This document shows, in pieces, positions 1 to 64,000 of a DNA stretch of 64,000 bases; position 1 is the first letter of the stretch; every line of letters starts with the position of its first letter. A program made the translations under genes and the position numbers. The stretch comes from Antedon mediterranea (taxonomy: Eukaryota; Animalia; Echinodermata). Under the pieces are notes generated by a model. The model made no database searches and had not been told where the DNA came from. It saw only the letters and a program-made list of their open reading frames with translations. Location of the stretch: positions 3,710,201-3,774,200 of the forward strand of contig NC_092670.1 in the NCBI RefSeq assembly GCF_964355755.1. Direction: 5' to 3'.

Positions 1-90
1 CATTGGTCAATTCGCTTGCGTTGCCAAGCTTTAGGTGCAAATTCATTATTAATTGAATGAGGCACCTGTTCAAACAGTTTAAATACTCAC

Positions 91-2012
91 CACTTCAAAG
101 AAATAACAAGATCGACTCCAGTTTTTGACAGCTGTGTAGATCATACCACCATAGTAATAATAACATAGAAAATAACTAACATCACTCTGACCACCCTGCA
201 AAATAAAGTTGATGAAAATAATTTTAAAAAGTAAAATTGAAAATCAAATAGAAGTAGCAAAAGTACAAAGACATTTTGGGAAACTGTGTGAGATTGAAAA
301 AAGAATGAACTTGTACTCTTCTGCTTGGAATAGCATACAGAGGCACTATACCATTAGACCATAATGATTTGTTTTAATACAATTAATTGATTATTACCCT
401 GATTTCTTTGCTGACATCTGTAATATCCACATCCAACAGAGCGAGGGCAGGCTTCATACATTTTGAAGCAAGACATAACTGAAATAAATACATAGGGAAA
501 TAAATATTCATTTAAAGAGTTCATTTAAAATTGTAAATAAAAAAGGCACAGATATATTAAATAATTAGTAATTTTATCAAATAAATTATTTAAAATATAT
601 ACGGCCTATAGTTAAGTAGTCTACTAAGAAGGGTGCCACCACTATTTCCCTATTTCTTGACTGTAAGTTTGATTAAGGGTTCCTACCTGGCATATGTCTG
701 CATGAATGGATGTGAGTTGAGTCTCATGCATCTGTATCTTAGTAACAGCTTTGACTAGAAGGTCAATACCCCTAAGGGGCTGCTTGTGCTCTATTAACAT
801 TGTTGTGAACTGGTGGGCTAAGTTTGCATCTGAAAATAATATGTAAATACTTAATCATAACAGAAACTATAATTGCGAAACCAGGCCAAGGGTTGTAGTG
901 AGTTTGATCAGCGTGATTGCTTGTCGTAAAAGGCCTAGACCTATCTATTAAAAACCATACTATAGCTTTCTGCATGATATATCATATGTAATGACAGGCT
1001 AGAATTGATTGAAACTTTTAATGAGCTGCTTTTGGCTTCCTAAATTGTCCTCTTTTTTTACATTCAATCAGTTGTTAGCCATAGTAATTTTACTTGTTAT
1101 TAATGTTTTCAGATGCATATCCAGGATTTTTTTTAACAGAGAGCTGCAACGTTAACATAAGATGTGTCTGACAAATAGATATAAAAAGTAGTTCATTTCA
1201 TATCATTTTAGCTGTCAAAAGTGGGGACAGTGTGACTTTATCGGTTCTCCCAGGATCCGCCCATGGTTTCTGTGGATTATTTGTGGTATATTTTCAATTA
1301 GCATGTTTTGAATGTTGTAGCCCTCCTTACATGTTTCTACTGCAAAACGAATTTGTTCTCCATTACACATCGACAGAAAGAGTTGCGTTTGCGATACAAG
1401 TGTCTCAAAATCATTTGTTGGGGACACCGGTTGTGAGTACTTTGCATATCTGAAAAACAAATGAAATACAAAAATTAATTAAAAAGTAATGCTGAATGGT
1501 TTGGAATAAAGACTGAAAAAACATAGTATATTGTAGGCCTACTTACAAAATAGCCAATACACCGAGGGAATGCAATTGGGGGTCAAGTGTACCCAGCACT
1601 GTGTCCAAACTGCTCACATTCTTCTTCAGTAAATCAAGATTCTTGTTCAGTTCTTCACATAGTTGGCTGTAATTCCCTGTAAAAATAATTGTTTTACATT
1701 GATTGGTGTGTAAATAACTAGAGCAGGACGAAATGACTCGAAAAATCTGGGTACTCACTCGGAGCATGTTTCTTCTGACGTTGTGCCTAACTAGCCCATC
1801 AAGACAGAGAAAGGCTAGGCCTAACCCAACTGAGGACATAGGCTAGCTCCTGTTTATTTTGTCTATATATTCACAACTAACATAATTGCACCATGACTAA
1901 TAACTGTTCAGTCAATTTATAAGTATATTTTGTAATTTAAAGTAGAAAATAACTCACCGTCAGCACTTAAACTGACAACGGAATTCACGAAACCCTCCAA
2001 CTGGGACGCCAT
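91..2012 (-). CDS. COPS3: COP9 signalosome subunit 3, 5' part (6 exons: 1958-2012, 1547-1676, 1331-1449, 687-829, 398-478, 91-195; continues past the left edge)
   Basis: Spliced translation [30 protein letters not shown]...[14 protein letters not shown]...[24 protein letters not shown]...[23 protein letters not shown]...[13 protein letters not shown] closely follows the CSN3 sequence. All introns are GT-AG with consistent phases. Confidence 0.96.
868..1004 (+). repeat. Diverged direct copy of 2281-2467 (3' end of FBF1 intron 1 plus exon-2 acceptor) inside COPS3 intron 3
   Basis: Shared blocks ccaggcc..aagggttg..tagtgagtttgatc(a/g)gcgtgat..aggcctag..aaaacc(a/g)tactatagcttt..tgcatga..tatgtaat..acaggctagaa, in the same order and orientation. 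Confidence 0.8.
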
Positions 2013-2174
2013 GCTAGCTGCTGAAATTGGAACCAAGACTTCCGTCAAAAGAGGGCGTATTTTGTTTGTTTACATTTATTTTAATTTAAAAATAAAAAGC
2101 TTTAAAACATTGTCCAGAATGTTTGCTATTAATTAGGTTATTAGTAAAATGTATATAGCGTTATAGTAGTTTGT
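2013..2174. promoter_or_regulatory. Compact bidirectional promoter/5'UTR region between COPS3 and FBF1
   Basis: The two predicted ATGs (2012 on -, 2175 on +) are only about 160 bp apart. Contains an ETS-type ACTTCCG (2038-2044) and AGAGGGCG (2050-2057). Confidence 0.65.
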
Positions 2175-5100
2175 ATGGTAAGATCTCATTAAATGTATTT
2201 GAACAGGTTCAAAATGTTATGTTATTGGTCTTATTAACAATTTATTTCACATAATAAAATTCTAGGCCGGGCGTGAACAATATAAAGGCGAATCCAGGCC
2301 GAGGGACAACCCACCAACAAGGGTTGAACTTGTAGTGAGTTTGATCGGCGTGATCGTACTAGAAGGCCTAGCCTACCGCTGATATTTAAAACCGTACTAT
2401 AGCTTTTTGCATGAATGATACAGTATATACATGAAAATGATCGTATGTAATTTTTTACAGGCTAGAAGTGGAAGAAGAAAAAACCAGGGCGGTGAGTTGT
2501 TTGAATGAATTCAAGTTAAAAATAAGCCCATCCATTCATGTTCTAGGTTGGGCTTACTGTATTTTCGAAAAAATGCAGCAGGCTTTTTTATTTAAAATTA
2601 ATTTGATTTCGTTAATTTTTACTTTGTGTTTTATTTAATTTTTGTTATCAATTAATTTGATTAGAGTAAGTTTTCCTTTTAGCTTCTCTGGATGATGATT
2701 TAACTGGTTTACTTGGAGATGATGATGGTTAGTTTTTAAAATTAAATAAATTTGCAACAAAGACAACATGAGTAGAAATAAATTAAAAACTATTATTTAC
2801 AAATAATATATTCTGTAACTCAGAAATGAAGACATACCATCAAGTCTGAAAATGTTGCCTCACAAAAAAGAAAAGAAAAATATAATTATTATAACATTTT
2901 TTATCCTTTTTTAGATGACTTCTTCAGTAGTGGAGGAAAGCAAACGCCAAGTAAATCAAGAACCTTGTTAGTATATTAAAGATTACTCACGACATTACCT
3001 TAAACACTTCGGTGTCAGTCAAGGACTTACGAAAGTTTAAAAAGCTCTAGAAAAAATCTATAAAAGCAGCAACCGATATAAACTACTTAAAAAATTAAAA
3101 TAAATGTTTCAGTAATATGCAGCAAACATCAATAAAATTATTTGTATCTACTTTGGTTTTTTCTTAAGTGTAACTCACAAAATTCAGACCAATTTTTACA
3201 ATAATTTTACGATGTGACAAATGCTTACAAGTTACTTGATAGATTGAAATGCAAAAACTAAAGAATGGGAAAATGGTGTCATAAGAAATAATAATAAATG
3301 GTTTCTCAAAGGACTTGAACCTGGAACTATTAGTTTGTAAGTCAACTGTCTGTACCACCAAGCTGTCCATATCCACTAAAGCTAAACTTTAAATGACTCC
3401 TGTCAAAAAAATCATATATATTTTATCAAATACAATTTTCTTTCTATTTTTCTAGACCTGATGAAGATTTCTATAGCAACCTGGCTGCAGATGTTGATAT
3501 AACAGTAAGTGTCTATATGTAAATAGTAAAGAAAAACTGATTATGTAGACACACTGACATACATCCATTACATTTTAAAATCAAAAGGTGACTTAAGTAG
3601 CATACCATGAGGGTATTAGTAATAGTCAGTTTTTATTCTAATAGGAGTCTGATGTATCGGAAGCAGATGTTGCGCAGGTGGCTAAGAGCCTGGCGGTAAG
3701 TGGCCTAAATGGAAAAATATAGATAGGTTATCCCTATTCTAGACATACGTAATACAGAATTTAACTGTATAATAAGTTCAATAATTTGCACTTTTATCAT
3801 TAATCTTTTGCTCTTTTTAAAATTTTTATGTTGATTGTTCAGTGCTTAGAGGCACCCTTCAATTTACACTATATTAAATTGATCTTTATTATTATTAATG
3901 TCCTAGAAGAGATCAACGTATGTTACAGCTATAGTAGACTTTGTTTTATTTTATCCATAAAAGTATATAAGATAAGATAAGATAACTTTTATTGATCCTC
4001 AAAAAGGAAATTCATTGCTCGTCATACTACTATAATACATGTTACAGGATATGGACGGAATGGATGATAGCCTTTTTGGCAACAGTTTAAAGAAAGCTAA
4101 ATCACCAAGGGACCGAAACAAATCCAAGGGTCTAGGAGAGACATACACCAAGGAGCAGAAGCCAGTGACTCCCCAGACACCAGATTTGAATGATACATTC
4201 ACCATCGATAGAAGTAGCCTAGATGTTGGTAGACCTACTACTAGTCGAGGGAGACGAGGAAGAGAGCCACTAACGAATGATGTTGAAACAACCTCTAGAG
4301 ATACTGGTGCAGATGTTCTGAAACTTGATGATGACTCACCACGAAAGACTGAATCCAGACCTGCAAGAAAAAAATATGAACCCAAGAAATATGACTTTGG
4401 AGGTTTGTATAGTTAGCAATTTACCTGAATATACAAATATATTCAATACTGTTAACAATTTCTGACTATATTTCAATATCTTCGTCTTTTTTAACGTATT
4501 CATAAAAAAAAATGAATATGTTAAGAAATAAATGTGTTAAGAAATGAATACGCTGAGAAATGAATACGCTGAGAAATGTATATGTTGAAAAATGAATATG
4601 TTAAGATATGAAAATGTTAAGAAATGAATACGCTAGGAACTAAATATGCTAAGAAATGAATAAGAAAATAAATGAATGAATGTGTTAAGAAATGAATATG
4701 TTAAGATACGAGTGTGTTAAGATGAAAAGTTTTGTTTACAGACTTTGATGAAGACGATCCTCTAGCAGGTCTTCTCTCGGATGAAGATGATAAACCAATA
4801 AAAAAGACACAACCCAAAACGCAGCCAGTGATACAAGCAGAACCAACAGAGGTTAAACAACAAGGAAAGAAAATACCAAGTGTCGAAGAACCGAAGGCAG
4901 CAACTGAAATCATATCAGATAGCCCAAGTCCTAGGCCAAGCTCTAGCCAGCGAGTTAGAGCCAAACCTCAGGTAGACATTGATTTTGATGATGATGGTGA
5001 TGTTTTGGACACCCTTGGATTTGACAGTACACCCAGAGGTAAGCATGTAAGACTTGGATAGATTTTAAACAAAGGTGAAGTATTAAATGTTAAATATACA

Positions 5101-8100
5101 TTAATTTGTTAATACATTAATTTCTTCAGAAAAAGTTTCAAGAACTGATGACTCTGACAACAAAGAGAAGGCTGCTGCACGGTCGAAGGTCAATGATTTA
5201 TTTGGAGCTAGTTCTGCTAAGAAGCTGCTTGAGAAACCACCAGCATCCTCACTGAAGAAAGAGTTTATTTTAGACAAGAAATACACAAAGAAAGAACCAG
5301 GTATGACTTGTGTGTTTATTTTTTATTTGTTTTGGATTGGCAAGAGATAAAATTACGGTTGTAATGATGATTATTTTCTTATTTTAGAGTCAAAAGTTGT
5401 GAAAGAGGAGGACTTTTTATTTGGTTCTTACATGCCTTCAGCAGTTGGTGAAGTTGTCACTAGTCGGCCAGAATCTGCTCCACCTGGTCGCCGCTCAGTG
5501 AGGTAGGTACACTCAAATCCACTGTGAACTCTGCTATCATCCGATAGTAAATATCTTTTTAAAGTTAAATTGTCGTCTTGTATTTGCTAGATTTTCAGAT
5601 GATGAGCTTCCTAGCAAGTCAGCGTCATTGGGTCGTTCTAGAGGGCGTGCTCACCTTAAAGCAACACTAGATGCTGATTTGCCAAGAAGCAAATCAGCTG
5701 AGCCAACAAGTAGAGTCAGCTTTCCAGAAACTAAGAAACAAACGCCAACATCAAACAATGATGATGATTGGTTGGATTTTGCAATATCAAAAAAGCGTAA
5801 CCAATCAAGATTAGAAGCTGAGGAGGAGCAAAAGATCGAAGAGAGACAATCATTGGCTAAAGTTCAACCAAGAAATGAGGTTAAGACACCAACATCACAA
5901 GCAGACTACCTAGGCCTTGGTGCAGATATTAATCCTGATGATCTTCTAGGGTAAGGAGGGAAATATTCACACACAACATACTTGAATTGTCAACTGTTTA
6001 ATATCATCAAAGTTTAAATTCATTTCTATTTCATTCTTAGTCCACAGAAATCTCGAACCAAAAGTGGAACACCAGACACTTCGCTATTTACACCACCTGC
6101 TACCAGGGATACTACGTAAGCAATACGGACTTTCTTTAGTTCCCTACCCTATTATTCATTAAATGTTCCTTACATTTTCTGTGTGTCAGTCAGTTTGGCA
6201 ATTTGAGAATTCATTGACACCATAAGAAAAAGATTTTAGATTTTAATGATACCAATCAAGATATAATATGTAGTTTACATAGTTATTTCCACACTTATGT
6301 ATTACATAAAAAACAACAGCATCTTGTTTTAATTTGATATCAGGTCACCATTCCCATGGGATTCTCCTTCACCCAGGAGGTCAGATCAGAGGTCAGTTGA
6401 ATCAAGAAATTCCAGTTACCAACAGCAGCCAAACCAAACAAGTTGTAAGTAAAGCATAAAATCAATACATATGAGCATTAGTACATAACACAATTGAGTT
6501 TCAAAATTAAATATATTTCTATCAGTTGATTTTGATGATGATGACGCAGATGATGATGAGCCACCGTTGCAGACGAGCCTTCTCAGCCAACAGATAGAGC
6601 AGATCAAGAGAATGGAGGAAGAGGAAGAACGAGAAAGAGAACAAAAGAAGATGGATAGTAAAACAGAGGAAAGAAATCAGCAAACAACAACACCTACTAA
6701 ACGAAAACCTTCTTGGAGGCAAGAATTAAAACAAAAGCAAGAATTAGCAAAGCTACAGTCTGATCCACAGCAGTTCCAAAAACCATCTACAACCCCTCTG
6801 CCAAATAGAGATGATGCAGTGCCAGCACAGGGTAAACAACCTTCTATTTTGCCATCTACACCATCTCCAATGAATGAGATGCACTTGAAACAGATGGAGT
6901 ATCAACAGAAGATGGAACAGATGTCTCAAACTTTAAAAAGACAGCAGGTAAACCAGATTTACCCATTCATATTTTAACCAAAATATACTACTCAAATTAA
7001 TTTTAGGAAGTTGAATGATATTGGAAACAGGACTGTATTCGTAATGTTTTCCAATGATTATAACATCCTTTAATACTAGGAGGAACAACAAAGGCAGTGG
7101 GTTGAGCAACAAGAACAGCAGATGAGAATGGTACAAGAACAGCAACAAGAAGCTATGGAAAGACAACTTAAACAGCAGGAGGAACAACTAAAGGCTCAAC
7201 AGAAGATGATGTCATCAAGGGTAGATAAGCAATTTCACTGAGTTGATTATAATGTGTTTTTTAAAAACAATTTGTTACCCCAATTATTATGTGTACCATT
7301 CTCCACTCTGTACCTTACTTTCATATCCTCCATGAAATCATCTTTTCATTAATGCTTAGCCTTTCAACTTTAAATATAGTATTTTGTATTTATTTTATTG
7401 TTGCTTTCATTTTAGATGACATCGCCAATGGGATCAATTCCTCTGATTGGAGGATTGTCTTCAATTCCACCAGCATTCCAAGCTGCACCATCATCACAAC
7501 TTGAAATATCACTTGGCCTAGCAACCCTTGAAGGAAAAGTAAGAAACTCAACACATTCACTGCCATCAACAAGTACATTGTTGAGGGCTAGGACTCTAAA
7601 TCTAGAGAAATAATCCTATCATGAATCAGTAAATTCTAGTGTGTACCAAGTATGTCCTTTTTTGTATCAATTTAACAGTCGGCTAAAGAGGAAATTTTCA
7701 ATATGCTGTGCACTAAATTATGCATGTTACACACAATTATATTTCATTTTTTTTTTCACTATAACTCTTTTTTTCAGGTTGAAACTCTTGATATGGAGAA
7801 GAAGCACTTGCAGAATTTACTGGAGAACACTCGCCAGAGAAGGCAGGAAGAATTGCAAGCTGTAGAGGACTCACACAAGTATGCTTTAGAATATGATTCA
7901 GTATAAACTACATTAAAATAATATTAGAACGTGATTAAAATACACAATAAAATACTATTATCCACAAGAGATAAAGGTCATGTGTAAAGGTCATGTGTAA
8001 AAAAAAAATTCATAACATACAAATTATGTTTTCATGCTTTTAGAAGTCATATATCTTTGTTGGAAGACATGTCACGGAGGAAGGAAGAGCAACTGAAGAA

Positions 8101-11100
8101 AGAGATGGAACACCAAGCTCTGCAGCAGATGTCAAGACTCAAGTCAGAGGATGAGGAGAAGACAGAGATCAGACAGACCTACCACAAGAAAATGATGCAA
8201 CTGGAGAAAGAAAGAGAACAAGAGATTGACAACCTGAAGACACTTCACAGGTCTGCTATGTAAAAAAACATTTTAGTCATAGTCGAGAATTTTCAAAATT
8301 GAGAACAATTGTGCTGAACTTTAAAAGTCTTTTTTTTTTATGGCCTAGGTTTGATTGCCACCACTACTCATTGTCTTTTGGCTAACATGAAACCACATTT
8401 GTACATATTCCCCAAAATTCTCAAGATTATCCTTCCGTGGTGCATTATACAGTGAGGTCATTTCGACCTGAGTAAGATAAACAATTTGTTCTTTGTTGCA
8501 GGAGGTTGTTTGAAGAACTGAAGATTGACCACAAGAAAGAAATAGAAAGACTAAAGCAAGTGCATGAACAAGAGAAAGATGCCATCAACATGGCTCAATC
8601 ACATTCAAAGTAGGTACCACAATATGTTACGACATCAGGAAGCCGTCTTTGGAATAATTCTGTCAGATTGTATCAGAAAGAAATAAATTAGCCAAATACA
8701 TTTTCTTAAAATACAATTTCAATTTTTTGTTTAGGTCAATCCAGGCAGTTCTTGACCGTGTCCATGCCAACACATCTGACCTAAGTAGTCTGCAGGTCAA
8801 GCTGGAGGGCAAACATCAAACCCACTTAGACGAAAAAGAAATTGAGATAAGACACAAGGACCAACAATTAAAAAGTAACATTTTTAGATAGTTTGAAAAC
8901 CTAATCTAAAAGACAGTACTACTGATTATATTATTTAAAACCTCTATATTGTGGCCAAACAAATTTAACATTTTATTTATCCATTTTTTTTTTCAATACA
9001 CCAAGAAAATTTACAATTGCAATTTATTTTTCAATCTTTTAGTTCTAGAGGATCGACTGAACAGACAGAAGGATGACATGGAGAATGAAAGAATGCGTCT
9101 GCAGGAGCTGATTGGTCGATTAGAGGCTCACATCAGACAGCAGGCTAAGGAATTAGAACAGGTAACATTGGACTATTCCTTTTCTAGGCTCAGATATTAT
9201 TGTTTACAATACTATACTCACTTTTCGAACATGAAATGAATAGGCTTATCGCTCATAGGAGCCATTGTCTTGTCTGTGTGATCACTTCCTTTCCATTTTC
9301 TATAGAAGCTCAATGATAATCAATATTTCATTTCTGAAGGCAATTAAGTCTGCATGCAATAAATGGCTTGTAGTTCCTGTTAATGCCTCCTGCTCTCCAT
9401 TGTCAATTTATCTTTGACCAGATGTTTTTGCTCCAATTTAAAGATAAAAAAGTAAAAATGAGTAAGTAACACTGTATGTTGTTTCTGTTTTATTATTTTA
9501 GGAGAAATGGAAGGTAAAACAAGAACAAACAAAGCTGGATAGTCTTAGAATATCGATGGAAGAAGAGAACAAGTTAACTGCCGAAAGAACAGCAATGGAT
9601 CGAGTAGCAATTCAGAAGTCAAAGGTGGATATCAAACATTTGAATGTAAATCTAACCCAACTAGTTTTTCTTGCCTGTATGATCACTTCCTTTTCTTTTT
9701 GTCACGTTTTTAGGATGCTTTACTAGCCGAGCAGAAAGCCATTATGCAGCAGCTATTTGAAGAGAGGAAGGGCCTAGCAGCTGAACGGGCCCAGATGGCT
9801 GCTGCACAGAGGGTTATTTTAGATAGAGAGACTAGAGATCACTCCAGAACACTGCAGGTAAGCGCTATACACAATGTAGATATAGCTATTAACAATCATA
9901 AGTAAGCTGGAGTGTCAAAATTTAAAGTTCTGCTTTAGCTCCATGGATGGTAAAAGAGAAACAAAATCATTTAGGTAAAATAAGTTTATTCTCATATTTA
10001 ATTCTTTTATAAATAACAGGAAGATGCGGAGAGAGAGGGCACCATTCAAGGGATCGCAGAAGAGAAGGCAGCGATGTCAATGAAGGTCAATATTCTGAAG
10101 CAAGACCATGAAAGACTGATGCAAGAGAAGCAGCAACTAAGCATGCTAAGAGAACAAGTGGAAGATGAGAAAGCAACTTTAAAGGAACTAGCTGAAACGC
10201 TTATGAGAAGATCTGAAGATATTCAACAAACAGTATTGGTAGGAGATCACTATACATATGTCATTTTGGCTTCATAAATATCTGCAGTATTTTGATATTA
10301 CACAGTTTTTGGCGCAATAATTCAACGAAATCAAATCTTTGATACTCTTTTGTTAACTCTTTTATTTACTTTTTATTTGATGGTAATTTTTAGAAATAAG
10401 CTTCTCGATAAACTAGGGTTTTTTAGTAATACTTCTACATGTGCTCCAGTTCACATTCTTTGCAAAGTGGGCGGTTGTCGCGTGTTGTATGTTGTTATAT
10501 ACTGTACAGTTGTTTCATTAAAAATAACTTTTTGTAGGATGCTGCCAGGGTTAGAGATGAAGGAGAGTCTGCATTACATGCTGCAAGGACCATCGAGGCT
10601 GAGCAGGACGACAGATTAATGGCCATACAAGACCAGATTAAAGTATTACGAGCTTCAGAAAGACAGATTGCTCAGGTATACATGTTCTACTTATTCACGC
10701 TTTGTTTACTTCCTTTAAAGCAAAAAACTTGTGTAGGGCCCTCAACCTAAAACATGAAAACAATAAATCCAGCTAAAATTACTAAATAGTAATATTACTT
10801 ATCATTTTAAGATATAGCTTATAAAAATGTAATTATTTAATTGCTATTTTGATAGGAAAGACTTCAGCTGGTTTCCGAGCGCAAGTCGTTGGAGGATACA
10901 AAACATTCCATTACGTGTATACGTTGTGGAGGTCCTGCAAGGGTACCAGTAACACAAGGTATTCATTCATTCATTCATTTTAACAGAATCAGACAATATC
11001 TAAACCTGCCAGCGATGTTATGTGCAAGTGTGACAATATTTATGCAATCTTTTTCCCCAGGCTTCAGCACTCTAAATCACAGTCTAGGCCGTAACACCCC

Positions 11101-11485
11101 TCATCAGCTACAGGCAGCAACCCCTGTGAACCTGGCTGCATCATTGGGCTCAACAGCCGGCCTAGAAGAAAAGGCCTTGGAAGTGATCTTAGCACAGGCA
11201 GAGAAAGACCATTCATTAAGAATGTGGAAGAAAGCTGCTGAAAAGGTTGGCAATATTAGGCTCAAAAAATTGAAAACTTACCTGAAGTTTGGTGGTGATG
11301 ATATGTTTGTCATTAGATCCTTACTCAAATTGAACTGTAAAAAATCATTTAATTAAATAGTTTGTTATTTTATTTGCTCTAAATTGTTTCATTATTTTTT
11401 TTTTCAGGACAAAGAATATCTTGAAGAAGAAAGTTTATTTCTGGAGAGTTTAAAGAGACCACCGTCATCTCTACATGTATCATGA
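2175..11485 (+). CDS. FBF1: Fas-binding factor 1 homolog (centriole distal appendage/ciliary transition-fibre protein), about 28 exons
   Basis: Exons splice into M|ARSGRRKNQG...ESDVSEADVAQVAKSLADMDGMDDSLFG...EDDPLAGLLSDED...FDDDGDVLDTLGF...KEFILDKKY...EEDFLFGSYMPS...DDDWLDFAISKK, a long coiled coil, and C-terminal KKAAEKDKEYLEEESLFLESLKRPPSSLHVS*. This matches the motif order of vertebrate FBF1. The start (an ATG-only first coding exon at 2175-2177) is less certain than the rest. AATAAA near 11772. Confidence 0.88.
4510..4725. repeat. Degenerate ~16-bp minisatellite (AAGAAATGAATATGTT-like) in an FBF1 intron
   Basis: About a dozen imperfect tandem units are visible. Confidence 0.85.
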
Positions 11486-12377
11486 CAGCACATACCTACA
11501 TGAAGTTTCTCTACATGTGTTTTGCGCTTTTACAGGTGGCGCCCTCTCTTGTTTTTTTAACTACCTTCTGCCTATACAGTACCCTAGGGGATGCCTTTTG
11601 GTTCCTCCTTTAAATAATTTTTCCTTTGACATCTCATCAAAACCTGGATGGTCTAGACCAGTAATGGTTTAATCATATGCGTATGCAGATTAAATGTAAC
11701 TTGCCATTTAAAACCATTTTTATTTTAGTTTTATAATTCAATTGTTTTGTAAAGTGAATTTTATGTATTGCAATAAATGTATTAAATCAATATGTTTATA
11801 TGTTTGATTTGCATCTGTAATTGTTTTTGCTGCCAGGACTAAATCTATTTACACACCCTATTAAAGAGATACAAACCCTAGACATGTTTTGACAAGTTCA
11901 AATTATCCATAAGCTATCAATCTGTCAAGGTTAATTCTGTAGCTAATGAGAAACACCTCCCACCTTTGCCCCCCCTTCACCTATCAATCAATCCTAATGA
12001 ACCTAATCACGCCATTGTATTATCAACTTGCATCTCATGATGAAGTGCTACCAGTCCAGAACTTCTGACTTTTAGGGTCATAGAGTCAGAGCATCATCAT
12101 TTCTATATAAAAGAATACAAGTAAAAAGAAAAGTGAGAGGCATATGAAACAAAACAGCAATAAGGAAAACATTAATGTGAAAAACATTCACATGAATATT
12201 CATAATTGCTTCCTGTTTGGATAATAAAAATATAATATTTTTAAGTGTTCATTTTGGGCGTTATCAGTTCAGTGTGTTAACCTTTTGACCTTTGAACAAT
12301 CTGCGACACTATTGTAACCAAATTTCTTTTGTTACCAATCGATATCGTTTTAAACCAAAAACTTAAGAACTTTCATA

Positions 12378-15300
12378 TAGACTAGTCCAGATAGTCATAT
12401 TTCCACTCTAATAAGATGCTGTAGGCATTTCGTGTTAAAAGCGAATAAACATGTGTTTTAGGGTAATTTTGGGGTGCTGAATTCAAATTTGCTCTTTACC
12501 CAGCTCAATTTTTAGATCTTCACCCTTAAAATGTGAAAAACAAAATGGCCGCCATTTCAGACTTATTTTGGCTTATAACTTGACTTTTAAGTGACGTAGC
12601 AAGTTAAAAATGGTGTCTATACCTATGTTTGTGATAGTGAAGATTCCAACTATATTGTTATTAAAGTTGCAAATATTCTATTTCAGCCGCCATGTTGAAA
12701 TCCAAGATGGCCGCCATTTTAAACGTATTTGGGCTTATAACTTGACTTTTAATTAACATAGCAAGTTAAAAATAGTTTCTATACCTATGTTTGTGATACT
12801 GAAGATACCAAATATATTGTTATTAAAGTTGTAAATATTCTATTTCAGCCTCCATGTTGGAGATTCAAGATGGTCGCCATTTAAAACGTATTTTGGCTTA
12901 TAACTTAACATATAAGTAACATAGTAGGTTAGAAATGATGTCTATACAGTACCTATGTTTGTGATACCGAGGATTCCAAATATATTGTTATTAAAGTTGT
13001 AAACAGCCGCCATGTTGAAATCAAAGATGGCGCCTAATTTAAACACACACACACACACAGGGTAGTAACAAAGTGCGAGGCAAACAAACAAATGAAAATG
13101 AAAAACTCACAAAGGGATTGTTCTTTATGTGTAAAATATTTTAAAACGAGATAGATGATAATGATGATCATTGTCAAGTGTTTAGAAAAATATAAAAAAA
13201 TTAATGTAAAAATGTTACTGATGACATTGGAATTAACAAAAATGTGTTAAATAATATGATTTAATGACATGAAGATAATAGGAATGTGAATAAAAGTAGT
13301 GTTTGCGCCACAAAAGAGAAAAATATATATATATACAGTATATAAACATCACAGAATAAATTCTAATCCGCTATATAATGAAATTTAATTAATTAGAAAA
13401 AAAATAAAAATGAGGAACCTGTGAGAATGAGAAAAAGTCCTCTCCGAGATTCAAACCCGGAACCTTCTGCTTGATATGCAGATCTCCTAACCATTAGACC
13501 ACTGGGGTTTTATTGTATTGTTCCAATTCGATTGTGCGAGGCAGCGAGGCACACCAAATATAAGTGTGAGGCATGCGAGGCATATAGTTTAGAATTTCAA
13601 AAAGGTGCGAGGCATATAGTTTACAATTTCAAAAAGGTGCGAGGCATTTCTTAACGTGCTATTATGCTATATTATAGGCCTAATAATCAATTATTTATAT
13701 TTTTAAAATAGGCCTAGCGTATCGAAATAGATTCGTGTATACACTCATCATTCTATGTTGTTTATTTTTATGTAACGATTGTTTTTTTCATTCAAGTCAT
13801 ATCGTGGCTGGTATAAGTTGATGTTCAAATTGTTTGTTCATAATGATAATGAAAGAGTTGGTCAAAAAGACTTCACAGAATTAATTCAATACAACAACAA
13901 CGTATTATATCAAAACATTTCTCGGAATAGAAATAGATTGTAAAATTGGTAAAAAAAACAAACATGTTAAATGTATACAAACAACAATTGATAAAGACAT
14001 CAGTATAATAATAATATATAAATTGAGAAAACTGCTAAAAAGTAGTGTATAATTTATTTTATTTATGCATTGATATTACCATATATTAATGATTGTTGTG
14101 AAATTTGGGGTAACACTTATAAAAGTACAGTACAAAATGTTTACAAAAAAAAGGTACTGTAAGTTATAAAATTATCAATAGTGTAAGATGATAGCATTTT
14201 AGCCATAGTAGTAAATGATACTGGATACCAGAGGAAGTAGAGGTTTCGTTTTGAGGTTTTTTTCATCTACAGTATTATATATAATGCCTTCAATTCAGAA
14301 TAAGGAAATAGAATTAACTAGCTTCACGGCCAAAATGCCGTGGAATGCGTCAATTTCTCATGCATTTATTGGTGAAAAACACGTTTAATCTCAATATTTT
14401 GTTAATTTGTCAATAAAAATGCTGTAATATGTTACTGCTGATACTGTTCTGTTTTCAAAGAATAATAATCGATCCTAAATTTTGGGAAATGATAAAATGA
14501 TGCCTCGCATTTTTTGATGATGGTAAAACGATGCCTCGCATAAGTGAGCATCTTCATCTGCAATCAAAGTTGCTATTTCATTGCCAGAATTTTACCTGTT
14601 TGGTGACCAAGTCAACAACTTTTTTGGCTTATATTATAATGCTGTTTCCAAGATTCATCGAGCATAATTAAGGACATTATGTTGTGCCAACAAGGATGAA
14701 GAACCATTAGTTAAAGATACTGCATATCAACGGTATTCTAAGGGTTTGGGTAATTTTCTAACTTGCCATCACTACCGGTGACCGGTAAACAAGCTTTGTT
14801 CTTATGTCATCCACACCAGCATTTGTTATAAATCTTTATGAATTTGAAATAATTTGAAATGGTGAATAAATTGATAATTGGTACTTAATTACAGTATTTA
14901 AATTTCTACAACAAGCAGTATTTAACTTCCTTGGCAAACAATTTCAGGAAATGGAATCGAAACTTTGAATGCAGATGGAGCATTAAATCTATTAGGTGCC
15001 TACTATTACTTTGCCATCATTAAAAAAAATATTTTAAGACAGAAGCAGCAATATAGTGGAAAAATCTGTAGTTAAAGAAAACACTGGGGAGCAAATGGCA
15101 ACATCTTCAATGGCCGCATTTCAAATGAGAAACGATCTGTACTTGCAAAGAAACAAAGATATGAATTATGAATGAATTCGAAACATGCATCTTTTGTTCA
15201 GTCCAAAATTAACAAGACATCTGATTAATAATAATTAATAGTAGGCTAATTCACTTACAGTAGGTGGTCTATAAGTAAAACCAACCGTTAAGGAGATAAT

Positions 15301-16198
15301 ATATAGGGCTTCAAAATGGTAAGTGGCGGCCATTTTTATTTATGCTAATGAACCCACTTCACGATGTTCAATTTTGGTAAACTTTGGATATGATGTTAAT
15401 TTGGACCATATCAACCAGACAAAACAAAAACAAATTATGTTGCAATTTGTTCTAGGTTCAACCATACTTTTAATGGACTATAGGTAGAAACCATTTTTAA
15501 CTTGCTATGTTAATTAAAAGTCAAGTTATAAGCCAAAATACGTTTAAAATGATGGCGGCCATCTTGGATTTCAACATGGCGGCTGAAATAGAATATTTAC
15601 AACTTTAATAACAATATATTTGGAATCCTCAGTATCACAAACATAGGTACTGTATAGACATCATTTCTAACCTACTATGTTACTTATAGGCCTATGTCAA
15701 GTTATAAGCCAAAATACGTTTTAAATGGCGACCATCTTGAATTCCAACATGGAGGCTGAAATAGAATATTTACAACTTTAATAACAATATATTTAGAATC
15801 CTCAGTATCACAAACATGGGTATAGAAACTATTTTTAACTTGCTATGTTAATTAAAAGTCAAAGTTATAAGCCAAAACACATCTTGGATTTCAACATGGC
15901 GGCTGAAATAGAATATTTTCAACTTTAATAACAATATAGTTGGAATCTTCACTATCACAAACATAGGTATAGACACCATTTTTAACTTGCTACGTCACTT
16001 AAAAGTCAAGTTATAAGCCAAAATAAGTCTGAAATGGCGGCCATTTTGTTTTTCACATTTTAAGGGTGAAGATCTAAAAATTGAGCCGGGTAAACAGCAA
16101 ATTTGAATTCAGGACCCCAAAATTACCCTAAAACACATGTTTATTCGCTTTTAACATGAAATGCCTACAGCATTTCATTTTTCTCATGGACTAGTCTA
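12378..16198. mobile_element. Non-autonomous long-TIR DNA transposon (Academ-like, inferred), 3.8 kb, with composite interior
   Basis: Termini TAGACTAGTCCA...TGGACTAGTCTA flanked by an ATA 3-bp duplication (12375-12377 / 16199-16201). Arms ~12378-13043 and ~15481-16198 are near-perfect inverted copies built of ~162-bp subrepeats containing CAAGATGGC(C/G)GCC. The superfamily name rests on the TAG termini and short TSD only. Confidence 0.85.
13430..13507 (-). mobile_element. tRNA-derived SINE head / tRNA-like fragment inside the transposon
   Basis: Minus strand reads CCCCAGTGGTCTAATGGTTAGG...GGTTCCGGGTTTGAATCTCGG, i.e. A-box and B-box-like motifs at tRNA spacing. No clean cloverleaf. Confidence 0.55.
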
Positions 16199-16624
16199 AT
16201 ATGGAAACTACAAAAAAAATGTGTTCTTAATTACTTGTAATTCTGTTTGCTCATTGATCTGGAAAATTCTACCAATTTTTCTTTATAAATTCTGAAAAAA
16301 AGGTGATTATTAAAAAATGATACATTATTACGTAATACAATAAAAAATGAAATAAATAATTGATATGCCTACAGTAGTTACTAAATTTTGGATATGAGAA
16401 TTAGCACCATGTCAATTTAACACTAATTTTAGAGGTTTTATGGTATAATTAAATGAGTGATGATAGCAAATGGACGAAACTATTACCTCACTGAGCTGCT
16501 TATTAAAACTGCTGTTTGAAATCTTAGCTGAAGAAAATTGTTTTTAGCAGTTGCACAAGTGACAATTGATACAGTCAATTAAGGGCCAGTCAGTAAGGAA
16601 GGGCCAGTCAGTAAGGAAAGACCA

Positions 16625-16840
16625 GTCCTGTGTTCATTCTGAACGTGGGAGAATTACTGTGTTAGGAGCTCATTGTACTTAGCCTCTGCATTATTTGGTA
16701 CGGTGACCCATTCCTTTTCACGCCAACTTATCCTTCATAGTATTTGTTAACCAGGTACTTATAGTGGCCTGAGAGTTTTTCTTAAAAGGAATTAAACCCT
16801 GGTCTCTGTATGATAGTCAAATATCTAACCACCAGCTACT
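16625..16840 (-). mobile_element. Degraded copy of the tRNA-derived SINE family also at ~39493 and ~42180
   Basis: Shares gttaggagctcattgtact..agcctc..cattat.tggta.ggt..cc..ttccttt.cacgcc..aaccaggtact with 39493-39712. Confidence 0.7.
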
Positions 16841-19415
16841 ACAACCCCAACAACAAAGCAGATAAAGGAAAAACTGTTTCTTGTATCCTCCGCTTTTATT
16901 GACACCATCATCATCCTACATAGTACTCTTTGTTGTCAGTCAGTCAGTGGTAAGTATAATAGTAACTGTGCATTTTTAAAAATAAATTATATTAATCTAA
17001 ACTAAATAAATATATTATCTATTATTCATAATTCTAAGTACCTTTATTGATTTTAGCTGTTTAGTGTGATGCTTTTAAGATGCTCCAAACAAACTTAATT
17101 TGAGTTGCTAATTTTAGAAATAGAAAATTATAGTGTAATTTTATAAAATATTAAAAAATGTTGCCACAATAACCAAATTATAGTAAAATCTCATTCTTTA
17201 GCTGCCGAGTGCCATTATAAAATGGTCATTTATCCAGCCAATAGGATGTTCTCTGATCAAGCATAAAAACAATGAAAAAAAAAACTACATAGAATCTTAT
17301 ATTATATACAAACAAAGCACAGTACATTCATTCGGGAAACAATGTGAATACAAGGGTACTTGACGTATTGAAAGGAAGCTTACATAGTGTGGCAAGTAGT
17401 TGAGTTACCATTTTTTTCTTGGGCCTCTATCTTACTTTGGAATTCTTTGCCTATTTGTCTGACCATTTATTGTTTCTTTTAAGGCAACTTTAAAACATGG
17501 CTTTTAACTTGCATTTTCCTTACATTTTCTGGCATATTAGTTTGTTATTAAGTGCATTGAAGCAGCAGCATAATACACTATATAAGCCTAAATTATTATT
17601 AACTCATTTTGCTAGTAGTATTTTTGTACTTTTTATTTCTAAAAATTAATACAAAATTTGAAAATCTGTGTTTAATGTTAATAATCCAACATGTGACTAT
17701 AACTAATACACACAGGAAGGCTATGCGATTTCCTACAAATATCCAACTAAAGCCAAATTTAAGATTTTGAATATTTGACCTTTGACATTTGTGTATACAA
17801 TAGTTTCAATGTAATTGTGAAACATCAGTTGTCTATATAAACAAAATTATCTGTAACAATAGGGTATATAGCCATAATGACAAATAGCCATAATATTGCA
17901 CAATCTCAGATGTATATAATGGACTCAAACAATGATGAATTTTAGACAATAGCTAAATTCATAAGACAACATTTCATATCCACTCATATTACTTTAGTGT
18001 GTATAGAATCTACATAAAAGCATAATAGATTTAGTGGCCTGGGATCATTGTATGCAAGATATAGTACAAATCGATGGTGCAAACGCCACATTTCCGGCTA
18101 TCATAGAAATTGATCAACATGAAAAAGGGAGCTTACGATGTGGTGGTGACCTCAAGCAGATCACCACAAAAAAATTCACACAAATTGAAATCAACGTTCC
18201 AAAGACAAATGACATAACACATATGTCAGTTGTTATTGTAGTCCATAGCATCCATCCAAAACAATATATGTTAACTATTTCACTAACATAACAATAAATT
18301 AATTTTACTACATTTTATAAATCATACAATTTATGGTGCAAAAGTGAATAGCTAATTGAAAAAATATATATCAAATATTCAAGAAATCATATCATACAAT
18401 AATTGCATCTTTTTTTTGTTCAGAAATATATACAATCTAATAATTATATTGGCAGATTCTTTCAAATTAGTGTTAGACCTCCGAGCACCAAATCTAAATA
18501 TATACATAAAATTACTCAAAACTGCTCTGAAGTGTATTACAATATTAGTGTATTCCAACACTCTATTCAGTAAAATATTGCATTTCATAACGATTAGGCT
18601 ACGTTCAGACCATTAGCATCATTGTAGTTTGAACTAAGTCATGGATTAACTTAAGCCACCAATAAAGCCAACTGGTCTGGATTTAAATTAAAGCAAGCTG
18701 AAAGACTAGAGGTCTGCTGCTCCTATTAAATAGGGCAACGATTGGGACATAGTAGGTAATTTCTGATTCTATACTCAAGGAGTACACCAGTGTATGCTGC
18801 ATAAAAACCAGCCTGTATTGTGATAGCGACTGTGACTACCCCAAATTCTGATTTTGTGGTGCAACAGAGACTGGTTGATGATACACTAGGCCACATAGTA
18901 TTTGGCGAGGGATACTATCAACACTAGTATTATCATCTATGCTTTTGGTCCAAACAGTATCTATGCCTAAATCTGAAGTCTTATGCGAGTGAATTATTTA
19001 ACAAACTTTGTCTCTACTGTAATTTCTGTTCTCCACTCTGTGTACATTTAAAATGAGTGAAATAAATTAAGTTGATTTGTTCAAGGTACACTTATTAGTC
19101 TCAACGTTGCCTTAAACACACTGCCACATTGTTATATTTGCATTGTTAGCATTGTACCTAATAAACAAAAGGTGTATTAAAACAAAATTTAAGCTAATTT
19201 CAGTTACAAAAGAATTGCCGTAAAAAGCACATTGCATTTGAAAGCCTTCTATTCCAAGGCTGTGGGTCAGATTAATTTCTTATAGCCAAAATTTGTCTAA
19301 ATTTTCACTTTTTGAGATACGGAATACGAGTATTATGGGCCACTATATTAATTACTATATTTTTGGCAGATTGCCATATCATTTTTGCTTTGGGAAACTA
19401 TCATATCTATCTTGG

Positions 19416-22400
19416 TCAAGATGCGGTAGCGCCGTTACCAGGCCGAATTATATGAAACTTGTTTTGAATAACCTCCGCTTGAATGGAGGCGGTACCTCTC
19501 TCCAATGCCTCTCCATCGATCGTCAAAATGCCACGATCGGGTTCTAGGGACTCCAAACGAAACGCCTCAGCAAACACCGTCCGCAAAACATCTGATTGCG
19601 TATGGGATGCATCATCGAATCCGAGTAATAGGGCAGCGATGGATTTTCGTGAAAGCGGTGCCATCACATACTGAATGCAAATAACGCCCTCGTCGGATTT
19701 ACGACCAGGCCACATGTACGCATCTTGGCTAATATGTGAAGTGTATACTGCACAGAATCCAATGAATTCTCCTTCTACAGAAACCCAGTTGTCAGGAACT
19801 GGCTGGTCAATCGGGCTTAAAAGCGTTCCATCACTTTCATTGTCGGGTGAAAACTGACTTGTAACATCGTTTGTCTTGTCTTTTACAGAATTCTTAGTAC
19901 CATTAACATGTTGTGTTTCATCTTCCTTTATTTGAGCAAGATCACAAAGTGAGTCGCTTGCGTACTGGTTTGGAAGTGATGAAGGGAATGAGGGCGCCAT
20001 TGATATAGACTTGTTCAACGGCCTAACGCCAATAAGTTGAGGGTCAGTTGATTCCAGACTCGGTAGGCTCTTACTACTCCGCAAACTTGTTTGGCGGAAA
20101 TCGTTTTCAACTTGTTGTAAAGGAATACGAAAATGTTCTTTATAGCGTGTGGTATCTTTCACCGGTAGGTATGACAAACGTCCTTTATAGCGCCGTAAAC
20201 GTATAGTGCGAATAATAGCACTAAGCAGAAATCGTATCGGACCCCATGAACGCAGACGCTCGCTCTCTATATCGATGTCAGAGATCATAGCCCATGAGAT
20301 ACAGAGAAATGAGTAAGAGCTAACAGTTGGAGTTTGAACTTTGACCAGGTCCATTGGTTGGGAGCCGCCTTTCGCGATAGTAAAAGCTGAATGAAGAATG
20401 GCATTTTTTCTGTAAGAATCTCTGAAAATACAAAACAAATAATAATTTTATTAATTAGACTGACTTGGTATACATTTGATAAACATACAAATTTATATTC
20501 AATATATACTTATGAAGGACTTGCGAATTTACTAATATTATTAGACTTATTGGATGTAAAAACCATGACTTAAGCCTTGTCTACACTATCAAACTTTATG
20601 TGACTAAAAAATGTGATGTTCCCATATATGGACATGATGATGTCATATACTACCATATTTGGGCATATCACTACCATACATTGCCATTTCTTTTGTCAAA
20701 CTAGTTCGATAGTGTAGACAGAGATTAATGGAAGAATGGTATTTTTTTCTATACAGAACATTCAAAATTTGTTGAAGTTTTGAGGCGTGGTCGCTGGGAT
20801 ATTATAAATCTAACTTTGAGGGTTAGTAAGGCATTACCGTTCTGCTGAAAGTACGCATGCTGTGAGTGCGTTTCCTGAACCGCCTGGCACAATGCCAATA
20901 GGTATCTTGAGCGCGTCTTGACGATCATTCCGGGCCATTAGACCATTTAACACCTGAAACCGAAGCACAATTGAGAATAAACAATGGCAAAATATTTTTA
21001 CTTTTACTTTTGGTTTCAACAATGAGGATAAAGTAAAGAAAGCAATTTGCCAATAATTGTTTAAAATTGTTACACCATAATATCTAAAGTATTCGCTAAT
21101 GTGGTCAAAGTTTAAGTATCGCTTTAGGAAAAATTCATATTATATCATATATTTTTTAATGTCTTATTATGCAACTACTGTACTGTAATTATGGAGCAAA
21201 CAGGTCAAAGTTGAATATAAAAAAAAACATTGACTTCATAGGAATCAAAATGATTTTAGTGCAGTAACTACATTTTTGTTTTACAGTAATGCATGATTTT
21301 AGTTTTAATGACCTGTAGTTTATGAGTCAGTCAGTCACTGCAGTAACAAGTGTGTAATTATCCAAAAAAGCTTGCTAAATAGTTGCATAAACAGGTTAAA
21401 GAATGTATACAGTGAGTTTAAATCAATATGTTGTACTTATACACAGAACAACAAATTTACTCTAACAATAAGGTAAGGTAAAGATAATGTGTAGATAAGG
21501 CAACCACATACTGTAGGGTATACTAATGCAGTTCAAAGAAAGTCAAATTATTATGATTTATTAGTACAGTACTAATACTATGATTTATCTCTTAAAGCTA
21601 AAAAAGATGTTTGTTGTGATTGTCAATGCTATTTTTAAAGGACCCCATTAAGTTGATGACATTATGGGCTATAATTGGTTTCTAATTTAATGTATTTGTA
21701 TGGTCAGATGTTTTGCCCTACTCTGACGTAATTTGTACTTTACACTAAGTACATTGAGAATACATGTAAAAAAAATATGCAAGTCATTTTCGGGTGGAAC
21801 TTGAACCCACGACCTTCAGATCACTAGTCTGGCATTCATACCTCTAGACCACCATGCTTGAGCTGATGGCTAGGGGTTAGATTTGAGCCTAAAAGCAGCG
21901 GGTACTGCACCAACAGGAATGTATAGACCATTATGCTTGAGCTGATGGCTAGGGGTTAGATTTGAGCCTAAAAGCAGCGGGTACTGCACCAACAGGAATG
22001 TATAGACCACCATGCTTGAGCTGATGGCTAGGGGTTAGATTTGAGCCTAAAAGCAGCGGGTACTGCACCAACAGGAATGTATAGACCACCATGCTTGAGC
22101 TGATGGCTAGGGGTTAGATTTGAGCCTAAAAGCAGCGGGTACTGCACCAACAGGAATGTATAGACCACCATGCTTGAGCTGATGGCTAGGGGTTAGATTT
22201 GAGCCTAAAAGCAGCGGGTACTGCACCAACAGGAATGTATAGACCACCATGCTTGAGCTGATGGCTAGGGGTTAGATTTGAGCCTAAAAGCAGCGGGTAC
22301 TGCACCAACAGGAATGTATAGACCACCATGCTTGAGCTGATGGCTAGGGGTTAGATTTGAGCCTAAAAGCAGCGGGTACTGCACCAACAGGAATGTATTT

Positions 22401-25400
22401 GCTTGTAAATTTTTTGTGTTCATATTGTCTTGTAATCTTATGTTGAAACCGAATAAAATCAAATCAAAAGATGTTGCTCTTGAATACAATTATAACTGAA
22501 GGATATAATTAATCATGTCTACAATTAAAGTAAGCAGGAATAATTCCTCCATAATATAGTATACCTTTCTTTTGTTTAACTTATGCTCATGGTCAAAAGC
22601 ACCAGTCATTATATAAAATACTTTGAAGTTTAATGAAGCGTAAATACTAAATAAATTATCTGTCTGCATATTTTCAAAACAATGACGATATGGATGACTG
22701 GATCTCAACCGAAAATAAATAAGCAAACATAACAGATAGTAAATAGAGAGATGCACGCCTGAAAATGCTATTCCAAGTGTAGTGTAGGTGCATTCTAGAA
22801 TGTTATGGGCTTATAACTGGGACTGCGAGTGGACTACAATCTGGGCTTATAACTGGGACTTGGAGTTAACTACAATCTAGGCTTATAACTGGGACTGAGA
22901 GTCGACTAAAATCTGGGCTTATTTATTTTATTTTCTTTTATTTTATTTCTTCAAAACCAACAGCAATGAAAGTTGCCACTTAAAGGTATGAAACATAAAA
23001 CAGATACAATGAATACTCTATATACCTGGGACTGGGAGTGGACTACAATTTGGGCTTAAACAAGTATGGCAAGTGAAATAAGGATATTTACCTCATAAAC
23101 CAGACCATCTCCTGATATGATGACAATACCATTATATGGTTTCAAATCTTCTGTTTGAACAAAGTCTCGTGCGTGAAATTGACGCTCTAGAATGAAAAAT
23201 TAATAAACATTTTATAAAATTCAATTCAACACATCATCATACAACATCACAGAAGCATTTTCAAGTTCATTTTTCTCGTCATAAGGCCTAAAAGGTATTG
23301 GCCTTTGTTCATGTGACATCCAACTTAATCAATCTTTCACTATACCTGTGATAATTAGGTTGGTCTCTATGTCTGCTTCGTTGAATAAAGGCTCAACTTT
23401 GTTACGGAATATGAGCTCTGCACGGCGCGTACCACTGAATGGGTTCACAAACACAAGCATCTTACGTCGCAGGGGAACCGACAGATTATCGACATCTAAA
23501 AAAACAATTTTAACTATTTATTATTATTTATCTAAACAAAAAGATCAAACAAGTGTAAAACACTTATGCTAATTGGTTTTATTTTAAATTAACCCAAAAC
23601 ATTAAAACATTAAAATCTACAATACAACATACGAACTGCAAATAATTTTATATACTGCTGTGTATTGTGTTGTGTCATAATTAATTAATTATTGATAAAC
23701 AACAACAAACAATGTTAAACATGAAGAAAAACCCCAATTCAACAACAGAAAAACAACACTCTTTATAATTACAATGAAAGGAGGCCATGTTTATATGTGT
23801 AGATGTAAATAAATGGGAAGAACTGCTGAGCTCACAATGTAATTTCTTTTCTTCTGAGAAGGAAATCGTTGTTGTGTTTTGAATTGCCTGAATTACATCC
23901 TACGATATTAAGCATACAATTGTGATGGTGCCTAATCCCCCAACACAGATGCTTTACTATGAACTGCTACTAAATATTGAAAATATTGGCATTCGTCCAG
24001 AAAGCTTGTTGTCATTTTGCCCATGGACACGGTTTACTGTACAAGCACACTGCATTAAATATCTTATTATTGTACAAGCCTTCAAAGGGTATGAAGCCGG
24101 ATACGATAGAAATATGTCCATTGTTAAATTAAAATGTAAATTGTAAACAAATATTAGCTTCAGCACCAAGCTGAATATTTACTTATTATTTATTTTTTTT
24201 GGACAAATATTTATTTTAAAAATGTTGCAAAACTGCCTAATGAGAAGAATGGAGGAAAAGACCCTAGATTTAAGATAAAGGATGATTTGAAGAATACAGT
24301 TAGGCAAGACTATGTCGGTATGGATGCTCTAAAATATTCACAATATATTCTTTAAAATAGCTGTGTCTAAAGGTATTTTGTCTTTAAATACAATATAAAA
24401 TTGAATTATATATAAATTTATAATATTATTAAGTACTATTAATGTTTGAAAAAATTGCTCATTGTATGATGATCTATATTATAGGTTGACTGCTAAGACA
24501 GTGAGAAGACTGCAAGGTGTGAGAAAACTGCAAAATGTAAAATTATTTTCAGGTTTTGATCATAAATCATATAAATAATTTGAAAAATCAAATTTTAAAT
24601 GATCATTCCTTCTATGTACTACTAAAACAATGATGTCATCAGACCACATGACGTCAAATAATTCACAGGTTTTGATTATAAATCATAAATATTTAAAAGA
24701 TTAATTTGCAAAATTTGAAATGATCCTATTTCTTATTACTACTAAAAAATGATGTCATCAGACCACATGACGTTATTCAAATGTCATTCGCACAAGTCAC
24801 ATGATACAAACACTCACACTGCATCAACCAGCATCTGTGTGAATATTTTGACATTTTGATTCACAAATATAAACCAGTGTAAAGGTAATTTACTTATGTA
24901 ATTAATATTAATGACTATAATTAATCCCTCTATGCATAATGACAGGGTACTATGTTTGTATAATACTTATATACAGAATAATCTATTATTAATAGCTATA
25001 AGTATGAACAACAATTTACGAAATTATGATAATTTTATGGTAATAAAAAGCAATACATTTCTTTGCTTCCTTTTAAAATTATAATTTGTATACTTTTAGT
25101 ATAATTACAATTAAACTGGTAGTAGGTCTACATATTTGTAATTTGAATTGGTCTAATGTTTGCCCTACTCTAACATAATTAATTTGTATTTAATTCTAAA
25201 GATAAAAAAGAACAACGTATTGTCAACATTTTAAAACAGTCATTCCCGAAAACTGAACAGTTTTAGGCTGGCTTGAACAAGTCTGGTTTAATTTAGTCTC
25301 TTTCTTAACATTTATGGCATGTTAATAACATTTAGTTTGTAAGACTAAATTAATAATTTTTGAAAGTTAATTAATAATAATGTAATTAAAATACATAAAG

Positions 25401-28400
25401 ACTTGCTACAATAATACACTAAGATTTACTAGAAATTATAATTTACTTTTTCTTGCTATTTTGATGTTTTGCTGTAAATCTCAAATTCAAATAATATGAA
25501 ACTACTCAATTCTTAGCACAAATATTACAAATTGTATTACATTTTGGTGAAACTTTGAAATAAATTCCTAAATTGGTCATTAACATAAAATGTATTTCAC
25601 ATGAATGCCAACGAATGGTTTTTATGGACGATGTCATTAGCATTAAACAAGCCATTGACATGATTTGCATAGTTTACAATCAATTCAGATTTCTCTCATT
25701 CTCCAATAAATGTACGATACAATGTACTGTATGATACGGCCACTCCTGGCCATGTGACTTTAAGACTTATGGCTTGGTTCCAAGTAATAATAATAATAAT
25801 ACTCTTACGTTAGCATGTTACAAATGATGTACTTTGGCAATACATGTATATAAAAATGTGAATGAAATTATACAGAAATTCATAATCATATTTGGTTATT
25901 AAAAATGATGTAAGGTGGTACAATATGCCATTAATTAAGGATGTATTGTCCCCCAAAACATGAAAAATGAAGATTAATTAAATCAGACTTTGAATAGATT
26001 TTCAGAGAGACAATATATAATAAATGGGTGTGAATGGAAATAAAGTAAAAAAATGTACACAGCAAAAATTTACTTCAAGGACGACGCGTTGTTTTCATAG
26101 TATTTAATTCCGTCTGAGATATACATTGTTAATAAATGTCATTTATAATTACACCGATTCATCAACTTATTATATCATTTAGATTAACTATTGTTTGGAA
26201 TTCTTCTTTGATATCAAATGATGCATTATTATATTCATTATTCGTCTCAATTAAAGATGGCTTCCGAAAGCCAAACATTAGAAACACTCTCTTTAAAGAA
26301 ACACGTTCTCTAACATGAGGAGAAAATATGTATAACATTAACAGAACACTATCACTAACCCTTATTCAGGAGACACCTTCATCAAGCGCCGCGGACACTT
26401 TGTCCAGAAGGACATCGAATGGGTAACAATATAGTTTTATAGATATCCTATGGTTCTACAGGCCGTATTCACCAATCACACTTAAGTGAGATATTTTCCT
26501 TAAATATTTAAGTATTTCATTTAAATAAATAAAAATTTTTAAATACTGTACTTAAAAGTATTTCCCTTAAATTGTATTCACTTAGATAAATTTAAAGATT
26601 TTTATAATTATAATGGTGTGTTTTTCCCTTAACTAAAGCTTGGTTCCGACCAGAACGTAACGCAAGGACGTAAACACAACGCAAGCGTTTTAACCAATGA
26701 CAAGCGAAATTATAGACGGTTAGCAATCACAAGCGAATAAGCCATCGCTTGTGATTGGTCAATTCACTTGCGTTGCGTTACGTCCTTGTGTTGCGTCGCT
26801 AGTGGGAACCACGCTTAAGTGTAAATGGTAAATATTGCCACTGGATCTGTGTTTATATCAATTCATATTAACCTCAGGTGGCCAATAATAACTGTTTCAT
26901 TACAATGCCATCCAGTTTCATTTTTCACTGCATAATGACATGTAATTATTGTATTGATCAATTATTAATACTGTATTTATCTCACCACATGTTATCTTGT
27001 TTTTCTTGATATCAATGTAGCCTTGAAACTATTATTGTTTGTAAACCAAATGACAAGGTATCTCTTTTGTAACCATGGTAACAAACTAATTAACATATGT
27101 ATTATAATACTATTTATCCGTCCTTACTGATACCATGGAGGTTTTTATACCTCCATGCTGATACATACTTCAAAGCATGGAGGTAGTTACCATATTGTAA
27201 TGCATTATACTATAAAGCAAGGTTTCATAACTTTGTGGCCTAAAGGCTTTTTATTTATTTATGATACATACTGTATACAGTACAGTACAATACGTTACTA
27301 CAGCGGCAAAGCCCTTTGCGTTTACTAAGGTTCAATTTAAATGTTTATCTTCATAACACTGACAGACAAATTGATTTTTTAGCTATAAGAAAAAACCTAA
27401 TATATAATATTGACTAGAGCTAGGATCAGAACTAAGGACCGTGGGATAAATAAAGCAATCACGATAACAACAACCACATAAGTGGAGCTGCGGTTAGTGG
27501 TTAGCATGCTTGCCTTGTTTCAATCCCAAGTCCAGGGTTTAATCCTGACCAAGTGCCAGAGTTTAATCCTCACCTAGTGCCTAGGTTGTAACTCACAACT
27601 GTTTCAACTAAAACATTACAGACTTTTAATTGCAGAGATTTTGTATTACTTGCAGGAAGACACTCTTTAGTTTATAACATGTTTTTTTTTATAGAATTTA
27701 CAATTTTGGCTATATAAGCTATAAAACTTTTCTCAAGGTCCAAGTGACAACAAAGTTAGCTTATTATACATTAAGCTGATGGGATTAGAGTCTGTACATT
27801 CATGACAGTGGCCTAAATAAATGGGTCAAGTTCAAATGACCTACATAAATGGAAACAAGGTTTAAATCCATTTTGTACAAGCTTAGCAAGCTGGCAAGAT
27901 TCACTGGCATGTTTGAATAATGAAAACTGGAGTTGTGGTCAAACTAACCTATAGTAACGTTCCGCAAACTTTTATTTCGCGACCTAAAATATGGTCCGTG
28001 GGACCAAACCATGGCCCAACTACCCAGCTAGATCAACATAATTTAAAGGCATTTAATTTAAAATACTCCAGCACATAAGCCCAACCATGGTTGGAAATCT
28101 TAGGAATAGGCATTGTATTGGAGGGTAAGCATTACGATGATGATCCACCAAAATTCAGCGCAGTCCAGGGTTTCCCTTTATAACGCACATAACGCATGTC
28201 AACGCATCACGTCACAGTTCACACAAGATTTTACATTATATCGCGACTAAAACTTTTAATTGCGTTTGGTATATTTATGATCATCGGCAAGATCAAACCA
28301 CATAACCATAGCACGGAACGTCAAACCAACCAACGTCCAAATGTACGACTGTGCAACTTTAATCTGAAACCACAAGTTTTAATTATAAATGTGCATCCTG

Positions 28401-29814
28401 TATCCTGGTCTGTCTGATATTCAAGGATTCTTTTAATTAATAATTAGTATTATCATTGATCAAGGGTTTAAATAAGGTACTACAGTAAGTAACAAGGTCA
28501 ATTTACAGATCACTAAATTGGTACTTCAAATAATTTAACTACTGTATTTACACACTAGGAAGTAGACACTTACTTCATTAGAAAAGATCACATTCATTTT
28601 GATTCACTTTAACTCTATTTTGTGTCTTTTATGTGTAAACTGACTTTGGGGTTGGGTCAACCAGCTCAGCTACAGTAATTAAGTTCACTTAGGTTGACCC
28701 TGTTCTCCCCAATTTCATTTTTTTGTTGTTATTACGGTATGTATATACTGAAATAGACCGAATAAAAAATGAATGAATGAAGTACTAATACTGCAACTTT
28801 TCCTAAGCAGTTCCCATACTTCCATATAATGTTTATACTGCATATTATTAGTTTTATTTTCTGTACAGTAGTTAAACATTTTCAAGGAAAAATACTTGAT
28901 ACCCGACATTTTACATTAGGAGGAAATTGGACATTAATAACCACATGAGTCAATAACCTCCTGGACAATAATCAACCATAATGGATCGCACCATTTTTAG
29001 AGTGGGGAGGACATTTTTGGATGTGCTTTTGCTTTTTTTATTACCTTCTGCGCATTGCAATAATGTATGATGTAAAGGGTGGCGCATGGCAATAATGTAA
29101 GGTGTAGCGGGTGGCGCATGGAAATAATGTAAGGTGTAGCGGGTGGCGCATGGCAATAATGTATGGTGTAGCGGGTGGCGCATGGCAATGCATGATCACA
29201 GGTGGTTGCAATGGTGTTTATATTTGGCACATGTCACCCACATTTCAGAAATTACGAATGAAGCCACCCATTCAGTTGTCGCCGAATATTTATCTGTAAA
29301 TAGTTACTTAGGCAGCTAACTCAACACATGAACCTCATCCCATAACACACACCCCTCATCATGAGAAGTTACACACAACCTATCATCACATTTACCTACC
29401 TTCAGCCTGCACTATCCCACCCCGCAGTATGTGCAGAATCGCCGTTCGCCACTTCTTTGCAATCTGTAGGTTTTGATCAAATGTTTCATACTTATTGACC
29501 CTAAACACAACCACTTGTCTCTGCCGCACATCGTTGTAACGTGGATAGTAATATAAACAAAAGAAAGCTACATTAATTTCTTCATTTTTTGGTCGTTTCT
29601 TGTTCAGTGAAACACGATCTCGTTCTTCGAAACAGTGACACCCAACCACATCCACAAAATCAATAACGACCTGTTTATCGCTGCCGTTAGTTCCGGTTTT
29701 TTTACAATATTCGATTCGGTTTTGGTAAAGAAAGACGTCGTAATTCATACATTTTCCTGGGTAAATAGAAAATTCGTCATTTAAAATAGTATTTACAGAT
29801 ATATTAGGAGCCAT
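19416..29814 (-). CDS. SPHK: Sphingosine kinase (5 exons: 29400-29814, 23346-23495, 23092-23186, 20838-20953, 19416-20421)
   Basis: The spliced protein has the SPHK conserved blocks MLVFVNPFSG (C1), IVIISGDGLVYEVLNGL (C2), PIGIVPGGSGNAL (C3), PMDLV..SFLCISWAMISDIDIESERLRSWGPIRF (C4) and GILTIDGE (C5). It also has an N-terminal extension and a Ser/Pro-rich central insert. Phases are consistent. Confidence 0.95.
20573..20725. mobile_element. MITE (TIR AGC..TGTCTACACTATCAAACT), PIF/Harbinger-like
   Basis: Inverted termini tgtctacactatcaaact / agttcgatagtgtagaca with TTA/TAA flanks. Second copy at 33456-33578. Confidence 0.75.
21790..21860 (-). mobile_element. tRNA-like SINE head adjoining the 79-bp array
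   Basis: Minus strand GCATGGTGGTCTAGAGGT...GGTCGTGGGTTCAAGTTCCACCCGA (A/B-box-like). Confidence 0.55.
21845..22397. repeat. Tandem repeat, 7 x 79 bp, nearly identical units
   Basis: Unit TAGACCACCATGCTTGAGCTGATGGCTAGGGGTTAGATTTGAGCCTAAAAGCAGCGGGTACTGCACCAACAGGAATGTA starts at 21845, 21924, 22003, 22082, 22161, 22240 and 22319. No spacers. Confidence 0.97.
22808..22922. repeat. ~36-bp tandem repeat x3, plus a partial unit near 23026-23058
   Basis: Repeated gggcttataactgggact..gagt..actacaatct. Confidence 0.8.
26637..26815. mobile_element. MITE with TAA target duplication (PIF/Harbinger/Tourist-like)
   Basis: TIRs AGCTTGGTTCCGACCAGAACGTAACGCAAGGACGTAA / TTACGTCCTTGTGTTGCGTCGCTAGTGGGAACCACGCT, with TAA on both sides. 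A fragment of the same family lies at positions 1-30. Confidence 0.85.
29050..29189. repeat. 32-bp minisatellite, ~4.4 copies
   Basis: GGCGCATGG recurs at 29081, 29113, 29145 and 29177, with AATAATGTAAGGTGTAGCGGGT between. Confidence 0.9.
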
Positions 29815-30689
29815 AATAGATCGTACAATTGTTGTTTTCTGTGTAGTGTACTCTATATGCCTCACATGTTGCTACTGATGTGGTTTTTTGTTGTTGTTCG
29901 TCGAGCGTCCTCTCGAAAAGGGGGCGTGATCAAAGGTTCAAAATAGAGGGCGGCATACAACAACATTAAATATCTATCTTTCGTTCGAATTTAAACAAAA
30001 TTCTTTTAATGTCGATAATAAAGCATTTGAAAATTACGCCCTCTCCAAATAAACTTTAAAAGACACTTTATCATAATTAATAAATCTCCATTGCATTATT
30101 GAAGAATTGTGGAAAAACGTGTGGGCCTACGACTTTTAAATTGTGAGGAAGTTTGTGTAGGGCCTACTTATGATAGCTGTTACTGACAATATATATATAT
30201 ACAGTATATATTAAATACAATACTGTAATAGACTTGTTAAATCTTTAAATTTTAAATTAACATCACTGTGAATTAAATCCGACCTCACATGCTATGTGAC
30301 GCCATATTTCAATTTTTACCGAGCACCTCACCTAGCCTAGATTGACATTATGCCCTTTAGAAAAAAGAGTATTCTCGAATATCGAATGTTATCACTGCCT
30401 TAGTAGTTCATGTAGTGCTTAAAAATGTTTTTAAAATTAAAATTACCAACCTTCTCTTTAAAAACATACAATAAATAGATTTGATAGATCATTTAAAAAA
30501 AAAAATGTAATTGATCCAGTGGAAGATGAAATATCCCTCTTTTTTTGTGATATTTTGTTTTGTGAAAGCTAAGTTAGAATAAAATATCCGTAAAACAATA
30601 TATATAGTATTCGAGTTGAGAAACTGGAGCAACTTTATGTCACTATTGACGTTCCATATTACAACGCCCACTTTTGATTCTCAAACTAT

Positions 30690-30795
30690 TAGCCAATCAT
30701 CTGCAATGATTTATGATTGGCAGTTGACGCAACCGGGAAAACCCAGAGAAGTTGCGGTTGTTTTGTTGACATGACATCAAACCTCCACGCACTGT
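30690..30795 (+). promoter_or_regulatory. Probable promoter and first non-coding exon of the WD40 gene, divergent from SPHK
   Basis: CCAAT and ATTGG boxes at ~30692-30720, a locally CpG-richer patch, and donor CACT|GTAAGT near 30793. Further candidate UTR exons at ~31197-31467 and 32417-32545. Confidence 0.45.
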
Positions 30796-31471
30796 AAGTG
30801 TACGTACATAAACGTAATTTTATGTTCAAAATCGCTACATAATATAAAATATTGTTAATAATCACGCATCTTTGCATAACTTTACATAATAATTGGTCGA
30901 TAGAAATATAATTTTCGCCGAGAAAATAAATAATTAAGAAATAATAAAGTCAGGCCTAGCTAGCCTAGTCCTTTGGCTGAAGTGAAAGGGATATAGCACC
31001 ATGCAGTGGGGATGGAGGGTGGGCTGAGGCCATTCTTCCTTGGTCATCAATTAAGGATGGCTTTTTATAGCCTGGGATGGGCTAACGTTCTGAGTATCAA
31101 TGTGTATTAAAGCATTTTTCCTTTCACATACTAATATATTTTAACTTTAATAATATTAATTAATAATATTAATAATAACTTTTATTTTATTTTTAGTGGA
31201 TCCAAGTGTTGGGCTCACCAACTTCTGTTGGAAGTAAACTGGTACATTGTCTTGCGATGGAAAGTATTTTATTGCAACAGAGACTAGGCCTAATGATTAA
31301 AAAAATGAGTAGGTCTATACTTTTGGACAGGATACAATATCGTATAGGTTTCAGAAGGCTTATTGGATCGTCTGTTTTGAACTCTTCAACTCGCTGTTTT
31401 TATCCGAGCAGTCTTTTGTGAGCAGTTTGAATTAGGGCTTGCGAGTGACGGTGAGTCGGTACGCCTTGTGA

Positions 31472-32065
31472 GTATTTGTTTGTTTGTTTTATTAGTTTCT
31501 CCACACATTTTAAAATAAAAGATAAAAATTACAAATTGCAAAAAAAGAAAAACATCAAAAATGTGCGGATGGAGGTCAAAATAAGTTGCGGACAACTTTA
31601 AGTCGTGACCACAAGTAAAAAAAAAAAAAAATGAAGGTATACAATAGCAGTCCGGCTTACATAAAAAATACAGAAGCTTAAATTGCTAAGACAATAGTAC
31701 AATTACAAGATGAACAATATGATAAGGTATTCAATTCAATTAAGCGAAGAAGAAAGGAAACAAGAAGAACAAGAACAGGAGATTTAGCTGCCATATGCTG
31801 CGACCAAAGACTTTTTTAGGTTAGATTTGAACAAAGGTAGATTAGGAAGAGATTTTAATGAAATACTTAATAAATTCCATAGTTTTGGACCATTATAAAA
31901 AATTGATTTTCTTCTTAAATGAAATATTTGTTTTAGCAAATCTTGTATTGTAATTGTGAATATCAGGTTGTTGTTTAGGAAATAAAGAAATAATATGATT
32001 TGGTAAAGAGTGATTTTTTAGACGATACATAAAAATATAAGTTTGTAATTTGGGTAAATCAAATA
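31472..32065 (-). mobile_element. 5'-truncated LINE (CR1/L2-type): ORF2 C-terminus, 3'UTR and (AAAC)n tail
   Basis: Minus-strand translation IFMYRLKNHSLPNHIISLF..DIHNYNTRF /frameshift/ KSIFYNGPKLWNLL..LFKSNLKKSL..* has the typical HxYxTR, F-Y-x-G-P-K-L-W-N and FKxxLK motifs. AATAAA followed by AAAC repeats near 31475-31495. Confidence 0.8.
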
Positions 32066-32530
32066 CCATGTAGTGGGGGGGGGGGGGGTAGTGAATTATT
32101 CATCCCTCCATTACACCCGGCATGTACCCACCTGTAATAATAGGGTTATAATTCTTAAGGTCCCATACACCCGCTTCATAATTTTCATTTGTTAGTTTAT
32201 TATGATAGGTGGGTTTACTTGTGTTACTACTTGCACAGTGTTCTAGCACCCCTAAACCAAACACAACTATGTAAACACCTTAAACTGATTGAATCAACAC
32301 TCCCAACAAAACCGGCGTACAAATTGATAACACAGATAATTCAATACAAGATATGTTTTCAATTATTTTGCAATGTAACGCTGCATTCTCATTGATCTAC
32401 TTGTCTTGATCTTTAGGGTTTTGGCTGTTATGAGTGGGACATGCAGTCAGTTTACTTCTAGGCAGATGGATTAGATGAAATATATAATAAGATGTTAAAT
32501 TTGGTTGGCAGCAGCAGCTTGTAAACTCAC

Positions 32531-35500
32531 ATGCCAGACCAACAAGTAAGTAGCTTAAATGTACCTTATCAAATTAGATAAAAATGTATTGTACACTTTT
32601 GACAGTAGTTATGGCGTGTTTAAAAGATAAACAATGTATGCAGTTCTATCCTGGAATCATACATGGTGGTTGCCTTCCTAAATACTCCGCTAAAGTCTAG
32701 CAAAGAGGCCAATCTGTAGACTAGAAAACACATACTTATAATGACTAGGGTGAGACTTTAACTTTTATTCATTTACTGTATTTAAAAAACTTTGTTTTAT
32801 TTTCTGTTACTATATTTGTATTTGTTTTTAAATGTTATATGGCCTCATGGAAGAACATTTTCTGGTGGAAGAATTATTATTATTACAAAAATAATAAAGA
32901 TATATTATTATAAATGAAAGTAATACAGCTATTACAGTTTTATTTTTATATATTACAGATGTAGAAAAGGAAAGTACACCATAGATATTTTAATAATTAA
33001 TAACACCTGGGACTATAATTTAATAATTGATTGATTGATTGAAATTTATATTTATACTGGGTAACCTCTTCAGTCAAAGACTGGTCTCCCAGAGGGCCCA
33101 GTTGGTGATCAGTGGCTGTGATGTACTAATACACCGGGGTAACCCCCTACTCGTCTCGAAAGATGTACTAGGTTCTTTTAAAGTGCACACGAGCTAGATG
33201 TGTACACTGGACCTACGGTTTATAGTCCTTATCCGAGAAGACTTGTTCTACCACCAGAACCATGGAGTGAGTGAGCCTCGAACCCGTGCCGATATTATGG
33301 CTACGTAATTACGGTTCCACTGTCTTAACCGCTCGGCCACTCACTCACCCTAATAATACAGTTATTTAATACAATTGTTGTTTTTATTTCAGTTCACTAT
33401 GACTAAAGATGGTGTGAGGCAGAAACCAAAGAGGTAATAGATTCTACAAACCTAAAGCCTACACTATCAAACTTTATGTGACAACATATGTGATGTGCCC
33501 ATATATGGACATGATTATGTCATCACTACCATATTTGGGCACATCACACATTTGTTGTAAAACTAGTTTGACAGAGCTTTAGGTTTTAGTTTTACTATTT
33601 TTTCTTTTAGGAAACATTGTAGTAATAACGTTTGATTTTATTATGATAAAAACAAAAGTATTTATATTATACTCATTGATGCAATATCCAATACAATTAC
33701 TGTACTCATCGGTGAAATACATTATAATTACAAATAGTTTGATTATAATTTAATGATTACAACTACTTTATGATCTAAAACTGTACATTGAAATGTACAT
33801 AGAAATAATAAAGTTAAATTCCAAATCTTAAAAAGCTTTACAATCAATCAATTTAATAGTAAAATTTTTGAAAAGTTCTATGATCTAACAAAATTTAAGT
33901 TGAAAATGTCAGACATTAAAAATGTTCAATTCCACTCTAAATCATTCTAGTATTATAATTGTTAAAAAGTTCATATATAAAGGTGTTTATTATACTTATA
34001 GTTAATCCAATGTAGAAATGGACAGCTATACACAATCACATAAATTAATTATATATATAAGTTGGTTGGATACCCATAAAGATGTAACATCTCTCTGTTG
34101 TTGTTAACACATAGAGTACAAAGAGTCTTACAAAGTCATTGATAAGTCAGATTAGACAGGTACTGACAAAAGAAACCATTAAAATACAATGGGGAGTAGG
34201 ATCACATGGCCAATCAATACACAAGAAAAGAGTTGTTTTCGACCCCTAGGCAGGTTTTATAAGTTATTGTGATAGGGGAAGAACCTGATTCTAAAGGGTC
34301 GTGAGGAGATATTAAATGTACGAAGGGCCTAGATTTGGACAAATTAACAAAGGTTAACCAAGATTATGGAATTATACTTTAACTAATACAGACAAATATT
34401 TATTGTTAAAGGTAACTTTATTTCTATTATATACAAACTTTTCTTCTATATCTACTTTTTCATTTGTTATTTTACTAAAGAATGTTTTGGCTAACTAATT
34501 GATACAGTACTCAGTCTTTACTTTCCTGAATGTTCAGATAGCATACTTTTGAGTAGCACTTTCTACTCTACAAAATTCTAGAAAACTTTCACAACAAATT
34601 TCAGTCTTGATACAGAAGTAGAGTAGTTGCTATGTGCAACTTCTAGTCTATATTATTGTAATGCTTAAAAAATATTCCAATTTAGTGCTACTACCTAAAT
34701 ATAATCAATCATTTATCTGACAATTGTCATTTATTATGACATCACATCTCAAGTACAGAGTTCAGAATTCTATTTGTTGCAAACACACTATCAAAGATAA
34801 TAGTGATGGATCGGTTATAATTTACTATGAAAATCTCTTAAGATGGAGTCAAAAGAAAACATAATAGTTGTCATGGAAACATTTAATTAACTACCCGAGT
34901 ATATTATTTGCTATTGAAATAGGTAGAAGGGTTGTCATGGAAACCTTTAATTTGAAATGGTTATCAACAAAAATTTTAATTGGCTCTTCAAGTGATAGTA
35001 ATGAGGTACTTTAGAAGAATTGGATCATTTAATGTGTTTATGATACTTTAATATTGCTCTATATCAATTACATCATGCAATTGTGTTTCCTTTTTGATGT
35101 ATCATTTTAGCATCATCATTATTAAATTGAGATTCTTGTACCATTTTTATTCTGAGCAGTTTGTCATAAACGCATAAATTACTAGGGTTCTAGATTACTA
35201 GATTATTCTTAATAATAATAATACCAGTAATAATTATCAATTTATCATCATAATTATAAAAAACATTTTTTTAAACTCAACAGCATATCATTAACACAAA
35301 TTACTAGGGTATAATTCACAGAATAATAAGGCCTATCAACTTATCATCATCATTATCTTTATTAAACCGCGCTCTTTGTAACATTTATATTACCTAAATA
35401 TAGTGCGTCATTAACAAGTTTAATAGAAGTCATTTAGTAGCTCGTTAACATGCTGTATTGATTTTGATAATGAATGCTCATACTTGACGTGAAGGAGTTT

Positions 35501-38500
35501 CTAAGGAAATTGCAGTTATAAATCACTGAAATCAATTTAATATGCTTCAAATGTTGCACACAAAACATTATTTTAATTGCTGCTTTAATTAAAAACCAAA
35601 GTGATCCAGTAGGAACAACTCCTTACTATTCAATATACCATTGCCAACAATGATTGAATTAAAAAAAATTAATGTTTAATAACAATCAAATGAAAGATAA
35701 ATATAAAATTTTTTTTTAGAAAAAAGATAAAAAAAAGAACTGAATTGTAGTAGGAATGAGAAAAAAAATTGTTTGCTTCAAGTGAAGATAGTCATTGAGT
35801 TCATCTGCTCAAAGCGTTTTATAGATTGATATCTCTTCTAAGTAATTGATGTGCTTATGCGCAAGGCAATCTAACCACTTGTTGAATATAGGGCAGGGCA
35901 CGTACAAATGAACCAATCCATCATACTCACTATATCATATTTTTGCATATGATTTACTTATATCAAACTACAATATAGTAGATCTCTGATTAATGAATAC
36001 TTATTATGTTTGTTTCTGTTCATCTCCATGGTAATACTTTGATACAAACAATACTATCCATAAAATTATTGAAATTATTGAATTCAGTGGGTGTGTTAAT
36101 ATTTACTTACGGTACTTATATTATTTTGTAAACATTGGCAAGAATTGCCAGAAGCGCATTTAAACGATTTCCTAATGAAAGTCTATCTACAGGGTGAGTG
36201 ATGTCAAACAGGATTTGGACCCAGGAACCGTTGGATTGGAAAGTCATAAACACCAAGACCCCAAACCACTTTCTTGTTCTACAGAATAATACAAGCCATA
36301 GGCATTTGAACAATTTAAAGATGTCTTAAACAAGACAATTGTTATAGCATTAATTCACAGTTCTTTAAATGTTTGTGCTCAAAGGGAAAATAATAAAAAA
36401 AAAAAAATGTGGTGGAAAGGACATAGTTTACCCGATTCCTTTCCAGCGCCATTTCTAATCTAAATCCATAAGTTTGTGATTGTCGCCAGCTAATAGAATT
36501 CATATTTGATTGGCACATACATTAAGATAACAGTAGAGTCACTTAACCATTGCTTAACCTTCAATGTTCCATTTTATCTACAATTTATCTTTAACTTGTC
36601 GATAATTAAACCATTTTATTTTGAATCATACGATAATTATTGATTTTCTTGAATAAGTGGTAGCATTGTAATATGGATTTATAATTATTAAATTCACGTA
36701 CTGTTACAACTGTGAGGCTGTTTTACTGTTTTGTTGATATTAATAATCAAATAATATTTTTAATTGGATGCTTGGCTGAATTTTAGTTGCTTGAATTTAG
36801 TGACATTTGACTTGGAATTAGCAGTTGGTCTGTACATGGTGCTAAACATAGAAATTGACTTCATTTTTAGGATATGATCTTGTCATAAAAAACTAACCTA
36901 ACTAAATCATCTACGCAGTATATAAGGTTTGGAGCATTTCCTCCACTGGTTGGAGTGACTATTACTACTACTAGAGTTCATTGTACAATGTGGCATTCCA
37001 TAGTTGTTAACCATTAGTTTACAACTAATTAGTTGGTTTGTTTAGTGGAGATAAGAATTTTCGAATGCAAACTCTGTGACGTAAATGGAATTGGTATATC
37101 ATTTTCCTAACGATTTAGTATAGATATTGACATACGTTACAGTGGTGACAGTATCTCAATGGAATATATGCATTGAGATAAAAACTATATTGAAAGACAA
37201 AACTGTTAATTCTTTAGGATAAAAAAGGCAACAAATGCAACCTATATCAAATATAAGCTATTATCATTATCCTTGTGCAAAAGCTGTATAAACTTCAACA
37301 AAGTATCTGTTTTACACATGAATGGCCACCAAATGAACAATATGCAACAGTTTATATTGGATAGCAGAAATTTCAGTTGCCATGGAAACTGTATACTATG
37401 AATAATGGAAAGCGTGTATCAGGTAATACCTGTTTGACGATTGCTATTCATGAGCTAGTGAGCTGTTTATCACCGTTGTAATTAGATTCTGTAATGAAGG
37501 ATTATTTTGTTACTCAACTGATAGTGATCCTGAATACTGTTTCATTTGCTACAAGAGCTATATAAGTATGTGAAGTGCTCAGATTCTCTTTGGAGACTGA
37601 ATAAACTGGAAGCTTACTGTATTTGAAAGAAAAGAGGAACTTGGTGGTTTACTTCTGATTATCTAGATTTTACAGAGATTTAATAATATTGATTTTTAAT
37701 AATCTTCTTTTTATTCACCAATTTATGATCTATTTATGATGCATTTTGGATTGTGGAGGAACTTACTAACAGGGGAAATTATTTGGAAACGGATAGAGTA
37801 TGAAAGTTCTTGAATCATAGTGAAATACTATCAAAGATGAAACTGCTTATCATGGATAGTTAGATAGAACAAGAGATACAATTTGGTGGAAATGGTGATG
37901 AACAATTCCTGCCTTTACCTTGGATACTATCTTACTATTACTATGTACAATAGTTTGAAAACAAATTCTGAATTTTCTGACAAGTTAATGATGTTAAAAC
38001 TACAAAGAACGGAATCGTACTTTTTAAATTTTGAGTAGAATGATACTTTGTGTATACTGAGTCTTAAATAAATGCACCTACAATCAAGAATTATGAATAG
38101 ATATCAAAGTTTTAGTTCTGATTCAGACTCAGATAGCATTGACTCTTTTGTGTAAGTACATGATTGTATTGTGTTTCCTCGGTTTATTACTGTAGAACAG
38201 GAAATGTTATGTTTACAAGCTTAGTTGGAATTTTTATTATTATTTACATATTACTACATGTAGGTACCCCATATTATACATTATAATGCTATCATTTTTT
38301 CCTAAAAAATAGAACCCTTATTAAGGGGACACCTTAGGAAACCATCAAAGTGGCCCATATATCTACTGGTGAAACACAATATATTTCTTCCCCTTTTCAT
38401 TTCATAGGAAAGTCTCCCCTGAATAGGGAGTATCCCAAATGAGGAGCACTACTGTGTTTCTATTTAATGTAATCTCTACTGTTTGGAAATCAGTAGGCCT

Positions 38501-41500
38501 GCCTGTATAAAAAAAAACTTTTATTTTCCTTTCAAAAACCGATTTTACTTTAAAAAAATCGACAATATATACATCAACAAATAGATTGCAAAACCCTTTC
38601 ATTACAACCACAAAAAAGTCTACAATATATTCTTCATCAATACATAGATAAACGATTTAACATTTGACATTTTGGTGAACTTCGATTAATTAATTTCCCT
38701 TAAAACACCTGTTGCAGGTGTTTTGATCAAATATGCAAATAATTAAAATCATATTTCAGGCCCAATGCACACAAGTTAAAAGATTTTTTAATTAGCGTTT
38801 AAGCTGCACTGACTCTTAATTTCCTCAAATTCAAATGTCAATGTGTCAAGTTTATTGCGGATCTAAATTACAAATACAAAAATATTTACAAAATCAGTAT
38901 TAAATTCAATGCTGGAATTATTAAAAAGAAATTATATAAAAAAAATGTATTGATATCAAATGTCTGACTCAAGAATATTTATATTAAAATTGTTTTAAAA
39001 ATTATCTACAACAATTTACGTTATTAAAAGCATTATTTTGGAAACGATTGAGTGCATCTTTAATAACTTTTATCATCTATTCAATAATACCACTTTCAAT
39101 AATCCTTGTAAATCATCAAGTAACCTGAATGGTTACTATGTCAACACATTGAGTAAACAATAATGCATGCTCCAATATTTGTTTAGTGTCTATACACTGT
39201 CTATTGTGTTCTAATATTACCAGTGAATGACAGGTTTTTTAATATCGTTTTTTGAGGTATGGTAAGTCTTGCGCAGACGAATAAAATGAAAATGGCATTT
39301 ATTCAAAGTAAAGAAAGGCTGTATTAATAATTTCTTCTATGACCACCTCACAAATTGACCAACAAAATTACAGTAATATTTGGTATCTTTTGGATAATTG
39401 TACTATAATGCTAGCTCAGCTGTCAAACACTCAAGCCATGTGACAGATTGAAATGGGACACACATATATATTTTATTTCATTAGTTTTTGTGTGAGGTGA
39501 GTCCCGTGTTCTCTGAACGACGTAGGGGAATGAGCTGTTAGGAGCTCATTGTACTAAGCCTCGGCATTATGTGGTAGGGTGGCCAGTTCCTTTCCACGCC
39601 GCCTTTTTTCTCCCTAGTATTTTCAACCAGGTACTCATTTATAGCTGAGTGGACTGGGAGTTGTCGGCAATTGAACCCGGGTCTATCTGTATGACAGTCA
39701 AGTGTCCTAGTTTCTGTGTACACTTTCCTTTTTGCATTTTTATCGTAATTTAAAAAATCATTTTTGTTTCTCTTTTGTGCATTCCATACCACTGTAGGCC
39801 TATCAACAGAGAGTGATCACATAATTTAGTCTATAATATGTTCTATGTTTTTGTTATGTAACTTTTTGTCTGTCTGTTGTCCTCCAGGCCTGAGTCAGCC
39901 ATAGATCAAAGGTTTGAAGAGCACATCAAACTACACCATCTCAAAAAACTGATGAAAAAGTTTGCTCAACACAAACCAGATGAGAACGAAAACATAGTTG
40001 TTCCTAAGTTGGACTACTATGCACCGAGCGGCCCGCCAATGAAGCGTCAGCCTGGCAACGTGAATGTGGCGGAGTTTAAGGAGATGATCGGGAGTTTGCT
40101 TGGCAACTCGGCATGGGATTCACAGATGGAGACACTTTTTGCAAAGGTGAGATAAACCTCACAGATTATCGCAGAGAGATCTGTGTAACAATTTGTCACC
40201 TTTTGTGTCGCACATACGTACTGTACAGCGGGTATTAGACAACATCACATAGATAACATAGTGCTCAACTTAAATTGTATCACATTAATCAATAGTAGAA
40301 AATCGGTACTCTGATTTTTATTTCATAGTCGTAGGCAGTTGAATATATTGCAGTTTTTTTTATTGAAAACATTTTATAATGTAAAATTTTGGAAATTACA
40401 AAATGGTTAGTTTTCTCGAAAACTGAATAAATTGTATTGCACAGAATTGTATTTTAATGTTAAATTATTCAAAAGAATATTTTGACTGTCAAATTGTTTT
40501 TTCAAAGGTTGACACATCAGCAGATGGTTATGTGGACTGGAACGAGTTCTGTACGTACATGCTGATGCAGCTTAGAGAAACTGACTACATGAGACTTAAG
40601 AAGTTTCTTCCATTCTCAGCAGATCCTAAGATAAGACACATTGTTCAAAATAGGGTAAGTAGAATACTTGAATTAAAATTAATTAAAATCAGGTTTTACG
40701 CCATATTACAAAATTTACGAATACGAGTATGTATACTAATCCAAAAACTGTAAAAATCCAATTATATATCTTACATTTTACAAAAAATATGATGCATTTT
40801 TTAGAGTTATAATTCCAGAGGATTGAACAAAAATTAGAGGGTTAGGAATATACTAGGACTGCATTAACAATGGATTGAACCAAATAGAAGTCTTTTGTTT
40901 TAATTGTATAGGAATCTGCTGAAAGGGATTGAAAGCTCAAATCCTGTAAAAATTATTGAATTGTAAATTTGGTTAAATTTTTTTTTAACGCAGCAAGAAT
41001 GTACGCATAGCATAACCTCAACAGAAAATCCAACCCGGTTCATCACACTTAGCAAAGAAGGAATTCTGGGAGTATTCGACTCACAGTTACACCTCGAAAA
41101 ATGGCATAAGGTCGTGTCAGAGAATGATGATCCACGTACTTCAAAACGACGATTTAAGACTTGGTACTCAGATATTGTTTACATGCCGAACGTACACAAA
41201 CTCGCAATAGCATCTACGGGACGAGATATACGGTTCTGGGATATTTCAACAAACTCTTATTTTGAAGATTTTCATTTATACGGTATAGAATATGCATATG
41301 GTTATATTAAAAGAGATAATTTATCATTATAAAATAGGCTATATAAAAAATTGACGGAAAATGTAATCATAAGAATTAATTGCAAATTCAGAGGTATAAA
41401 TGAGCGAAATGACAAAATAATTGTGAGATTAAATTGTTTTTTATATATATTTTTATAGCTTTGAATGATATGCCCATATGTATGGACTACTGGTATGACA

Positions 41501-42821
41501 AAAAGGTAATTATGTATTTCTAATTTGATAAGGTATGTAGGAGGGATCGTTGGAATTGAGTATTCCTTTGTTCAATTTAAAAATAAAATAATAATATTCA
41601 TTTGTAACAGAGAGCATGTCAATGTAGACATTCATTAATTGCATAATGAAATGCAATACAATCTCTATCAATTTTGGTGCCTATAATAAAGTAATACATA
41701 TTTTTTTTTCATACTAGAATCTTGCTGGTGAATCGTTACTAGTCGTTGGATTTGACATGGGGTCAATCCATCTGTTTTACTTCACTCAACCAATGACAAG
41801 CCTCTTTGCCACAATGTTCAAAGATGCTGAAGGCACTCAGAAGATTTGGACACAGGTGAGATCACATGATCTTGTTTGAAATTTCTGAATCCTTTTTGCA
41901 AAATTTTAGAGATTACTGTTTTATGGTTCTTTCATTGATCTTTAGGATTTACATCTCCATCAAAAGTTTGTGCGTCAAGTTGTGCTACCAAACATTCACA
42001 AGAACGAGATGGTGCGTAAAGTACGCTACATCCCAGAAAACGATTTCATTCTTTCGTCAAGCAGCAGCAACAAGACTTCGATGGTGATGATGGATATACA
42101 GGGCAAGAAGAAAACTTATGTTTTCAAATTGAGCAAGGTTGGTTGTAGGTTGAGTGAAGGGTCTTAGGCTAAGTAAAGAAGTGTCTTACTGCACTAAGTC
42201 TTGGTATTTTCTGGTGCGTTGGCCAGTTCCTTTTCATGCTGCCTTATCCTTTCAAGTTTTTTTCAACCAGATACTCTTTTACAGTTGAATAGACTGCAGG
42301 TTGTTTGGAATTTCAATCCAGGCCTTTTTTTAAAATCTAACCATTTATGGCTAGCGTGATTCTGGTTGAATAGGTTAGATGTAAAATGAAAAGAAAGGCT
42401 ATTACTGAAGATAAACTCTTGGGAATCATCTTTATCATACAGAAAAAAAAGTAAATTCAAATTCAAATAAATGCTATAAGATTTGCAAAAATAGCCTATG
42501 CCATGTAAAATATGAATACAATTTTTTTTGGTAAAACAAACACAATGTTAAAGTAAAGAAATAAAGCAAATAATGCCTTTATTTCATAGAATGACGATAT
42601 ACACTTCATTAAAAATGTTTTTCTTACAGGGCGTGGAATGTTTTGACTTCAACAAAACGTTAAACATGATCGCTACTGGAAGCATTGACCACTGTATACG
42701 TCTTTGGAACCCGTACGTAGAGGATAAACCAATTGCATTGCTGACAGGTCACATGATGTCCATTGTGGATGTAGTCATCCATGAACCATATCACCAGATA
42801 TTTAGTTATTCAAAAGATGGG
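32531..42821 (+). CDS. EF-hand + WD40 protein of the WDR49(CFAP337)/WDY/EFCAB8 family, 5' part (exons 32531-32545, 33393-33433, 39888-40146, 40508-40654, 40994-41282, 41459-41505, 41718-41855, 41946-42137, 42630-42821); remainder not in window
   Basis: In-frame splicing gives ...METLFAKVDTSADGYVDWNEFCTYM (EF-hand)...LAIASTGRDIRFWDI...GVECFDFNKTLNMIATGSIDHCIRLWNPY..PIALLTGHMMSIVDV (WD repeats). The last exon ends at a GTAAGT donor with no stop. The first two small exons are inferred from frame compatibility. Confidence 0.82.
33028..33350 (-). mobile_element. Full-length tRNA-headed SINE with Deu/Nin-like core domain
   Basis: Minus strand: GTGGCCGAGCGGTTAAG (A box), GGGTTCGAGGC (B box), core TCTTCTCGGATAAGGACTATAAACCGTAGGTCC...GAGTAGGGGGTTACCCCGGTGT resembling the AmnSINE/DeuSINE central domain, and a (TCAA)n tail. 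TAATAAT is duplicated on both flanks. Confidence 0.82.
33456..33578. mobile_element. Internally deleted copy of the MITE at 20573
   Basis: Shared acactatcaaactttatgtgac..atgtgatgt.cccatatatggacatgat..actaccatatttgggc..aaactagtt. Confidence 0.75.
34867..34944. promoter_or_regulatory. Two RFX X-box-like palindromes GTTGTCATGGAAAC (34867-34880, 34931-34944)
   Basis: Identical 14-mers matching the RFX consensus GTTRYCATGGNAAC, in an intron of a probable ciliary gene. Confidence 0.55.
37376..37389. promoter_or_regulatory. RFX X-box GTTGCCATGGAAAC
   Basis: Near-perfect consensus, upstream of a candidate alternative first exon. Confidence 0.6.
38072..38151 (+). CDS. Candidate alternative first coding exon of the WD40 gene (MHLQSRIMNRYQSFSSDSDSDSIDSF..)
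   Basis: ATG-initiated 80 nt ending in a consensus GTAAGT donor in phase 2, the phase required by the acceptor at 39888. Confidence 0.4.
39493..39712 (-). mobile_element. tRNA-derived SINE (core CCACTCAGCTATAAATGAGTACCTGG), best-preserved of three copies
   Basis: B-box-like CCGGGTTCAATTG on the minus strand followed by a conserved-SINE-like core. Relatives at 16625-16840 and 42180-42355. Confidence 0.7.
42180..42355 (-). mobile_element. Degraded copy of the same SINE family
   Basis: ggccagttcctttt.atgc.gcctt..tttcaaccag.tactc aligns with 39580-39650. Confidence 0.6.
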
Positions 42822-43130
42822 GTAAGTCATTATTTTTTCATTCTGCGTATACTAAGTTTGTTTGTTGTTAATTGGTAGCTAGTAAGTATTCAAAATTTAT
42901 TTTCCAATCTATTATATATGAGTAAGTTTTATGAAAATTTTATCAATTGATTTTTATTTCTATGTATATACATGGAGGACACTAATTTTAAAATCTGTCC
43001 TACGCAGAGCTTTAAGCTAATTTTAATGCATGAGAAATGTTGATAATAAAGGAGCTGCAACTCTGAGGTTTATAAACACAAGGAAGGAAACAATTATTTA
43101 TCCTGTAATTAACAGAAACTAATGATTCAA

Positions 43131-44540
43131 TTATTGGGAATCCAGAACAAAATAATGTGGAGGAGTTTCGTCATTATCAATGTTATCATCTCTTCTGTTC
43201 ATAACTTCATTTGTGCACCTCATTTTCTCAACCACAGTGCCAGACATAACATAGTCATTTTCAGCCTGTTGTTCTGCTGGTGTGTCATCAATTGTATAGT
43301 AAACATCTTCCTCAACAATGATTCCTGGAATGTCAGAAGTATCTTGGACCCTTGTGCCATTGTTCCTTTGATAACGCACAACATGTTGTGGTTTGTTGCA
43401 GCGTTTCTTCTTTAGTTGATAAAGTAACACAAGTACAACAATCATAAGTGTGATAGTACTTGTTGCCAGTGCCATTATGATTGTTCTATTGTTGTCACTT
43501 GCTGGATTGCATTTTTGGGATGTTGTTCGATATACCACTTTATTGTCAGTTGGTGTGATATTTTGGTCTTTTGGGTTGTTTTTCACATTGGTCGTTGCTT
43601 TAATACATTCAGTAGTGGATAAGATTTTGTTATCTTTGATTGTGAATTCAATCTCATCAGATCTGTTCAGAACCTCTGTACTCACCAGACACTTGGCAAT
43701 GTAATCACCAGCTGGTAAATTGTTGAAACATGTTTCATCTGTCTCTTGCTGGTAATCATTCTCTGCCATTACTTCTTCATTCAAACTCCAGTTGTAGATT
43801 TTCTTGCTACCAGATCCACCTGCTGCATAGCACTTGAAGCTATTCTGATTCACAGACATTTCAGACGTTTTATTTAACATCTTGACCTCCACCATTAATT
43901 GTGGGAGAACTTTTAATATCACAGTTTTGCACCAAGTTTCCCAACTGTTTGAATATGAAAGACAAGTGAAAAATATTGCTTCTCCGGAATAGAAACCCTT
44001 AATAGTCTGATTATAGGTTATATTATATGAACTATAAGACTGTGTGACATTGTACTTTCCTTGGATCCACCCAATTGTGACATCACATATGCGGTTATTT
44101 GGTACTATGATGATCTTACAAACAATTTGAACTTGCTTCCATTCTATAATGTTATCCAAACCTTCACAAGAAATGTGAATGTTATCCCCATCAGGTATTC
44201 TAAAATGGACATCATATGTAGGAACCAAATATTGTAACTTATCACCATCCTCACATGTGTATATTCCTTGTACTTGCTGTGCCTCAAAAGATATGAAAAG
44301 TGGACATCTAATTGTTAACTTTTTAAAGTAGTCTTTAAAGATAAGTAGCTTTTTCGAGTTGTCTACAGAGTACTTTGGAATAACCTGATATTGTTTATTT
44401 GCTGCTGGTAAAACTCTCACTGATTGCACAGAGGTGCTTGTGTAATAGTAAACATTATCAAATTCAACTAAACTTGCAGAAACTCCATTGGAAAATGGCA
44501 AGCACGCCAATACAAAGATCAAATACGTTTTAAAATTCAT
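43131..44540 (-). CDS. Ig-like single-pass receptor, copy 1 (ectodomain A + tail 1), ~469 aa, single coding exon
   Basis: First true ATG at 44540 gives signal peptide MNFKTYLIFVLACLPFSNGVSA. Ig-like motifs LTI..QGIYTC, VQIVC..IGW..FTC and FKC..YNW..GDYIAKC. TM segment IIMALATSTITLMIVVLVLLY followed by KKKR. Tail contains DVYYTI, NDYVM and PHYFVL. Confidence 0.85.
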   Translation of the reverse strand: MNFKTYLIFVLACLPFSNGVSASLVEFDNVYYYTSTSVQSVRVLPAANKQYQVIPKYSVDNSKKLLIFKDYFKKLTIRCPLFISFEAQQVQGIYTCEDGDKLQYLVPTYDVHFRIPDGDNIHISCEGLDNIIEWKQVQIVCKIIIVPNNRICDVTIGWIQGKYNVTQSYSSYNITYNQTIKGFYSGEAIFFTCLSYSNSWETWCKTVILKVLPQLMVEVKMLNKTSEMSVNQNSFKCYAAGGSGSKKIYNWSLNEEVMAENDYQQETDETCFNNLPAGDYIAKCLVSTEVLNRSDEIEFTIKDNKILSTTECIKATTNVKNNPKDQNITPTDNKVVYRTTSQKCNPASDNNRTIIMALATSTITLMIVVLVLLYQLKKKRCNKPQHVVRYQRNNGTRVQDTSDIPGIIVEEDVYYTIDDTPAEQQAENDYVMSGTVVEKMRCTNEVMNRRDDNIDNDETPPHYFVLDSQ

Positions 44541-46176
44541 GCTTCTTAGTGAAAATCTAAAATGGTCAACCAATGATTCAAGTGTTAAAACGTTTGGATG
44601 TGTAAAAGTGTTGGTTGATGATAAAATTTTTCTGAGATTATGCAATGGCTGTATTGAGGAAGTTGACTATACTATAATTATAGAATCTGAAAACTAAACT
44701 AAAATAAAAAATTGAGTTTTGTTTTTAGTTGGTCTATGTTTTTAATATTAGGTTTCTCACACTTAAATAGTACAATAATAAATATAATAAATGGGGTGAT
44801 TTTTACTGCCAATTTTCCTGAAAACTCATTTTGGAAGATTTACCAGTTATCAACTCAAGTAATAGACAATTAAAAATTTAAAAAATTATTAAATAAAAAA
44901 AAAAATTCTTGACAATCATTTAATCAATCCGAAATGTAAAATACATTACGCAATTTTCATAGAGTCATCGATAGGGATGTTAAAAATAAGAATTGTGTCG
45001 TGTTAGTTGATTATGATATTAAAAAGTACAATACAAAGCCAAAAGCAAAACAGTTTTTAACTTCAAGGGTGCCAATATAAAATTTTTATCATTGGAATGT
45101 TTGCATGGTGCAATCAATATCCCTAAGGTTGATCGAAAGAACATTGATCAAAACGTCAAAACAGTTCTTTTCAGCACTACATACGTGGTGTACTGCAAAC
45201 TTTATATTAATATAAGGTTTGTTTTCATAAAAAGTGAATTTTCCAGTTTTCCATCAAGGTCATTACAGAGTTTGAGACCAGATACAGATATAAAATAATG
45301 CGATCTTTTTAAGTGCAGCAAACAAAGTACAAATACTCAATAATAGATTAGTATACATGCATTTAATCATGCTCAAAAGTCTTAATATACAGTATTAACA
45401 ATTGATGTGGATAAGACTAGTGTGCTAACTGCAAATTGCCAAAAATAGTGATATTAAAATATTAAAGTATTTCAATTTGCAACAATGACCTTTGGGTGAG
45501 GTTACTAATTGAATAACATGGAGAATTTAAACACAGCAAAGAGAGAAACACTAATTTGCTCAGTAATATTACTGAAAATACTAGATGGAGCAGTAAATCC
45601 AAGAAAATCACATATTCTGATTTTAAATAATGTCTATTTACAATTGATATCTTTTTCAAAAACTCATTTCTCCCATTAGCATTTAGTTAGATATTTGGGA
45701 TGCTGAATGTAACAAGAACTTTGTTTAGATTTTGGAGAGGAGTTATGATTTAAACCCAAGAATTAATCTGTAGTTGTGTTTGTCTTCAGGTTTTTTTTTT
45801 AATCTGTCTAAGTTACTTTATATTTACAAATGATCAAGATTTTCTAGAGAAGGCCTTAACATTTATGCAAATTTGGTAATCATGCCTTATAACTACTTTA
45901 CATTATCATACAGAACCATTTTCTACAGTGGTGATTTACAAATTAATAAACTCTACAAAATGTTTTAAAATAATGTTTGCTACATTACTGTGTAAACTGT
46001 TATAAAAGTACTATTGTTTTTTTGTTGCTTAATCTTAAAAATGGAGACAATTTGGACATTTTCATTCATAAGTTTAATTATTAAAAACCTCACTTTCCAT
46101 TTCTTCTGTGATGTTATTCGGTGTAATTTTAAAAGATTGTTTAGCTTTTACTGATATAAGTTGTGAACATGTTTGA

Positions 46177-47469
46177 TTACTTGTCGACGGTATCTCCATC
46201 TTTGATTTCACAATACAATGCATCAATGCTTGTTTCTGGTTGTTGTTGTCTTCTAGATGTGTTTGCAATTGTTATACTGTAATTTTGTTGTTCCACTTTG
46301 GTATCTGCAACATCAGAAGTTTCGTAGACAGTATTTCTTTGATAAAACACTTCTGGTTGATGTTTGTTGTCATGTTTCCTGTTGTCATGTTTCCTTTTTA
46401 GTATGTAGAGAAACAAAATGAAGACAATAACCATCAGTGTCATAGTACTTGTTGCTAGAACCATTATGAGTATTTTATCACTGCTCCTTTTCTGTTTGTT
46501 GTTGATATCATTCACCTTGTTGTAGTTTTGGGAATTTGTCACTCTGTCTACTGACATGTCGACATCTTTAATTGTGAATTCTACCTCATCAGATCTGATC
46601 TGAACCTCAGCACTCACCAGACACTTGACAGTGTAATCAGCTGGTAAATTGTTAAAACATCTTTCATCTGTCTCTTGCTGGTAATCATTCTGTGTCACTC
46701 CTTCTCCATTCAAACTCCAGTTGTAGATTTTCTTGCTACCAGATCCACCTGCTGCATAGCACTTAAAGCAATTCTGATTCACAGACATTTCAGACGTTTC
46801 ATATAACCTCTTGACCTTCACCATTAATTGTGGGAGAACTTTTAATATCACAGTTTTGCACCTAGTTTCCCAACTGTTTGAATATGAAAGACAAATGAAA
46901 AATATTGCTTCTCCGGAATAGAAACCCTTAATAGTCTGATTATAGGTTATATTATATGAACTATAAGACTGTGTGACATTGTACTTTCCTTGGATCCACC
47001 CAATTGTGACATCACATATGCGGTCATTTGGTACTATGATGATCTTACAAACAATTTGAACTTGCTTCCATTCAATAATGTTATTCAAACCTTCACAAGA
47101 AATGTGAATGTTATCCCCTTCAGGTATTCTAAAATGGACATCATATGTAGGAACCAAATATTGTAACTTATCACCATCCTCACAGGTGTATATTCCTTGT
47201 ACTTGCTGTGCCTCAAAAGATATGAAAAGTGGACATCTAATTGTTAACTTTTTAAAGTAGTCTTTAAAGATAATTAGCTTTTTGAAGTTGTCTACAGAGT
47301 ACTTTGGAATAACCTGATATTGTTTATTTGCTGCTGGTAAAACTCTCACTGATTGCACAGAGGTGCTTGTGTAATAGTAAACATTATCAAATTCAACTAA
47401 ACTTGCAGAAACTCCATTGGAAAATGACAAGCACGCCAATACAAAGATCAAATACGTTTTAAAATTCAT
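46177..47469 (-). CDS. Ig-like single-pass receptor, copy 2 (ectodomain A + tail 2), ~430 aa
   Basis: Ectodomain nearly identical to copy 1. After EFTIK the stalk, TM and tail match copies 3, 4 and 6 (..ILIMVLATSTMTLMVIVFILFLYILKRK..TVYETS..QNYSITI..DALYCEI). Confidence 0.85.
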   Translation of the reverse strand: MNFKTYLIFVLACLSFSNGVSASLVEFDNVYYYTSTSVQSVRVLPAANKQYQVIPKYSVDNFKKLIIFKDYFKKLTIRCPLFISFEAQQVQGIYTCEDGDKLQYLVPTYDVHFRIPEGDNIHISCEGLNNIIEWKQVQIVCKIIIVPNDRICDVTIGWIQGKYNVTQSYSSYNITYNQTIKGFYSGEAIFFICLSYSNSWETRCKTVILKVLPQLMVKVKRLYETSEMSVNQNCFKCYAAGGSGSKKIYNWSLNGEGVTQNDYQQETDERCFNNLPADYTVKCLVSAEVQIRSDEVEFTIKDVDMSVDRVTNSQNYNKVNDINNKQKRSSDKILIMVLATSTMTLMVIVFILFLYILKRKHDNRKHDNKHQPEVFYQRNTVYETSDVADTKVEQQNYSITIANTSRRQQQPETSIDALYCEIKDGDTVDK

Positions 47470-49106
47470 GCTTCTTAGTGAAAATCTAAAATGGTCAACC
47501 AATGATTCAAGTGTAAAACGTTTGGATGTGTAAAAGTGTTGGTTGATGATAAAATTTTTCTGAGATTATGCAATGGCTGTATTGAGGAAGTTGACTATAC
47601 TATAATTATAGAATCTGAAAACTAAACTAAAATAAAAAATTGAGTTTTGTTTTTAGTTGGTCTATGTTTTTAATATTAGGATTCTCACACTTAAATAGTA
47701 CAATAATAAATATAATAAATGGGGTGATTTTTACTGCCAATTTTTCTTAAAACTCATTTTGGAAGATTTACCAGTTATCAACTCAAGTAATAGACAAATT
47801 AAAAATTAAAAAAATTATTAAATAAAAAAAAAAATTCTTGACAATCATTTAATCATCCGAAATGTAAAATACATTATGCAATTTTCATTAGAGTCATCGA
47901 TAGGGATGTTAAAAATAAGAATCGTGTCGTGTTAGTTGATTATGATATTAAAAAGTACAATACAAAGCCAAAAGCAAAACAGTTTTTAACTTCAAGGGTG
48001 CCAATATAACATTTTTATCATTGGAATGTTTGCATGGTGCAATCAATATCCCTAAGGTTGATCGAAAGTACATTGATCAAAACGTCAAAACAGTTCTTTT
48101 CTGCACTACATACGTGGTGTACTGCAAACTTTATATTAATATAAGGTTTGTTTTCATAAAAAGTGAATTTTTCAGTTTTCCATCAAGGTCATTACAGAGT
48201 TTGAGACCAGATACAGATATAAAATAATGCGATCTTTTTAAGTGCAGCAAACAAAGTACAAATACTCAATAATAGATTAGTATACATGCATTTAATCATG
48301 CTCAAAAGTCTTAATATACAGTATTAACAATTGATGTTGATAAGACTAGTGTGCTAACTGCAAATTGCCAAAAATAGTGATATTAAAATATTAAAGTATT
48401 TCAATTTCCAACAATGACCTTTGGGTGAGGTTACTAATTGAATAACATGGAGAATTTAAACACAGCAAAGAGAGAAACACTAATTTGCTCAGTAATATTA
48501 CTGAAAATACTAGATGGAGCAGTAAATCCAAGAAAATCACATATTCTGATTTTAAATAATGTCTATTTACAATTGATATCTTTTTCAAAAACTCATTTTT
48601 CCCATTAGCATTTAGTTATATATTTGGGATGCTGAATGTAACAAGAACTTTGTTTAGATTTTGGAGAGGAGCTATGATTTAAACCCAGGAATCAATCTGT
48701 AGTTGTGTTTGTCTTCAGGTTTTTTTTTTTAATCTGTCTAAGTTACTTTATATTTACAAATGGTCAAGATTTTCTAGAGAAGGCCTTAACATTTATGCAA
48801 ATTTGGTAATCATGCCTTATAACTACTTTACATTATCATACAGAACCATTTTCTACAGTGGTAATTTACAAATTAATAAACTCTACAAAATGTTTTAAAA
48901 TAATGTTTGCTACATTACTGTGTAAACTGTTATAAAAGTACTATTGTTTTTTTTTTGCTTAATCTTAAAAATGGAGACAATTTGGAAATTTTCATTCATA
49001 AGTTTAATTATTAAAAACCTCACTTTCCATTTCTTCTGTGATGTTATTCGGTGTAATTTTAAAAGATTGTTTAGCTTTTACTGATATAAGTTGTGAACAT
49101 GTTTGA

Positions 49107-50417
49107 TTACTTGTCGACGGTATCTCCATCTTTGATTTCACAATACAATGCATCAATGTTTGTTTCTAGTTGTTGTCTTTTAGATGTGTTTGCAATGGTT
49201 ATACTGTAGTTTTGTTGTTCCACTTTGGTATCTGCACCATCAGAAGTTTCGTAGACAGTATTTCTTTGATAAAACACTTCTGGATGATGTTTGTTGTCAT
49301 GTTTCCTGTTGTCATGTTTCCTGCTGTCATGTTTTCTTTTTAGTATGTAGAGAAACAAAATGAAGACAATAACCATCAGTGTGATAGTACTTGTTGCTAG
49401 AACCGTTATAATTATTTTATCACTGCTCCTTTTCTGTTTTTTATTGATATCATTCACCTTGTTGTAGTTTTGGGAAGTTGTCACTCTGTCTACTGACATG
49501 TCGACATCTTTAATTGTGAATTCTACCTCATCAGATCTGATCTGAACCTCAGCACTCACCAGACACTTGACAGTGTAATCACCAGCTGGTAAATTGTTAA
49601 AACATCTTTCATCTGTCTCTTGCTGGTAATCATTCTGTGTCATTCCTTCTCCATTCAAACTCCAGTTGTATATTTTCTTGCTACCAGATCCACCTGCTGC
49701 ATAGCACTTGAAGCAATTCTTATTCACAGAGTTTTCAGATGTTGCATATAACTTCTTGACCTCCACCATTAATTGTTGAAGAACTTTTAATATCACAGTT
49801 TTGCACCAAGTTTCCCAACTGTTTGATAATGAAAGACAAATGAAAAATATTGCTTCTCCAGAATAAAAACCATTAATAGTCTGATTATAGGTTATATTAT
49901 ATAAACTATAAGACTGTGTGACATTGTACTTTCCTTGGATCCACCCAATTGTGACATCACATATGCGGTCATTTGGTACTATGATGATCTTACAAACAAT
50001 TTGAACTTGCTTCCATTCTATAATGTTATTCAAACCTTCACAAGATATGTGAATGTTATCCCTTTCATGTATTCTAAAATGCACATCAGATGAAGGAACC
50101 AAATATTGTAACTTATCACCATCCTCACATGTGTATATTCCTTGTACTTGCTGTGCCTCAAAAGATATGAAAAGTGGACATCTAATTGTTAACTTTTTAA
50201 AGTAGTCTTTAAAGATAAGTAGCTTTTTGAAGTTGTCTATTACAGAGTACTTTGGAATAACCGGATATTGTTTATTTGCTGCTGGGAAAACTCTCACTGA
50301 TTGCACAGAGGTGCTTGTGTAATAGTAAACATTATCAAATTCAACTAAACTTGCAGAAACTCCATTGGAAAATGACAAGCACGCCAATACAAAGATCAAA
50401 TACGTTTTAAAATTCAT
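49107..50417 (-). CDS. Ig-like single-pass receptor, copy 3 (ectodomain A + tail 2), ~436 aa
   Basis: Intact ORF from MNFKTY; paralog of copy 2 with scattered substitutions and one extra RKHDN unit. Confidence 0.85.
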   Translation of the reverse strand: MNFKTYLIFVLACLSFSNGVSASLVEFDNVYYYTSTSVQSVRVFPAANKQYPVIPKYSVIDNFKKLLIFKDYFKKLTIRCPLFISFEAQQVQGIYTCEDGDKLQYLVPSSDVHFRIHERDNIHISCEGLNNIIEWKQVQIVCKIIIVPNDRICDVTIGWIQGKYNVTQSYSLYNITYNQTINGFYSGEAIFFICLSLSNSWETWCKTVILKVLQQLMVEVKKLYATSENSVNKNCFKCYAAGGSGSKKIYNWSLNGEGMTQNDYQQETDERCFNNLPAGDYTVKCLVSAEVQIRSDEVEFTIKDVDMSVDRVTTSQNYNKVNDINKKQKRSSDKIIITVLATSTITLMVIVFILFLYILKRKHDSRKHDNRKHDNKHHPEVFYQRNTVYETSDGADTKVEQQNYSITIANTSKRQQLETNIDALYCEIKDGDTVDK

Positions 50418-51009
50418 GCTTCTTAGTGAAAATCTAAAATGGTCAACCAATGATGCAAGTGTTAAAATGTTTGGATGTGTAAAAGTGTTGGTTCATGATC
50501 AAATTTTTCTGAGATTATGCAATGGCTGTGTTGAGGAAGTTGACTGTTATATAGAATCTGAAAACTAAACTAAATTTAAAAATTTAGTTTTGTTTTTAGT
50601 TGGTCTATGTTTTTAATATTAGGTTTCTCACACTTAAATAGTACAATAGTAAATAAATAATAAATGGTTCTATTTTTACTGCCAATTTTTCTGAAAACTC
50701 ATTTCGGAAGATTTACCAGTTATCAACTCAAGTAAATTTAAACAATTAAAAATTTAAAAAAGTATTAAATAAAAAAAATAAAAATTCTTGACAATCATTT
50801 AATCAATCAAAATGTAAAATACATTATGCAATTTTCATAAATAGAGTCATCGATAGGGATCTTAAAGATAAGATTCTTGTTGTGTTAGTTGATTATGATA
50901 TTAAAAAGTACACTACAAAGCCAAAAACATAACAGTCTAACCTCAAGGGCACCAATATAAGATTTTGTTTTGTTTGAATGTTTGCATGGTGCAATAAATA
51001 TGTCCTGAG

Positions 51010-51977
51010 CAGGGGTGGACCCAGGGGGCAACACCCTTAATTTCATACTAAATGTTTTTTTCTGCCACTAAGTTAAAATTTAGATTCCATTTCATCATAT
51101 TATGTATTAACCATTAACGTTATAGAAGAAGTCTAGGGTTGGAAATTATTAAGACTATAGGCTTATGTAAATTGACAGACTGCAGTGTAAAATAACCAGC
51201 CATCAAAGATACAGTGCATAATTATTTACCGGCGGTCAGCGTTTTTGTTGTTTGTTGACTGTTTGGATTGCTTGTGTGCATGAAGGTACGAAAGGCCGCT
51301 ACGTGGTAAACCCCGTCATATGGGTCGTTGATTTCTCCATAATCATTGCATTTTGCCGGGGATTCCCCATAATTTAAATATTTCCGTAGTACCATATTTA
51401 TCTTCATTTCCCTACGTCCGTAATATTTGGGCAAATTTCCGTAATAATTACGGATGTTCCGAACTTTGAAATAACAGCGTTTAATTGATTCTTTCTGCAA
51501 ATTTCGATCATATTTTCTTTTCTGGAGTGTGGTTGTACAGTTTATAGTGGATAAATGAAAATGAATTTGGAAATTGTGGGTTTACTGATTTATTTAGCAT
51601 TTATTTCAAAATAATACAATTTAACGTTTTGCTCAATATTTTTATAGCAGCAGCTTCACATTTTTTTTCTAAATTGTTTTAATTATTAATTGATAATAAA
51701 TAATATATTAATTGATTTTAATTGCTAGAATTTATTACATTACCGGAAGTACCTTCGTCGGGCACCTCCTCTGAAATTCGCATTGAATGCAAAAAATGTT
51801 ATCCTTTGTTTGTCGATTGTGTTTTACCGGCGGAAAAAACAGGAGTGATACGATCTGTTTGCTACTGTAGCCCGATTTTTGTGAATTTTATGTGCGAGAT
51901 TACCATTTCCGGCCATCTAGGCGTGTCATTTAACAAAAATGGGCAAACCCCTTAAAATAGTCCTGCGACCGCCCCTG
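51010..51977. mobile_element. Non-autonomous hAT-like element with 5-bp TSD (CTGAG)
   Basis: Termini CAGGGGTGGACCCAGG / CCTGCGACCGCCCCTG with CTGAG on both sides. The empty site (atatccctaaggttgat) is visible in the paralogous spacers near 45120 and 48050. Confidence 0.85.
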
Positions 51978-52887
51978 CTGAGGTTGATTGAAGCACATTG
52001 ATCAAAACGTCAAAAAACTCAACAGTCCTTTTCAGCACTACATATGTGGTTTTTATAAAACGTTAACAAAGAAAGTGAATTTTTAAGTTTTCCATCAAGA
52101 TCATTACAGAGTTTGGGACCAGATACAGAAATAAAATATTGCGATCTTTTTTAAGTGCAGCAAAAAAAAAAGTACAATTACTCAATACTAGATTAGTATA
52201 CAAGCATTCATTCATGTTCAAAAGTCTTGATATATTAACAATTGATGTTGAAAGACTAGTGTGCTAACTGTAAATTGCCAATTTGCAACAATGACCTTTG
52301 GGTGAGGTTACTAATTGAACAACATGGAGCATTTAAACACAGCAAAGAGAGAAACACTAATTTGCTCAGTAATATTACTGAAAATACTAGATGGAGCAGT
52401 AAATCCAAGAAAATCACATATTCTGATCTTAAATAATGACTATTTACAAATGATATCTTTTTTTAAAAACTTACTTCTCCCATTAGCATTTAGTTATATA
52501 TTTGGGATGCTGAATGTAACAAGGAGAACTTTGTTTAAATGTTGGCGAGGAGCTATGATTTAAACCCAAGAATCAATCTTTAGTTTTGTACATCTTCAGG
52601 TTTTTTTGTGTTAATCTTTCAAAGTTACTTTATATTTACAAATGGTAAAGATTTTCTAGAGAAGGCCTAAAAAATGTATGCAAATGTGGTAATCATGCCT
52701 ACACTACTTTGCATTATCATACATAACCATTTTCTACATGGTAATTTACAAATTAATAAACTCTACAAAATGTTTTACAAATAATGTTTACACTGTTTAA
52801 ACTGTTATAAAAGTACTTTAATTTTTAAAATTGGAGACAATTCGTTCAGTGTTTCTTTATAAATTATATATATTCATGTTTTTATGT

Positions 52888-54298
52888 TTAATTAGTAAAA
52901 ACCTCACAGTTTTCCATTTCTTCTGTGATATTGTTATTCGGTGTAATTTTAAGATATTGTTTAGCTTCTTGTACTGCTTTTACTGATATAAGTTGTGTAC
53001 TTGTTTGTTTACTTGTTGAAGGTTTCTCCTTCTTGTTGATTTCACAATACAATGCATCAATGTTTGTTTCTGGTTGTTGTATTTTAGATGTGTTTGCAAT
53101 TGTTATACTGTAGTTTTGTTGTTCCACTTTGGTTTCTGCAACATCAGAAGTTTCATAGTCAATGTTTCTTTGATAAAGCACTTGTTGATGTTTGTTTTCA
53201 TGTTTCCTGCTTTCATGTTTCCTTTTTAGTATGTAGAGAAACAGAATGAAGACAACAACCATCAGTGTTATAGTACTTGTTGCTAGAACTAATATGAGTA
53301 TTTTATCACTGCTCCTTTTCTGTTTGATGTTGATATCGTTCACCTTGTTGTAGTTCTGGGAAGTTGTCACTCTGTCTACTGACATGCCAACATCTTTAAT
53401 TGTGAATTCTACCTCATCAGATCCTTTCTGAACCTCTGCAGTCACCAGACATTTGACAGTGTAATCACCAGCTGGTAAATTGTTAAAACATCTTCCATCT
53501 GTCTCTTGCTGGTCATCATTCTCTGTCATTCCTACTTCATTCAAACTCCAGTTGTAGATTTTCTTGTGACTAGATCCACCTGCTGCATAGCACTTAAAGT
53601 AATTCAGATTCACTGCCGAGACTTCAGACGTTACATATAACCTCTTGACCTCCACCATTGATTGTGGGTGAACCTTCAATATCAATGTGTAACACCAAGT
53701 TTTAAAATTGTTGTTTTTTGATAATCTTGAAATACAGCAGAAAAATATACCTTCTCCAGAATAAAAACCATAAATCTTATAGTTTATACTGCCATTGTTC
53801 GTATTTAAAATATAATTATAAGATTGTGTACTTTTGTAAGTTCCTTGTATCCAACCAATTGTGACTTCATTTTTAAAATCATTGCTGATATTACACTTAA
53901 TTTGTACTTCCTCTCCTTCAACAATGTCTTTCAAACCTTCACATGAAACCTGTTTAAAGTTATTTGTCCGTGCAACACCAGATGAAGCAACCAAATACTG
54001 TAGCTTGTCACTATCCTCACAGGTGTATATTCCTTGTACTTCCTGTGCAGCAAAAGATATGAAAAGTGGACATCTAATTGTAATTGACTTCTCTATCAAA
54101 TAGTGTTTAAAGATATACTGAGTATCATTGTTTAGGACAGTAAAATCTTCTCCCGTGGTATTCTTTATTTGCAGGTACAATTGTCACAGATTGTTTAAAG
54201 TTTGATGAGTAATAATAATACATATTATGCTCAAGCAAACTTTCTGAAGCTCCTAAGTTGATCAATACAAAGATGATGTTACAGTAAATTATATTCAT
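52888..54298 (-). pseudogene. Ig-like receptor copy 4 (ectodomain B + long tail 2), frameshifted
   Basis: ATG at 54298 gives MNIIYCNIIFVLINLGASESLLEHNMYYYYSSNFKQ. An 11-nt deletion near 54157 relative to copy 6 (AGTTGTTTCTA missing) shifts the frame to an early TGA. The downstream ~420 codons are still open. Confidence 0.8.
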
Positions 54299-55404
54299 CT
54301 TTAAAATGTACTTTGCTTCAACAGTTTGTGAAATTCTAATGCACTCATTGACTATTGTTTGTACTTATGTTTGATTAATAGAAACTTAATTGATAGATTT
54401 AACATGATTCTTTATTTCTGTGACTATATTTAGAAAACAAACAAACCTTGTATTTGCAAAGATGCTTTGATTAAGTTGTACAAAGTTTATATAGTTTTGG
54501 TTTTCATATGCGATATTGAAATCTAGATTTAGCATGAGTCAGCGTTCAACACACTTTCTGTCAATAGCAACTGTTTTTTATTTTATTCAGGTATAAAAAT
54601 ATACAAAAAATAGCCAAGGCTAAAAGTAATGCATCTACAAAGGTTTAAAACAAAATTAGGACTATGAAAATATAAACTTTAAAGAGTATTTACAATGATT
54701 TGAAATTGAAAACATAAAAAACTAAAAATAGTGCCTATTGTGTGTCATATAGAATATATATATACAGTATACTATAGCATAGGTGAATTCACGGGACCCA
54801 CATTTTTTGGTATGATGACATTATTAAAATCAAACTTGAAGATAACAATTTCGAAAGATAATGATTTGAGCAAAAAGATATAAGATTTGGAAGAAAATTG
54901 GACATGTAGAAGTGTGGTACACATTCTTTTAAATTTGTATAACTTTGACAAAAGAGATGAAAAAAACTACTTTTTAAATTCAACTGGCCATATGATAATG
55001 TTACAACATCCGATATGCTTAATTTGTATATGGATTCATATCTATATTTCAGCAGCTTTTATAGTGAGTTATAAACATCTAGTTCACCTTTAATTCTGAA
55101 GAGCAGTAAGATATTCAAATATATGGTGTAGGTGAAATTATCCGACATCAATTTGTTCAAATTTTTAGCTGTGATTACATCGTCAAAATGAAAACAACTA
55201 ATGAGAAAGATAATTGATTGAGCTAGCACATATTAGAATTTGAGGGAAAATCGGGCACAAATAAGTTTTAAGCTAATGTTAATGAATGAGAAATGTTGAT
55301 AATAAAAGAGCTGCAACTCCGAGGCCAGTAAACACATAGAAGGAAAACATTATTTATGCCTTAGGTGAAAAAAATACTGTAATTACCAGAAACGTATGAT
55401 TCAA

Positions 55405-56805
55405 TTACTGGGAATCCAGAACAAAATAATGTGGAATTTCGTCATTATCAATGTTATCATCTCTTCTGTTCATAACTTCATTTGTGCACCTCATTTTCTC
55501 AACCACTGTGCCAGACATAACATAGTCATTTTCAGCCTGTTGTTCTGCTGGTGTGTCATCAATTGTATAGTAAACATCTTCCTCTTCAATGGTTCCTGGA
55601 ATGTCAGAAGTCTCTTGGACCCTTGTGCCATTGTTCCTTTGATAACACATGACATGTTGTGGTGTGTTGCAGCGTTTCCTCTTGAGTTGATAAAGTAACA
55701 GAAGTACAGCAATAATCAGTATAACAGTAATTGTTGCCCGTGCCATTGTGGTTGTTTTACTGTTGTTATCACTAGCTGGATTGCAATTTTTTGGTGTTGT
55801 CTGAAACACTTTGTTAGTTGGTGTGATATTTGGGTCTTGGTTGTTTTTCACATCTGCTGTTGCTATACACTCAGCAGTGGTACAGATATGTTTACCTTTG
55901 ATTGTGAATTCAATCTCATCAGATCTACTCTGAACCTCTGTACTCACCAGACACTTGACAGTGTAATCACCAGCCGGTAAATTGTTAAAACATCTTTCAT
56001 GTGTCTCTTGCTGGTAATCATTCTGTGTCATTCCTTCTTCATTCAAACTCCAGTTGTAGATTGTCTTGCTCCCAGATCCACCTGCTGCATAGCACTTGAA
56101 GCAATTCTGATTCACAGACATTTCAGACGTTTCATATAACCTCTTGACCTTCACCATTAATTGTGGGAGAACTTTTAATATCACAGTTTTGCACCTAGTT
56201 TCCCAACTGTTTGAATATGAAAGACAAATGAAAAATATTGCTTCTCCGGAATAGAAACCCTTAATAGTCTGATTATAGGTTATATTATATGAACTATAAG
56301 ACTGTGTGACATTGTACTTTCCTTGGATCCACCCAATTGTGACATCACATATGCGGTTATTTGGTACTATGATGATCTTACAAACAATTTGAACTTGCTT
56401 CCATTCTATAATGTTATTCAAACCTTCACAAGAAATGTGAATGTTATCCCCATCAGGTATTCTAAAATGGACATCATATGTGGGAACCAAATATTGTAAC
56501 TTATCATCATCCTCACATGTGTATATTCCTTGTACTTGCTGTGCATCAAAAGATATGAAAATTGGACATCTAATTGTTAACTTTTTAAAGTAGTCTTTAA
56601 AGATAAGTAACTTTTTGGAGTTGTCTTTTACAGAGTACTTAGGAATAACCTGATATTGTTTATTTGCTGCTGGTAAAACTCTCACTGATGGCACAGAGGT
56701 GCTTGTGTAATAGTAAACATTATCAAATTCAACTAAACTTGCAGAAACTCCATTGGAAAATGACAAGCACGCCAATACAAAGATCAAATACGTTTTAAAA
56801 TTCAT
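55405..56805 (-). CDS. Ig-like single-pass receptor, copy 5 (ectodomain A + tail 1), ~466 aa
   Basis: Intact ORF with the same signal peptide. Tail nearly identical to copy 1 (..DVYYTIDD..NDYVMS..IPHYFVLDSQ); stalk and TM diverged. An extra in-frame ATG lies at 56892. Confidence 0.85.
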   Translation of the reverse strand: MNFKTYLIFVLACLSFSNGVSASLVEFDNVYYYTSTSVPSVRVLPAANKQYQVIPKYSVKDNSKKLLIFKDYFKKLTIRCPIFISFDAQQVQGIYTCEDDDKLQYLVPTYDVHFRIPDGDNIHISCEGLNNIIEWKQVQIVCKIIIVPNNRICDVTIGWIQGKYNVTQSYSSYNITYNQTIKGFYSGEAIFFICLSYSNSWETRCKTVILKVLPQLMVKVKRLYETSEMSVNQNCFKCYAAGGSGSKTIYNWSLNEEGMTQNDYQQETHERCFNNLPAGDYTVKCLVSTEVQSRSDEIEFTIKGKHICTTAECIATADVKNNQDPNITPTNKVFQTTPKNCNPASDNNSKTTTMARATITVILIIAVLLLLYQLKRKRCNTPQHVMCYQRNNGTRVQETSDIPGTIEEEDVYYTIDDTPAEQQAENDYVMSGTVVEKMRCTNEVMNRRDDNIDNDEIPHYFVLDSQ

Positions 56806-57392
56806 GCTTCTTAGTGAAAATCTAAAATGGTCAACCAATGATTCAAGTGTTAAAACGTTTGGATGTGTAAAAGTGTTGGTTGATGATAACATTTTTCTGA
56901 GATTATGCAATGGCTGTGTTGAGGAAGTTAACTGTTATATAGAATCTGAAAACTAAACTAAAATTAAAAATTGAGTTTCGTTTTTAGTTGGTCTATGTTT
57001 TTAATAGGTTCTCACACTTAAATAGTACAATAATAAATAAATAATAAATGGTTCTATTTTTACTGTCAATTTTTCTGAAAACTCATTTCGGAAGATTTAC
57101 CAGTTATCAACTCAAGTAATTTAAACAATTAAAAATTAAAAAAAGTATTAAATAAAAAAATAAAAAATTCTTGACAATCATTTAATCAATCAAAATGTAA
57201 AATACATTATGCAATTTTCATAAATAGAGTCATCGATAGGGATCTTAAAGATAAGAATCTTGTTGTGTTAGTTGATTATGATATTAAAAAGTACACTACA
57301 AAGCCAAAAACATAACAGTCTAACCTCAAGGGCACCAATATAAGATTTTGTTTCGTTTAAATGTTTGCATGGTGCAATAAATATGTCCTGAG

Positions 57393-58413
57393 CAGGGGTG
57401 GACCCAGGGGGCAACACCCTTAATTTCATACTAAATGTTTTTTTCTGCCACTAAGTTAAAATTTAGATTCCATTTCATCATATTATGTATTAACCATTAA
57501 CGTTATAGAAGTCTAGGGTTGGAAATTATTAAGACTATAGGCTTATGTAAATTGACAGACTGCAGTGTAAAATAACCAGCCATCAAAGATACAGTGCATA
57601 ATTACTGTATTTACCGGCGGTCAGCGTTTTTGTTGTTTGTTGACTGTTTGGATTGCTTGTGTGCATGAAGGTACGAAAGGCCACTACGTGGTAAACCCCG
57701 TCATATGGGTCGTTGATTTCTCCATAATCATTGCATTTTGCCGGGGATTCCCCATAATTTAAATATTTCCCTAGTACCATATTTATCTTCATTTCCCTAC
57801 GTCCGTAATATTTGGGCAAATTTCCGTAATAATTACGGACGTTCCGAACTTTGAAATAACAGCGTTTAATTGCTTCTTTCTGCAAATTTCGATCATATTT
57901 TCTTTTCTGGAGTGTGGTTGTACAGTTTATAGTGGATAAATGAAAATGAATTTTGGAAATTGTGGGTTTACTGATTTATTTAGAATTTATTTCAAAATAA
58001 TACAATTTAACATTTTGATCAATATCTTTATAGCAGCAGCTTCACATTTTTTTCTAAATTGTTTTTTTTTAAAAATTAATTGATAATAAATAATATTATT
58101 AATTGATTTTAATTGCTAGAATTTATTACATTACCGGAAGTACCTTCGTCGGACACCTCCTCTGACATTCGCATTGAACGCAAAAAATGTTATCCTTTGT
58201 TTGTCGATTGTGTTTTACCGGCGGAAAAAACAGCCGTGATACGATCTGTTTGCTACTGTAGCCCAATTTATTGTGAATTTTATGTGCGAGATTACCATTT
58301 CGGCCATCTAGGCGTGTCATTTAACAAAAATGCCCTCGCCACAGGCCCCAGTATCTACAACCCTGTGAGGACTCTTGGGCAACCCCCTTAAAATAGTCCT
58401 GCGACCGCCCCTG
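57393..58413. mobile_element. Second copy of the hAT-like element at the paralogous site
   Basis: Same termini, same CTGAG TSD and same flanks as 51010-51977, so it was duplicated along with its host segment. Confidence 0.85.
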
Positions 58414-59355
58414 CTGAGGTTGATTGAAGCACATTGATCAAAACGTCAAAAAACTCAACAGTCCTTTTCAGCACTACATATGTGGTGTACCCCAAACTTT
58501 ATATTAATATAAGGTTTGTTTTTATAAAAAGTTAACAAAGAAAGTGAATTTTTAAGTTTTCCATCAAGATCATTACAAAGTTTGGGACCAGATACAGAAA
58601 TAAAATATTGCGATCATTTTTAAGTGCAGCAAAAAAAAATACAATTACTCAATACTAGATTAGTATACAAGCATTTATTCATGTTCAAAAGTCTTGATAT
58701 ATTAACAATTGATGTTGAAAGACTAGTGTGCTAACTGTAAATTGCGAATTTGCAACAATGACCTTTGGGTGAGGTTACTAATTGAACAACATGGAGCATT
58801 TAAACACAGCAAAGAGAGAAACACTAATTTGCTCAGTAATATTACTGAAAATACTAGATGGAGCAGTAAATCCAAGAAAATCACATATTCTGATCTTAAA
58901 TAATGACTATTTACAAATGATATCTTTTTTAAAAAACTTACTTCTCCCATTAGCATTTAGTTATATATTTTGGATGCTGAATGTAACAAGGAGAACTTTG
59001 TTTAAATTTTGGCGAGGAGCTATGATTTAAACCCAAGAATCAATCTTTAGTTTTGTACATCTTCAGGTTTTTTTGTGTTAATCTTTCAAAGTTACTTTAT
59101 ATTTACAAATGGTAAAGATTTTCTAGAGAAGGCCTAAAAAATGTATGCAAATGTGGTAATCATGCCTACACTACTTTGCATTATCATACATAACCATTTT
59201 CTACATGGTAATTTACAAATTAATAAACTCTACAAAATGTTTTAAAAATAATGTTTACACTGTTTAAACTGTTATAAAAGTACTTTAATTTTTAAAATTA
59301 GAGACAATTCGTTCAGTGTTTCTTTATAAATTATATATATTCATGTTTTTATGTT

Positions 59356-61110
59356 TAATTAGTAAAAATCTCACAGTTTTCCATTTCTTCTGTGATAGTG
59401 TTATTCTGTGTAATTTTAAGAGATTGTTGAGCTTCTTGTACTGCTTTTACTGATATAAGTTGTGTACTTGTTTATTTACTTGTTGAAGGTTTCTCCTTTT
59501 TGATTTCACAATATAATGCATCAATGTTTGTTTCTGGTTGTTGTCTTTTAGATGTGTTTGCAATTGTTATACTGTAGTTTTGTTGTTCCACTTTGGTCTC
59601 TGCAACATCAGAAGTTCCATAGTCAATGTTTCTTTGATAAAGCACTTGTTGATGTTTGTTGTCATGTTTCCTGCTGTCATGTTTCCTTTTTAGTATGTAG
59701 AGAAACAAAATGAAGACAATAACCATCAATGTAATAGTACTTGTTGCTAGAACCATTATAATTATTTTATCACTGCTCCTTTTCTGTTTGTTGTTGATAT
59801 CATTTACTGTGTTGTAGTTTGGGAAAGTTGTCACTTTGTCTACTACATCTTTAATTGTGAATTCTACCTCAACAAATCCTTTCTGAATCTCTGTACTCAC
59901 CAGACATTTGACAGTGTAATCACCAGCTGGTAAATTGTTAAAACATCTTTCGTCTGTCTCTTGCTGGTCATCATTCTCTGTCATTCTTTTTTCATTCAAA
60001 CTCCAGTTGTAAATTTTCTTGTGACTAGATCCACCTGCTGCATAGCACTTAAAGCAATTTAGATTCACTGTCGAGACTTCAGACGTTACATATAACCTCT
60101 TGACCTCCACCATTAATTGTGGGTGAACCTTCAATATCAATTGTAACACCAAGTTTAAAAATTGTTGTTTTTTGATAATCTTGAAATACAGCAGAAAAAT
60201 ATACCTTCTCCAGAATAAAAACCATAAATCTTATAGTTTATACTGCCATTGTTCGTATCTAAAATATAATTATAAGACTGTGTACTTTTGTAAGTTCCTT
60301 GTATCCAACCAATTGTGACTTCATTTTTAAAATCATTGCTGATATTACACTTAATTTGTACTTCCTCTCCTTCAACAATGTCTTTCAAACCTTCACATGA
60401 AACCTGTTTAAAGTTATTTGTCCGTGCAACACCAGATGAAGCAACCAAATACTGTAGCTTGTCACTATCCTCACAGGTGTATATTCCTTGTACTTCCTGT
60501 GCAGCAAAAGATATGAAAAGTGGACATCTAATTGTAATTGACTTTTCTGATGTAAGATGCATTAGGCATTTCTCTCCCCTAGCAGAATCAGTCCATTTCA
60601 CCCGGGTTTTTGAAAAAATCCGGGTAATAAATCTTGGTCTGTTTTAAACAATTTACGAGTTCTGATTGTTTATCTTGACACACATGAAAGGCCAGCTGGA
60701 GTGTGACAGACACTTCACTACAGAAATTGCTGAAAACCACATAGGAATTTTCATGAGCTGTCCATGTGACCTTGTTGTAAATGACCTAATAGTACCCTTG
60801 GGTTGTAATTGATGGGCAGTTAATATAATCAAATTAAAATTGTGTGTTTTATGGGCTGATAATCTTGACAGACCTGTGGACCATTTCTGCTAAGGGAGAG
60901 TTTTGCCTCATATGTGTACTGAGTATTATTATTTAGGACAGTAAAATCTTCTCCAGTAGAAACAACTTGGTATTCTTTATTTGCAGGTACAATTGTCAGA
61001 GACTGTTTAAAGTTTGACGAGTAATAATAATACATATTATGCTCAAGCAAACTTTCTGAAGCTCCTAAGTTGATCATTACAAAGATGATATTACAGTAAA
61101 TTAAATTCAT
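59356..61110 (-). pseudogene. Ig-like receptor copy 6 (ectodomain B + tail 2), disrupted
   Basis: ATG at 61110 (MNLIYCNIIFVMINLGASES). Lesions: ~365-bp insertion at ~60549-60913, nonsense TAA plus 1-nt deletion near 60143-60157, and a stop in the tail at 59472. Confidence 0.85.
60563..60909. mobile_element. MITE inserted in receptor copy 6
   Basis: Imperfect TIRs AGGCATTTCTCTCCCCTAGCAGAATCAGTCCA / TGGACCATTTCTGCTAAGGGAGAGTTTTGCCT. Absent from copy 4. No clean TSD. Confidence 0.7.
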
Positions 61111-61124
61111 CTTCAAAATTACTC

Positions 61125-61815
61125 TAGTAGCTAGATCAACTTTCGTATGCACTTCGAGGTCCAGAGAATTTGACTTCAGAAATTGGTTTAGGATGGTCAA
61201 ACAATCATTTTTGGCTTGGTTACACATTTTGAAAATGTGGCGAAAGGTCAAAAGGTCAGGGTGAAAGGTCATAAGACCACACACCAATATGTCCTTAAAT
61301 CTCAACAACCACTGGTCACAGCAAAGTAATTTTGGTCTCAAATTGATCAGAAGGTATACATTTATATTCAGTCTAATGGGACATTTTACTAAAAAATGAC
61401 CGGAAATGCCATTTCTGACCTTTGACCCACACCTCAGGGCATGTATGTATCTCCGTAACTACTGATCGTAGACACTTAAATTTGGTCTTAAATTGTTTGA
61501 AATAAATATTTATTATTTGTAGCACATTTTTAAAAATGTTACAAAAGGTCAAAGGGTCAAGGTCAAAGGTTATATGAACAAATAAAAATAGATACTTGTA
61601 TCTCGGCAACCACTCGTCGCAGCAAGCCAATTTTAGTCTCAAAATGTTCAGAAGGCATGTTTTCATATTCAATCTAATGGGACATTTTAGTCAAAAATTA
61701 TCAGAAATGCCATTTCTGACCTTTGACCCACATATCATGGCATCTTCATATCTCTGTAAGTACTGGTTGTAGAAACTTAAATTTGGTATCAAATTGTTCG
61801 AAATATACATATTTA
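61125..61815. mobile_element. DNA-transposon-like arm with ~300-bp tandem subrepeats rich in AAGGTCA/TGACCTT
   Basis: Begins where homology to the copy-4 upstream sequence is lost, about 15 bp before the copy-6 ATG. Units start at ~61223 and ~61523. Confidence 0.6.
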
Positions 61816-64000
61816 CATTCATTGTAATAGAAAATGTGGTTAAAAGATGAACAGAAATACTATTACTAATGTTTCAAACAAAAAACATATCTCTACATAA
61901 CTTATCCTTAGACAGTAATGTTATGCAATAACTGATACTTTAAATTGTTTCAATTTCAAGTACTAGTTATTGCTGTCCCCAAGAACATTTTGATAGAAAC
62001 GTCAAGCTCAACAGTTCTTTTCAGAATGCTAGAAGTAACTTGCCATGTGTATCCGATTAAACTCCCCGGGCATTTATTGTTCAAAGGGGTTTTTAGGGGC
62101 AGGGGAGGCATCTTTATTTGTGGTATAATATGGTAATATGTATAATCAAATAAATACCACCTAGATGTAAAAAAAAATACAGCACAATTAATATCAAAAA
62201 GTGAAAAAAATGCTTGGTAAATTGTAGATTATGGTAGTTATGTAATGTGTTGTGATACAATTATTGTGTAAATGCATGTGGCGGGCGTATTCCACATGGT
62301 GTTCTATTAGAGGGAATGGTGGCGTTTATTTGAGAGAGGCTTTTATTCAAAGCGGGTGTTAATTCGAATAAATACTCTAATTTTAATAATTATAATTCGT
62401 TTCTCAACTGATAAAAGGTACTTTACATGATTCGTTTTCTTCTTTATGCTTTTTAACGAAATGTTTCTGTCTTTTAGAATAAAAGTGACACTGTCATAGA
62501 TAACATTAAATGGATATTCTCTTCCAGGTGCCAGTATAATGAAATAAAACAATGACATATCATTATCCTGACACAATTGCACTCATAATGGATCTTCATT
62601 CTATCATCTGTTTGTTTGTGACTACAATTTGACAACAATCTTTTGCATATTTTTAAATGCCAATACATATATAGCTTCATTACTATTGTACAATATGTCC
62701 AGCTTTCCTGAAAACACCCTTGTGTACTGTAGTACAGTGTTGTAGTATGATTTTATCATGATAACTTCTGATGCTTTTATTGTCAATGAATTCAGTACCT
62801 AAAACAGTGGTATTGATAATAAATCTCCAGAAATATATATTGTTTTATTATCTACAATGGGAACAGACGTGTATAATATACACCGACAAAACTTATACAT
62901 ATTATGTATAAGTTTTGTCGGTAACATTCAAAAATATTATGCAACAGTGTTACGGAATAATGACAATGAATTGGTCTATTATAGTTGTCTGTGATACCTT
63001 TTATTACATGATTGTACTTGCAACAGGATAGAATGAGGTTTAATCCAGTTATTATTCTTATTATATTAATTTTTTTTTTTTTTATCTGGGGTGTATTTAT
63101 TTGATTATACATGTTACCATTATTACACCCAAACAAAATAAACGCCTTCCCTGAATAACTAAATGCCCGGACCTTTTATTCGGGTAACTATAGTAAGTTA
63201 CTTCTAGCATTCTTAACTGTTGAGCTCGAGTATTTATTCGAATTAACACCCGCTTTGAATAAAAGCCTTCATTCCCTCCAATAGGAACATCATGTGGAAT
63301 AAACGCTCCGCCACATGCATTTACAAAATAATTGTATCACAACACATTTCATTAATTACCATAATCTACAATTTACCAAGCATTTTGACATAATGTTATC
63401 ATTTTTTTATATTAATTGTGCTGTATTTTTTTACATCTAGGTGGTATTTATTTGATTATACATGTTACCATATTATACCCCAAATAAAGATGCCTCCCCT
63501 TCCCCCTAAAAACCCTTTTGAACAATAAATGCCCGGGGCGTTTAATCGGATACACATGGCAAGTTACTTCTAGCATTCTGAAAAGAACTGTTGAGCTTGA
63601 CGTTTATATCAAAATGTTCTCGTGGACAGCAATAACTAGTAGGCCTACTTGAAATTGAAACAATTTAAAGTATCATATTGCATAACATTACTGTCTAAAG
63701 ATAAGTTGTGTAGAGATATGTTTTTTGTTTGAAACATTAGTAATAGTATTTTCTGTTCATCTTTTAACCACATTTTCTATTACAATGAATGTAAATATGT
63801 ATATTTCGAACAATTTGATACCAAATTTAAGTTTCTACGACCAGTACTTACAGAGATATGAAGATGCCCTGGTATGTGGGTCAAAGGTCAGAAAGGGCAT
63901 TTCTGATCATTTTTGACTAAAATTCCCCATTAGACTGAATATGAATGCATGCCTTCTGAACATTTTGAGACCAAAATTGACTTGCTGCGACCAGTGGTTG
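61607..64000. repeat. Long inverted repeat: arms 61607-62377 and 63229-64000 (open-ended), ~850-bp spacer
   Basis: Continuous reverse-complement match with small indels, e.g. aaagcgggtgttaattcgaataaatactc / gagtatttattcgaattaacacccgcttt, and tcttttcagaatgctagaagtaacttgccatgtgtatccgattaaa / its reverse complement at ~63541-63586. Confidence 0.92.

Follow-up and report, generated by a model that had tools for sequence, protein, structure and literature searches.

The six related gene copies lying in tandem within the window, as the whole stretch of 64,000 nucleotides of Antedon mediterranea analysed here is termed, raise the question of what kind of proteins they encode and how their present arrangement arose. 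The sequence-only reading had described a tandem array of four intact genes and two pseudogenes, all on the minus strand about 3 kb apart, and this description is borne out: four copies are intact single-exon open reading frames (ORFs) of 430-469 aa and two are broken (Table 1). The ORFs cannot be attributed to chance, because no stop-free stretch exceeds 167 aa when the array region is base-shuffled 100 times. Each is continuous from signal peptide to stop, implying a single coding exon per copy.

Gene copies and the surrounding intron

Table 1. Positions of the array copies and neighbouring features within the window
Feature	Position	Strand	Detail or basis
CFAP337-like host gene (WDR49-type EF-hand/WD40), exons for residues 3-438 of 1174	33390..42821	+	exon mapping and protein match
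Host intron, >21 kb, end beyond window	42822..64000	+	GTAAGT donor at 42822; encloses entire array
Copy A, intact, 469 aa	43131..44540	-	head alpha, tail x (EEDVYYTI, HYFVL)
Domain 3 of copy A, homogenised exchange segment	43632..43921	-	identity and MaxChi; equivalent segment in every copy
Copy B, intact, 430 aa, chimera	46177..47469	-	head alpha, tail y (DALYCEI)
Copy C, intact, 436 aa, chimera	49107..50417	-	head alpha, tail y
MITE-like insertion, D-to-C spacer	51010..51977		terminal inverted repeats, 5-bp target duplication
Copy D, pseudogene	52888..54298	-	head beta, long tail y; 11-bp deletion in domain 1
Copy E, intact, 466 aa	55405..56805	-	head alpha, tail x
MITE-like insertion, second copy, F-to-E spacer	57393..58413
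Copy F, pseudogene	59355..61110	-	head beta, tail y; MITE-like insertion, in-frame stops, 1-bp deletion

The sole lesion of copy D is its deletion, near 54156 and defined relative to F. Copy F carries an insertion of ~370 bp (~60546-60915), an in-frame stop and the 1-bp deletion near 60145-60157, and a second stop at 59472. Reading this insertion as an intron was rejected, since the frame is lost with every GT-AG pair examined by eye and terminal inverted repeats are present. Empty sites for the MITE-like insertion of the spacers are found near 45120 and 48049. In copy E, the frame stays open to an ATG at 56892, and an Arg is located at the outer end of the transmembrane (TM) helix.

The array is antisense to the CFAP337-like gene and nested within its intron. 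The peptide of the host exons is 100% identical to XP_071952599.1 of Antedon mediterranea; as exon mapping places no exon for host residues 440-1174 in the window, the end of the intron lies outside it. No Rfam match was found anywhere in the window. None of the array ORFs looked up (0/8) is present in the protein collection, and annotation-based immune surveys would therefore overlook these copies. The sequence-only reading had missed the single coding exon, the nesting in a host intron, the head and tail mosaicism, and the family members elsewhere in the genome.

Mosaic structure of the copies

Two head types (alpha and beta) and two tail types (x and y) occur in the array, in the three combinations alpha-x, alpha-y and beta-y. 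Alpha and beta heads share 68% nucleotide identity in domain 2, and the two tail types approximately 50%. Domain 3 is homogenised, with 87-96% nucleotide identity in all 15 copy pairs, and is the deepest part of copy A in four sequencing runs. Between alpha and beta copies, dS is 0.84-0.92 in domain 2 but only 0.07-0.13 in domain 3 (Fisher P 2e-7 to 2e-6 across four pairs that are not independent). MaxChi breakpoints fall at 43921 and 43631-43633, both of them borders of domain 3 (0/500 permutations). Copies A and B are 98% identical at the nucleotide level over domains 1-2 and 50% identical in the tail. Identity to A across domain 1 is 94-98% for the four alpha heads, which are therefore not hypervariable within the cluster.

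The copies are mosaics, in which heads and tails are joined via the homogenised domain 3. As a result, heads that are almost the same end either in a tail with the hemITAM-like EEDVYYTI or in one that has DALYCEI in its distal part. Paired receptors have this layout, being linked genes that differ in their tails but hardly in their ectodomains and that exchange sequence with one another, and the mosaic structure makes this comparison stronger than it was on the evidence of the sequence-only reading.

Predicted proteins and their relatives

The copies are predicted to encode type I membrane proteins with three domains and a Ser/Thr-rich stalk. A hydrophobic segment at the N terminus and a single TM helix with basic residues after it are evident from hydropathy, in agreement with the signal peptide, single TM helix and basic stop-transfer segment proposed earlier. 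All three domains had also been described as Cys/Trp-patterned. This holds for domains 2 and 3, in which the B-strand Cys, C-strand Trp and F-strand Cys are conserved in all copies and both RefSeq homologues, but not for domain 1, which contains two Cys, neither of them in the B strand, and no Trp, and hence lacks the canonical B-F disulfide and C-strand Trp. The Ig E-F motif LxIx7GxYxC is present in domain 1 of 7/8 sequences tested.

An AlphaFold2 model of domains 2-3 consists of two beta sandwiches (pLDDT 65, pTM 0.53); the model of the whole ectodomain, including domain 1, has a pLDDT of 29.7. The best Foldseek matches to the former are Ig domains of MDGA1 and CD22 (E 2e-4), and ICAM-5 aligns across both domains (Z 8.7, rmsd 3.8, 158 residues). 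All Foldseek and VIA-align matches are Ig-like sandwiches, with macroglobulin, transglutaminase and PKD sandwiches (Z 9-10.6) ranking ahead of IgSF chains in VIA-align. For the full-length homologue, the best ESM Atlas match scores 0.93 (190/256 features), Ig families appear in 10/10 matches listed, and the features point to I/V/C2 sets. No Ig family in Pfam matched the array proteins, domain 3 reaching Y_Y_Y and PKD-like models below their cut-offs, and sequence searches of the PDB gave nothing significant, the best match (E 0.02) being among antibody V domains that align to G..V.I.C...W of domain 2. Domains 2 and 3 are predicted, with moderate confidence, to be Ig-like two-sheet beta sandwiches, and the Ig fold proposed from the sequence is supported to this extent.

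Several Tyr motifs had been noted in each tail. The motifs are indeed found, YYTI and YFVL only in A and E and YCEI only in B, C, D and F, but the number of YxxL/I/V motifs is at chance level when compared with shuffled tails (P 0.19-0.44). Given this count and the Ala at -2 in DALYCEI, these motifs may be sorting signals. None of the six tails contains a canonical ITIM ([SIVL]xYxx[IVL]), ITSM or ITAM (Yxx[LI]x6-12Yxx[LI]). The EEDVYYTI of A and E differs solely by I for L from the hemITAM consensus [ED][ED][ED]xYxxL, as given in PMC12582321. A hemITAM-like motif occurs in 0.2% of shuffled tails, for a pattern picked after EEDVYYTI had been seen. An alignment over 85 aa at 45% shows tails x and y to be homologous, but they differ at the motif position, with EEDVYYTI aligned to EQQNYSITI of tail y. 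Neither tail motif occurs in P0047, a divergent homologue of full length.

A profile search of 1.84 billion representatives returned seven matches at E<=0.001, of which only three were confirmed as homologues: two A. mediterranea proteins, both uncharacterised, and an unnamed fragment. XP_071950092.1, a full-length family member, shares the architecture of the copies and is 34% identical to them in the ectodomain, with a different tail, while XP_071957072.1 is a partial member on another contig (40-59% identity per domain); both are automatic gene models, and the six array copies are not among them. The remaining four matches were dropped as repeat-inflated: bacterial SdrD repeats, a carp multi-Ig protein, a Toxoplasma repeat protein and a Nematostella zinc finger. 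The C2 domains of the carp protein resemble domain 3 by eye, but the hhalign probability is 3%. Neither cnidarian Alr nor tunicate FF/FcoR, including that of Botryllus, is among the seven, which accords with the earlier caution against claiming homology to Alr-type families, and this search likewise yielded no housekeeping ortholog, none having been recognised before. A word-indexed protein search with copy A retained 0/1917 candidates, and metagenome and viral scans detected no related locus. A viral origin of the intronless gene was rejected, the viral fold search giving generic Ig/Fn3 matches only, at 8-15% identity.

Distinct domain-3 contigs number 24-32 in each of four sequencing runs from two organisms, contigs that cannot separate alleles from paralogues, and from these variants the family probably comprises tens of copies. 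One run, X5, was treated as DNA, its contigs running through host intron sequence. The view of the array as a lineage-specific Ig-like family with duplication and pseudogenes is upheld by both sequence and fold searches.

Proposed recognition receptors and rival explanations

The preferred explanation, to which a probability of roughly 0.55 is assigned, is that of a feather-star tandem family of single-exon, predicted Ig-like membrane proteins with heads and tails exchanged via domain 3, likely to be paired immune-type recognition receptors; the immune role itself we infer. An ancestral pair of beta-y and alpha-x genes would have mispaired at domain 3, their only long similar stretch, and unequal crossing-over there would have generated the alpha-y chimeras B and C and altered the copy number, with D and F breaking later. 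Domains 1-2 would bind a ligand, whether microbe, parasite or non-self cell, and a Src-type kinase would phosphorylate the tail tyrosines. The acidic EEDVYYTI of tail x may recruit a Syk-type kinase and the DALYCEI of tail y a phosphatase or adaptor; with the tails recruiting different partners, the same binding site would feed two outputs. Against this reading stand the tails lacking canonical ITIM, ITAM and ITSM, the chance-level motif count, the alpha heads that are not hypervariable, the dN/dS that is convincingly >1 in no domain, the lack of a Pfam Ig match, the VIA-align ranking, the array ORFs missing from the protein collection and the homologue P0047 with neither tail motif. Crinoids are not colonial, so fusion-type allorecognition would have no obvious role. 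A bolder proposal, to be held only tentatively, is that crinoids independently evolved a large paired-receptor system of tens of intronless Ig-receptor genes, in which the conserved membrane-proximal domain would act as a built-in recombination hinge and germline crossing-over, needing neither introns nor splicing, would freely rejoin the heads that bind ligand with either an activating (hemITAM-like) or an inhibitory tail.

A function outside immunity, as adhesion or cell-identity molecules for the recognition of tissues, neurons or gametes, appears rather unlikely; the proteins would then bind homophilically or to a partner carried by another cell, and use their tails for trafficking and cytoskeletal coupling. 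Free-spawning echinoderms do have fast-evolving gamete proteins, and the fold matches include nectin, CAR, ICAM and IgLON-type proteins, whose architecture is similar to the three-Ig type I layout with its stalk; tails without canonical ITIM or ITAM would also suit such a role. However, adhesion molecules are usually conserved and low-copy, whereas this family probably has tens of copies, with pseudogenes and shuffled heads and tails, and no PDZ-type conserved C-terminus common to the tails was found. Homophilic binding has been demonstrated for Hydractinia Alr1/2, as has allelic polymorphism of Alr (PMC9546547), the former being in favour of adhesion.

It is unlikely that the array merely reflects largely neutral turnover of a retro-derived family, in which new copies and chimeras would arise incidentally from unequal crossing-over at domain 3 and the majority of the copies in the array would be silent or redundant. 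Recent copies have a dN/dS of 0.3-0.9 for the ectodomain and close to 1 for domain 3, which would be compatible with this, as would the two broken copies of six, the lack of annotation for the array ORFs, the single coding exon, and MITE insertions within and between copies. The fast evolution previously associated with loci of this kind does not extend to domain-wide positive selection, no domain having, on average, a dN/dS convincingly >1. Nevertheless, all 12 indels within ORFs in three pair comparisons are in-frame, as against 11/53 in the flanks, leaving the four ORFs (430-469 codons) open, although this comparison is partly circular because intact copies were chosen for it. Neutrality is further opposed by past purifying selection on the heads (alpha versus beta, pS 0.46 and pN 0.27, P 4e-4), by an E-like tail-x gene at single-copy-like depth in organism B, and by the architecture kept in the 34%-identical full-length paralogue.

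An assembly artefact within the array, with an uncollapsed haplotype of D-C/A making up the F-E block, is highly improbable: 49491-54094 and 55881-60548 are 94% identical, a level that haplotypes could conceivably show in a polymorphic marine animal, but the C and E tails are only 49% identical, the lesions of D and F differ, further variants absent from the window occur in all four runs, and run X1 contains a contig identical to the stalk and TM of A at depth 28.5 and one with the diagnostic letters and length of E at 59.6, about one and two haplotype doses, although X1 may be the source sample of the assembly and is to that extent not independent of the assembly's animal.

Read as paired recognition receptors, the array would be a new, lineage-specific Ig receptor family of a known kind, comparable to, but not homologous with, Botryllus FF/FcoR and Hydractinia Alr. 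Vertebrate paired receptors include KIR and LILR as well as Siglec-5/14, Siglec-11/16 and PILR. The last three are, like the array, linked genes with different tails and near-identical ectodomains kept alike by exchange; inhibitory members have canonical ITIMs, and activating members short tails with DAP12 or FcR-gamma (PMC13358205). By contrast, both tail types of the array are long and homologous, and their opposite signalling is putative. The sea urchin SpTransformer (Sp185/333) is presumably not an Ig-type single-pass receptor. It is nonetheless an echinoderm family of ~50 small clustered genes ~3 kb apart, with the mature protein in one exon and mosaics formed by recombination or conversion, as in the array; it differs in having two exons and flanking microsatellites (PMC3342357), and is not homologous.

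The FF and FcoR allorecognition receptors of Botryllus schlosseri, likewise an invertebrate deuterostome, also form an IgSF family that is lineage-specific and has tens of genes in clusters, its ectodomains and intracellular regions being mixed by intergenic recombination, and its hemITAM EDDVYAIL is very close to EEDVYYTI; FcoR has canonical ITIMs and Sushi domains, and is spliced, with motifs swapped by alleles and alternative splicing (PMC12582321). The copies of the array instead have one coding exon each and lack a canonical ITIM; they swap via domain 3, and no allorecognition phenotype is known for them. Hydractinia Alr also comprises clustered three-domain single-pass proteins with pseudogenes, Tyr motifs in divergent tails and non-canonical Ig domains missed by sequence searches; however, each Alr domain has a separate exon, unlike the continuous ORFs here, and Alr tails carry the canonical ITAMs/ITIMs that the array lacks (PMC9546547).

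Invertebrate Ig receptor families with Tyr-motif tails have been described in a cnidarian and a tunicate (PMC9546547, PMC12582321), and none in crinoids was found in the literature searched at the level of listings. The single-exon layout makes head-tail shuffling unusually easy to trace and test. Echinoderm graft rejection has been described as innate (PMC3342357). If expressed in immune cells, the array family would represent a further independent origin of paired activating and inhibitory Ig receptors, in the earliest-branching living echinoderm class, and would provide candidate molecules for this rejection.

Anatomy and setting of the array

The sequence-only reading of 43131-61110 as six minus-strand gene copies, four intact and two broken, is borne out: copies A, B, C and E each form one uninterrupted ORF, against a longest stop-free stretch of 167 codons in 100 base-shuffles of the array region, while D and F carry lesions. 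Each intact protein comprises an N-terminal hydrophobic stretch, a three-unit extracellular part of approximately 280 residues, a Ser/Thr-rich stalk, a single transmembrane (TM) helix, basic residues and a 73-93-residue tail with four or five tyrosines. TTTTAG, found 15 bases 5' of the ATG in these four copies, is a candidate acceptor for an intron in the 5' UTR.

Exons immediately left of the array match XP_071952599.1, a CFAP337-like protein from Antedon mediterranea, a crinoid (100% in the exon queried). Because no exon for host residues 440-1174 is found within the window, and a donor directly follows those present, the array lies antisense within a host intron of >21 kb, which, following the RefSeq model, would close beyond 64000. 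The FBF1-like and sphingosine kinase genes are ordinary neighbours, and two large inverted-repeat elements are probably non-autonomous DNA transposons.

Features of the window and of the array copies
Feature	Position	Strand	Details
FBF1-like gene	about 4000-11400	+	Pfam FBF1, E 1e-10
Inverted-repeat element	12410-16179		units 301 bp and ~160 bp
Sphingosine kinase gene	19416-29871	-	
Tandem repeats	21845-22398		seven, near-perfect, 79 bp; sphingosine kinase intron
CFAP337-like host exons	33390-42821	+	residues 3-438
Host donor	42822	+	GTAAGT
Copy A	43131-44540	-	alpha-x; 469 codons
Candidate acceptor region, copy A	44541-44570	-	TTTTAG
Copy B	46177-47469	-	alpha-y; 430 codons
Copy C	49107-50417	-	alpha-y; 436 codons
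MITE-like element	51010-51977		~1 kb, non-coding; CAGGGG...CCCCTG termini; 5-bp target duplication
Copy D	52888-54298	-	beta-y; 11-bp deletion in domain 1, relative to F
Long tail end, copy D	52888-53060	-	PSTSK...EVFTN
Copy E	55405-56805	-	alpha-x; 466 codons
TM helix region, copy E	55690-55750	-	Arg at outer end (MARATITV)
MITE-like element	57393-58413		as for 51010-51977
Copy F	59355-61110	-	beta-y; 370-bp insertion with imperfect terminal inverted repeats; stop and 1-bp deletion at domain 2 end; further stop in tail
Inverted-repeat element	61223-64000		units 301 bp and ~160 bp

Exchange of heads and tails at domain 3

Two head types (upstream region, signal peptide and domains 1-2) are combined with two tail modules (stalk, TM helix, tail and 3' flank). 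Heads alpha and beta share 68-69% of nucleotides in domain 2, and tails x and y 49-53% in the tail, whereas domain 3, which joins them, is 87-96% identical across all 15 copy pairs. Alpha-beta dS drops from 0.84-0.92 in domain 2 to 0.07-0.13 in domain 3 (P 2e-7 to 2e-6, over four pairs with a common history), so that the likeness stems from DNA exchange and not from protein constraint alone. MaxChi places breakpoints at both domain 3 borders (43921 and 43631-43633 in copy A), with 0/500 permutations equally extreme in all five comparisons, and large self-match blocks likewise begin at the domain 3/stalk border (43632, 46564, ~49491 and 55881). Both this exchange and the anatomy of the array are held with high confidence.

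In transcription order the copies run F, E, D, C, B, A. The simplest history would be mispairing of a beta-y/alpha-x pair at domain 3, from which alpha-y chimeras and additional copies arose. The MITE-like element, which occupies the F-E and D-C spacers but is missing between C and B and between B and A, agrees with this history and orders its events.

Predicted fold, tails and selection

Three Cys/Trp-patterned, Ig-like domains had been proposed. Domains 2 and 3 show the expected pattern, with a Cys at strand positions B and F and a Trp at C, whereas domain 1 lacks the Trp and the B-strand Cys, and may be Ig-like on the strength of an E-F motif (LxIx7GxYxC); in this it resembles CD2/SLAM and CEACAM proteins, whose first domains have no disulfide. 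No Ig family is hit in Pfam, where domain 3 matches Y_Y_Y (best E 4e-5) and one PKD-like model below cut-off. AlphaFold2 gives pLDDT 29.7 for the whole ectodomain (five sequences), and for domains 2-3 (nine sequences) two beta sandwiches (pLDDT 65.1, pTM 0.53), for which Foldseek ranks MDGA1 and CD22 on top (E ~2e-4, TM ~0.4). VIA-align ranks macroglobulin, transglutaminase, RbmA and PKD sandwiches highest over ~90 residues of domain 2 (Z 9-10.6, rmsd 2.3-2.8), with ICAM-5 spanning both domains (Z 8.7, rmsd 3.8, 158 residues). ESM Atlas features score 0.90 for the copy A ectodomain and 0.93 for a homologue (190 shared features, all rows listed being Ig), a level of 0.9 that shuffled proteins also attain in 4-10 of 100 cases. 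The predicted Ig-like fold of domains 2-3, to which no set type is assigned, is well supported.

The tyrosine motifs reported in the tails are present (YYTI and YFVL in x, YCEI in y), but YxxL/I/V counts are at chance level and none of the six tails holds a canonical ITIM, ITSM or ITAM. The tail x motif EEDVYYTI fits the hemITAM consensus [ED][ED][ED]xYxxL, described for Botryllus FcoR (e.g. EDDVYAIL; PMC12582321), except for I in place of L; such a motif occurs in 0.2% of shuffled A tails, in a post hoc test. Tail y is homologous, with EQQNYSITI at this position and DALYCEI distally; the distant homologue XP_071950092.1 has neither EEDVYYTI-type nor DALYCEI motif. The long tail end of copy D aligns with the tail of that protein, whose C-terminal IPYYMEF is similar to IPHYFVL of tail x; from these resemblances, both tail types may derive from one longer ancestral tail. 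Activating vertebrate receptors pair with adaptors through a TM Arg such as that of copy E, which is Leu in A and may reflect drift.

Between alpha and beta, domains 1-2 are under purifying selection (pS 0.46, pN 0.27, P 4e-4), and domain 1 is almost invariant across alpha copies. For recent copies, dN/dS of the ectodomain is 0.3-0.9 and that of domain 3 near 1 (0.2-1.3, from small counts); no positive selection is evident from dN/dS among copies. Service in non-immune adhesion or gamete recognition is an unlikely alternative to immune recognition; slightly less likely still is that the family is retro-derived and for the most part turns over neutrally.

Relatives, family size and likely role

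A word-indexed protein search with copy A found no relative among 1917 candidates, and exact look-up of eight array ORFs in a protein collection found none. Seven matches at E<=0.001 came from a profile search over 1.84 billion representatives, and three of them are true homologues: XP_071950092.1 (499 aa, architecture as in the array, 34% identity over the ectodomain, on a contig equal in length to that of the host gene), XP_071957072.1 (249 aa, on another contig) and the fragment P0048. The other four were dropped as repeat-inflated.

Contigs of four sequencing runs from organisms A and B, compared with 41930-44780, pile up on domain 3, with 27, 24, 30 and 32 distinct contigs at 43669. Summed depth there is roughly 40-80x that of host exons in both organisms; because contig depth gives no copy number, the family is read only as probably comprising tens of members. 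By hand translation, loose contig ends at the domain 3/stalk border encode open, stalk-like peptides that differ between contigs. In organism B, an E-like sequence with tail x is present at roughly host-exon depth. That the array is partly an assembly artefact is very improbable, as run X1 has separate contigs identical to the A stalk and TM helix (depth 28.5) and bearing the length and five diagnostic letters of E (59.6), evidence against a double assembly of a single locus as A and E. A further X1 contig, at single-haplotype depth (34, like A's contig at 28.5), has 43 differences from A in the 417 bases of 43291-43707; it may be A's allele, implying ~10% stalk polymorphism, or equally a hemizygous paralogue.

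By a term search, a review of invertebrate IgSF proteins names echinoderms once, in a phylum list (PMC11999971), and the literature searched offers no account of a crinoid family like that of the array. The array receptors would work in like manner to Botryllus FF/FcoR, in which intergenic recombination also mixes ectodomains and tails (PMC12582321), to Hydractinia Alr (PMC9546547) and to vertebrate paired receptors (PMC13358205), and the gene organisation is reminiscent of sea urchin SpTransformer (PMC3342357). The family nevertheless stands outside the first three, lacking homology, exon-per-domain structure and canonical ITIM/ITAM. The earlier immune-type interpretation is partly supported, by a lineage-specific Ig-like family with duplication and pseudogenes, but not by its signalling motifs or selection. 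With a probability of about 0.55, the array encodes recognition receptors of the paired type that are diversified in the germline and most likely serve immunity, in which tail x would hypothetically be activating and tail y inhibitory or modulating.

What the first reader, a model, noticed from the sequence alone, without database searches (positions are those of the whole stretch)
46074..50417. Copies 2 and 3 look like anti-Lepore hybrids: A-type ectodomain joined to the B-gene tail
Seen: the array reads A1, A2, A2, B2, A1, B2. The ancestral unit appears to be the pair B2->A1, still present as copies 6->5; the 3' flanks of copies 1 and 5 match (43010 vs 55267). Copies 2 and 3 have the A N-terminus but the stalk, TM, tail and 3' flank of B. 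The switch falls in the third domain shared by A and B (KCYAAGGS..CFNNLPAGDYTVKCLV..EFTIK). Inference: unequal crossover in this shared block created receptors that pair a near-identical ectodomain with a different intracellular output, like paired receptors. Both parental B genes are broken, so tail 2 now survives only in the hybrids within this window.
Basis: partly seen in the sequence, partly recalled or inferred. Interest (0 to 1): 0.8.

Follow-up and report, generated by a model that had tools for sequence, protein, structure and literature searches.

The report
Feather-star hybrid Ig-like receptor genes
Two genes in a feather-star gene row are hybrids that join the outer part of one predicted cell-surface receptor to the shortened inner tail of its broken neighbour, a familiar result of uneven crossing-over that here would give a likely signalling receptor an untested dampening twin.

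Summary
The hybrids are real. Six single-exon genes lie on the minus strand inside an intron of a CFAP337-like gene of an Antedon-like feather star; in transcription order they read B6, A5, B4, H3, H2, A1. Copies 2 and 3 (H2, H3) follow A at 164 and 156 of 169 diagnostic sites, then B at 94 and 97 of 101. The switch lies within 13 bases at the end of domain 3, a block homogenised between A and B (dS 0.08-0.19 against about 0.8 on both sides). Three corrections. (1) The tail came from a B lineage 7-8% away from both surviving B genes and is cut about 40 residues short. (2) Pair 6-5 is not an untouched ancestor. (3) Divergence ages fit a Lepore-type deletion in a B-A-B'-A' array at least as well as an anti-Lepore duplication. 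The proteins are an uncharacterised, divergent Ig-like family. A tails carry a conserved hemITAM-like motif that the hybrids lack; no tail has a canonical ITIM. Expression, ligand and other haplotypes were not tested. The process is well known (FCGR2C, Dantu glycophorin, globin fusions, Botryllus FF); the family seems undescribed.

The parts
39886..42821 (+). Exons of the host gene, CFAP337-like (WD40, EF-hand); the array lies in the intron that opens at the GT donor after 42821
   Evidence: tblastn of P0003 (Antedon mediterranea): residues 17-439 at 39886-42824, 93-100% identity in four of six pieces; no hit for residues 440-1174 in the window; donor seen
43131..44540 (-). Copy 1, A1: intact 469-aa predicted type I membrane protein with tail 1
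43290..43313 (-). hemITAM-like motif EEDVYYTI in tail 1 (same motif in A5 at 55561-55584)
   Evidence: definition from PMC12582321 passages
44541..46073 (-). Spacer type S2, between H2 and A1
46074..46176 (-). Remnant of the long B tail behind the H2 stop, still open in the B frame
46177..47469 (-). Copy 2, H2: intact 430-aa hybrid, A ectodomain with B-lineage stalk, membrane helix and shortened tail
46584..46596 (-). A-to-B switch in H2, last strand of domain 3
47470..49003 (-). Spacer type S2, between H3 and H2, 1.4% from the other S2
49107..50417 (-). Copy 3, H3: intact 436-aa hybrid, with two small B-like patches in domains 1 and 2
49526..49538 (-). A-to-B switch in H3
50418..52887 (-). 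Spacer type S1, between B4 and H3, carrying a 1-kb insertion (about 51006-51978) with short inverted ends and a target duplication, absent from S2
52888..54298 (-). Copy 4, B4: broken by one 11-base deletion near 54157, otherwise open to its stop, with the full 112-aa tail 2
54299..55264 (.). Unique junction J between the A5 3' flank and the B4 start; no second copy in the window
55405..56805 (-). Copy 5, A5: intact 466-aa gene with tail 1; stalk and membrane helix differ from A1, distal tail nearly identical
56806..59354 (-). Spacer type S1, between B6 and A5, with the same 1-kb insertion (about 57389-58414)
59355..61110 (-). Copy 6, B6: pseudogene (insertion 60548-60916, stops at 60157 and 59474, 1-base deletion near 60141)

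Best explanation
H2 and H3 are hybrid genes that join the ectodomain of receptor A to the stalk, membrane helix and shortened tail of a B-lineage gene; the join was most likely made by one unequal crossover in the homogenised domain 3, likely a Lepore-type deletion within an already doubled B-A-B'-A' array, and the hybrids would act as untested non-activating twins of the hemITAM-like A receptors. Steps: (1, shown) A and B are old paralogues whose domain 3 was later homogenised. (2, inferred) The B-A pair doubled at about 8-14% divergence. (3, inferred) A crossover between the upstream A and the downstream B' fused them at the end of domain 3. (4, inferred) This haplotype recombined with the undeleted one near the B 5' end, giving B6-A5-B4-H-A1. 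(5, shown as a 1.4% duplicate) The hybrid and its spacer doubled after a 2-base deletion had shortened the tail. (6, shown) Both B genes are broken. (7, inferred, about 0.35) The hybrids bind what A binds but lack its triacidic tyrosine motif, so they would compete with or dampen A signalling.
For: Single sharp switch shared by both hybrids. dS A vs B 0.53-0.70 (N-terminus), 0.76-0.82 (domain 2), 0.08-0.19 (domain 3), 0.83-0.99 (tail); H vs B tail 0.10-0.16. Repeat unit tail 2 + spacer + A ectodomain is collinear in all four copies, in two types: S1 vs S2 7.6-8.1%, S1 vs S1 22 of 1425, S2 vs S2 21 of 1529. Like-for-like ages of the A1/A5 and H/B splits match: tail dS 0.166 vs 0.10-0.16; first 3' flank 17 of 123 vs 14 of 105, p=1.0. 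The B4/B6 5' ends are older than their spacers (10 of 196 vs 22 of 1425, p=0.003), as a crossover near the B 5' end predicts. Tail 1 motif EEDVYYTI appears in 0.16-0.29% of 20000 shuffles and lies in a stretch with 1 of 138 nonsynonymous and 2 of 36 synonymous differences between A1 and A5; tail 2 has no such motif.
Against: The A1/A5 3' flank (13.8%) is more diverged than the whole S1/S2 spacer (7.9%), p=0.027, which would let the pair doubling predate the spacer split. Shared derived sites do not tie the hybrid ectodomain to A5 over A1 (H2 3 vs 1, H3 1 vs 1). Patchy exchange blurs dating: B4 and B6 differ by 45 of 768 in domain 3 and tail but 3 of 413 in front, and A1 shares more membrane-helix sites with tail 2 than A5 does. 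Rooted tree tests with P0002 are weak: front domains reject other groupings at p about 0.03, the tail does not (p=0.15), and domain 3 protein favours H with B. The hemITAM-like motif has I, not L, at +3 and was picked after reading the definition. Tail 2 shows little constraint (H vs B tail pN 0.06-0.08, pS 0.08-0.16). No reads, RNA or second haplotype were examined.
Confidence: 0.52

Rival explanations
1. Anti-Lepore duplication: a crossover between B and A of one pair made B-H-A at about 8% divergence; the upstream B6-A5 pair comes from a separate doubling of similar age, and its middle 4.7 kb was later overwritten or swapped.
For: Order B4-H-H-A1 is the anti-Lepore arrangement (definition in PMC4041002 passages); spacer duplicated in register; A1/A5 flank slightly older than S1/S2 spacers, p=0.027.
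Against: Needs two independent duplications of nearly equal age plus a 4.7-kb conversion or two extra crossovers to make the S1 copies 1.5% apart; like-for-like ages are equal.
Confidence: 0.33
2. No crossover fusion: H descends from a second B gene whose 5' flank and ectodomain were overwritten by gene conversion from A, without change in copy number.
For: Small conversion-like patches occur in H3, A1 and B4; conversion can mimic both fusion types (PMC4041002 passages).
Against: The sequence upstream of H3 never returns to a B-type 5' flank: it runs A-type and then into the B 3' flank for 2.5 kb, 1.5% from the B6-A5 spacer.
Confidence: 0.07
3. Part of the copy number is an assembly artefact: two alleles placed in tandem (H2 beside H3, or B6-A5 beside B4-H3). 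The hybrid type would remain real, its doubling not.
For: The young duplicates are 1.4-1.5% apart, a level that alleles of a marine invertebrate can reach (own knowledge).
Against: No N in the window; junction J is unique sequence joining the A5 flank to the B4 start; H tails and S2 spacers have no other source in the window.
Confidence: 0.06
4. Function axis, independent of origin: the hybrids are recent, weakly constrained by-products on the way to decay, with no paired-receptor role.
For: Tail 2 is broken or shortened in all four copies; pN close to pS in tail 2; ectodomain dN/dS among A-type genes runs from about 0.4 to 1.1.
Against: Both hybrids keep open frames with signal peptide and membrane helix, their other coding indels are multiples of three, and they keep all four shared tail tyrosines, while both B genes broke.
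Confidence: 0.4

Closest known systems
FCGR2C (PMC6563257, passages)
   Same: Hybrid receptor from unequal crossover, ectodomain of one paralogue and tail of the other, linking two collinear duplicated modules; further copy-number change follows.
   Different: Parents there have defined ITIM and ITAM tails and known ligand, and are multi-exon; here the join is inside a single coding exon, the motifs are non-canonical and the ligand is unknown.
Dantu glycophorin DUP4 (10.1101/083634, passages)
   Same: Two tandem hybrid genes joining one gene's outside to the other's membrane and inside parts, loss of a full parental gene, at least four crossovers needed.
   Different: A human polymorphism with measured benefit; here status in the population and any benefit are unknown and the tail is further shortened.
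Beta-globin Lepore and anti-Lepore fusions in laurasiatherian mammals (PMC4041002, passages)
   Same: Fusion gene between its parents; in hedgehogs a parent was inactivated and the fusion gene re-duplicated, the pattern seen here.
   Different: Soluble globins with promoter capture as the point; here an outside/inside swap of a membrane protein, and the route (gain or loss) is unresolved.
Botryllus Fester family and FcoR (PMC12582321, passages)
   Same: Invertebrate deuterostome Ig-superfamily receptor clusters that mix ectodomains and intracellular parts by intergenic recombination; tails with hemITAM, ITIM and core YxxI/L/V motifs.
   Different: No sequence link was found or tested; those genes are multi-exon and tied to allorecognition, and some carry canonical ITIMs.
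Uncharacterised Antedon mediterranea proteins XP_071957072.1 (P0001) and XP_071950092.1 (P0002)
   Same: Only full relatives found; same cysteine and tryptophan pattern; P0002 has the same layout and a tail that weakly resembles the long B tail.
   Different: 34-52% identity, so distant paralogues, not orthologues of A, B or H; they cannot show the ancestral gene order.

Membership tests
Hybrid gene from unequal crossover | One switch of ancestry between two paralogues inside a stretch of high similarity | tested here: met
   164 and 156 of 169 A-type sites before, 94 and 97 of 101 B-type sites after; 13-base interval in domain 3
Hybrid gene from unequal crossover | Flanks follow the parents and the intergenic segment is repeated in register | tested here: met
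   Four collinear units of tail 2, spacer and A ectodomain
Anti-Lepore duplication | 5' part from the downstream parent, 3' part from the upstream parent, hybrid flanked by both parents | tested here: met
   B4-H3-H2-A1 in transcription order; B4 is now broken
Anti-Lepore duplication | Arose by copy gain from a two-gene haplotype, not by deletion from a longer array | tested here: inconclusive
   Ages fit a deletion from B-A-B'-A' at least as well; no second haplotype or orthologous locus available
Lepore-type deletion fusion | An upstream A donor and a separate downstream B lineage existed before the fusion | tested here: inconclusive
   A5 lineage and H-tail lineage are of matching age, but the hybrid ectodomain is not clearly closer to A5 than to A1
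Paired receptors | Closely similar ectodomains on neighbouring genes | tested here: met
   H vs A 92-99% DNA identity in domains 1-2 and 90-95% in domain 3; H3 ectodomain protein 88-89% to A1 and A5
Paired receptors | One member with a canonical ITIM, [ILVS]xYxx[IVL] | tested here: not met
   None in seven tails scanned; nearest is ALYCEI in tail 2 (consensus from 10.1101/2022.03.04.482883 passages)
Paired receptors | One member with an ITAM, a hemITAM or a charged membrane residue | tested here: inconclusive
   No ITAM and no strict hemITAM; A1 and A5 have EEDVYYTI with I at +3; no charged residue inside the H helices, an Arg at the outer edge of the A5 helix
Paired receptors | Shared ligand, co-expression, opposite signalling | not testable with these tools
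   Needs expression and cell assays
Immunoglobulin superfamily | Tandem beta-sandwich domains with B- and F-strand cysteines and C-strand tryptophan | tested here: inconclusive
   Family profile matches NCAM2 chain 2wim_A at E=4e-4 over positions 44-245, aligning these residues in domain 2 and the start of domain 3; models show beta-sandwiches at pLDDT 60-75 for domains 2-3 but under 50 for domain 1; fold hits are mixed Ig-like folds; no Pfam family over its cut-off

The most novel reading that the evidence does not exclude
A crinoid has built, within a few percent of sequence divergence, a paired-receptor system by recombination: activating receptors with a hemITAM-like tail and hybrid twins with the same binding domains and a dampening tail, with domain 3 kept uniform as a standing swap point between outsides and insides. 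It would extend CLEC-2-like and NK-style paired signalling to echinoderms (CLEC-2 recalled, not from a call).
Probability: 0.2. Interest if true: 0.65.

Novelty: new member of a known kind. Interest (0 to 1): 0.38.

Why it matters
The rearrangement itself is a textbook kind. Its value is as a compact, datable example in a poorly studied deuterostome group: an undescribed Ig-like receptor family whose single-exon genes swap outsides and insides through one homogenised domain, with a conserved hemITAM-like tail on one side. If expressed together, A and H would be a simple test of whether activating/dampening receptor pairs arise by recombination in echinoderms as they do in mammals and Botryllus.

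Tried and rejected
No whole genome was held, so other loci of this genome could not be searched. Sequencing runs: nine holders listed, no RNA holder listed; none was laid, so they are no evidence on expression, haplotypes or relatives. No orthologue of A, B or H was found: 2 hits among 2266 and among 5959 candidates; 8 hits in the 1.84-billion representative library, of which P0001, P0002 and a 133-aa fragment P0008 look like family members and the other five look like compositional or generic Ig-like matches (P0012 not read). P0008 is about equally close to the A and B N-termini (41% and 42%). P0002 lies on a contig of the same length as the host gene's orthologue, but at 34% identity it was not taken as the syntenic orthologue. 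Idea that the 3' flank of B and H hides the rest of a P0002-like tail: 12 frames tested, best p=0.06, rejected. An intron that would repair B4 or B6 was looked for by eye and not found. Rooted topology tests were too weak to decide. Fold searches gave only generic Ig-like sandwiches (best Z 9.3, rmsd 2.3, 97 aligned). Atlas features for P0002 gave Ig-type clusters at 0.89-0.91, a lead only. In some searches the B-frame stop of H3 was set two bases off (49002 for 49004; seen); this shifts segment ends by two bases only. Literature searches listed no paper on this family or on genes nested in CFAP337/WDR49; subscription journals are mostly not covered, and no supplements were read.
Full report
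Setting. The window is AT-rich eukaryotic DNA without N. Exons at 39886-42824 on the + strand match residues 17-439 of a CFAP337-like protein of Antedon mediterranea at 93-100% identity in four of six pieces; residues 440-1174 have no hit in the window and the last exon ends at a GT donor. So the organism is an Antedon-like feather star and the array most likely sits in a large intron of this gene, on the opposite strand.

Anatomy. Six genes with single-exon coding regions read, in transcription order, B6 (61110-59355), A5 (56805-55405), B4 (54298-52888), H3 (50417-49107), H2 (47469-46177), A1 (44540-43131). A1, A5, H2 and H3 are open (469, 466, 430, 436 aa) with a hydrophobic N-terminus, three cysteine-bearing domains, a stalk, one membrane helix and a tyrosine-bearing tail. 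B4 has one 11-base deletion that stops it after 57 residues; B6 has an insertion, two stops and a 1-base deletion. A splice-acceptor-like sequence lies about 140 bases before each A-type start, so a 5' untranslated exon probably exists; it was not located.

The hybrids are real. At gap-free columns where A1=A5 differ from B4=B6, H2 follows A at 164 of 169 sites and H3 at 156 of 169 up to the end of domain 3; after it they follow B at 94 and 97 of 101 (the last poorly aligned columns were left out). The switch is the same in both and lies between 46596 and 46584 in H2 and 49538 and 49526 in H3. A and B are old paralogues (dS 0.53-0.70 at the N-terminus, 0.76-0.82 in domain 2, 0.83-0.99 in the tail), but domain 3 is young between them (dS 0.08-0.19). 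That homogenised block is where misalignment could occur. Treating H as the unrecombined ancestor would need two chimeras and two lost donors. Trees agree in branch lengths, but rooted tests with the distant P0002 are weak: significant for the front domains (p about 0.03), not for the tail (p=0.15), and contrary for domain 3 protein. The case rests on site patterns and distances.

History. The repeated unit is tail 2 + spacer + A ectodomain, in four collinear copies. There are two spacer types: S1 (B6-A5, B4-H3), with a 1-kb insertion, and S2 (H3-H2, H2-A1), without it. S1 and S2 differ by 7.6-8.1%; the S1 copies by 22 of 1425 sites; the S2 copies by 21 of 1529. So the hybrid tail comes from a B lineage distinct from both surviving B genes, and pair 6-5 is not an untouched ancestor. 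The A1/A5 split is as old as the H/B split when like is compared with like: tail dS 0.166 against 0.10-0.16, first 3' flank 17 of 123 against 14 of 105. The 5' ends of B4 and B6 are older than the DNA just behind them (10 of 196 against 22 of 1425, p=0.003). One doubling of the B-A pair followed by three crossovers explains all of this: fusion of the upstream A to the downstream B' (a Lepore-type deletion), recombination with the undeleted haplotype near the B 5' end, and doubling of the hybrid. The anti-Lepore route gives the same order but needs two duplications of similar age and a 4.7-kb overwrite. Against the deletion route: the A1/A5 flank is more diverged than the spacers as a whole (p=0.027), and shared derived sites do not tie H to A5 (3 vs 1 and 1 vs 1). 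Patchy exchange in H3, A1 and B4 blurs all dates. I put the routes at about 0.52 and 0.33.

Tails. Tail 1 (92-93 aa) and tail 2 are homologous in their first half (p=0.0015 by shuffling). A 2-base deletion shared by H2 and H3 shortens tail 2 to 73 and 77 aa against 112 in B4. Behind the new stop the old frame is still open, with three indels of 12, 3 and 3 bases, so the long tail was kept until recently. The lost part weakly resembles the P0002 tail (p=0.013 for a segment chosen by eye). All four shared tyrosines are kept. No tail has a canonical ITIM or ITAM. A1 and A5 carry EEDVYYTI, which matches the hemITAM pattern [E/D]3-x-YxxL of PMC12582321 (passages) except for I at +3; it arises in 0.16-0.29% of shuffles, though I tested it after reading the definition. 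The distal tail 1 is conserved between A1 and A5 (1 of 138 nonsynonymous, 2 of 36 synonymous) while their stalks are not. Tail 2 has one YxxI (YCEI) in the hybrids and little sign of constraint. The likeliest working model is an activating A receptor and a hybrid twin that binds the same ligand without that motif. This is inference, about 0.35; decay without function is about as likely.

Family. Pfam gives nothing over cut-off. Only two full relatives were found, both uncharacterised A. mediterranea proteins at 52% and 34%, plus one 133-aa fragment. A profile of the ectodomains matches NCAM2 at E=4e-4 with the expected cysteines and tryptophans aligned. Models are of low confidence (mean pLDDT 51 and 55) but show beta-sandwiches for domains 2 and 3; fold searches return mixed Ig-like folds. 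I call it a divergent Ig-like family, membership of the Ig superfamily likely but not settled.

Comparison. Outside/inside hybrids from unequal crossover are known: FCGR2C (PMC6563257, passages), Dantu with two tandem hybrids and at least four crossovers (10.1101/083634, passages), globin fusions with loss of a parent and re-duplication of the fusion (PMC4041002, passages), KIR hybrids (PMC2816608, listing and start of abstract only) and Botryllus FF/FcoR (PMC12582321, passages). The finding works like these. It is a member of the class of crossover hybrids; it is not shown to be anti-Lepore in origin and fails the canonical ITIM test for paired receptors. Searches listed no paper on this family.

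Limits. One assembled haplotype only; no reads, RNA or orthologous locus were examined, so copy number, fixation of the B4 lesion and expression are open. Verdict: observation confirmed, interpretation partly supported, new member of a known kind, interest 0.38.

Noticed in passing
window 51006-51978 and 57389-58414: A 1-kb insertion with short inverted ends and a TCA/CTCAG target duplication, present in both S1 spacers and absent from S2; looks like a non-autonomous DNA transposon (Harbinger-like label recalled, not tested). It holds a 119-130 aa ORF with no Pfam match.
   Followed up: partly
window 61223-64000: Nested direct and inverted repeats (61607-62377 vs 64000-63228, 90%) right upstream of B6; may have displaced its upstream region.
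   Followed up: no
window 43438-43500 (A1 membrane helix): A1 shares the tail-2 base at 18 stalk-to-tail sites where A5 differs, against 7 the other way, clustered in the membrane helix; either conversion from a tail-2 gene or fast change in A5, which has an Arg at the helix edge.
   Followed up: partly
window 53038-53667 vs 59502-60122: B4 and B6 differ by about 6% in domain 3 and tail but under 1% just before and 1.5% just after, a sign of a further exchange patch.
   Followed up: partly
window 59474: B6 has its own premature stop close to where the hybrids' tails end, an independent shortening of tail 2.
   Followed up: no
window 12410-13043 and 15480-16179: A 630-base inverted pair at 92% with internal repeats of about 165 bases.
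   Followed up: no
window 21845-22398: Seven near-perfect copies of a 79-base unit.
   Followed up: no
window 19416-20438 (-) and 29392-29865 (-): Two ORFs that read like parts of a sphingosine- or ceramide-kinase-type gene (label recalled; Pfam gave no match over cut-off for the first).
   Followed up: no
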